Assembly (NCBI GenBank): GCA_943704425.1
Contig: CALSCP010001214.1
Span: 19,606-83,605 of the forward strand
Direction: 5' to 3'
Source of the DNA: Ministeria vibrans ATCC 50519
Taxonomy: Eukaryota; Protista; Filasterea
Length of the DNA: 64,000 nt
Shown here: positions 1 through 64,000 of the stretch, piece by piece
Position numbering within the stretch: position 1 is the first letter of the stretch
How the letters are laid out: each line of letters opens with the position of its first letter
Translations under genes and position numbers: made by a program
The notes under the pieces: generated by a model
Database searches by the model: none
What the model was told of the DNA's origin: nothing
Seen by the model: the letters and a program-made list of their open reading frames with translations, nothing else

Positions 1-42
1 TACTGCGTTCACACACACGCACACACACACATACACACACAT

Positions 43-73
<31 letters not shown>

Positions 74-144
74 CACACACACACACATACATACATACAA
101 ACCCTCTTTGACACACGTATGTACTGTCGTTTTGAAACACACAG

Positions 145-1581
145 AAGCTGGATCAATGTTCCAGGAATTTGCTGGTGCCCTCCCAGGAATGGACGAAGCT
201 TTCAGTTTTGCCGAAGTGATGAAGTAACAATTTTACTAAGAAGAATATAATTATTATAATATTAATTTAATATGGGTTGTTTTAGATTGGCCGAAAGTTT
301 GGACTACAGTTCAATTGTGTTTGACACTGCACCTACCGGACACACGCTGCGCTTCCTGGCCTTCCCGGGCATCATCGACAAGGCGCTTGGTACTCTTTTG
401 CAGGCCAAAGCGCGTTTTATGCCCTATGTCAATATGGTATCGAAAACAAAGTCACACACAATTCAAAAAGACTGAATTCCAGTCAAATTGTACAATAATA
501 TTGATTTTTTTTACAAACACATGTTTATGTGTAGGCATTGAGTACATTTGGAATGAGTGATTCAGTTGACACTGAAGGAATTCTCACAAAGGTAAAATTA
601 AAATTAATAATAATAATTATTATTATTATTAAGATATTAATTTTTATTATGATTATTACAAGAAAATAAAATAATTAATAATGCTAATAATAATAATAAT
701 AATAATATATAATAATTATTATAGAGAATAGAAAGCTGTAATGTCATAACAATTATAATGATTATACTAATTGTTTTTGTTTTCGATGTAGTTGACTGAT
801 GCAAAAGCTGTCATTGAACGGGTGAACGAACAATTTAGAAACCCAGTAACAATATCGCAAAGAACGAAAAAATGAAAGACGAAGACGAACAAGCACACAA
901 TCCAAAAGTTTCTGATCCTTAAACAATGGTAATACTGTACTTAGGACAAAACGACATTTGTGTGTGTGTGCATTGCGGAGTTTCTGTCATTGTATGAGAC
1001 TGAGCGACTGATTCAGGAACTGACTGTGCATGAGATTGATTCACATAACATCATTGTGAATCAGCTGTTGCTGAAACACTCCGGTACCGATTGTGTGTGA
1101 TGTGTGTGTGCGTGTGGAGTGGGACTGAGTGAAGGAGTGAGTGAATTTATATATTTGTTGAGTGAGTGAGCGAGTGAATGACTTCATTGAGTGAGTCATG
1201 ACTGATTGAGAGGATCATAATCATAATTATTCTTATTATTATCCTTGTTTGTTGATTGTGAGATGAGTTTGACTAATAATCACTGGTGTGTGTTGTCTGT
1301 GTGTTCTGCTTCTTAACTAGACGCTCGTGACTGTGATATGTGTGCGGCTCGTATGAAAATCCAATCAAAGTATCTCGAACAAATAGCCGATCTTTACGAG
1401 GTAATACGTTTCCTTTATTCCCTTCCTTAATACTCAATGACAACTCCATTGTTCAATGCCACCCCCCTAGGAGGACTTCCACGTTGTAAAGCTTCCTTTG
1501 CTTCCCCGTGAGGTTCGTGGAGTCGACAGTGTCTCCAGTTTTAGCGAAATGCTCTTGAAACCTTACAACCCGAATGAATGA
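145..1581 (+). CDS. ASNA1: GET3/ASNA1 (TRC40) tail-anchored protein targeting ATPase, 5'-partial. Exons approx 145-223, 286-436, 535-591, 792-845, 945-1083, 1321-1400, 1471-1581
   Basis: Spliced translation gives [14 protein letters not shown], switch [39 protein letters not shown], dimer CxxC (CDMC) and [17 protein letters not shown]. All introns are GT-AG with consistent phase. Stop TGA at 1579-1581. Confidence 0.96.
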
Positions 1582-1642
1582 ATGAGATCGAATTACTACA
1601 AATCAATACAACACTTCTTTTTACTAATAATTATTATTGTAT

Positions 1643-4202
<2,560 letters not shown>

Positions 4203-4488
4203 GGCGATGAAAACAGTGACGACTGACGAATGCGAATGATGGACAGATGAATATTGTACTTCCTATTATGAACATGGATTGGAACTGAATCGTAATTTTG
4301 CTGTTGATTGGAATATGACTCAATATGTAAACATTTAGCCTTGTAAATAAAAATGCAATCTTAATGATCTCTTTGTCTCGAGCTACGTCGTCATTAATAA
4401 TAATATTAATTTTATTCATCTTTTTTTTCTCTCTCTCACTCTTTCATTCTCTCGTTCTCTCTCACTCTCTCAAATCCAAAGCTATCTC

Positions 4489-7400
4489 TTAACTGCACAA
4501 GGTGACACCCGCGCTGAGAGACGACGAGCACGATGAAGGGCAGATGTGAGTAACAATGGAGCACAGGAGATCGGTCTGCGCATCGTTGACGCTCGCGGCC
4601 ACAAAAGCATGGCGGAGTGTGGCGCGAAGAGCGTAATCGTCAAAGTCACCGAGGCGGCGAGCGCGCTGGCCAATCATGTAGTCCGACGAGATGTTGTCGT
4701 TGGACAAGGCAGCGACATTCAGTGCGGAGCCAATGACCACGCCGTCAATGTAGACGTAAATGTTGCTCTCCGTGGTGGAACCACCGACTCGCTGGAAGGC
4801 GACAGCCAAGTTTCCGCTGGTGGTGCGCAGGCCGGCGATGCCTGAAATGGTGTGAACCGTCCTCGTGCCTTGGACGTTAATGTACTCGATGAGGAGTTTG
4901 TCGTTGTCCAACACGAAAATACCAAACCAACGCGTCTCGGCAACCAGATTGGTCTGCGTCATGTGTGACAGAATCCAGCCCGTAGTGCTCGTGATCAAAA
5001 TGTCAACGGCAAAGACAAAGTCCACGAGCGAAGCCGACGAGGAAACATCAGCACGGGGAATATCAATGCGACCGCCGGTAAGCGTCACCGTGTCAAGCAC
5101 AGCGGAGTTGCTGGCGAGGCGTGAACCGCCCGTGTTAGTATAGTCGGTGTTGCTGTCAAGGATTGGGTAGGACAGAAGGCCGTTGGAAGGGATGCCCTCG
5201 TCACAACGCACTCCCGTGGAGATAGTCAGCGAGCAGTCGCATGTAATAGTCGAGCCCGACACGGAGGCCACACCCCAGTTGCAGTATTCGGCAGCGGTAA
5301 TCTCACACAGGGTTCCGGTGACGCCCGATGGACACGCACAAGTAAAGGCGAGATCGTCGACACTGCCCGAAGAGCAGGTACCACCATTCTGGCAAGGGAA
5401 GTTGGCAGCGGTACAGCCGTCAAGTGACTCGCCATACAAGGACATGCCAGCCTCGAGTTGACCGGGGAGTAGGAAGGTTCCACGAAGGTAATTCTTGTTC
5501 TGCTGGCCTGGATCGCGCGGGCGGCCGCCCAGCATGAACACACCGTCAAACTGATTGCCAAATTCCATGGCGCCGCCGACGGCGGCTTGCTGGCCCACCT
5601 GTACGCCATCAAGGAAGAGGGTGATGACTTCGGAAGGTGACACGGACACAGCGATGGAATGCCATCCAAGTGCCATGTCGACTCCCGTCTCCAACGACAG
5701 TGTCTTTTGGGAAGTGGTGGTGTACGAGAAAAACAGTGTGGTGGAGCGCACAAACAGGCCGAAGTAGCGCTTCAGAGTCGCGTCCACGAGAGGATTGTTG
5801 GTCTTGATTGCGAGCCAGGCACCCAGATTGCGCTCAAAGTAAGGTGCGTCGAAATGGAACCAGCCAAAGAGATGGAAGCCGACCGAGGTGGGTTGCACCG
5901 CGAGAGGCGTGGGAACCAGGCGGAAGGCCTGTTCCAATCGCTGTTCGTTCACGAGCGTGAGCGACTGGCGAGTCGAACTGGGACGACCCGAGCCAGTGAT
6001 AAGCGCATGGTTGGGGTTGACACCCTGAGCCTGCACCACCGAGTCGACGACCATGTCCAAGTCCTTGGTGACAATGTCAAAGGTTTCGCACTCATTGCCA
6101 CTGAAACCCAAGGCACAGACGCACGTGTACGCGTTGCTGATCTCGATACATGAGGCTCCGTTAGAGCATGGGCTGCTCTCGCACGATTGAATCTCATCTG
6201 CGCACACGACACCAGTGAAGCCGGACGCACAGCTGCACGTCCAGGTCAGGTCATCGACGGTCGAGCCGATGCAAGTACCGCCATTGTGGCAAGGACTGTT
6301 GGCAACGTCGCAGCCGGTAAGGCCTTGCTCCGTCTTGCACGTACCCACCGACTCGAGGGTGCCGACGAACAGGTAGTTGTTCGGGAAGCGACCGCCCAGC
6401 GTGAACACGTCGGTGTTGTCGCCGTACGTGAGGCCAGCATTCACTGAGTTGAACGTTTGTGCCACAGCACCGTTAACGACCACTGTAAGGGTGGTGCCCT
6501 CCACCGAGGCGGAGACATGGTACCAAGTGGCGCGCGTTGTCGCCGAGAGAGGAATGGTAAACAGCTGTCCCTCGAGTTGCACCACAAGGTTGCCCAGGTT
6601 TACGAACATTCCGTAATGGCGACCCGAGCTAGCTCCGCTCGACGAGCTCTTAAGCATGATCCAGCCGCCCGAGGGACTCACCGACACCGGTTTCACCCAC
6701 GCGTACATGTGGAGACCGTTGTTGGTGAAGGGCTCGTTCAAGGTGCTCGTCACGGGAACCGTGTTCTTCGCGCCGCTGAACACCATTTCGTTAGCCGTGG
6801 CACCGCCAGGGCGTGTGGTGCTCTGGACTACGCCTGGACCGCTCGAGAGCGACAGAAGGTCAGAGACACAGTCGACAAACTCGCAGTGTTCGCCCGAGAC
6901 TCCGGCGGGGCAGTCGCACGAGTACGACGTCACCTCAGGAACATCCTCGAAACGCACATCGGGACCCAGGTAGTGACGCTCGTTGGAGCGCGTGCCTGGT
7001 GGCGAAACTGAACCCCACGCGACAAAACTGGTACCGGCTCCATAGAAAAAATCGGTGACGGACAGACCTGGTTGGGAGTCCACGTTGCTGTTCGCAATTG
7101 TGGTCACTGTTTGCGCAGTCTGGAAAATAGCCTGCGTGCTGTACACTGTTCCGGCTGTCAATGTCACGGGCGTCGCCAGGTTCTTGTACAAAAAGTTGGT
7201 AGACGATCCAGTGCCAGATGTGGCAGTGGGGTCATTCGGTGTAATCGTCACCGTGGCCAACACAGTGGAATCATCCAGAATCGCGAGCTGAACAGTACCG
7301 CTAACGTCAGTGAGGGTGTCAAGATGGACGGTAAGACCAGTGACAATACGGTCACTGTCCACGCTAAAGTGGTAGCCCACAACACCGGACAATTGCAAGT

Positions 7401-10400
7401 TAAAATTGTGCACAGGCATGTCGAATCCGTTGGCCGATGGTGTGCCATCGACCGAGCATGAGCCTCCATGCTGGCATGGGTTTGAGCCGCACGAGTCGTC
7501 GAGAACCTGACACTGCGTGCCCGTGAAACCAGTGGCACATGTACATGTGTACGAATCGAATGTTTGGCCCTCAACACAAGTACCGCCGTTCTGGCAGGGG
7601 TTCGACGCGCACTCGTCAATGTCGGTCTCGCAATGCGTGCCGGTCGAGCCGACCACGCAAACACACGTGTAGAGGTCGAAATCGTTGCTCTCGATGCACG
7701 TCGCTCCATTCACGCAAGGGTTCGACTCGCACTCGTTGATAACCGTCTCGCACCAGGTGCCGGTCGTGCCCTGGAGGCAGTCGCATGTGTACCAGTCGAA
7801 CGCCGAACCTTCTTCGCAGGTTCCGCCGTTGGAGCAGGGGTTTGACGCGCACTCGTCAACGTCGGTCTCGCACCAGGTACCAGTCGTACCAGTGGCGCAT
7901 GTGCAGGTGTACGAGNNNNNNNNNNNNNNNNNNNNNNNNNNNNNNNNNNNNNNNNNNNNNNNNNNNNNNNNNNNNNNNNNNNNNNNNNNNNNNNNNNNNN
8001 NNNNNNNNNNNNNNNNNNNNNNNNNNNNNNNNNNNNNNNNNNNNNNNNNNNNNNNNNNNNNNNNNNNNNNNNNNNNNNNNNNNNNNNNNNNNNNGTCAAT
8101 GTCGGTCTCGCACCAGGTGCCGGTGGAGCCGGTGGCGCATGTGCAGGTGTACCAGTCGAGAGCCTGGCCCTCAACGCAAGTGCCGCCGTTCTGGCAAGGG
8201 TTGGACTCGCACTCATCAATGTCGGTCTCGCACCAAGTGCCGGTGGAGCCGGTGGCGCATGTGCAGGTGTACCAGTCGAGAGCCTGGCCCTCAACGCAAG
8301 TACCGCCGTTCTGGCAGGGGTTCGACGCGCACTCGTCAATGTCGGTCTCGCACCAAGTGCCGGTGGAGCCGGTGGCGCATGTGCAGGTGTACCAGTCGAG
8401 AGCCTGGCCCTCAACGCAAGTTCCGCCGTTCTGGCAGGGGTTCGACGCGCACTCGTCAATGTCGGTCTCGCAATGCGTGCCGGTCGAGCCGACCACGCAA
8501 ACACACGTGTAGAGGTCGAAATCGTTGCTCTCGATGCACGTCGCTCCATTCAGGCAAGGGTTCGACTCACACTCGTTGATAACCGTCTCGCACCAGGTGC
8601 CGGTCGTGCCCTGGAGGCAGTCGCATGTGTACCAGTCGAACGCCGAACCTTCTTCGCAGGTTCCGCCGTTGGAGCAGGGGTTTGACGCGCACTCGTCAAC
8701 GTCGGTCTCGCACCAGGTACCAGTCGTACCAGTGGCGCATGTGCAGGTGTACGAGTCGAGAGCCTGGCCCTCAACGCAAGTAGCGCCGTTCTGGCAAGGA
8801 CTTGATGCACACTCGTCAATGTCGGTCTCGCACCAAGTGCCGGTGGAGCCAGTGGCGCATGAGCACGTGTAGGAATCAAATGTTTGACCCTCAACGCAAG
8901 TACCGCCGTTCTGACAAGGGTTCGACGCACACTCATCAATGTCGGTCTCGCACGAGGAACCAGTCGTGCCCACCACACACGTACACGTGTACAAGTTTGG
9001 GGTGTTTCCGTTGGAGCACGTTCCACCGTTCTGGCAAGGGTTTGAGTCACACTCGTTGATGTCATTCTGGCACGAAATGCCAGTGAATCCGGCAGGGCAG
9101 GTGCATGTGTACGAGACCACGCCGTTGTTGCAGGTGCCACCATTGGCGCAAGGAGCCGAAAGACAATCGTCGATGTTGGTTTCGCATTGGGCACCAATGA
9201 AATCTTGAGGACATTGGCAGCTGAAAACGTCGATTTCCGAACCACCGTTGACAGGTTCAATGGTAATATCATCGAGAGAGTAGAAAAAACTACTCGACTG
9301 TGAGGCGGACTGGGCAAAGCGCCAACGAAGAGCAAACGCGAAGGGTGCCACGGGAACACTGATAGTCAAAGAGACCTGAGTCCATGAGTTCAAAGTACTG
9401 GTCCATGCGTGCTGACCGTGGAGAGGGTTAGTAGCGTCGTTGACCTGCGAGTCGAAAAGAACTTGCGGGTCATTCGTCACAATGGACTGGTCAGCAATCG
9501 GGCTGAAGTTTTCGCCGTCGAACGAGATTTCAAGGGTCGTGGCCGCGTCGTTGGCGAGACTGTACCGGTGCTGGAACTTGATAACGTAGCCTTGGGTGTT
9601 GGTGCTTGTGATGAGAGGTCCCTCAAGAACCTCGTCGATGTTGGCTTGGCTGTTAATGTCCGCGTACTGGTTGGGGACATCACGGCGTCTGTCGTTGCCT
9701 TCCTGCTCGACCACAAAGTTGTTGGAAGTCTTCGGGGGCGAGTGGACAATAGACTTGGCGACCCAAGGTCCACTAAAGTTAGGCACTGTGTCGGAATCAA
9801 AGTCCATGGGATACGCGTCAGAGGCCCACTGGAAGGGAACCGAGCAGGTGCCACCGTTGAGGCAAGGCATCGAACCACACTCGTCAATGTCCATTGTGCA
9901 GGTGGGACCGGACCACCCAGCGACGCAGGTACACTCAAAGTAGTCAGGCTGGTTGCCCTCGCTGCATGTGCCACCATTTTCACAGGGGTTTGAGTCACAC
10001 TCGTTGTCATCGGTGGCGCATTCGGCGCCCGAGAAACCACTGGGGCAGGCACACTCGTAGGCGTTGAGGTTGGGCGTGGTGCAAGTACCGCCGTTGGTGC
10101 AAGGACTCGAAGCACACTCGTTAATGTCAACCTCGCACTTGGAGCCGGTGTAACCGGCCACACAGATGCACGTGAACATGTCGGAACCATCGGTACAAGA
10201 ACCGCTGTTCTGGCACGGGTTTGAGTCGCACTCGTTCAAGTCAGACTCACATTGAGGACCAGTGAAGCCTGACGGGCACTGGCAGTTGAAGAAATCCGGT
10301 TGGTTACCCTCGTCACAGCTACCGCCATTCTCGCACGGGGTTGAAACACACTCGTCGATATCGGTTTCGCACTGGGCACCAGTGAAACCGGCGGCACATG

Positions 10401-13400
10401 TGCACTCGTAGTAATTCACTTGAACTCCGCCGTCACTGGGCAAGAGCGCCATCTCGTCAATGAACCAACCGGCATAGCTTGTGCCCTGGTCGTTGGCGAA
10501 CGAAAATCGCAGGAGGAATGGCTGGTTGACGAGGGAGTTGCTAAAGGCCAGACGCACCGTGACGAATTGGATAGCGAAATTGACGTTGTCGACACCGATT
10601 TGACCAGACCAAGTCGAGCGTGGAAGGTTGGGCATAGGAACCGTCGTGGCTGATGACTGGTGGTTATACGTACCCGCTTCGAAGGTCGCCTTGGTGGTGA
10701 TGTCGGCCCAGGTTCCGCCATTATCGAGTGAGATGTCAAGAACACCCAAGCCGAAACCAGACTCGGATCTGAGGAGGTGCTTGAAAGCGAACTTGGCGCC
10801 GGCAGAGAAAAGAGTGATGGGGCCAATGGTAACGTCCGATCGTGCAATAATATCCGTCTCGTCCACGTGCAGGGCCTTAACACCGTCACTGGCCAAGGGA
10901 TTTCCGTTCTGGCCGTTCACGGTCGACTGCGTGAATCCCGTCCCGGAGCCGACAGGAGTTGACGTGGTGAATCCAGAAGGCAAAGAGCCGCCCTCAAAGC
11001 TGGTGGGCAGACCCGCGAAGCTCCAGAGGGCACCCTCACCACAGGTGGCTCCGTTGCTGCAGGGGCTTGAGGCACACTCGTCAATGTCCGACTCGCAGTG
11101 CGTGCCGGTGTAACCAGTCACACAGGTGCAACTGTAGCCGTCAACACCATCGCTGCACGAAGCGCCGTTTTGGCATGGACAGGAATTGCACTCATTGATG
11201 TTTTGTTCACAGTGAGTACCGGTGAAGCCGCTGTGGCACGAGCAACTGTAGCTGTTGACACCGTCGAAACACGTGCCAGCGTTGGTACAGGGGCTCGAGA
11301 CGCACTCGTCAATGTTGGTCTCACAATGAGTTCCGGTGTAGCCAAGAACACACATACATGTGTAGCTGTTGATCATGTCGTTGCAGGTACCGCCATTCTC
11401 GCACGGATCGGACACACATTCGTCGATGTTTGTCTCGCACTGGGTGCCGGTGTAACCCGCCACACACATGCAGCTGTAGCCGTCGACGTTGTCGGTACAT
11501 GTGGCGCCGTTCTCACACGGAGTGGACACACACTCGTTGATCTCCGTCTCGCAATGAGTACCAGTGAAGCCGCTGTGACACGAGCAACTGTAGCCATCGA
11601 CNNNNNNNNGTCGGTACATGTGGCGCCGTTCTCACACGGAGTGGACACACACTCGTTGATCTCCGTCTCGCAATGAGTACCGGTGAAGCCGCTGTGGCAC
11701 GAGCAAATGTAGCCATCGACTGAGTCAAGACATGAAGCAGCGTTGGTACAGGGGCTCGAGGCGCACTCGTCGATCTCCGACTCGCAATGAGTTCCGGTGT
11801 AGCCAAGAACACAGGTACATGAGTAGCCGTCGACCATGTCGTTGCAGGTACCGCCATTCTCGCACGGATCGGACACACATTCGTCGATGTTTGTCTCGCA
11901 CTGGGTGCCGGTGTATCCGGCACCGCAAATGCAAGAGAACGCGTCGATGGTGGATGTAGTGCATGTCCCGCCATTTTCGCACGGACTTGAAGCACACTCG
12001 TCAATGTCTTGTTCACACTTGGTACCAGTGAAGCCTGCCTGGCAGGCGCACGTGAAGAATCCCGCTCCTTGATCGTCGCTGCAAGTACCTGCGTTGGTAC
12101 ACGGACTCGATTCGCACTCCTGAATGTCAGTCTCGCAAATATCGCCCGTGTATCCTGCGGCGCACAAGCACGCAAAGTTGTCGGGGGAGTTGCCCTGACT
12201 GCATGTACCACCATTTTCGCATGGCAGAGAGGCGCACTCGTTAATGTCACTCTCGCATTGTTCACCAGTGAAACCATCCTCACACGTACAGAAGTAAACG
12301 TTGGCCATGCTATCTTGGTCGCAGACACCTCCGTTCGCGCAAGGAGACGAGTCGCATTCGTTAATGTCCGACTCACACATGGTTCCGGTGAAACCTGTCA
12401 CGCAAGTGCACTCAAACAAATCGGCAGAGGTTCCCTGCGAGCAAGAACCACCGTTGGAACACGGCTGCGATTCGCACTCGTTGATGTCCGTCTCGCACTG
12501 GGTGCCGGTAAAACCATCGCCACAAGTGCACTCAAACAGATTGGCGGTGCTGCCCTCGGTGCAGGTGCCGCCATTCTCGCACGGACTCGAGTCACACTCA
12601 TCAATCTCGACCTCACATTTTGTTCCCGTCCAGCCGACGGCGCAGGTGCAGATAAACAAGTTTGCTGTGTTGCCTTCAGAACAGGAGCCACCGTTCGCGC
12701 ACGGGGTAGAGGCGCACTCGTCGATATCTGTCTCGCAGTTGGTGCCCGTGTAGCCATTGGCGCACAGACAGGCATACATGTCGGGCGTCTGGCTGTTGGC
12801 GCAGGTGGCGCCATTCTCGCACGGGGTTGAGTCACACTCGTTGATGTCGGTGTCGCAGGTGGTGCCGGTCCAGCCCGCAGGACAGACACAGCCGAAGGAG
12901 TTGATGTTGTCGGTGGTGCAGGTAGCGCCGTTCTCGCAAGGGGTCGAGGCACACTCGTCGATGTCGCTCTCGCAGGTGGTGCCGGTGTAGCCGGGAGCAC
13001 ACTGGCAGCTGAACGAGTTGGGGCTAGGAGTGGTGCAGGTAGCGCCGTTCTCGCAAGGGCTTGAGTCACACTCGTTGATGTCGGTCGAGCAGTCCGTTCC
13101 TGTCATGCCAGCGGGACAGTCGCACTTGTAGAGGGACACGCCTCGTCCGAACAGGTTGGGGCCGAAGCGGAAGTAAGGAGAGTTCGAGATAGGTGTACAC
13201 ACTGAAAACCCCGGAGCTGCCTGGTACGTGGTGTCGTGAGGGCAGTTGAACACAACCTGCTGGTTTTGATTGTTTTGAAGGTTGTTGCACAGACAGGAGG
13301 TGAGGACGTTGATCGAGTTGGCAAACGTAGCGGTTCCAGCCTGGCTACTGCCGGTTTGACCAGACACGTAGCCGTCGGTGGCCGATGAATCGTATGATGC

Positions 13401-14705
13401 CATCAGGGTGTACGTTGTGCCGGCGCTGAGGGTAAGCGCCTGGCTGTACGCAACGTAGCGGAAATTGCCACGGTCGGTGACGCCAGTTCCAACGGCGACG
13501 GGCACAGTGAGTACACCATTGTTACCACCGACACCAATAGGAGTGCTGCCGGAGCCCTCAAACAGGGCGATCTTGTGCGCGTTTTGCAGTGACCCGGAGA
13601 CCATGTAGAAACCGAGCTCTTCGACGATGAAGTCGACGGCAGGCGTAAACTGGAAACCAAGAGTACGGAATCCACCTGTGCCTGTGTTTTTGTGGGTTGA
13701 TGGCGCATTAACAATGGTGAAAAACTCTTCACGTGCATCACTGCATGTGGCCGCGCTGTCGCATGGAGAAGTGTTGCAGGGATTGTCGAATGCTTGAACC
13801 GACGACGCAGCTGCAAGTACAGCAACGGCTACGAAAAGTCTCTACAAAAAAAGAAACGAAAGAAAAAAATGAGAAAATCACAAGACGTATTTTAAGAATA
13901 ATATGAAATTAAGTAGATAAAAGACACGATAAACGACACTACGGGCACTGCGAACTGAACAACACACGGAACAGACAAACGATAGTTTTTTTTGTAAAAA
14001 CATCCAACAAAAAAAACAAATAGACGTGTGAGGGCTTGAATGCGATGTCTGAAGGAAAACGGCTGTGTGTTGTGTCCTTCAAGCAGTCTTCCTCCTTTTA
14101 CCGCCTTCTCGACTGTGCCCGAAACGCTCTGACAAACCCCATGTTGAAAATTTTTTCTAACTTGGACACATCGACGTTTTTGCAAAGGAAGCAGGGTAGC
14201 GCGTGATTGAGATAAGACAAAGTGACGCATGCCACGTGTGGATTTATGACCACTGCTGCCTGGAGACGCAGTGCGTGCGGTAACAAATGAGCTGTTCCAC
14301 GTTCAAAAAAAAACGGTAAGAAAAAAAAAACCGTCTTCCCCATCTAAAACGAGCGAGGTGACAAATTGAACGGGTTTCGACGCCCGACGAAAGAATGTCA
14401 AGAAAACCAACGGATTGTCATATGAGACGCAACAAGGGAGAGGCGATGAAAAACCAGAAAAGCCAAGTTTTGATAAAGGATAGTCGCGCGCTCTGTAAGA
14501 ACACGCATCTTGATGGAAAAAGTGCAGAGGACACCAAATGCGAGCAATCCTTGTGCTCAGGGGTCTGACAGGGCTGCCAAACGGTGTAGGCAAAGAGCCT
14601 CTGTGGTCCTTTTGAGTAATATCCAATGCAGAATGATATGATGAAAAAAAAAAAAAAAAAAAAAAAAAAAGAAAGGACGTAAGCCGTTAGCCTTACCGAA
14701 ACCAT
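4489..14705 (-). CDS. Giant secreted EGF-repeat protein (~3,100 aa). Signal peptide, roughly 50 calcium-binding EGF repeats, four inserted beta-sandwich domains (two DUF4082-like, two immune-inhibitor-A/MAM-like) and three C-terminal LamG-like domains; no TM segment
   Basis: ORFs 11373-13604 and 4489-11619 join across an 8-N gap. The large exon starts at 13841 (acceptor ttttgtag) and reads [23 protein letters not shown] probable 9-nt first exon ATG GTT TCG|gtaagg lies at 14705-14697. Repeats read DIDECxSxPCxNGGTC...CxCxxGFTGxxCE. LamG-like motifs include [19 protein letters not shown] and [20 protein letters not shown]. Confidence 0.88.
7565..8990 (-). repeat. Near-identical coding tandem repeats (120-bp, 40-aa EGF unit) inside the secreted EGF gene
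   Basis: 8101-8460 is three nearly identical 120-bp units. 7621-7915 matches 8461-8755 (offset 840 = 7 x 120) with only 2 differences seen. Confidence 0.9.
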
Positions 14706-15184
14706 TCTGCTCTGCAAATACAAGTCCTGAAGCAACGAGAACACGTAGACCAAGGAGGTGTAAAAGCTTACAAAAGAAAAAAAAAGTAAATTGCAGAGGA
14801 TTTGCGATCAAGCTGAACCAGCGTTGCCCCCACATTTTTCCCTTCTATTTTCGTTTCGGAGTTTTTTCAGCGGGTCTCATGTCACACGTCGAACGGCACG
14901 TACGATAAATTCTGGCTGATAGGTGATATGAGTGATGTAGAGTGAGGTCCTTGAGGCGCAGCAAGTGATAGGCACAGTCAGACGAGAGTGGAAGATTATT
15001 CACACCATCACCATCAGATACATCAGTTGTTCTCAGACGAAAAAACACACACCACTCTCACTTTAATAATGAAATTCCACTCTTTCTCTCATTCTCACAG
15101 CCTCCTCGTTGATAGGAGCCCTGAATGTTTGTTTTTTCTTGATTGTTCTCTCTCTCTCTCTCTATCTCTGTCACTTCTCTGCTG

Positions 15185-20590
<5,406 letters not shown>

Positions 20591-20905
20591 CTAATGAAAA
20601 GGTAAAGTAAAAGAATTTTTTTTTTAAAAATGAACATCAGAAGTAATGTGACGAAATGAAGGAGAGTGTCATTTGGGGCATGTGCAGGGCTTTAGCTGGC
20701 TTGATGCGCAACTATGACTTTTATGAGAGTCTCAATAAGAGCATGCGAGAGGGCACAGCCGCGAAGGAGGTCTTGGGAGCCAAAGTATTTGAACATTCCG
20801 GAGACACAAATTTTTTTTTTGTGTCAAAAGAGAAATTCAATAAGATAAGCACAGCGAGAAGTCATACGTCTCGGAAAAGAGTGGATGGCGCGGCAAACTA
20901 GTCAC

Positions 20906-21138
20906 NNNNNNNNNNNNNNNNNNNNNNNNNNNNNNNNNNNNNNNNNNNNNNNNNNNNNNNNNNNNNNNNNNNNNNNNNNNNNNNNNNNNNNNNNNNNNNN
21001 NNNNNNNNNNNNNNNNNNNNNNNNNNNNNNNNNNNNNNNNNNNNNNNNNNNNNNNNNNNNNNNNNNNNNNNNNNNNNNNNNNNNNNNNNNNNNNNNNNNN
21101 NNNNNNNNNNNNNNNNNNNNNNNNNNNNNNNNNNNNNN
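20906..21138. other. Assembly gap; other gaps at 7916-8094, 11602-11609, 16134-16143 and 42054-42063
   Basis: Runs of N. Confidence 0.99.
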
Positions 21139-21587
21139 ATATAGTGCCCACTGGTGACTGGGCACTGGCACCCAGTAGGCAATCGACACAGATCAGAAGA
21201 CACTCAGAAGATGCTACGCTACCATTTTACGCAACGGGGCCATCGGGCTGTGATCGGGGTTTTGGCTTTTCTGTTCAGTTAATCAGTTTTTTTTTTTCCC
21301 TCTCTCGCTTCTTCCCCATCCTCCCGCGATCTGCCACTTGTAGTTTTGCCAAATTCCCGAATTAAGCAATGGCGAACTCGAGTAACGACGCTTCTTTGCC
21401 CGAAGGTACGAAATGATTCGATCGCCGAAAAGTGGTTTTTTTTTACCGCATCAGCAGAGTCACGCTCGCGCACATGCACCCCTTCCCATCATGCTTTGCC
21501 ACGCTTGCCCCAATGGCACCTGATTGCTGTGCGAAATCATTCCGCGTGACTTTGACGCCATTTTGTCGCTGATAAAAAAAAAAGCGA

Positions 21588-21760
21588 ATGACGACGTCAC
21601 CAAATCCGATCGAGCCGAAGATCGAACGGCTCCTGCGCCAGTACCGCTGGAACGGGGTGCACACACCGATCGCCAAGAACCGGGTGCACCGTATGGCACT
21701 GGTCCATAAGGACCCGCCGGTGTGTAATTGCGAACGCGATCGATAGTTTCAATAACGACG

Positions 21761-21794
<34 letters not shown>

Positions 21795-22101
21795 CGAGAC
21801 CCAAAAAGTGTCGCAAGACAATACGTTATTCTGCGACGCTCGCACGCTGGCAGCGACACCCATCGATGGGGGTCGTGACAAATTCTGACTTTGGTCTTCG
21901 CCCCGTAGACTACGGCGAGTTCTTCAACTGTCGTGCGTTTGGTTCGGTTATGCTTCCATCGCGCAATGCCGGAATTGAAAGTGCCGTTCGTGCCATGTAC
22001 CTTGTCCGTGGCCGCGACCCCACCACCGGATTGAAGTCGAAAGCGATCAAGAAACCGTACGAATGCAGAGTGTCTTTGTGTGTGTATGTGTGTTTGTATA
22101 A

Positions 22102-22133
<32 letters not shown>

Positions 22134-25100
22134 TATAATGTATATATGTGTGTGTGTGTGACTGCTTTTTTCAATCTGGGTGTACCCAGCGGCGCTTATC
22201 ACACCCATTGAACTTCTTTGTCTTCCCAGGTACCGCTCTCCACTGCGAATGGTGCTCTCTCTGGATTTCAACGGTATTGTTATGCTCGACGCCAAGGGCG
22301 AGACCATTCTTGCGCGTTACCGCTACCACTCCGTGTACCTGTGTACACAGTTGCCCGAGGATCCCGCCTTCGCAAAAAAAACACGTTGCTCCATTGCCTT
22401 CGTGACCAACCACGACACTCAGCCCGATGCGTACATTTGCCACGTGTTTCACACACCCGTGCCCCTTCAGTTCATCGAAGCTTTCGATCTGTTCACGCGC
22501 GGTATTTACGTGCCCTTCCCACAACGCCGCTTCCGCGGCTGCAACCATCCGATGATCCGGCCACGCGAGGCGACCACCGAATCGCGCGCGATTCCTGCCG
22601 TTGCATCTTCTGCTGGTGTTCTCGACCCACCTTTTGTGCCGGAGCAACACATGTGGATCGAAGAGGACGAATTCGATCAGGTTGCCATGCAGCACCTGAC
22701 GCAACCGCACACGGCTCGCTCGCTAGGTCACATCGACGCGGAGGCCATGAGCGACGAGTTCCATGATCAAATGGTGCCCGACATGGTATCTGTCGCGCCT
22801 CCCGCGACCGGCTCGCAGCTGCGTAGTGTGTCCACAGCCAGCATGCCGCCTGCTCTCTCGCTGCTCGCTGTCGACACGTCCGCGCTGTGGGAGTCCATGA
22901 AAACCATGTATGTCACGTCGACGGCGACCATTGCACTCACACTACCCAGCGCCGACAATGGCGAGCCCGTATTGACTGTGCACGAGCCCGATGGCACGCG
23001 CAACGATTCACTCGCGACGGTCACGCACCTGCAAGACGACAACTGGTCGCTCGACTTTACTCCCGAAAAGATCGGCGATCACATCGTCTGCCTCAAGCTG
23101 CAGGATGTCAATGTCTATGGCACACCCATCACAGTGCACGTCTTGCCGCTGCCCGCCGGCGACGGCCCCATTGACGTGACCGCCTCGGGCGCAGGTCTGT
23201 ATCAGGCCAAGCTGAACGAGCAGGCGGTGTTCCGTGTCCAGGCGCCGGCCATGAACCCCGACGAAGATTTTATCGAGGCGCGCATTACGAGTCCCTCGGG
23301 TGCCGAGGTCATGGCTCACGAACTCACGGTGGGCAAGGGCATCTTTGAGGTCGTATACACACCTGATGAGACGGGCATTCACACCATTGACATTCTGTTC
23401 AACGACGAAATCTGCTGCCTCAGTCCCTACAAGGTACCGGTGACCACCGACCTTGACCCGAGCGACGACGCCTCCCGCATGCGCGCCATCGGGCCGGGTC
23501 TCGTCAGTGGTTGCATTGGCATGCCGGCCACCTTTGACGTGCTTCAAGAGGAGCCGCATCACGGCACTCCTGTCGTTTCCGTGTCTGACCCACGCGGTTC
23601 ACATGTGCCCTGCACCGTTGTGCCCGACGCACAAAAATCTGGCGTGTTCCACTGTGAGTACATGCCAACGACGCTCGGCTCGCACAACATTGGCATTGGC
23701 ATTGGCTCGTCGCCCGTGCCCGATTCTCCCTTTCACCCGTTCATCACCGCGCCCGCCATGAGCCCTGCGCCCACCGGCGAGTTTGCACAGGCACCCTCCG
23801 GTGCGCGGGTGGGTATGCCTATTCGTGGCCTCATGTGGCTGCGTTATGTCGAGCCCAAACAAGAAGTGAAGGTGCGCGTTACGTATCCGGACGGGCACAC
23901 TGAGCTGCTTCCTGCCGTGCACATCGAGGAAGAAGACGACGATCCACGCGAGCGTCAGTGGAAGTTGCGCGACGACTTCTTGCCTACCGACCCAGGCACG
24001 TATGTCCTTTCGGCGTTTGTCGACGGTGAGCAGGTAGGCGACGACCATCCTATTGTGATCGGTGCGCCCGGCGAAGATGGCTGTCAGCTCATTGGGCTGA
24101 GTCCCTTCGGCAAGGTTAACGACGAGCAAGTGTGCTATCTGCAATTACTGGGCACAACCTGTGACGACAGCACGACCGATCCTGATTTTGTTGTCAACGT
24201 GCGTGTCGACGACCCCCTCTCGTTGAAGGAACTTGCCTCGCTCACCAAGACTGGCACGGGCGAGTACCTTTGCTCGTTCACACCGTACTCACCTGGCCCT
24301 CACACACTCGTGCCCATGCTCAAGGATAACAAGGAGCCAAAGTGTCCCGGCGCACCCTACACCCTCATGGCCGAGCTCAAGCGTGTCAACTACCACCTCG
24401 ACATGGGTCCGTGGTTCGACCTGAGCGTTGGTCAGACGGGTCGTGCACCCATCTGGATCGACGAAGCGTGTCTTCCCGACGTCACCGAGCACCACGAGCC
24501 GGCGGGCATCATCACCGCACCCGATGGCTCTACTTATCCCCTCGTCATTGCACGACTGCCCGTCAAGGCTGGTTCGTTCACCGGGGGCTTCACACCGCGC
24601 GTGCCGGGTCTTCACTACATTACGTTGCGTACCGAGACCAACGTGCCCATCGGTGAGCCGCTGCCCTTCGAAGTGACCGGTCTGCCGGAACCCGCCTGCG
24701 AAGCTACTGGCGCCGGACTGAAGAGTGCCGCCGTAGGCGAACGCGCTCCCTTCACGTTGCAACAAACTCAAGGCGATGACCTCGCCGCCGGACAGCAGCC
24801 TATTCTGATTGCGCAAGATCCCGCGGGCAACAACCTGCCGCTCGAGGTAGTGCCCGATGGAACGCGCGCTTGGAACGTAGTCTATACGCCTCGGGTGATG
24901 GGTGATCATACCATTGTAGCTCAGCTCGACACGGGCTGTGTCGCCCCCGGATCACCCTTTACTGTCCCAGTCGGGCCCGAGCCTGTGCGCTTTCGTGCGC
25001 TGGGTGACGGTCTCATTGGTGCCACACTTGATCTCATGGCCGCCTTCCGCCTGCTTCCGCTCTTCTCCATGTCCGGTAATGCCGACGAGATGCCCGAGGT

Positions 25101-28052
25101 GACCGCCGTCGACGGGGCTGGCGATCCCCTTGATGTGACCGTGCGCAAACTATCGACAGCCGACGGCTGGGAGTGTACCTACACGCCGCGTGTGCCGGGT
25201 GACATTGAACTGATGATCACTGTGCCCAGTGCGGCGAGTGGTATGCCGCAAGTGCCACTCCAGGATACGCCCTACATTGTGCCCGTTGCCGAGGGACCGC
25301 CGCGCTTCAAGGCGATGGGCGACGGTCTTGTCAGCGCTGTTGCCGACCTGGTCGCTGCCTTCCGTGTGCTACCACTGGTCAATTTGGACAGCGACAACGA
25401 CGCACTGCCCGTGGTGAGCGCGCTCGGACCGGGTGGCGAAGATGTGCCGGTGACTGTAACCAAGGTTGCGGACGATCCCAACGAGGGATGGAACTGCACC
25501 TACACACCCACGCAGCCAGGCGACATTGCCATCAGCGTCAGCGTGCCCGGTGTGCACAAGAAGGATCCCTTTACACCGCTGCGCAAGACGCCCTACATCG
25601 TTCCTGTTGCCGACGCCCCCATGCCATACACAGCCACGGGTGAGGGTCTCGTTCGTGCCGAGGTGGGCCAGCCACGCGAATTTGCCATTATCCCGGTGAA
25701 CGGATTGCGCAGCAAAGAAAAGCCGCAAGTGAGCATTGTCGCCCCCGATGGGACGTTGGTTCCAGTCACTGTCAAGCCGGCGGCGAACCCCGACGATGGC
25801 TGGGTGGCCGAGTACAAGCCCAAGACGCCCGGTGACCTCACGATCACGGTGACGGTGCCGACGAAGGGACAATCTCAGCGCCCGATTCGCGACGAGCCTT
25901 GGGTGGTACCCGTCTCGCCTTCCAAGGGACGTCTTGTGGCCGAAGGAGACGGTCTCCATAAGGCCAAGTTGGCCGAACTCGCGACATTTATGGTACGTCA
26001 GCGTGACCCTGAAGCCCCACGCGTGCGCGGTCTGCCAACGGTCAAGATCACGGACAGGGACTCGGGCGAGCCCGTCGACGTGTTTGTCAGTCCGGTCGGT
26101 CCGGGTCAGTTCAAGTGCACGTACACACCGCTCGCGCCTGGCACCCTCAACATTGAAGTGTTTGAACCGCCAGCGCCGGCTGCGTCCGCTTCGGCGCCAC
26201 TCGCACCTGTCAGCGACAGTCCCTACGAGGTGCCTGTGCTGGGCGAGCCCGTGACTGTCACCGCGGCAGGACCGGGTCTGTCGCACGGCGATGTGGACGA
26301 GCCGGCCGAGTTTACCATTCGCCTGGCGTCCGGACCCGATCTGGGTCCCGAAAGACCACCGCGTGTCACCGTGAATAATCCCCTGGGCGAACCTATTCCC
26401 GCACAAGTGCGGCCTACCAAGGAGCCCGGTGTGTTCACGGCCAAGTACACGCCACGCGAGCCTGGCGACTTTCTCATCACGGTGGGTGCTCCGCCGTTTG
26501 GCCGGCCGCTCGCAGTGGGCAGTCCATTCACTGCGGCCGTCACAATAGTGCCGACGACATACGAGGCCAAGGGACCCGGTCTGACGACGGCGGCATTGAA
26601 CGAGCCCGCAACTTTTACTCTTGTTCAGACCAGTGGCAATCCCGTGTTACAACCCGTTATCATGATCACCGATCCCAACGGTGAGCCCGTGCCTCTTGTC
26701 GTTTCACCAGGCGGCCCCAATGCCTGGACGGTCGTTTATGAGCCTAAGGTGCCTGGCGAGTACACTGTCGACATCAAGTCGCCTGTCGCGAAGCTGCCCG
26801 TGTCGCAGAGTCCCTACAAGGTGGCATGCGCCGATGGTGATCCGCCTCCGATGCGCGCCGGCCGTTGTGCCGTGTCACCCGAGCCGCGTGGCACTCACGA
26901 TGCCAACACCCCCATGGAATTTGTGGTGGACCAGGCAGAGCCTCATGTGGGAGAGCTGACTGTCGATGTGGAGGGTCCGCCCGAGGAGAAGGCGGTCGCG
27001 ACGGTGCAGCAAAAGCGTTCGGGCCAGTGGAACTGTCACTTTTTGCCGACTGTGCCGGGCGACTACCGAGTCAACGTGCGTCTGGATGGCCACCACGTTC
27101 CACGTTCGCCGTTCCCCTTCCACGTCGGTGTGCCCGACACCAACGAGCTTCAGGCCGCACGCGCACGTCTGCGCAAGGTTCCTGCGTCGTCGGCCGAGAA
27201 CCCGTTGCCGCTTGGTGCTCCCTGGCTGCTGGAGATTTCGCAGCGAGTGCCCAAGGCGGGCGACCTGACCGTCGACGTGTTTGGGCCCGACAAGAGCAGC
27301 GAGCCTGTGGTGGAGCCGGGTCCAGCCGACGAGGATGGCTCTGCGACGTGGACGTGCGACTACACGCCGCGCGAGCCGGGCACGTACCACGTGCACGTGA
27401 AGATCAACAACGTCCATGTGCCCCAGTCGCCTTTCATCTTCTACGTCGCGGAGGGCAAGCGTGGTCCCGTGCGTGCCGAGGGTGAAGGCCTTCAGACGGC
27501 ACACCTCAACAAGCCCGCCATGTTCCACTGTCGCCAGGAGCCTGCCTTTGGTGGCGATGTCGCCGCGACTGTCACCGATCCCGAAGGGAACCCTATTGAT
27601 TGCCAAGTATGACTGTGTTTCTTTTTTATGTGTCTGTATCTGCATGTGACTGAGAATTGATTTTTTTTTTTGTTTTCTTTATAGGTTGTTCCTCAAGCGG
27701 ACGGCGAATGGGTGTGTGCGTACCAGCCCAAGGTACCCGGCAAGCACATTATTGAGGTCACGCATGAAGGCACACCCATTAAGAGCAGCCCATGGCGAGT
27801 TGTTGTGCCCGCTCCACCAAAGTACGATGCATTGCATGTGTGCCGACTCTTTTTACTCACTGTCCTTTTGTGGTTTGTTGTGTAGGCCTGGAAAGGTGAC
27901 TGGTGCAGGTCCTGGTCTGCAATCGGGCTCTGTGGGCGAACAGGCGACTTTCAATGTGTTCCAGAGTGCCCCGCACGATCAGAGCGAAGTCACCGTGGCC
28001 ATTTTCGATCCAAAGGAAGAGCCTGTTCCGGTAAGTACATGGAGAAAGAGCC

Positions 28053-28151
<99 letters not shown>

Positions 28152-28803
28152 CCTAAAACAGCAATGTGTACAGTTTGAGATGACACCGAGTGGAGCGCGA
28201 CGATGGAAGGTGGACTACACACCGACTGTGGCTGGAACACACCGTGTGGAAGTGCGTCAGAACAAGGAACATGGCAACAAGAGCCCATGGAAGGTACAAA
28301 GAACATGCAGGTGTATGTGTGACAGGGATAATGTGATACTGATGCTGTATGTGCCTTTTGTGTAGCCGGTGATTGGAGCGCCTGCTGCGGGCTTCAAGGG
28401 TGGTTTGTTGCCACCTAAGACAACGGGACTGCGCGGAGTGGTCCTCAACGAAGTGGAAACCAACAAGTACCAGGACAAGGTACAAAACTAAACAGTGTCA
28501 CATGAGAGAAAGCGATGGAGTGTTGAAAATATTATGTCTCTCTATCACTTTTTCTTTCCTCCTTTCTCTTCTCTATCACTTTGTTTCTCTCGCTCACTCT
28601 TTTTATCACTTTGTAACTTTCTCTTCTCTCTCTCTCTCTCTCTTTTTTTTTCTCTCTCTCTGTATGTAATGTGTAGGTTGCACTTCCTGACTGGGCGTTA
28701 CAGCGCCGCAAGAAGCACGTTGAGTTGCAGGATGAGGTGGACACCAAGATTGTCGAGCAGGAGCAAGGCTCGTCCATCGACTTGCTCTCGCCCACCACAG
28801 GTG

Positions 28804-28837
<34 letters not shown>

Positions 28838-29178
28838 CGATTATAATGCTTCTTTACTGACGCCACTTAAATGCGTACTGTTACAGGCCGAAAGAAGAAG
28901 AAGGTCATTACGTTTGATACGCACAAGGACAGTGAAGGAGATGAAGGCATTGTGCAGCAGTCTGTGATGAAATCAATGGTAAGCATGCACAGTCAGTCAG
29001 TCTGGGTTCTTCTCATTTGTGTCTCTTTTATGTCTTACACTATCAACGTGCGTAGGACGACGGAGTGGTTGACGCCGAAGAGATCAAATCTAAGGTGGAG
29101 GCGGATCTGGCGCAGTCAGAAGCGACCAAGGACAAGGCGTGGCAGAATATGCAGAGCACGCGCGGGAAACGCGAATGA
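21588..29178 (+). CDS. PTB-domain plus filamin (Ig-like) repeat protein, about 17-19 repeats, with no calponin-homology domains. Exons approx 21588-21719, 21854-22056, 22230-27606, 27685-27821, 27886-28030, 28174-28293, 28366-28479, 28677-28800, 28887-28978, 29056-29178
   Basis: Repeated filamin consensus (A.G.GL..A......F.V......V.V..P.G..........Y.P..PG.H.I.V.......SPF.V.V). The N-terminal exons give a PTB-like sequence: FGSVML…MVLSLDFNGIVMLD…IAFVT…YICHVF. GT-AG boundaries are phase-consistent. The first exon is less certain. Confidence 0.85.
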
Positions 29179-29636
29179 GAAACAGACACACGGAGAGATA
29201 ATAGATAGAGGGAGAGAAAGAGCGTGTGTCTGTGTGTGCGCAGACGGAGAGAGATTTTCTCATTCATACGAAGTAGACAAACATCTACATCTCAATCAAT
29301 ACACAATATTATTTCTATAAATATAGTATTATTAATTTATTAGTATGAAGAAAAGGCTCTGAAGTTTATTATTTATTTATGTCTTATTATTTTCCTGTGC
29401 CTCCTTACATTCTTCTCATGGGTGTATCAGTGGGTCAGGCTCACTCACTGGGTCTATGGGCTTCTTTCGGGACATTCTCGTGTTCTGTTGTGCTGCTCTT
29501 TGTTTTGTAGACAGTTTTGTTTTGACAGTGAGGATTCTCTATTATTATTATTTTTCTTATTCTTGAAAATTGAAATTTGATCACTTCTTTGTTAATAGTT
29601 CCCCGTTGTTCTTTCATCAAGGCGGCATTGGACGAT

Positions 29637-30543
29637 ATGATGTTCTCGAAGGCGTCCTTTGGCGCTATCCTGCTTGCGACGGCGCTCCTTTGCGCCTCTG
29701 TTGTGTCTGGTCATCCGGAGCCTCTGGCGGCCGGTGTGACGGTCAACTGCACCGACCACCCCGCTCCCATGTCGTACCACATTCACATCATCTTCATGCA
29801 GTACGACACGGACCAAATGGCGCGCGCCGTTGCTCTGCGCACTGAATTCGAGTCTGCCTTTGCCCATTTGCTTGGCCCTGACCCCAAGTGCTCGGCGGCC
29901 GTCGAGGGTGGCCGATACAGTAAGACGAGCGATTGTTGTGCAATCGAGCGTGGCCGTGCATGCGACAGTCGATGGCTGTGCATTGAGCGGCGTGATTTCA
30001 TTTTGGATGACAACACTACGTACAACAACAGTACTTGTCTAACTCATTGTCTCTCAATCGTCAGACAACGGCCGATTCTGCATGATCTATGACCACACGC
30101 CCGACCAAATTCTTGCGGGTGCGCCATTCCCAGCGGGCGAGTGGTCTGCGTTCGTCACGGTGCCCGTCCTGCCGATGGTGGTGCCGTGGCTCACGCAGCA
30201 TCGCGGCGAATTCACGCTCCTTGTGCACCCCAACACCGGCTGTGAGTACGAAGACCACTCCATCTGGGCCCTGTGGTCCGGTCCACAGTGGCCCCTTGAT
30301 CTGGTCCATGCCAAAATGATTCCATGGCAGCAAACCAACGAGTTTAACCACACACTGGGCGACGCAGGAAATCCTGAGTGTCTCAAATCAGGACTCGTCT
30401 GCGGAAAATCGGTAACTGCAAACAAGGGAGTCTTCGTCCTATTGTTTTTTATTTTATTTTTTTCTGGGTAGTATCCGCAAATGGCCTGTTGCTCTGGCTC
30501 CTGTGCCCAATCTCAACAAAACTCTCTCTTGACGTGTCAGTGA
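29637..30543 (+). CDS. Secreted DOPA 4,5-dioxygenase-family (PF08883-like) protein with a C-terminal cystine-knot-like module. Exons 29637-29919, 30065-30411, 30472-30543
   Basis: Signal peptide MMFSKASFGAILLATALLCASVVSG; SYHIHIIF…AVALRTEF; VVPWLTQHRGEFTLLVHPNTGCEYEDHSIWALWSG. The tail has C-x6-C-x8-CC-x3-C-x10-C. Confidence 0.82.
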
Positions 30544-30592
30544 AAATGCTTTTTTTGGGTTGTATTGGAACAGTCAGTGATGTTAATGTTTA

Positions 30593-31418
30593 TTAGTGAA
30601 TGAGTTGAGAAGACCATTTGGGAAAGACGCGTTTGTAAAGAGCCATAAGAACCGTGTCTTGTGATTTGAGTTGGCCATCAAATGTGCATTTCATATGGCC
30701 ATGAGTACCTAAGAGAACATTGCATGAGGGTAAGTAGACGCGTTGTGTTCAGCATTTCTTACCCAGCGGCTCTTTGATGTTTCCTCTTCGCCCCATTTTC
30801 GTGTACAATTCAACTGGTTTGAACCACATAATATCCTCTATAAAACAACAATACAATAAGCATAATGAATTTATCAGTATTATTACAGCCAGTGACATTC
30901 TTTGTGTTGGAGGACTGACCTCGATTGAAAAACATAAACCGAATGGTCGCAAATCGCTTATTGATGGTAAACGGATGACCTAATAATTATAATAACAGAA
31001 CATTTTGATTAATAATAATACTACTAATTATTTCGAGGGGACTTTGCCTGACCGGAAAGGAGAATTTTCTTGATAATGAGCCGATCGGGATTCGCACCCA
31101 AAACAGAACCAGAACCCAAAAGGCGAAGAGACAAATCTGAAAATAAAAGACGCACACAATGTAAATTGAATTGAAACTCGTTACTATGAAAGATTGAGAT
31201 TGAGGATTGGCATTGATTGCGCGACTTGAGACACCTTCATCTTGTACCTTCGTTTTCAGCAAAGACCAAAATGGGCATTGGAGTGTACGTGACGGGCAGA
31301 AACGCAGTTGCAACTGCACTTTCCCCTAAAAAAACAGTAGCACAGAGAGAACAAAAGGTCAGTTTAGACGTGCAGGGAACTTTCTTAAAAGACAATGTGG
31401 CGCGTGCTGTGTGTGTGT

Positions 31419-31504
<86 letters not shown>

Positions 31505-31663
31505 TTTGTTTGTACCGGTTCGGAGGAAACGGAGATATTTGAATTTGCGTTTTGAGCCGGTTGCCAGTTGAGAGAAGATGGGAGAGACGCGGAAGCGACG
31601 GAGACCCATTTGGACGATAAGGGGCTGTTTGGAGGCGATGGTAGTGGGGGGGAGAGAATGGCT

Positions 31664-31727
<64 letters not shown>

Positions 31728-32417
31728 AGAGGATAAGGTTAGGAAGCATAAGACGTACCTTCTTGCTCCGTTCCCGTGTGACAGGGTCAGACTAAAGTGC
31801 ATTACTGTCATCTTTGTTTCGTGGCGCAACAGCGAGAAGACTGTCACTGACTTGATCAAGAAGTCACTCTGAAGTTTCTCTGGTTAAAAAAGGAAGAAAG
31901 TAATATATTAGAGCATTTTCGTGGTTAACAACAAATAAAATTATTATTAGTATTAGTATTATTATTATTATTTTTATTATTATTGTTGTTGTTGTTCTTA
32001 CGAGCTTGTTCAAGAGTCACATTCGCCACATTCAAAGTCACATAAGTACCAGGCTATAAAAAAGTGCATAAAAAAACTCTGTCAATCACACATTCTCTCA
32101 CTCAGAATCAATCGGTCTCTCTCAGTAACACGCTCCTCTCTCTCTCGCACCAAAATCTCATTCTGGTGTTCTGTAATGGCCCGTTTAAAGGCGCGCGAGA
32201 GATTCTCAAACTGAAACACTCGAGCGTAATCACGCGGTAGATTCTCTTTTGGATCCCACTGCGAGTTTTGGAAATGTTTCAGTCCCCGAAACCTACAATA
32301 AACAGAGCGTTAGAAATCAAAAAAAACAAATTCACACTCGAATACAAAAAAATGTCACTGTGATTGAATCACACGCACACGCACACAAAGCTTTTCTGAT
32401 TAAATATCACACACACA

Positions 32418-32476
<59 letters not shown>

Positions 32477-34245
32477 TTATATAATAAAACTCACTTCTGG
32501 AAACGCACTCGGGCAGGCATATCAACTGGGGTATCGACTTCATCGGGAAATAGCGCATCTTCCTCACTGCGTTCCACCTGCCTCTGCTCCCGCAACATCC
32601 GCAGCTCCTGCTGCTCTTGTGCCTCCCCTCCTTCACCGTACTCCTCTTCATCGTACTTGCGTGCGTCCTCTCCGCTTATTGTCACCACTTCCATTTCTTC
32701 CTCCTCTTCCTCCTCTTCCTCACTCATAGCCATCTCCTCATCACCACTCGCTTCCTCCCCCCCCTCTTCATCATCATCATCATCATCACCATCGCCATCC
32801 TCATCCGGAATCCACGCCGCCTGATACGAGCTGGTTCCCTTGGGGACCCGTCGCCGCACCACCTGTGCCTGCGCTGACGCCACCAGTCGCTCCTCCGCCT
32901 CTGCCAGTTCTTCCTCGGTGGGCCACGTCTGCTCCCCTTCCATCGGATCCAACTCCACCTCCTGCTCCAGAGAATGCTGCTCAGACACATTCGGCTCACT
33001 CAGAACTCCCATATGACTCCCTTCCTCCTCCCCCGAGACAATGTTTTTCAGCTGGAAGTCGCCAATGCCAGGCAGATGCACCACCACATTGGCCGACAGT
33101 GCTCGTCCGCCACGCACAAACCCCGTCACACTCAGCGTCTGATCTCCCTCGTTGTACCCCAGCTTCTCGGCAAGCACGTAGGGCCGTGCATTGCGCCACT
33201 GTACTCCGGTTTGTGCCGTACGCGACGACAAGTGACGCACTAGCGTCGCTGTGTTGGTGGGCAGCTCTGTGTCGTAGACGCGTCCTTCGCCCGCCGGAAA
33301 GAACTGTGCAATGCTCGCCAGCAGTGTCTTCTTCTCCGCCTGCAGTCGTCGATTCGCCTGGTCACGCTTGGTATGTGCTGTGCGTGTCTGATCAACGTCC
33401 ATCGACTTGGCCGCCACATTTGCCGAGGGTGCAAGCACATGGATGGTTGTCGTGAGTCCCTGTCCCAGAAAGCACGACAACAAATGATCGCGCTCCGTCG
33501 TGTCTTCCAGCGGCGTGTGCAGCAAAAGGAGTACATCGGCACACATGGCGGCATCGAGCGTGGCTGCGACGGCGTTGGGTCCGCCGAAGGAGCATGGCAT
33601 GAGCGTCAGACGTCGACGAGCCGCCACAACATTCACCGTAAACAGTCCGTTGGCACCAACACTGACAAATGCGCTCTCTTGACTCCCCTCGCGGGTGTAG
33701 TCCGGGTCGGATTCACGGACGGTGTCAACAAGGCGGTGGATGGCCGCGGTGCATCGCTCAGAGGCGTTCTCCGAGAACAGCGGAATGACTGCGACCACAA
33801 GAGGCGCCACACCGCCGCCAATGCCGCTGCGCGCCGCCTCCGAACCCGAAGCCATGGTGGCGGCAAGTCCTCGGCGCTCGTCGTTCATCTTGCGACGCTT
33901 CTGCTTCATCTACGGAGCGAGGAAAAGGGCACGAGAGAATCATTCGACGGCCGGCACGTGGAAACTTAAAAACGACGTCATTGCGACGGACTGACCTTTT
34001 GCTGCGCAATGGCACGACGCTGTTTCTTGTCCATCTTGTCTGTGCGCTGCTTCACCGACGGCGCCGCAGTGACACGGCCGCCGAAGTCTGCATCGATTTG
34101 TCCTTTGGTGCGAAACCGTGACTTGTGCGACTTGTTCGTCTGGCAGGGGAGAGAGCGCCACGTCAACAGCAGTCCATGCGCACAATTAAAAACCCCCCCT
34201 CAACTGTACCTGTTTGAGACCAGACGATCGATGGTGGTGATCCAT
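30593..34245 (-). CDS. TSR1: Pre-rRNA-processing protein TSR1 (40S ribosome biogenesis, AARP2CN and RIBIOP_C domains), multi-exon
   Basis: [12 protein letters not shown]|[49 protein letters not shown]…[28 protein letters not shown]…[41 protein letters not shown] and LYKRVFPKW. Confidence 0.96.
31424..31501. repeat. (GT)n microsatellite in a TSR1 intron; (AC)n/(GT)n tracts also occur near 11-98, 22102-22130, 32408-32455 and 35607-35672
   Basis: Dinucleotide runs visible in the sequence. Confidence 0.95.
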
Positions 34246-34551
34246 TCTGCAACAAAGAAAAATATTGATAATTGAATTCAATGCCTTTTGACTTGTTTGG
34301 ACATATTTTGTCATTTTCATTTTTGTGCGTGTACTTTGCAGTCGTCCGACTCCAAGTTCCTACTCTGCCACTGGATATGAATTCAGATCAGATGCTAAGA
34401 GAACACATACTCATAAATCTGAATCTGTGAATCATGCAATTTAGTCACTTTTTTTCACTTCACCTCTCAACACTAAACCAGTTGCCACAGATCTTCAAGG
34501 CACCACTCGCCCGTCTCCTGAGTTCTGAGTTCTGTCTGATCATTTTTCACG
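34246..34551. promoter_or_regulatory. Putative bidirectional promoter TSR1/RAD9; similar short divergent spacers at 44289-44395 and 62891-63112
   Basis: Divergent start codons 306, 107 and 222 bp apart. Confidence 0.5.
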
Positions 34552-35127
34552 ATGCAATGCCGTCTGTCCAAACCGGCCGTGCACAGTACCCTGACAATCC
34601 CTTGCGCTCTCCACTCGCCCTGACACCCTCCTCCACCCCCCCCTCGCCTCCCACCCACGTGCAGCCTTGGCCAGAATAATCCATTGTCTGTCGAAGGTCG
34701 GCGAAGACCTCTACTTCGAGGCACATCTCGAAGAGGTTCGTTTCAAACGCGTTTTTGCAACGCGCGCCCAAAAAAAAAAACATAAACTGCCGTCTCGTTG
34801 ACTGGCCCTGCCTGCTGTGGCTCTCGCTCATGAACTGTGCATCGGCAGAGGCATGCTGGTGGATTGGACTGATGATGTTTGTTATATTATTTTTTGGTGT
34901 GTGTGTTTTGGGTGTTTGTTGGTCGAACATTCGTTTGCGTTTCTGACAATTTCGCATTGTTCTATCAACTCTGCAGCTCGTGGTGCGCTCCATGAACAAC
35001 TCACGATCGGCCTTTGGACGATTTCGACTCAATCTGGGCTTCTTTGAGGAGTATACACTTGACGAGCCGGACAACAGCTACGCCATCAAGTGCAAAGTGA
35101 ACATGCGCGTAAGTGAGAAAGAAAGAG

Positions 35128-35220
<93 letters not shown>

Positions 35221-35604
35221 CTGGGCCTCACACTCACACATGTACTATCGTGTTCCACTTCTTTGTACGTCTTTTCTTTCAGTCGTGCTTGCATGCGTTT
35301 CGATCACTGTCGCTTATTGAGCGCACCGTCGAGGGCTGTCTAATGACCATCGATTCGAGCGAGTGTGTCGTTTCTTTCCGAATGCTCTGCACCCAAAGCA
35401 TCGCCCGGTGCTACATACTTCCGTTCAATGAGAGCGACTCACTCGTCGTCAATTTCAATCGAAACAACTGTGCCAATTGCTTTGTGGCGTCACCCGCTGT
35501 GCTCGCCGACTGCTTCGCCAAGTTCCCCACTAAGCTTGACGAAATCACTCTGACTTTTACAGAGACATCCATGTCTGCCCGAAGTGCCATTGATGACTCA
35601 GGTA

Positions 35605-35643
<39 letters not shown>

Positions 35644-37143
35644 TACATACATATACATACATACACACACACACCACAAAGTCACACCACATATGCACGC
35701 ACTACCAAAAACACTAAGCACTAAGCACAACTGAACACATTCGCACCGATCACATATGTGCACACACAGAGAAAGAGAGAAAACACACGTACATACATAT
35801 GTATGTATATATATATATTATATTATAGCTTTATATATATAATACATGCACCCACCATGCATATAAACACTCGCATACCATTGGACTGTTTATATTTCCT
35901 GATCTACTGACTTTTGGTGTCTTGCTTTCTCTCAGTCGATCTGAATCAGCTGCTTCAAACCGAACTGAAACTTGATGCAGCTGAATTTACTCGATTCTCC
36001 ATTGCCAAGAACACAGAAGTATGCGAACTCCGTGCACACATGTGGTGGCGACAGCCAATCCAATTGTTTTTGTGTAGATTACATTTTGCTTGCGGGAATT
36101 GCGTGCCATCATTGCCTTTTGCGAAGCTGGTAACTACCTTCCGCTTGAGTTTGGTTCCGATGCACCCGGAAAGTAAGTTTGTAATCGATCCATGACGTGT
36201 CTCTGAGTGTGTCTGTCTCAGACCGATCATTGTGACGGTGGACCAGGAAGCATCGTACATTGCGCACATTGTGCTGGCGACACTGGCAAACAGCAGTACC
36301 AGCGGTGTGACCCAAGACACAGATCCATCGAGCAGCAATGCGTGCAGTGCCGCTCAAAACCACCAAAACCAGCAACACCAGCAGCAGCAACAACACTTCT
36401 CACCACAAGGAGGGCAGCTCTCTCGCGCCGACGACGACGACGACGACGACTATGCTGCCGATGCGGCTATTATGGCCATTGACAACGATCTCTCTCAGGG
36501 TGTTCTCCCGCAACACTCTCCACTGACACCACACACTCCTCAACAAAAATCAACCACCATCACTCTGGACTCGCCGCTGCGCAGACCACTGCGTGACTCC
36601 CCACAGTTGCCCAGCAGCGATGCTCCCATGCCCACCATTGGCAGCAGTGGCGCAGTTGCCCCCGTGTGCCCTCCCACTCCGGGCACCCCTCGTCTTCTCC
36701 AGGCTCTCCGTAGCACAGGCGGTGAAGGGTTTCGCGATGACGATGAAAGTGATGATAGTAACGGTGATGGTGAACCAAACGAACACGTAAGTCAATTAAT
36801 TATTCATTTTCTCCACTCGCCAGCTCACTCGCTTTGTATCTCACTAGTCCGACAACGATGACTACGTGGCTGCAACTCCTCCTCGAAAGAAGGTATCGAA
36901 AAAGAACAAAATATTATTATTATAATATTATATTGTTATTCTTCTTATTCTTATTATTACATGAATAAATGGGTTGTATTCTTCTTCTTCTTATTCTTAT
37001 TATTAGAATAATTTATTATTATTATTAATGGCATCCTTTTTTTTCCTTTGCAGTACAAATCCATCTTTTCAAAGGGTGGTAACTTTGACGATGGCGACGA
37101 CGACGAAGAGGACGATGACGATCAAGACACGACTGACATGTAA
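34552..37143 (+). CDS. RAD9: Checkpoint clamp (9-1-1) subunit RAD9, multi-exon
   Basis: MQCRLSKPAVHTLARIIHCLSKVGEDLYFEA, LVVRSMNNSRSAFGRF, ITFCLRELRAIIAF, AHIVLATL, and a disordered tail with VAATPPRKK|YKSIF (compare human TPPPKKFRSLF). Stop TAA at 37141-37143. Confidence 0.92.
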
Positions 37144-37221
37144 ACCCAATTCATTACAATATATTGTAGAACACACAAGAACACAAAAAGACTCGCTCGA
37201 CTTTTGTATTTTTCTCGTTGC

Positions 37222-40200
37222 TCAAGAGGAACTCAAATCCATTGCGTTGGAGGAGGAGTGCTGTTGAGACGACTGAACTGCCGAAAATTTCGCTGAAAGT
37301 GCAGCATTGCCACTCACAAGCGAAAGGAGCTCACGCAGTTTCGCATTGGAACCTGAAAAGAGAGAGACACATGGGGGCAAGTGTGAAAAAATGCGAGTTG
37401 AGCTTAAAAAGAATGGGTGTTCGTACCAACATCAGGAATGGTACTGATAGAAGAAAGACACTGCATCGCAGACGAAATCATTTCTTGATTCTTGTCCACC
37501 TAACACCACCACCAACAATAACAACAACAAAAAAGGTATAGTGAAGTGTTAGGCAAACACAGACCCAGACACAAACATGGCAAATTGTACCTCTTGCTTG
37601 ACGGCCTTTTCGGCGACTCGAGTCGTAATGGTTGCCTTGAGAGTGTCCACCACAGCATCAAGGTGATGGACTACCACGGGCGCCTTGGTGCTCGCAAGAC
37701 GTGACAGCATCATGTGACAAAGCATCTTAATGTCGTACTGGTCCTGACACCTAAAACATGAAAAGTAAAACCAATCTTTTTAATTAATACTATTATAATA
37801 ATAATAAAAAATTAAAGATAGCGCGGGAAGCGGGCGCTTTCATGGTCGAAAAAAATGGGCACATAGAGTCCCAGCGTTTCGAGGATTGCCACCAGATCCG
37901 TCGACACGGTGTGCACAATGACATCCAGGGCGACCCGGTATAATATTATCATTATTATTAGTAATTTTTATGTTGCTTGCACACTGCATACTAAACACTC
38001 TCTGATTCTGCTTTTTTTTTGCGTGATTTGTTGTCAATTTCTTACCCACGAATGACATACTCCAGGAAATCAAAGGGACTGATCATGTCGAGACAGGTCT
38101 CTTGCAGCGTGTACATGCACTCAAAGGCAGCCTTGCGTGCCGTGAGTCCATCATCGACAGTGTGCGAAAACGGACCCATTTTGACTTCGCGAATGAGGTC
38201 CGCATTGATGTTGGTCTGGTTGTAAAGGGCGGGCAGCAGCTGTTCAAGGTGATCGCGGAGAACGGCGGGTCGACTGCGTGCCGCCGAATTGAACGTGACC
38301 AGAGCAATGCGACGCACAAATATTTCAGGATCGGCAATGAGCTTGAGGAAGCCAAGAATGTACTGAGGCAGGATGGCGTCGACAGCGTTACGCGTGTGCG
38401 GGTCAGATGTAAGCGTGAATTTGATGGCGGCGACAGCGGCGGAGCGCGCAAACGACGACTCAGACTGGAGGAGAGTCGCCAATCGTGCAAAGAGCTCGGC
38501 GGGTGAGGTTAGAGTGAGTTTGCCAATGCACTCGGCAATCACCGTGTGCGTGCCTTCCTCGTTGTTCGCGCAGTTGGTAAACAGTATGGACCAAATACCG
38601 TCAATAAAGGGTTGCAACTGCGCAATGCCCTCGGGCGTGCTCGCCTGGATGGTGATTGTTTCACGTAGAGCCTGCAACAAAAGGTACTGGCGCGTAGGCT
38701 GCTCGCGAATGGCCGCCTCGAGACGCGGCAAGAACACCGCCATGTTACCAACCGCAACGCAACCAAGCGCATATGACGCGGCCGCCTTCACCTCCTCGCA
38801 TTGATCCGTGATCGACGAGAAAAGTACCTGCTGAATGGAATCGTAGGCGCTCAAATCGTTATGACGACCAATCTCGCCGACCGACAGCAGCGCCAACAGA
38901 CGTACGCTGTCGGATGCACCCGACGCAGGTGCGAGGTCCCCTAAAAACTTGTTGACCACATCCGAAATGCCACCGTTGTTAGCGCTACACACGGCCGCAA
39001 CAAACTTGGCGGTGGTTGCAAAGGCTTGCTTGGGCAACACAAGTGAGACCACACCAGAACCCCCCGCGGGGGCAGCGGCTGCTGCTGCGGCGACGGCAGG
39101 TACAGCGGACATGGATGTGGGTGCGAGTGTTTCAGGGTGGTAGACGGGAGCAACAAGGGCATCGAGCAACGAGGTGCTGTTGAGTCCGTCGCGTTCCATC
39201 ATGGCAACGCGTCGAAGCAACTGAACAAGTGCCGTGAGAGCGCCACCCTGGAGAAGAGGCGACTTGACAAGCTTTAGAAGCACGTTAATAAGTGAGGTGG
39301 AACGTGTCGAAGAGGTAAGCAGGAGCGCGGCGGCCGCATTGACGGGGCCCAGACAGTCCAAGATGTCCTCAAGAAGCTGGAGTGCGAGGTGTGCCAAGTA
39401 GAGGTCGGTGTCGCCTAGGAGCGCGACCAGTTCGTCGAGGAGTGTCGTGATGAGCGTGTCGCTGCGAGCTGACTGGCAGCGCACAATAGTGGCGCGCAAT
39501 GCAGACAGAGCGGCAACGCGGAGAGGACGGCTGTTCTTGCGGAGAAAGCCGGTTAGGGTCTCGACGGCGTCGGCGGCTACCGGCGTCACGTCAATAGCAA
39601 GGGGTGTCGAAGCAATGAGACAGAAAACGCGGGCGCTTGTAAGACGCGTCATTTCGGAACGGAGACGCTCGACAAGAGAGCCAAGAGCGATGGACAGGTG
39701 ATCACCAAGGGCGTCGCCCATGTTGGCAATGAGACGACCAACGCAAACGATGCTACGCTCCTTCACCTCCTGGTCGACATCGGTGGCGCACAGACGTTCC
39801 ATGGCGCACGTGTAGATACCTTCAAGGTGGGGCACAAACTCAAAGACGAGGTCCGAGTCGGTGTCGGGTGCGAGTGGCCGCATGCAGCGTACGAGAAGAG
39901 CAAGGAGTGCAAGTGCCTCGCTGGACACCTTGTAGAAGGAGTCGCCAACGGCGGCGACCGTGCTGCGCACCAGCAGGGCAGCGTGCGTATGGAACACCGA
40001 CGGACGATGCGTAGCAACGAGTGTTTGCAAGAGTTGAAGAGCGTTGACGCGCAGGTTCGAAGTGACACCCTTCTCGTCAACCGAGTAGATGATGCCCGGC
40101 AGAAGTGCCCCCAATTGGTTGCCAAGGATGCCTGGCTGCGAGGTGGCGAGCTGGCGAAGCAGGGTGAACACAGCCTGACGTGCCTTGGGGCTCTTGTCCT

Positions 40201-41677
40201 TGAACAGTTTGCGCACAGCACGCACCAGACGCGGCACATCGCTGGCAATCATTACGCCAACGTCCGAGAAGAGCTCCATGGGCGCAGCAACTGTTGAGGC
40301 ACTCACGCTACTGAGCACGGCAGTTGACGCCTGAGCGCCCAGCATGGCTGACGAGGACACATCGAGAAGATCGTGATGGCTGTGCGCGAGCGACTGCGAC
40401 GCCTGACGCAGCATTTCGACGTAAGTTGCGATGATTTCCACCTTGACATTTTCTTCGCGCTCCTTGAAGCGCGACAGTAGCTTGGCCGAGATGGTCTGGA
40501 AGATCTCACTGAGATGGTGACCCTGCATAGTGACAACAGAGAGGAGGCACTTGGCCGAGGCACGGCGAACCTTCCAGCTCATATCCTCGTCGTCGGCATA
40601 GTCATCGTCGTCGGCATAGTCGTCATCGTCGTTGTTGTCGTCGTCGCCACCAAAGTCGTTGTCGACGTCCTCCACGTCCATTGCCGTCTGGTTGTCGCCG
40701 TTGGCCTCCTCCTCATCGTCGTCGTCGTAGTTGTAGTTGGGATCGTAAGAGACCAGTTCGAGACACAGCTCGACGACGCTTGGAAGATGACACTCCATCG
40801 ACTTGATGCAGCCCACAACCATAAGGGCGAGAGCATGAATGCAACCTTCACGGAGTTCGTCACCTTCGCCGTCGTCTTCGCGAGCGCGAGCCAAATCGAG
40901 CAAGAGCGGTACAACAGTGGCCACATGGGGTGCCATGCGCTGACCCACACGACGAGCAACAACACCGAGACAGTTCACATAGGTCTGGAGCAACTCGGTA
41001 TTGCCAGAACAGGCGTCGAGACCCGAAAGAAGCTGGTCCATGAGGTTGGAGAAGAGTGAGTCGGCGGCGGATGCGACTGCACGACCAAGTGCCACGGTGA
41101 CACGCTTGCGTACCACCGCTCGCGGATGATCAAGCAACGGGACAAGAGCTTGCTGAATGGTCTTTTGCTTGGAACTAAGCGCCGGACCAAAGCGCGAAAG
41201 AAGCTCACTGAGCACCTCAAGAGACTCGAGAAGGACGCTCACGTCAGCAACGAGTGTCGCAGCGCCAAGCAGACGGTCCACAAGATGGCGTGTCACAGTG
41301 GTCGAGTGTGGCGAGTCGACAGGCAGTTGTTGAAGAACAGCCTTGATGCCTGGGAAGAAACAGCAAGAAAATGGAATGTATCAACGGGTGTATTTGTGAT
41401 GATTGTATTATAATAATAATAATAGTTCTGTGTATGTGTGTATATATATGCATGTGCTTAGTGTGTGCTTAGTGTGTGTGTGCTTAGTATGTGCTTAGCA
41501 CTTTGTGCTTTGCTTGTTGTTAGTGTGTGTCTGTATGTGCTTAGTGCGTGTGCGTGGTGCATACCAACAGCAGAAATGTCGCGAAGTTGCTCTGTGTCCG
41601 ACAGGACATTGTCGCACAGCGTGTTAAGGAACTCGGTGATCTGAGCGTCACGAAGACTTCGCGTCAATGGAGCCAAG
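37222..41677 (-). CDS. CAND1: Cullin-associated NEDD8-dissociated protein 1 (HEAT repeats, TIP120 domain), 5'-partial
   Basis: CDNVLSDTEQLRDISAVG, SYDPNYNY, DDEDMSWKVRRASAKCL, RFKEREENVK, DVDQEVKERSI, EEGTHTVIAECIGKL and LIREVKMGPFSHTVDDGLTARKAAFECMYTL; ends AMDLSSS*. The first ~70 aa are missing, probably in the gap at 42054-42063. Confidence 0.96.
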
Positions 41678-42063
41678 CTGTGAAAGAGATGAGTCAGCAG
41701 AGAATAAGAGAACCTTCGTGAGTCACAATTCCATTATGAAACATATTGAAGCAGAGAATCGTGCAGTACGGGGAGAGAAGAGGTAGCATAGGTAGAACGA
41801 GGCAGGTGTAGGGTATGGCGAAGTAAGCTAGGGCACTATGAAGGGCGCAGGGAAGGACGAGAAAGTGGCAGGTCGGGTTGACAAGACACAAAAACAGTCT
41901 TGGGAGTGTTCTTGTCCACCGAGACGACGCAGAGGCAGCGGCAGCATGCGTATAAGTAAACGAAGGTGTCGATGCGACAAAATCCACGCTGGGGTTGATA
42001 TAAAATATGTTGGCAGGAGCGCAGTTTTCTTTTTTTTTTTTTTTTTTTTTTTTNNNNNNNNNN

Positions 42064-42106
<43 letters not shown>

Positions 42107-42108
42107 AG

Positions 42109-43242
42109 CTGATTGTGAATGGACGGAAGTGGTGGAGCAGCGGGGCGGGAGACCCACGATGCAAGATTGCGATTGTGATGGGCGTGGTGGTGGGTGCGGA
42201 TGGGGAGCGGGAAAACCACAGTGCACACAGTGCGCACACGATGCTGCTGGTTCCTCTGGACACCCCTGGGTTCACCAAGGTCCGCCCGTTGACTGTCTTT
42301 GGCTATGACGATGCTCCCCATGGCCATTTGGAGGTCCGCTTTGACAATGTCAGGGTCCCCGCCTCTAATATTATTCTTGGGCCGGGAAGGGGCTTTGAGA
42401 TTGCCCAAGGTACTGAGTACCCGAACCCGTAGTGACAAAAGCGTAACCCTATATGTATATATATACTGCACTCTCCACATTCTCCTTAGGCCGACTGGGT
42501 CCTGGTCGCATCCATCACTGTATGCGGCTCATTGGACTGGCTGAGCGCTGCTATGATCAAATGATGAAACGAGTAAGGGGAAGAGAGGGATTTTAAAAGT
42601 GTCGATTCATCTCGTTTACTCTACTCCTCGCTGTTTAGGTCACGACACGCATTGCATTTGGCAAACCATTGGCATTCCAAGGAACTATTTTGCGGGACAT
42701 TGCTGACTCGCGAATGGAGATTGAGCAGGCGCGTTTGCTGACACTGCAGGCGGCGCATCTGGTGAGTGCGCATGGGAACAGGGCGGCGCGCAGGGCCGTC
42801 TCGATGATCAAGGTGGTCGCGCCCAACATGGCAGTGCGGGTGGTGGACAGGGCTATCCAGGTAGACACAGTGTAGCAGACTGGCTGAGAGAGTGAAACAC
42901 AGAGAGCGGAGAGAGAAACAAAGTGACAAGAGGGACAAAATGTTTTTTTTTGCGTGCTCACTTTGTTTTGTCTCTGCCGATGTCGACGTAGGCCCATGGC
43001 GGTGCGGGTGTGTCGCAGGACTTTTTTCTTGCGTATGCGTACATTGGAGCTCGCAGTCTGCGCATTGCCGATGGCCCCGATGAGGTAATCCCCCCCTCCG
43101 CCCCCACTCCCTCTTCACCCTAAATTACTTTTATTATCATGATGACACTACTGATTTCTCTTCTCCTCTTTCTCTTTGAAAGGTACATCGTATGGTCATT
43201 GCTCGAGGAGAACTCAAGCCTTACTTCAAATCCAACATGTGA
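42109..43242 (+). CDS. ACAD10/ACAD11: Acyl-CoA dehydrogenase of the ACAD10/ACAD11 type, 3' part only, with a PTS1-like C-terminus (SNM)
   Basis: [47 protein letters not shown]|[47 protein letters not shown]|VH and PYFKSNM*. Confidence 0.92.
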
Positions 43243-43313
43243 TGTCTTGCCTTTCCGTCTTCCTTTTTCTTTTACAACAATAATAAGAATTGAAACAATA
43301 ACACATTCATCGA

Positions 43314-44288
43314 CTAAGTTAAGTAATTCCTTGCACGAAACTCGGCAATGACCGACTCTGAGGCAAAGCGACGGGCCCAGCCAAGCACAAAGTCACAGGG
43401 CACAACACGGCGATCAGCGAGCAGGAGACGGACAGTCTCGGCAGAGCCGCTTTCACAGGCATACTTGAGACAGCTGAAAGACCCCACGGCAGTCGAGGGG
43501 TCTGCGCGTCCGTCTGCAAGCAGTGCCTCGACGATGGGCGCATCGCCACTGCGGCACGCAATGCGAAGGGAGAACTCGCCGCGTCCGCCTGGATCCGCAC
43601 GACCGTCCGCCAGCAGCAGTCGTACAATGGCGCAGTGCGATTGCTCGCAGGCATAGCGCAGGCAGTCGCTTGACGCAGCCGCTGGATCCGCTCGCCCGTC
43701 CGCAAGCAGCCACTCAACCATCTCGCGGTTGCCGTGGTAGCTTGCCGAGCGCAGAATGCGGCTTTCGTCGACGCTAGGGTCGGCCTGCGGGTGCTGGAGC
43801 AGGAGGCGGAAGGCAGGCAAGTGGGATGTTCGACAGGGCATCATCGTCAACATTCGACGCGTCACCGCTCGACCATCGTCCAAGAGAAGGCGAAGTGCAT
43901 CCAGGTGAAGATGCTCAATGGTGTCGCCCAGGTTGGTGCTGGTGGGCTGCGCAGAGGGCACAGCGAGCAGAAGACGGACAAGTTCAGTGTGTCCGCCCTG
44001 ACACGCATCGAAGAGCAGCGCCGCCAGATGCTCCGCCAGGAAGTCAACCGCAAAGGGATACTCTCGACGCGCCACACACACACTCCAGGTGCGCGAGAGC
44101 GACAGCATGTAGCTGCACCAGCGGGCGCCCACGAGCCCCTGCGGATGGGCTACCGCAATACTCCGCCATCCGTCCGAGCCGACCACCTCCCACCACCGCT
44201 GGCACGTCCACCGAAACTGCGCTGCTGTCAGAGCATCGCAGTACGTGAGAATGTGAACGAGTAGCTCATCGGGAAGCGTCAGAAGCAT
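43314..44288 (-). CDS. Intronless F-box plus ankyrin-repeat protein (LLADGRADP-type repeats)
   Basis: N-terminal F-box MLLTLPDELLVHILTYCD…FRWTCQRW, followed by about 6 ankyrin repeats of the form LR.AC..G…IV.LLLADGRADP. It is a single uninterrupted ORF. Confidence 0.85.
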   Translation of the reverse strand: MLLTLPDELLVHILTYCDALTAAQFRWTCQRWWEVVGSDGWRSIAVAHPQGLVGARWCSYMLSLSRTWSVCVARREYPFAVDFLAEHLAALLFDACQGGHTELVRLLLAVPSAQPTSTNLGDTIEHLHLDALRLLLDDGRAVTRRMLTMMPCRTSHLPAFRLLLQHPQADPSVDESRILRSASYHGNREMVEWLLADGRADPAAASSDCLRYACEQSHCAIVRLLLADGRADPGGRGEFSLRIACRSGDAPIVEALLADGRADPSTAVGSFSCLKYACESGSAETVRLLLADRRVVPCDFVLGWARRFASESVIAEFRARNYLT

Positions 44289-44395
44289 AAAATAACAGTG
44301 AAATGTGAATAAGAACTTACAAGTCATAAGTTGTATATATCAAATTATCAAAATTATTCGAGTTCCTCCCCTCCACTTTACTGCAGTGAAGCACC

Positions 44396-44595
44396 ATGTT
44401 CTCGAAGAAGAAGACCCCTGCTGAGCGTACGCCACGAGTGTTCCCACAGTGTTTGAATGCTGAATGGATCTTTTTCCCTCTCCTAAAGTCCAACGAGAAC
44501 AGAAGCGCAACCTCAGAGGAGCTCAACGTGACCTGGACCGTGATAAGAGAAACCTGGAGCAACAGGAGCAGAAAATCGTAAGAAAATGTCGATTC

Positions 44596-44637
<42 letters not shown>

Positions 44638-44990
44638 CTCTTTTGGGGGAAAGTTCCAAAAGTCGAAAACGTAAACGATCGACCGGACGTGTAGCGGCCT
44701 TCCCTGGCCGCCAATGCGGGATGTTCTTCCTCTGGGTCATACGCTTCACCCGTATGGGTGTATCCGCCCATGCCCCGTGCTTCAACTCGGCCGGCGTGTC
44801 CGACAGAGACGAATGTTCGCCTCTGAAACACACTCGCTTCGTGTAGGAGGCTGAGATCCGCAAGTACGCCAAGATGGGCAACCAGTCGGCCTGCAAGACA
44901 CTTGCCAAGCAACTCATTCGTCTTCGAGCGCAAAAGAACAAGCTGACGCAAACGAGCGCAACCGTGTCCGCTGTGGGCTTCCGTGCCACC
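44396..44990 (+). CDS. CHMP2B: ESCRT-III subunit CHMP2B/Vps2-like, only the first three exons present (44396-44426, 44490-44577, 44847-44990)
   Basis: MFSKKKTPAELQREQKRNLRGAQRDLDRDKRNLEQQEQKI|EAEIRKYAKMGNQSACKTLAKQLIRLRAQK resembles the CHMP2B N-terminus. No downstream exons were found. Confidence 0.85.
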
Positions 44991-45114
44991 GTACGACACT
45001 CACGCCACTGTAGCGCCCTCACACCTCTCTCTATCACTTTCTCTCCCCCTACCACTTTCTCTCTCTCTGCCACTTTCTCTCTCTCTCTCACACTTTGTTT
45101 CTTTCTCCCTCCTT

Positions 45115-45208
<94 letters not shown>

Positions 45209-45239
45209 AGTCTCTCTCTCTCTCTCTCTCTGATCATGA

Positions 45240-45337
45240 TCAAACTGCCACTGCTTCTTCTTCAGCGTCACGTCTGCGTTCCAACCACTCTGAATTTTCT
45301 CGCGAACGCCCCACATCCACCGCACTTAGTAAGACAC

Positions 45338-45374
<37 letters not shown>

Positions 45375-48300
45375 GCCTTTGCGTTTCTGTTGTAACAATT
45401 GCACTTGTTCCATTAAGAACAGCTTGTCTTTGCGCTCTTGCATCAGCGCCCGTTCAATGTCTCGTTTTTCCAATGCTCCTCTGCGCAACATATCAACATC
45501 GCAATTATTATTATAGTTATTATCATGACTCATGAGCAAAATGAAAAACGTACCGTAACGTTCGCACATTCATCATGTACATAAGAAACCTATCAATTGG
45601 CAGCTGGTTAAGTATCGCGGTCCTAATTGCTTTTTTTGTTGTTGTTGTCAATAACGTACACAAAAATGACTAAAAGCGGAACAATCACTGCGGCTGAGCC
45701 CAAATAGGAAAAAAGAGTGCGGAAAAAGTCGGGAAGTGACTCAACCCAGAGCGTAATTGCACTAAAAGGAGCAGAGTACTCTGGCGAAGGGTAAGGGCCA
45801 CACCCTACACTCCATCTACAAACATATATATACAGTTTACGTTAGCTACAACACAACTAGACAACGAAAACTGACTCTGAAATGACGAGTAAAACGGGAA
45901 TGGCAGAGAGGAAGAGACCACCAAGGAGAGTGATAAAGAAGAAGCCCGAGTGTCGGCTCTGATGCCATCGCTTGGAAGGCGGACGGCACAAGTGCCGCAC
46001 AATCCCATACCTAAAAAAAAATCATAATAGAGTTATGATAGATCATGATCGATCCTTAATTTTGGTTTCGCTTTTTTATATGAAATAATCATAATTATCG
46101 TAATTATTACCAGGTGAGAATGAAGAGGATGTTTGAAAGAACTCCCACTACGGGAAGCAAAGGACACGCAAATGTGCCCATCCTATATTAACAAAATGCA
46201 CAACGAACAAAGTCATAATAACGTCAAATATTTTCGAGTATGTACCAGACGAGGGACTGGCGATAAGTAATGGAAAGCACGGCCACAGACATATCGAGTT
46301 CACGGTGACCTGCGCAGCGATACACCACATAACGCATAGCAAACACGCCAAAACTAGAAACAAAAAGAATCATAATTATTAGAATTATACTTGAATCAAT
46401 CAATGTCAATGTCACTAGTCCACGATATTCTCGTACCATTGAATGAGAGTGTCGATAACAACCAAACGATAAAACTCTTGTCCAAACACAGTCAAAGGAC
46501 ACTCGGTCTGATCGTCCCCAGTCGTCCGCACATACAGCGCATAAATCAGAATGTATAGACTGCTCCACCGAATCAGCGCACTCCGCACAATATTCACTTT
46601 CATTTCAGAGTATCCACTACACAATTAATATTGTCAGCGTACATGCAAAAACACATACTATTACTAATATTATTATTATTGGTATTGACGTTTTTAAATC
46701 TCTCTCACAAAGTGAATTACAGTGAGTTATACTAAATGCGTGCCATACGCTCACCTCTCATAGGACTCCCAACGAGGAAACTGTCGGAAGAGAAAAGGTA
46801 AACCCGCATTAACCAAGGAAATGAGAATAGGCACTGCATAAACTGTAAATGAGCTTGGCAGTGCTCCCGCATCACGAGCCTAACATAATAGTAAAATTAT
46901 TATTATTAATAAAAAACATTATTACGAATCCATTGCACCTACTTGAATAAGAAAGTACACTGCACAGGCGCCTGCCACAATAATGAGAAGAGTGAGACAC
47001 CAGAAGAAAAGACGAGTAAGGCGAATGGATCGGATTTGGTGAGGGGAGCGAGAGCGGATGCGATTGCGCTGATCGCACTCTGCGAGTTGGTCGCGTAGAT
47101 TCTCTGTTATGCCCATTTGGAGGAGCGTGACTGCTTGTGCGCTAGTGAGCGTGAAATCCCAGGCACAGAGGACGTTGTGGGTAAACTTGTAGGAGTGGGA
47201 AGACGTGGAGCGGACGAGAGAGGCAAAGGCGGAGGGAACTGACGGGTCCCAGGCGGAGCGGATGGAGCGGGCAATGAGAAGACAGCAGAGGGCAAGGGAC
47301 GCGTAGCAGACGAGAAGGTAGGCTAGAGCCATGTTGTAGTGCGGGGGTAGAGATGGAGAATACGCGCCAAAGAAGGCCCACGACTGTCCCATGGCGGACG
47401 AAGCGGTGATAAGCGAGGAAATGCGAAACGGCTCGGTGATGTTGCGCGCGTAGTCAAAGTGGATGGCCTGTGGGAGTACAACAAAGGCGCTGTAGAGGAG
47501 CGACGTAAGGACATTGAGGAGCAGAATAAAGCGCGAGAAGACAAAGAAGGAGGCATAGCCAGTGCCAAAATCGCCCTCGATGCGATGGGTGAGAGCGGAA
47601 AAGAACGGGAAATAGTGCAGCAGAGTGTGGCCAGCAAGACGCGCTGCCTTCTTGCGCGCTTGAAAGTCGTGGAAGAGTAACTCGAGTCGGTTTAGGTGCG
47701 CTCGCACATTTGATCGTGCGGGTCGCACGCCGCCTAGACCTGCCCGCTGTCCTGCGTCTGTTTCAAACCCCTTTGCGGGTACTGCCTCAGCATGTTCATC
47801 GTGTGCTCGGGACTGTCGACCTGCATGATCGAGAGCTCCTACTTCATGGTCAGCTATGGCCAACGGCACCACAGCTGTTGAGCTGTCACTGCATGTCGCA
47901 CTGTCTTCACGTCCCTCAGCGACCGTCGCCTCCGCTGGCGCTACCTGTACGCCTCTCCGTCGCCATCCGGCGCCACGAGGGGCACGACCATTTGCTGCTG
48001 CTGCTGCTGATGGTCCCTGGTGAGCATGAACGCCGTCACGTTTGAGCAGTGCCACTGTGTCGGTCTCCAGTTGATTGGTCACGCGCGACTGTGCCTCGCA
48101 ATCGTCGACGGTACCGGTGCCGTCATTGTCGTTGTCAAAACTGGCTTCTGCATGTACAATGCGTCCATTGGACCAGACGTTGCGCTCCGATGACGACGAT
48201 GTCGGTCTGGACAATTTCTTCATAATTTTGAGTTTGCCGCGGTGAGTCAGCATGCTCAATGTGCTCCATTGGCGTGACGCTGTCGCTTTTGTTGTCGCGT

Positions 48301-49142
48301 CGACACTGATCATAGGGGTGTTCACGGCACTTTTAGATTGCTCTAATGGCGAGCCATATGCGTCCAGCTCGGTCGCGTCGACTGCTGCACCAGCAGTTCC
48401 TTGAAGCATCATCAAAGTGCGTTGGCGTCGTTTCATGGCATTGCGCCCCGCCGTGCCCATCGCCCCGCAGGACTGCACTTCGCGTTCGTTGACCGACAGA
48501 CCACTTGATGCGCCATTGACGTCTTCGTCAGCAACGTCACTTCCATCTTGACTTGTCCGAGCCGTCAACAAGGCTTGTCGATCGTTGATAATTACAGATG
48601 TTACACTTGCCAGGCGTGCTTGCGTAGTTATCGATGCAATCGAATTGGAACTCGCATTAATGGGGGCGCCGGCCGTCGCTCGAGCAGTGTCACTCAGAAT
48701 CTGTGCATTTACGACGCATTATTTACGATTATTTTTAGTGCATTCTTTCAGCTTTTAGCAACTCCCTTGTGAATGTTGCGGCGCCTTACCGACTTGGTCG
48801 CGCGAATGGCAAGACCCGAATGCGGCTCGCGCGCTCTTTCAACGTTGGCACTGAATGACGGCAGCTGATTGAGAATGTCATTGTACTTTGCCTTGGCAAC
48901 CAGTACAGAATGTTTAACGCAAGCCCCTATTCATGCTGCGACACACTTACCACATCCTTCCAACTGACCGCGCGGGGCCCTCGTCGCGCTCTACACGCGT
49001 ACGACGATGTAAGTAAAGCGGGACAAATAACAAATTCTTACAGCACTTTGGGTCGTGGCACCGATTCCGCAATGTCCCCTTCACTCATCTCCGTGTCGTA
49101 ATTCTCGTGAATCTCACCAGTGGTGCCGTTTTCCCCGTCCAT
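45240..49142 (-). CDS. TMC: Transmembrane channel-like (TMC) family protein, multi-exon
   Basis: IEGDFGTGYASFFVFSRFILLLN, YNMALAYLLV, FTHNVLCAWDF, ECPLTVFGQEFYRL (TMC signature region) and ITYRQSLVW. The 5' exons MDGENG…PKVL|ARRGPRAVSWKDV|AKYNDILNQLPS…|ILSDT splice in phase into ORF 46922-48571. Confidence 0.88.
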
Positions 49143-49292
49143 TGCAAGCGAGCTGAAGAGAGATTTCTGTGTTTGTCTGTTTGAACTTTAAACTTCAGTT
49201 GACTCTACTAACTTTCGAGTATTTTTTTTTGTTTCTTTTACGAAAACTCTTCAGCTTGAGACGTCTTGTCAGTTGTCAGTGTGATTCCGACA
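49143..49292. promoter_or_regulatory. Putative bidirectional promoter between TMC and the EGF/ZU5 receptor (150 bp ATG to ATG)
   Basis: Divergent inferred start codons at 49142(-) and 49293(+) with an AT-rich spacer. No specific motif was identified. Confidence 0.55.
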
Positions 49293-49364
49293 ATGAACGG
49301 ATCACTCGTGCTGTTTGCGTTTCTTCTGGCACTCGCGTCGGCTCATATCCATGTAAGGCACTGA

Positions 49365-49396
<32 letters not shown>

Positions 49397-49937
49397 CGTA
49401 CCCCTCGCGCCCCTGCATGCGATCGACCATCCCACCCCTCAGCATCCTCAAAGTATCAAGAATGCCCTGGGGGGAGAGGGAGCGGAAGGGAGAGTGTGCG
49501 TTTAACACACACACTCTCTCTCCTCTCACTCTCTCTCGCGATCAATGATTCAAAAAAAGAATAAAGGAGCATTTTGTGTGTGTCGTCACGAATCCTGTGC
49601 TGCCGTTACAGGACGGCTTGCGTGTGTCGCTGGGCGCAGGGGGGGGTGCCAGACGCGCCCGGCCCTTGCTGTGCGGGGCACGCGGGCTCTCGGGCGATGT
49701 GCTTGTCGCGCAGTCTAATTGAGGGAAATCTGTCGTGTGTGGGTAGACGATCGCTGAGTCCCCCGCATCGCCCTCGCTGGCCCGTATCGCCTGCTGCCGT
49801 TGCCCCCATTGCCACACGGCATCCATCACACACCCTTTCGACCTCTTCCGATGCACCGCTTTCTTTTGCTTTAGTGTTCTTCGTCAAATGGATTTTTTTT
49901 TTCAAATCGTAACTGACGTGTCCTTTTTTTTTCTTCT

Positions 49938-49969
<32 letters not shown>

Positions 49970-52900
49970 CGTGTTTCACTCTCTCTCTCACACTCACCAG
50001 CGACGCGCTCCTTGTGCCCTCATCAACGGCAACGATTGCCAAAACAACGGTGCGTGCCCGCCCGTGTCCGACAGCGACGCCACCGGCTGCTACTGTCCCG
50101 TGGGCTTCCTCCCACCGGACTGTGCGCAAGCAACGTCTTCATCGACGTGCACAAACGTAAGTTCGCTGATTGTGCAGCACACAACGCACACACACACATG
50201 CGAGATCATCCCTCATCCACCATGCGTCTTCCCACACACACACACACACACTCTCTCTCTCTCTCTCTCTCTCTCTGACATGTGCGCCCTATTGATGATC
50301 GCCTTTCTCTCGTAGGGGCAAACTTGTCACTTTCGTGGGCTGTGTACCTACACAGCGGCTGCTCCATGTCACTGTCTGACTGACACGACTGGCACCAATT
50401 GCGAGACTTGCTCGCTTGCATCCCTCTCAGGGGCCTGTCCAACCCTTCTGGGGGAATACTGCGGCACCTCGAGCAACGCCGAGGCAGTCTGCGTCACGTT
50501 TGAGGCCAATTCAATTGTCTACGATGGACCCGACGTGCTCACAGGCGGCACCGTCTCGCTCGCGACCGGGCCTAGCTCGTGTTCAGCCGACTCGCCTGGC
50601 TCATCCTTTTTCAGTCTTGACGCCATTGCGACAGTGCCCTCGAGTGTCGCTGGGCTCACCTCGCGCTGGCGCATTCAATTCACCTCGGACGACACAATCA
50701 CCATCATCTTCACGTCGCCCGCCTACTGCGCTCGCGTCGAGACCTATGGCGCAACCACAACACAGGCGGTCTCGGCTGTGCTTCAACGTCAAGTACAGCC
50801 CAGCCCGAGTGCCCAGCCCACCGCATGTGCCTCCAACCCGTGCCAGAATGGCGCCACTTGCGCCGCCGACGCACAAGTCTTCTTTCAGTGTACCTGCGCC
50901 GCCACCTTCACCGGCACTCTTTGCGACCAAGTCATTGGCGCTGCCCTTCCTTGCGACTCGTCTCCCTGTCAGAACGAGGGTACTTGCACCAACGACAGTC
51001 CGTCGGAGTTTTCGTGTGATTGCGAAGAGGACTTTGAAGGCGATCTGTGCGAAACGGAATTGCCAGCGCCGCCGGGCGCCTGTGACTCAGAACCTTGTTC
51101 CTTTGCCGGCACCATTGACTGTTTCGACAATGGCTTTGATTTTTTTATCTGTCAATGTGAAGAAGGGTACCAGGGTGACCTCTGCGAACAGCAGACTGTC
51201 GGAGGAATCTGCGGCTCATTTCCCTGCCAGAATGGAGGCACCTGCTCCGATTCTACTGGCGCTGTGGTGTGCACTTGCCCGACCGGCACCACTGGATCCT
51301 TCTGTGAGGTTGAAATTAATCCCTGCGCCTCCATTCCGTGTCAGAACAACGGTGCTTGCTTCGACCTCGGCGGCTATGAATTCTCCTGCTCGTGCGAGCC
51401 CGATTTCACCGGTACCCTTTGTGAGGCTGCTCTACTCCCGTGCGATTCCAATCCCTGTCAGAATGGTGCCACTTGCCAAGCTGTTGGTACCACATCCTAC
51501 ACGTGTACGTGCACTTCGAGCTACTCGGGCACTCATTGTGAACTGTTCGATCCGTGCGTTTCGTCACCCTGTCAAAATGGCGGTGTTTGCGTCGACTCGC
51601 CCGATGACTTTTCTTGTGTCTGCCCGCAAGGCTTCACAGGTACCCTTTGCGACGTTGTCGTGCCTCTGCCTTGCTCGTCCAATCCGTGCCAGAATGGCGC
51701 AACGTGCACCGACCAGGGAGTGGGCACCGACTACGTCTGTACGTGTGCGTCTCTCTTCACCGGCACCACCTGCGAGTCTGCCTTGCCTCTCGCGTGCGAG
51801 TCGTCGCCTTGCCGCAACAGCGGTACGTGCGTCGACCAGGGCTCCAGCAGCTTCTTTTTCTGCGTCTGCCTCGAAACGTACCACGGCGACGTGTGCGAGA
51901 CCTTTGTGCCGCCCGAGTGCGACTCGAGTCCCTGTGTCAACGGCGCCTCCTGCCGCGAAGACATCCTCGGCTTTGTCTGCATTTGCCTCGAGACGCACAC
52001 GGGTGCTCACTGCGAATCGCTTTTGCCTACTCCGTGTGAGTCGTCGCCCTGTGCCAATGCTGCGACGTGCGCCGACACGGGCGTCAATAGCGACTTTGTG
52101 TGCACTTGCGCCACCGACTTTACCGGCACCCATTGCGAGTCTTACATTGGCATTCTGGACCATTGTAACTCATCGCCGTGCTTTGGTTCGTCCAGCTGCA
52201 CCGATACGACCACCGGCTACTTTTGCACGTGTGCCACGGGATTTACAGGTGTTCACTGTGGTGCTCTCGTGCCCGTCTGCGACTCACAACCGTGCGTTAA
52301 CAGTGGTTCCTGTGTTCAAACAGGGCCAGCGCTCTTCTCGTGCATGTGTTCCACCGACTACACGGGAGACCTGTGCGAAACACGCATTCCCCACGCTTGC
52401 GAGTCGAATCCGTGTCTTCACGGCGCCTCGTGCGACGACTCGGGACCGTCCTTCTACACGTGCACCTGTCCCGCAGACTACACTGGCCTCACCTGTGAGT
52501 CAGTCATTGACAACTGTGCCCTGGATCCTTGCTTGAACGCAGGCACCTGTATTGACGGTGTACACACGTACACGTGTGTGTGTGCGTCCGGCTACTCGGG
52601 CACACGCTGTGCCGAGAACATTGATGAGTGTGCCTCGTCGCCCTGCCTCAACTTTGGCTTTTGCACCGACGGTGTCAGCTCGTACACATGCACTTGCAGT
52701 CAGTTTTACACGGGCGAGCTTTGTGAGACGACCTTGCCTAACGCGTGCGAGTCGTCTCCTTGTCAAAATGGCGCGCCTTGCTCCCACAACGGTCCTGCCG
52801 AGTTTACATGTCAGTGCTCGGGTGACTACGCTGGCATTCACTGCGAAACCTTCATTGGTCCACCGCCCGCCTGTGACTCGAACCCTTGCCAGAATGGCGC

Positions 52901-55900
52901 GTCGTGCAGCGAATTGCCTGACCACGGAGGCTTCCTGTGCGACTGCACGGCCGCCTTTACGGGCCTCGACTGCTCCATCGAATTGACCCCCTGTGACTCG
53001 TTCCCGTGTCAGAACGGTGGCACGTGTGATGTATCGCTCCAGACCTTTGTGTGTACCTGTGCCGAAGACTTCACGGGCGCCATGTGCGAGTCGTTTGCCG
53101 GCGAGTGCACTTCGTCGCCTTGCCAGAACAGCGGTGTGTGTGTCGAGGCATCCGGCGGTGGCATCGAGTGCCAGTGTGTCTCGGGCTCGACTGGAGCCCT
53201 GTGCGAGGTGGTCATCGACGCGTGCGACTCGAGTCCGTGTGGCAATGGTGGCACGTGTACACCGCAGGGCCTTGTGCACTCGTGCGCCTGTGCACCCGGT
53301 TTCATGGGCGACTTTTGTGAACAGTCTGTGCAACCGTGCGACTCGTCGCCCTGTCTCAATGGCGCCTTTTGCGCCAACGACGGCTCTGATTTCTTCTGTG
53401 ACTGCGGCAACACAGGCTATGCGGGCACAACGTGCGAGATTTTCCTGGGCACCAACACCGACTGTGACTCGTCGCCGTGCCACTTTGGCGCCGAGTGCTT
53501 TTCGGGCGAGTTTGGTCTCGAGTGCTTTTGCGACGCCGGCTTTGAGGGACTCTTGTGTGAGACTAACATTGACGAGTGTGCCTCGCAACCATGCCTCAAC
53601 GACGCCACCTGTGTCGACGGCGCCAACAGCTTCAGTTGCTCGTGCACCTCGGGGTTTACGGGCTCGCGCTGTGAAAACGACCTGAACGAGTGCGACTCGT
53701 CACCTTGCATCAATGGCGGGGCCTGTGTCAACAGTCCCAACCGCTTCTTCTGCACGTGTCCCTCGGGCTTCTTTGGTCTCACTTGCGAGGCGACGGGCTG
53801 TTCGCCCAACCCTTGTCAGAACGGTGGTACATGTTCGTTCAATGGCGCTGCCCAAGAGCTCTTGTGTGCCTGTGCGACTGGCTACACAGGTGACTACTGC
53901 GAGGTTGAGATTGATCATTGTGCGTCGGATCCGTGTGATGCAAGTAACACCCTCTCGTGTGCCAGTTCCGTCGCCGGCTACGCGTGTTCGTGTCGCGCTG
54001 GCTACACCGGCATCACATGCACCGTGGACATTGACGAGTGTGCGTCGTCGCCTTGTCAGAACACGGGCACGTGCAACAACCACATTGACTCTTTCACGTG
54101 CACCTGTCCACCGGGTACGACCGGCGACCTCTGCGAGAACAACTTCAACGAGTGTGCTTCGAACCCGTGCTTCAACGCGGGCACCTGCATGGACGGTATT
54201 GACTCGTACACGTGCGTATGCGTCGCGGGCTTTACTGGTCTCAAGTGTGGTGAAAACATTGACGACTGTGCTTCTCAGCCGTGCATCAATGGCGCAACCT
54301 GCCTTGACTCTGTCAATTCGCACAGTTGCACTTGTCGTCCGGGATTCACAGGCGACCACTGTCAAACGGAGTTTGACGAGTGTGCGTCGTCGCCGTGTTT
54401 CTTTGGTGCGACGTGTACCGATGTTGAAAATGGATTTATGTGTACTTGTAGCATGGGCTACACCGGCTCGACGTGTGCCTTTGACATTGACGACTGTGTA
54501 TCGCTGCCCTGTGCCCACGGTGGCACCTGTACCGACATGCTCAACGACTTTGCGTGTGCGTGTGCCGCGGGCTTTACCGGTACTCGCTGCGAGTCGGAGT
54601 TCATCGAGTGTGCGTCATCACCATGCCAGAACGGCGCTACTTGTGTCGAGGGCGCCAATTCGTTTTCGTGTCAGTGCGTGCTGGGCCACACGGGCGTGCT
54701 ATGCGAGTCGCAAATTCTCGAGTGTGCCTCGACTCCGTGTCGCAATGGCGCTACCTGCGTAGACATGCTTGATGGCTACAACTGCGTGTGTGTGGCGGGA
54801 TTCACAGGCGACGAGTGTGGCGTTGAGATTAGCGAGTGTCTATCGTTTCCCTGTCAAAACGGCGGTCAGTGTGTCGATGGACTCAATGAGCACACGTGTG
54901 AGTGCGAGGCGGGCTTTACGGGCTCCGAGTGCGAGGTGGACATTGACGAGTGCACGTCGCAACCGTGTCAGGGCGGTGGCACGTGCACGCCGGGCAACAA
55001 CCAGTACACGTGTACCTGTCGTGCGGGTCTCTTTGGTGCCAACTGCGAGTCGTCCAGTTGCACGCCCAATCCATGTGTCCAGGGCACTTGTTCGCTCGTG
55101 AACAACGAAGCACAGTGTGCCTGCGACGCCGGCTACACCGGAGCCTTTTGCGACGTTGAGATTGACCATTGTGCGTCATCACCGTGTGTCGCGGACCAGT
55201 CTATCTCGTGTTCGGTGGTCAACAATGCGCCCGTGTGCGTGTGCCACGGAGGATTCACTGGCGATCGATGCGAGTCGAACATTCTCGAGTGTCTCTCGCA
55301 GCCGTGTAAGAATGGCGGAACGTGTGTCGATGCCGAAAACTCTTATGCGTGTGTGTGTGCCACGGGCTACACCGGAGCCGATTGCCAGACCAACGTGAAC
55401 GAGTGCGCGTCGCGTCCATGTCGCAATGGCGCCACTTGCGTTGACGGCGATGCATCCTTTGTGTGCATCTGTCGCACCGGCTACACCGGTGACCTGTGCG
55501 ACGCAGACATTGGCGAGTGCACTTCGTCACCGTGTCAAAATAGCGCCACCTGCAACGAACTGGTCAACTCGTACGCGTGCACGTGTGCGGCGGGATTCAC
55601 CGGTACACACTGTGCCAACGACATTGACGAGTGCGCCTCGAACCCGTGCGTCAATGGCGCTACCTGTGTCAATGGTATTGACATGTACTCGTGCACCTGC
55701 GCGCCGGGCTACACCGGCAACGAGTGCGCGGTGAACATTGACGAGTGCAACTCGTCGCCTTGTCAGAATGGTGCCACTTGCATCGACATGGTGTCGAGCG
55801 CGTCGTGTGTGTGCGTCGTGGGCTACACCGGTAGCATGTGTGAGTCGAATATTGACGAGTGTGTGTCGTCGCCGTGTCTTAATGGTGGTAATTGCATTGA

Positions 55901-58900
55901 TGCGCTGGACGCTTTTTCGTGCTCGTGTGCGGCGGGTTTTACCGGCGAACTGTGTGCGACGAATCTGGACGATTGTGTATCGATGCCCTGTCAGAATGGT
56001 GGTTCCTGTGTGGACGGAGCGAACGCGTATCAGTGTGCGTGTCCCGCGGGCTTTGACGGACTTCACTGCCAGTCGAGTGGCTGTTCGCCCAACCCGTGTG
56101 TTGAGGGATCGTGTGCCCTTGTGAACGGTACCATTGCATGTACATGCGATGAGGGCTTCACGGGTGCTCTGTGTGACGCCGAAATTAACCTGTGCGACTC
56201 GTCGCCATGTGTCGCGGCGAACACGGCCCAGTGCGTGTCGGGCGATGGTGTGTACACTTGCCAGTGTCAGGCGGGATTTAATGGTGACGCGTGCGAGGTC
56301 AATGTTGACGAGTGTGCCTCGATGCCGTGTGTCAATGCGGCGACCTGCGTGGACGGCACCAATGGTTATGCATGTGCTTGTCAGACTGGCTACACGGGTG
56401 TGCAGTGCGAGACGGACATTGACGAGTGTGCTTCGTCGCCGTGTCTCAATGACGCCCCTTGCTCGACACCCTCGAGTGGTCTCTTTGCCTGCGCCTGTGC
56501 CGGTGGCTTCGCGGGCGCCCGATGCGAGTCGAACATTGACGAGTGTGCGTCGTCGCCGTGCACCAACGGCGGTACATGCGAGAATGGACCGAATCACTGG
56601 TCGTGTGTGTGCATTGGCGGGTTCACGGGCGACCAGTGCGAGACGGAGTTTGACGAGTGTGCGTCGATGCCGTGTCTGCACGCTGGTTCGTGCGCCGACA
56701 CAGTTAACGGCTATGTGTGCACGTGTGCTGTTGGCTACACGGGCAGTCAGTGCTCGGCAAACATTGACGACTGTGCCACAAATCCGTGTCAGAATGGCGC
56801 CACTTGTGTGGACATGGTCGACGCGTATGCTTGTGTGTGCGACGCGGGCCTCACCGGCGACAAGTGCCAGTCGATCATTGGCGGGTGTGCTTCGGCGCCC
56901 TGTGTGAGTGCCAACACACTGTCGTGCACCAGTGCCTCCATTGACTATACGTGCACGTGCAAGACGGGCTTCACGGGTTTGCAATGCGAGTCGGCTATTG
57001 ATGACTGTGCCTCGGAGCCGTGTGCCAACGGTGGCACCTGCCTCGATCAGCTGAGCGGCTACTCATGCGTGTGTGCAAGTGGATTTGGCGGTATTGGCTG
57101 TGTCAACAACGTCGATGAGTGCTTGTCCATGCCCTGTCTCAATGCGGGTACCTGTGTGGACGCGATCAATGGCCATACATGTACCTGCGTGACTGGCTTC
57201 ACGGGCGACGCGTGCGAGACGAACATTGATGAGTGCGAGGGGATCGCACCGTGCGCGAATGGTGGCACTTGCGTGGACGCAGTCAGCAGCTACGTGTGCG
57301 TGTGTGCCTCGGGCTACACGGGTGCCGTGTGCGCTGTGGACGTGGACGAGTGCGAATCGTCGCCGTGCCAGAACGGAGGAACGTGTACTGATTCGGCCGA
57401 TGCCTATGTGTGCGAGTGTGCTACAGGCTTTGCGGGCTTTTCGTGCGAGAGTGACCAGGTACCATGTGACTCGTCACCATGCGTGAATGGCGCAACGTGT
57501 GTCGGCAAAGGGCTCGCCTGGTCATGCTCGTGCTCGCCAGGATACACGGGTGCTCAGTGTGAAGCAGACATTGACGAGTGTGCGTCGGATCCGTGTGCGA
57601 ACGGAGGCACCTGCTCTGCCCCACAAGTGGGCGAATTCGCGTGTGTGTGCTCGACGGGTTTCAACGGACCCCAGTGCCAGTTCCCCGACGGCGACTGTTC
57701 GTCGTCGCCGTGTCAGAATGGCGGAACATGCAGCACGGTGGTTTCGGCGAGTGTGTGCGCATGCATGCCGGGCTACACCGGCGCCCAATGTGAGGTGAAC
57801 ATTGATGAGTGTTTGTCTATGCCATGTCAGAATGGCGCTACATGCGTCGACGCAGTCAATGGCTACTCGTGCACCTGTGCTGCAGGGTTTACGGACACAA
57901 CCTGTGCGACGATGTTCACCGAGTGTTCGTCGAGTCCGTGTTTGTCGGGGGGTACCTGTGTGCAAGGCAGTGGGATGTACACGTGCACGTGTGTGCCGGG
58001 CTTTGTGGGCGACCACTGTGAGTACGAAGAGGGATCGTGCGACAGTGCGCCGTGCCTCAATGGCGCCGAGTGTGTCGTGGCGGGCGGCGGCGGCGCGTCG
58101 CGTCGTCGTCGTGGTGCGGGTGACTCGTACACGTGCAATTGTTTGGCGGGCTACACGGGCGTGCATTGTGAGTCGGACATTGACGAGTGCGCGTCCACAC
58201 CGTGTACCAATGGCGGCACCTGTGCCCAGTCGGTGGTTGGTTTGTACGCGTGCACTTGTGTTCCCGGCTTCACGGGGGTGTCGTGTGCCGTCAACATTGA
58301 CGACTGTGCGTCGACTCCCTGCGCGAACGGCGCTACGTGTGTGGACGGAGTCAACGGGTACGTGTGCACCTGTGCGTTAGGCTTCACCGACAGCAACTGT
58401 CTGACGGACATGGACGACTGTGCGTCATCACCGTGCGTGTCACTTGGCACAGCGTCGTGCGGAAATCTAGTGGGTAGCTATGCATGCGCATGCAAAGCAG
58501 GCTACACAGGTGATCGGTGCGAGACGGATATTAACGAGTGTGCATCGAACCCGTGTGTGAACCAGGGGGTGTGCACACAGCCGAGTGCGAACGAGTGGAA
58601 GTGTGTGTGTCCGCCAGGCTTTGCGGGCGACCGTTGCGAGGCGAACAACGACGAGTGTGCGTCATCACCGTGTCTCAATGGGGCGGTGTGTGCAGATGGT
58701 TTTAATGGGTTCGTCTGTCAGTGTGCACTCGGGTTTACGGGGACGATGTGCGAGTCGGAGCTGAAGGAGTGTGCGTCGTCACCGTGTCAGAATGGTGCGT
58801 CATGTACCGAGGTGGGTGTTGTCTTTGAGTGTGCATGCCCCGCGGGCTACACGGGTTCGCAGTGTGAGACTGACATTGACGAGTGTGCGTCGTCGCCGTG

Positions 58901-60521
58901 CCAGAATGGTGGCACGTGCGTGAACGCTCTTGCGGGCTTCACGTGTGTGTGTGCCTCGGGATCGACATTGGTGAGTGCGACGTACTGCAACGACATTAGC
59001 AGTGTGACGGTCATTCCAGCGGGCACGACGACCACCCTGACCAACGCAAATGGAAACGTGTCCATTTCGGTGCCGGCATTTGCCGTGAGCAGTCCCACCA
59101 ACATCCAAGTGTCGGTACTGACCAACAGCGAGTCGTCGAACGCCATTGACAAGACGTCACTTCCGAGTGCGTCCACGAGCGTGTCGGTAGTGCTGCTGCC
59201 GCACGGAACAACCTTTGCATCGCCCGTGTGCATAACGATTCCGGTGCTGAAGACGGCGATCGAAGATGGCACCCTTAAGGTGTACAAGGCGTCGAGTGCC
59301 TCGTCGGACGACTGGGTTGAGCTGACGGTGACGTCAACGAACCTGGCTGCGAGCACTGCGACGATCTGTGTGACGTCGTTCAGTGTGGTGACGTCGACGG
59401 GCGGTACGAGTGGGTCGGGCCAGACGGGCGCGGGTGGTGGTGTTTCGATTGGTGTGGTGGCGGGCATTGCGGGTGCAGTCATTGGCGTGCTGGCGATCGT
59501 CCTCATTGTGTGGTATATGCGCAACCGCTCGCCCAACAACCCCATGGTGGTGGGCAAGTCGCGCAATGACATTGAGATGGCCGCGTACGGCTACAGCAAG
59601 AAGAACAAGCGGAGACAGTCAGAGCGCACGTTTGCCGCAAACGAAGAGGGTGCCTTCCTGTTCCACGTGGACAACGACATGGACGAGTCGTCGCCGTTGC
59701 AGTCACCGGCCAGCGCCATTCGCAACGTGGCCCCCGAGGCGCTGTACGACGCTGACCGTGCGCGTGCGGCGAAGCCCTCGCAGTTCCTGGCACCCCCGGC
59801 ACCCGCCGCTGCTTCGTCGACGAGCGACACTCTCGACTTTGCTGAGCCCGACGTGGAGAAGCCGACGTTGGTGCTGACTGGTGGTGCAGCGCCTCGCGAC
59901 TCGTCTGCCGATGCCAAGCCGACGTTGGTGCTGACTGGTGGTGCAGCGCCTCGCGACTCGTCTGCCGATGTGGCCGTGCCCAAGCCAACCTTGATCCTGT
60001 CGGGTGGTGCGGCGCCGCGCGACTCGTCTGCCGACGCAGCTGTGACCCCGTTGCTGGCGGCACCACCCTCGGCCAACCCGTTCCGTGTGGGCCACGCCGG
60101 GCTATTCCTCAATGCACCTGAGTCGTCGTCGGATGCGCCTGCAGCCGCACCGGCGGCGCCGGGCGTGTTCACATTCAACACAGTCCCTGGCGAGTCTGAG
60201 TCGACGGATGTGGGGTCACATCCGCCGGCGATTGAAAGTCTCTCGTTCAACTCGGAGACGGACGACATCACGGCACTGTCGCCGGCCGACTCTTCCGCCG
60301 CACCACCTGCGCTCGACATGAGCTCGTACCTCAACCGCCGCGCATCGCTTATGCTGGGTGAGGACACCGAGCTCGAGCCAGCGCCTGTCGAGCCAGCCGT
60401 TGATATGAGCACATACCTTAACCGTCGAGCATCGCTTCTGCTTGGTGAGGATGTCGAAGTGGACGACGACAACGACGATGCGGTCGATGTCGGTGTTGCT
60501 AATGATGAAGAGGGGTGTTGA
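49293..60521 (+). CDS. Giant type I receptor (~3,450 aa). Signal peptide, roughly 70 EGF repeats, RRRR site, membrane-proximal ZU5-like domain, TM helix and ~330-aa repetitive acidic tail. Exons approx 49293-49352, 50001-50156, 50316-50343, 50431-60521
   Basis: Exon 1 is MNGSLVLFAFLLALASAHIH|gtaagg, followed by the 3328-aa ORF of cbEGF repeats. The ZU5-like region is VSISVPAFAVSSPTNIQVSV…VVLLPHGTTFASPVCITIP. TM is VSIGVVAGIAGAVIGVLAIVLIVWYM. Confidence 0.9.
59859..60036 (+). repeat. Three copies of KPTL(V/I)L(T/S)GGAAPRDSSAD in the receptor tail (first two are near-identical 57-bp direct repeats)
   Basis: Read directly from sequence and translation. Confidence 0.9.
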
Positions 60522-60720
60522 TTGCACAAAGAGATCGAGATTGAGTGAGAGAAGGAGAGACTGACAGATACAGAGTGAGAGAGACAGAGAGAGGGAGAGA
60601 GAGAGACATACTTTCTAATCCATTTTTAAAAGTACAATTCCATAATAATAATTATTTTTTACAACTTTCGTCGAAATAATAAGTTAAGGTGTGTTTAATA
60701 ATATGTTAGAGAGGGTAAAG

Positions 60721-61414
60721 TCACTGGACAAAACGTTGCATAGAGAGGGAAGCGAGAGCGTGAGTGGCAGTGAGGGTGTCATCGTCGGCCTGGCTGAGCG
60801 GGAGTCGGGGCAGTGGGACAAGCGGGGCCCACTGATGGGCGACGGCACGCATGACGCCGATGGCGGAGAAGCAGGGAGGCTGAGTGATGATGTGGGGGGG
60901 CAAAGAGATGATGTGGTCGGCGGCGGTGGTGGCAGAGAGAGTGAGAAGGAGAGACTCGACGCAGGCAGAAGGGCTACTGGTGGTGGTGGCAGCGGCGGGG
61001 GAGAGCATGGAGTCGAGGAGAACGAGGATGCGGCCATGCGGTGTGTGTGTGCGGATAGTAGAGACGAGGTTAGCCCAGGTGTCCGGGTGAAGAATCAAGT
61101 CGAAGGAGATGTGAACAATAGTGGTGTGTGGGATGAACGAGTCGAGTAACGGGGCGACAATGTTGCGGGTTGCTGAGGCGTAGTCGCTGTCGGAGACGTG
61201 AAGGGTACCGCCGCTCGCCACAAGGGGAATGTTGGCGTTGGTGCGAGTAGAGCCCACGGAGGCAATGTGATCGCGGGCGTGGCTGGTAGCCTCGCCGTGA
61301 AGCGAGATGGTGAGAACAGAGGCGTCGTTGCCCAGGTGCCATTCCGTGTTGCGCGCATGTCGGTTGCCGATGCTCACAATGGCAACGCGGGTTGCATCGC
61401 CACCGCTGGCGCAC

Positions 61415-61451
<37 letters not shown>

Positions 61452-62890
61452 GAATGGTACGCGCGGCGAGGACTGCGTGGTTAAAGATGGGGGTCGTTGG
61501 GGTGGTGGGGTTGCTGGAGAGAGTGGGCGCAACAATGGCTAAGCCACTGGCGCATTGTTGTTGAGCGAGACGCATTGCGAGGTGTGCGACCGAGCTTGCT
61601 GAGAGACGAGCGCACACGTCAGTGGTGTGTCGTGCAATGAAATCGTTGGGGTAGACGAGACGCAGGACATCGTCAGTGGCAATGGTACCGTCGACAAGAC
61701 AACCGTCATGAACGGCCGACTCGATGGACTGACGAATGGTGGCAAGGGCAGCGTGGGGGCCGGAGCATGAGCACTCGGGCATGGCCAAGGAGGTGCGCTC
61801 GGCGCGCACCTTGGGAACGTATCGCCGGGGTGTCCACGACGTGGCCGTGGCAGTGGCAGTGGCGTTAGCGGTGGAGGGGAAGGAGGAGGACACGGTCGTC
61901 TGTGGCGATGCGGTGGTTGACTTTGTGGCTCTGACGGGGGTTCGGCCCACCGGTGGTTGGTGAAGTCTGGTGAACATCTTGAGGCGTTGTTCGAGAACAC
62001 GCTTGAAGCGGTCGGCGGTTTGGGTGGGGGAACTCCAGGAGCCGGCGCGTGGACGGGAGGAGCACTTTGCCTTGGCAACGCGAAACCGGGAGGGAGTCGG
62101 GACGCCCGTGATGGACAGGGTTGGGGGCGGAGGGGACGACGGCAGCGACGATGAGGGTGATGGTGTCGCGTGGGGCGGCGGGGACGGAGAGATCTTTTTC
62201 AGGAAAATGGGCACTGACGAGTGGGAGAGAGAGCGACGTCTGCAAAAGGTACGATTAAAATAGATGAGACCGACGGAGGTGAGCAATGCTGCGAGGAGAG
62301 AGCCGCGCGCACTGCATGTAGGATAACAGCACATGGTGCAAGGTATGGGAGGCGCGGGAATGCGGGAAGCGGGCGGAGAAGAGTCGAATGGAACGCAAAA
62401 AGTGAAGACATTCCTCTGACAGATGAAAGTTGACGTCAGTACGCCCATTCTTGAATTTTTGCGCTGACTTTGGCATAAGCCGGTTGGGGGAGAAAGAGGA
62501 CGGCAGACGGCACACGCTTTGCGGGTTGTTGTCGGTGAGAGGGGTGGGGGTGTGGGAAAGTGGAAGAGGAAGAGCTGAACGCAGCGGGAAGGGCAGAGGC
62601 GACGGAGCAAAGAGGCAAAGTGCCCGAATTCAGTGGGCTCTGTGTTGATCAAGTGCATACCTGCCGGAATGGTGCTGCCTCATGACCGCCTGCACTTGCT
62701 CGTGCACAGGGGCTGCGCTGTTGAGTGACATGGCGGGCGACTGTGGTCTGCGGGTGGGCGGAGAGGCGGGGGACGAGGGTGCTTCCGTCGCGCGGAATGT
62801 CACCACTTTGCTGATCAATGTCGCTTGTTCGACGGGCGTTACGTCGAGGCTCTTGCGGCGTTGACGTTCTCCACCCTCGACTTGGGGCAT
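60721..62890 (-). CDS. Class IIa histone deacetylase-like (HDAC4/5/7/9-like) protein with a degenerate catalytic site
   Basis: Colinear HDAC-domain segments ECSCSG, ATDDVLRLVY, GLAIVAP, FNHAVLAAR, RVAIVS, VLTISLH, NANIPL, SDSDY…IVAPLLDSFIP…ISFD and GRILVLLD. The C-terminal TATHALASLSM resembles the HDAC4 NES region (TVTAMASLSV). The 5' exon structure between 62661 and about 62250 is uncertain. Confidence 0.75.
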
Positions 62891-63112
62891 TGTGCACAGA
62901 GAAGGAAAAGTGAGCAAAGCCGAATTACAAAAGTGTGTCTTATCTTATCATTTCCTTCGGGAAGTGATCTTGATTTTTCAAATCTGTAGTTCATGTTCTG
63001 AATAAATTATTGATCACTCAATTACTCAATATTCATCGAAGATCGCATTCTTTTGCGTTCTCTTCTGCACCTTCATCCTCTCGCGTGTACCCGAGTCATT
63101 GATCTGCGTGTC

Positions 63113-63241
63113 ATGTCGAAACTCGTTCTGGAATTGACACCCAACTTGCAAAAAGGCGTGAGCCAAATTAACGAATGTTCGGAGAAGCTCGGCGTTGTCT
63201 TGGGCCGTATTGTCAGCAAATTGCATTTGAGGGTCAGTCGT

Positions 63242-63276
<35 letters not shown>

Positions 63277-63711
63277 TGTATTATTATGAATGGTGATTAT
63301 TTGTCTTAATGAGACACATCGTGAGTGTGTGCGGGTGTGTATGTGTGTGCGTGCGTTGGTGCAGACTGTGTGTTGCGGTGTGTCGATGTGTGGATATGTG
63401 TGGGGTGTGAGTGAGGAGATACTCTGAGCGTATTGACTGAACCTGCTCCTTGTTCGGAACCGTCTGGCTTTGAACACCCAGCATGGCGTGTGTGTGGGCC
63501 ACGCCGTTGGTGTGTGTTGGTCGCTGTGAGATGGCAACCGTTGAATAACACTCAAAAACGTTTCATTTTCGTTTTCCTTTTTTTTTTTTTTTGACATTAG
63601 GACGAAAGAGCATTCAGCGCAGAAGAAGAACAGTCTCTTGCCGATGTGCTTGGCATTGGGGAGGAGTCGGTTGCGCTTGTGATTGAGACAGCGTCCTATC
63701 TATTTCAAGAG
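63113..63711 (+). CDS. COMMD10: COMM domain-containing protein 10, first two exons (63113-63233, 63601-63711), 3'-partial
   Basis: MSKLVLELTPNLQKGVSQINECSEKLGVVLGRIVSKLHLR|DERAFSAEEEQSLADVLGIGEESVALVIETASYLFQE resembles human COMMD10 (…[22 protein letters not shown]…LVLETISFILEQ). Confidence 0.85.
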
Positions 63712-63780
63712 GTAACACAAGAAGTTCTCTTTTGCTTAGTGCGTCTCGATTGTTTCTCTCTCTCTCTCACTTTGTCTTCT

Positions 63781-63912
63781 CTATCACTTTGCTTTTCTCT
63801 CTCACCACTTTGTCCTCTCTATTGCTTTGCTTTTCTCTCTCACCACTTTGTCCTCTCTATCACTTTGCTTTTCTCTCTCACCACTTTGTCCTCTCTATCG
63901 CTTTGCTTTTGT
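63781..63912 (+). repeat. Intronic minisatellite, 38-bp unit, about 3.5 copies (ctatcactttgcttttctctctcaccactttgtcctct)
   Basis: Units start at 63781, 63819, 63857 and 63895. Confidence 0.85.
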
Positions 63913-63952
63913 CTCATCACTTTCTCTCTCTCTCTCTATCACTTTGTTTCTT

Positions 63953-63998
<46 letters not shown>

Positions 63999-64000
63999 TT

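Follow-up and report, generated by a model that had tools for sequence, protein, structure and literature searches.

The window of 64,000 nucleotides contains on its minus strand, from ~13841 to 4489, one nearly intron-free gene, whose product is secreted and longer than 3,100 residues. This giant EGF protein includes at least 33 ordinary EGF units, and its C-terminal end carries LamG-like domains. An acceptor-like AG is found directly upstream of the large exon start (Table 1), and the start codon presumably resides on a further upstream exon. The genome is intron-poor, and a CAND1 exon in it shares ~40% identity with many animal sequences, with no close named match.

Table 1. Features of the giant EGF gene and of the assembly gaps within it, listed in the direction of transcription.
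Feature	Position	Strand	Details
Large exon start	13791..13841	-	Codes the hydrophobic end of the signal peptide (from translation and DNA)
Split EGF #1	13089..13778	-	N-half 13778-13734; insert 13733-13134, 200 aa; C-half 13133-13089
Array of 12 ordinary EGF units	11610..13088	-	
8-N gap	11602-11609		Inside an EGF unit between #1 and #2
Split EGF #2	10369..11076	-	N-half 11076-11032; insert 11031-10414, 206 aa; C-half 10413-10369
Split EGF #3	9184..9879	-	N-half 9879-9835; insert 9834-9229, 202 aa; C-half 9228-9184
Tandem array of 120-nt EGF units	7492..9183	-	Some units near-identical; contains the 179-N gap
179-N gap	7916-8094		Between #3 and #4, within the 120-nt tandem EGF array
Split EGF #4	6883..7491	-	N-half 7491-7444; insert 7443-6928, 172 aa; C-half 6927-6883
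C-terminal region	4489..6882	-	LamG-like domains alternate with EGF units; Cys-containing tail; stop codon

The calcium-binding motif D/N-x-D/N-E/Q-C is present in 9 of the units in the 12-unit array. In the C-terminal region, Pfam detects Laminin_G_3 (3.9e-16) and Laminin_G_2 (3.5e-6) domains, and a hydrophobic-window scan of the same region revealed no transmembrane-like segment. The giant EGF/LamG protein is likely an extracellular adhesion or matrix protein.

Both assembly gaps are clear of every split module and its junctions. The EGF unit starts that flank the longer gap, at 8211 and 7851, are 360 = 3 x 120 nt apart. Thus, frame and repeat register are preserved across this gap as written, and the EGF unit count there is likewise the count as written, because the gap may hide another number of repeats. 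The shorter gap gives an apparent one-base frame slip. However, the sequence on its two sides is consistent with the loss of a single codon from the EGF unit, and therefore module #1 is likely, rather than certainly, continuous with #2-#4.

An earlier note on this DNA claimed that four EGFs are broken at one point, within the major hairpin between Cys3 and Cys4, and that two types of domain occupy this site. All four split modules are present within a few bases of where that note placed them, and each insert lies in frame between Cys3 and Cys4. The host modules are thus not contiguous EGFs of ~40 residues, in that 172-206 residues interrupt the Cys3-Cys4 segment. In Pfam, each half has its own match to the EGF model, with model positions 1-14 before the insert and positions ~16-31 after it. 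These six-cysteine hosts are recognized by EGF models rather than by laminin EGF. The EGF consensus and its six invariant cysteines are also retained in alignment A5, which consists of 13 sequences with DUF4082-like inserts. The D/N-x-D/N-E/Q-C motif precedes #2 and #3, is degenerate before #4, and is lacking in front of #1, the module with which the protein begins.

The two domain types are likewise borne out: inserts 2 and 3 are MAM/reelin-subrepeat-like jelly rolls, and inserts 1 and 4 are DUF4082/PHR-like sandwiches. Insert 3 matches module #2 at 8.5e-9 in a search of the organism's own genome, and inserts 2 and 3 match the same region of bacterial M36 peptidase models in NCBIfam (1.5e-10 and 4.4e-7). 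Pfam searches with inserts 2 and 3 themselves produced no MAM-family match. A phmmer search with module #2 against 1.8 billion representative proteins yielded 197 matches (best 7.7e-16), nearly all of which cover the insert only. Bacterial homologs match Reelin_subrepeat-B and InhA-like_MAM near threshold, and a profile of the family of inserts 2 and 3 finds reelin (8e-9) and InhA (0.016) in the PDB. When module #2 was used with its EGF flanks in a word-based search, ordinary EGF proteins dominated, which makes the result uninformative on the insert; the search also brought up four environmental proteins that contain split EGFs.

Insert 1 contains four cysteines, matches DUF4082 in Pfam with an E-value of 0.003, and is related to insert 4 at 2e-4. 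The much stronger match of insert 1 to family profile A3 (1.7e-63) arises by construction, because insert 1 is a row of A3. The DUF4082 (PF13313) scores of inserts 1 and 4 are 17.9 and 17.7 bits, below the gathering cut-off of 28.4, and none of the four inserts in the window reaches a Pfam gathering threshold. However, five of the six DUF4082-like inserts match DUF4082 in Pfam (best 2e-7), and inserts 1 and 4 are for this reason probably distant relatives. A search of the ESM Atlas with module #4 is taken only as a lead: its hits, at scores of just 0.82, include clusters of DUF4082 and of PHR. Restricted to proteins 1,300-4,150 residues long, a word-based search with insert 4 on its own produced no match, which does not imply absence.

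The earlier note placed the arrangement in a single gene. Four modules do reside there, but the arrangement is genome-wide: ~230 kb sampled from the genome contain 43 split EGFs, in a survey that used generic cysteine-spacing patterns, and their inserts belong to at least five families. In all 43, the half with Cys1-3 and the half with Cys4-6 add up to exactly six cysteines. One family, found elsewhere in the genome, is a VWA domain with the D-x-S-x-S motif nested in the EGF hairpin. Another family, of 196-204 residues, is carried by contigs C439 and C320, and C320 also carries a further family of ~205 residues. The inserts of protein P0031 were considered as members of the former family, but they are unrelated to it and match the latter.

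One composite module is common to this genome and another organism (E 1e-18). Two other apparent cases of independent occurrence belong to the genome under study, because metagenome contig L001 (protein P0196) is near-identical by eye to contig C2358, and P0030 is 100% identical to contig C894; both count as independent assemblies, not as independent species. A metagenome scan with an EGF-flanked alignment produced 80 EGF-rich loci and no clear split EGF among them. These environmental loci, a count that leaves out one contig added deliberately, contain ~800 ordinary EGF units and only two doubtful split candidates, which, like the open frames of the inserts, places the pattern beyond chance. 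Locus L059 is a plain EGF array.

The earlier note also held that each EGF re-forms around its insert, and AlphaFold models of split EGFs #2 and #4 with their neighbors agree with this expectation. The model of EGF, split EGF #2, and EGF (pLDDT 84, pTM 0.70) superposes on Drosophila Notch EGF11-13 at 2.0 Å with 108 of 115 residues, spanning model residues 1-314, and Foldseek gives target-normalised TM-scores of 0.72-0.78 to Notch EGF11-13 entries. The model of EGF, EGF, and split EGF #4 is of only moderate confidence (pLDDT 70); it aligns with Notch1 EGF20-24 at Z 10.3 (110 residues over model residues 1-283). Across the two models, the superpositions with Notch EGF triplets give 2.0-3.0 Å, and strands are predicted at Cys3 and Cys4 in both, with low confidence near the junctions. 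The evidence from the models consists of secondary structure, confidence values, and superpositions, and disulfide pairing is deduced from these. Because each modeled split EGF and its neighbors superpose on contiguous Notch EGF triplets, the models support re-pairing of the EGF halves, with the rod kept in line with the neighboring EGFs. Insert 2 itself (model residues 53-255) matches the MAM domain of meprin beta at Z 14.2 (2.8 Å over 157 residues), and MAM domains of meprin, RPTP, and neuropilin, together with reelin subrepeats, are matched at Z 12-14. Insert 2 is thus predicted to adopt a MAM-type beta-sandwich fold. For the modeled insert 4, the fold matches are to PHR domains (Z 10-11).

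Alternatively, the halves could be remnants of separate truncated EGFs, with the globular domain an ordinary bead between modules. The same sequence pattern would result from a deletion, around an intervening domain, that took away the last part of one EGF and the first part of the following one, and one ambiguous locus (L024:5923-6693) has a LamG domain between incomplete EGF pieces. However, this explanation appears improbable. Each unpaired half would have three free cysteines, whereas all 43 modules retain the six-cysteine total and the 13-sequence alignment retains the EGF consensus. Moreover, in both models the two halves unite in a canonical EGF that lines up with its neighbors, and the same topology has been solved experimentally in the related laminin case, according to the literature.

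The inserts have the properties of coding sequence. The frame of the gene is open through all four (516-618 nt), and 1-14 stops occur in the other two frames; when each insert is shuffled 2,000 times, only 0-4 of the products are free of stops. The GC content of the inserts is 0.54-0.57, compared with 0.42 in non-coding DNA upstream of the gene, and their GC3 values are 0.59-0.68, compared with 0.69 in the EGF array. For one paralogous insert pair, dN/dS is 0.22. No GT...AG pair is found at the EGF-insert junctions, in agreement with the earlier reading of these junctions as intronless. These data support the conclusion that the inserts are coding domains and not introns. If they were introns, or were otherwise removed from the mature mRNA, the protein would be a plain EGF array. 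Introns do exist in this organism, given the acceptor-like site and upstream first exon of the EGF gene itself. Nevertheless, such removal is very hard to reconcile with in-frame openness that shuffles almost never reproduce, coding-like composition, significant protein homology, confident folded models, purifying selection in a paralogous pair, and junctions that lack a GT...AG pair.

Mis-joining of repeat-rich EGF DNA to unrelated coding DNA during assembly is scarcely credible, despite two N gaps and near-identical tandem repeats in the gene and a genome fragmented into 2,860 contigs, because all split-EGF junctions are away from the gaps, the same architecture is present at dozens of loci with diverged sequences, and two paralogous split-EGF genes recur, with 100% identity or close to it, in public metagenome assemblies from JGI and ENA that are independent of this one.

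It is therefore highly probable that the inserts are real nested beta-sandwich domains, each located in the Cys3-Cys4 hairpin turn of one of four calcium-binding-type EGFs in one giant secreted EGF/LamG protein. The models suggest that the N- and C-termini of an insert would be side by side and would run on into the two hairpin strands. The insert is closely flanked by Cys3 on its N-terminal side and by Cys4 on its C-terminal side, and their usual disulfides to Cys1 and Cys2 would clamp the base of the insert covalently. The EGF could then still fold and stack on its neighbors to give a continuous rod, from which the insert would protrude sideways on a short two-strand stalk. Such side-mounted MAM-like and DUF4082/PHR-like domains would probably function in ligand binding or self-association.

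With regard to origin, the earlier note favored repeated or duplicated insertion over exon shuffling. Only part of this proposal can be retained. Because the members of a family are mutually homologous at the same site, they are better explained by duplication of whole composite modules after few founding events than by many repeated insertions. Composite modules of an EGF plus its insert would have had few origins, at least one for each insert family, and would then have been duplicated, both inside individual giant EGF genes of the genome and from one such gene to another. It is possible that exon shuffling took place in an ancestor whose introns were lost afterwards.

A broader proposal is that, in this protist lineage, the Cys3-Cys4 hairpin of ordinary EGF modules is a general plug-in socket in which unrelated domains are placed and swapped; the LE-L4 arrangement of animal laminins would then be what is left of this mechanism and not an isolated case. 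We regard this proposal as rather unlikely. The domains that it lists are the MAM-like, DUF4082/PHR-like, and VWA domains and at least two families without a Pfam counterpart, and it envisions a combinatorial building of adhesion proteins from side-mounted domains on a rigid rod.

To our knowledge, domain insertion into an EGF-type module is known essentially from laminin-type LE modules, and literature searches on canonical EGF domains that are split or nested turned up no relevant work. The modules described here suggest that a microbial eukaryote makes systematic use of the same site in the common six-cysteine EGF, with several unrelated folds placed there. If true, they would represent a natural and repeatedly used rule for mounting a folded domain on the side of a stiff EGF rod, which could be of interest for protein engineering. 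They would also reveal a blind spot of annotation, in that domain annotators report half EGFs or miss such modules, and they would offer, by comparison, a way to approach the question of why L4 is found inside the LE modules of laminins and perlecan.

Integrin I domains are VWA domains nested in a beta-propeller or hybrid domain. They share the principle that a domain with adjacent termini is plugged into a loop of a host domain, but the host has another fold, and the likeness to the nested VWA of this genome is one of principle only. In structure, insert 2 is matched best by the MAM domains of meprins, RPTP mu/kappa, and neuropilin, and its sequence resembles that of the accessory region in M36 and InhA peptidases of bacteria (InhA-like MAM). 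However, the MAM domains of those proteins are strung linearly between other domains, whereas inserts 2 and 3 are nested and score below Pfam thresholds. The reelin repeat (subrepeat A - EGF - subrepeat B) likewise combines EGF with a jelly roll of the same kind as inserts 2 and 3, and the insert 2 fold matches reelin chains at Z 12-13.6. Its topology is inverted, with an EGF between two jelly rolls, whereas here the jelly roll is inside the EGF.

LE modules of perlecan, like those of laminin alpha/gamma, carry an inserted L4 (laminin IV type A) domain. The six-cysteine, calcium-binding-type EGF hosts described here differ from the eight-cysteine LE host of laminins, and the L4 family has no Pfam match to these inserts at E-values up to 1. 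Moreover, there are several unrelated insert families here, including the alpha/beta VWA fold, with dozens of uses in this one genome. The laminin beta LF domain, between LE5 and LE6, is a beta-sandwich that lies off the line of EGF-type modules, and its neighboring modules pack as though nothing separated them (PMC5338690). However, LF comes after an LE module that is truncated, and it does not sit within the Cys3-Cys4 loop of an intact one. The earlier statement that multidomain EGF proteins normally add domains between repeats and not inside them must be amended, because the L4 domains of laminins are located between Cys3 and Cys4 of LE modules (PMC5338690). Laminin LE/L4 is thus a precise precedent, in which a domain is inserted into an EGF-type host at the site that is used in this gene.

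Four EGF modules of a minus-strand gene are interrupted between their third and fourth cysteines. Their positions agree to within a few bases with those in the earlier note, which had claimed globular domains in this one loop of a secreted EGF protein. The inserts of split EGF #1 to #4 are 200, 206, 202, and 172 residues long, and the Pfam EGF model matches each half of a split module separately. All inserts are open in the frame of the gene, with 1 to 14 stops in other frames; 0 to 4 of 2,000 shuffles per insert were stop-free. Their GC3 is 0.59 to 0.68, as against 0.69 in the neighboring EGF array, and their GC content of 0.54 to 0.57 exceeds the 0.42 of non-coding DNA lying upstream of the gene. 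No GT...AG pair was found at the EGF-insert junctions, which, with the open frames, bears out the proposal that no intron lies there. One paralogous pair of DUF4082-like inserts has a dN/dS of 0.22 at a dS of 0.76. At the level of sequence, the inserts behave as in-frame coding domains that occupy one fixed EGF site, are under selection, and recur across loci.

All four split modules lie in a single long minus-strand open frame, the start codon of which is presumably on an upstream exon. A strict cysteine-spacing pattern finds 33 ordinary EGF units in the gene, 25 of them preceded by the calcium-binding motif D/N-x-D/N-E/Q-C. In the C-terminal 797 residues, LamG-like domains alternate with EGF units (Laminin_G_3, 3.9e-16, and Laminin_G_2, 3.5e-6, in Pfam), and no transmembrane-like segment was found there.

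Two runs of N fall within the gene, and neither touches a split EGF. Because the EGF unit starts flanking the 179-N gap (8211 and 7851) are 360 nt, or 3 x 120 nt, apart, frame and register are kept across this gap as written, although its length is only an estimate and does not fix the number of hidden repeats. Several of the tandem 120-nt EGF units here are near-identical, which points to recent intragenic amplification, and the gap probably hides collapsed copies. The 8-N gap shifts the frame by one base, and its flanks are consistent with one missing codon of an EGF unit. Because the two gaps separate #3 from #4 and #1 from #2, the presence of all four split EGFs on one polypeptide is likely, not proven.

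Coordinates of features in the window and in fetched stretches (L) of other contigs (C) or samples
Feature	Sequence	Position	Strand	Remark
Large exon start	window	~13841	-	just after acceptor-like AG; opens with hydrophobic end of signal peptide
8-N gap	window	11602-11609		between split EGF #1 and #2
Model 1 segment	window	10249-11190		EGF / split EGF #2 / EGF
179-N gap	window	7916-8094		in 120-nt tandem EGF array, between split EGF #3 and #4
Tandem 120-nt EGF units	window	8095-8953, and past gap to ~7500		
Model 2 segment	window	6883-7731		EGF / EGF / split EGF #4
Stop codon, EGF/LamG gene	window	4489-4491	-	
CAND1 exon	window	38042-41296	-	
Neighboring giant EGF gene	window	50316-60518		~69 EGF units
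Gly/Arg-rich loop	window	58038-58169	+	in neighboring giant EGF gene
VWA insert	C159, L034	2835-3662	+	singleton
Laminin_G_3 junction	C945, L024	5923-6693	+	singleton; ambiguous
Six split EGFs, one gene	C894, L014	2737-8913	+	protein P0030
Seventh 132-136-residue member	C138, L009	2308-2775		
~205-residue inserts	C320, L119	893-1570, 3257-3943	-	no Pfam match
~205-residue inserts	3300071654, L037	2568-6248	+	no Pfam match

The inserts are of two different domain types, as had been proposed: 1 and 4 are DUF4082-like and 2 and 3 are MAM-like. Insert 1 is a relative of insert 4 (E 2e-4), and the two match Pfam DUF4082 weakly, below threshold (E 0.003). They and four paralogues of this genome make up one family, five of whose six members match DUF4082, at best with 2e-7. 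For inserts 2 and 3 there is no Pfam match; each aligns to one and the same accessory region in the NCBIfam models of bacterial M36 metallopeptidases (1.5e-10 and 4.4e-7). When 1.8 billion representative proteins were searched with module #2 by phmmer, there were 197 matches (best 7.7e-16), mostly bacterial-looking multidomain proteins aligned in nearly all cases over the insert only, and some touching Pfam Reelin_subrepeat-B and InhA-like_MAM. A profile of this family matches reelin (8e-9) and InhA peptidase (0.016) in the PDB.

AlphaFold models of split EGF #2 and #4 with their neighbors superpose on Notch EGF triplets. Model 1, built from a 31-sequence alignment (mean pLDDT 84, pTM 0.70), has strands at Cys3 and Cys4. 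Foldseek matches it to Notch EGF11-13 entries over ~310 columns (target-normalized TM-score 0.72 to 0.78), and VIA-align superposes model residues 1 to 314 on Drosophila Notch EGF11-13 with Z 10.5 and 2.0 Å rmsd over 108 of 115 residues. Because only ~102 model residues lie outside the insert, both halves of split EGF #2 must be aligned to the middle Notch EGF; as modeled, the three EGFs are collinear, like those of an ordinary rod of calcium-binding EGFs. Insert 2 (model residues 53 to 255) has a MAM-type fold, closest to meprin beta (Z 14.2, 2.8 Å over 157 residues), reelin (Z 13.6), and the RPTP and neuropilin MAM domains (Z ~13), with Eph ligand-binding domains and CBM61 at Z ~10. Model 2, built with 13 paralogues, is weaker (pLDDT 70, pTM 0.51). 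Over its residues 1 to 283 it matches Notch1 EGF20-24 (Z 10.3, 110 residues) and EGF11-13 (108 residues), and insert 4 resembles PHR domains (Z 10 to 11) and phage baseplate sandwiches. The models thus predict re-pairing of the EGF halves within a rod that remains straight.

The arrangement recurs in this 29.7-Mb assembly of 2,860 contigs. Module #2 detects three further complete modules (two on C2358, one on C2236), and a DUF4082-like profile matches 39 places. A pattern of a Cys1-3 half, 60 to 400 cysteine-poor residues, and a Cys4-6 half, with no overlap with ordinary EGF, yields 41 unique split EGFs in the fetched stretches against 981 ordinary units, a ratio biased upward by stretches partly picked for DUF4082-like matches; a further C320 stretch adds two. 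BLAST clustering of the 41 gives 19 DUF4082-like inserts (window #1 and #4 included), seven of 132 to 136 residues without a Pfam match, five MAM-like (window #2 and #3 included), five of 196 to 204 residues without a Pfam match, one pair, and three singletons. Six of the 132-136-residue inserts, each with two cysteines, share the C894 gene, the protein of which has a weak N-terminal Amidoligase_2 match. Among the singletons is a VWA domain, carrying a D-x-S-x-S metal-site motif, between EGF Cys3 and Cys4 (Pfam VWA, 1.3e-8). Another singleton places Laminin_G_3 between an EGF that ends past its Cys4 and an EGF with an irregular start, and may represent a junction of another type or a decayed one. 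In the neighboring giant EGF gene of the window, one EGF unit has a 20-residue Cys3-Cys4 loop with a Gly run followed by four Arg, which may be a protease site.

Among proteins from environmental assemblies, P0196 (JGI) lies on a contig reading the same as C2358, and P0030 (ENA) is 100% identical to C894; both come from the genome studied here, so two paralogous split-EGF genes assemble alike independently. Nothing near-identical to P0031 (JGI sample 3300071654), with three split EGFs, or to P0016 (JGI 3300045300), with one, was found in this genome. The P0031 inserts are homologous to inserts of split EGFs on C320 (E 1e-18, 30% identity over 174 residues), so that two organisms have at least one composite module in common. 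The same pattern found no split EGF in the named animal multi-EGF proteins from the homologue search and, two doubtful cases aside, none in 80 environmental EGF-rich loci (~800 EGF units). In P0026, a 3,317-residue EGF protein of another environmental eukaryote (L038, ENA ERZ27317592 contig), a first scan flagged 84-91-residue inserts at Cys3-Cys4 of two EGFs and a stricter census did not. Elsewhere in the window, a CAND1 exon shares ~40% identity with many animal CAND1 proteins, with no close named relative among the matches. Its two best matches are UNVERIFIED_CONTAM-flagged sturgeon-assembly proteins (34 to 41% identity), and the other named matches listed are all animal.

The inserts would project sideways on a two-strand stalk clamped by disulfides, and might there bind ligands or self-associate. 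Their distribution probably reflects a few founding insertions, after which composite EGF-plus-insert modules were duplicated. The earlier note had favored repeated or duplicated insertion over exon shuffling; its duplication is retained here, and exon shuffling in an ancestor, with later loss of the introns, is still a conceivable origin.

The split EGFs are well supported as a sequence feature, and their architecture is a variation on a known one. Nested canonical EGF modules were not found described in the literature searched, which does not prove that no description exists. The closest precedent, exact in topology, is laminin, in which the L4 domain, a CBM/MAM/Eph-like beta-sandwich, occupies the Cys3-Cys4 loop of an LE (laminin-type eight-cysteine EGF) module; the LE rod likewise runs on without interruption at the related LF domain (PMC5338690). 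In contrast to LE, the host here is a six-cysteine calcium-binding-type EGF, and no sequence relation between L4 and the inserts is detectable. Reelin combines EGF with the same kind of jelly roll as inserts 2 and 3, but in a topology inverse to that of MAM-like inserts in EGF. Unlike laminin LE-L4, the site here is used by several unrelated insert families, including an alpha/beta fold, and the arrangement occurs dozens of times in one genome.
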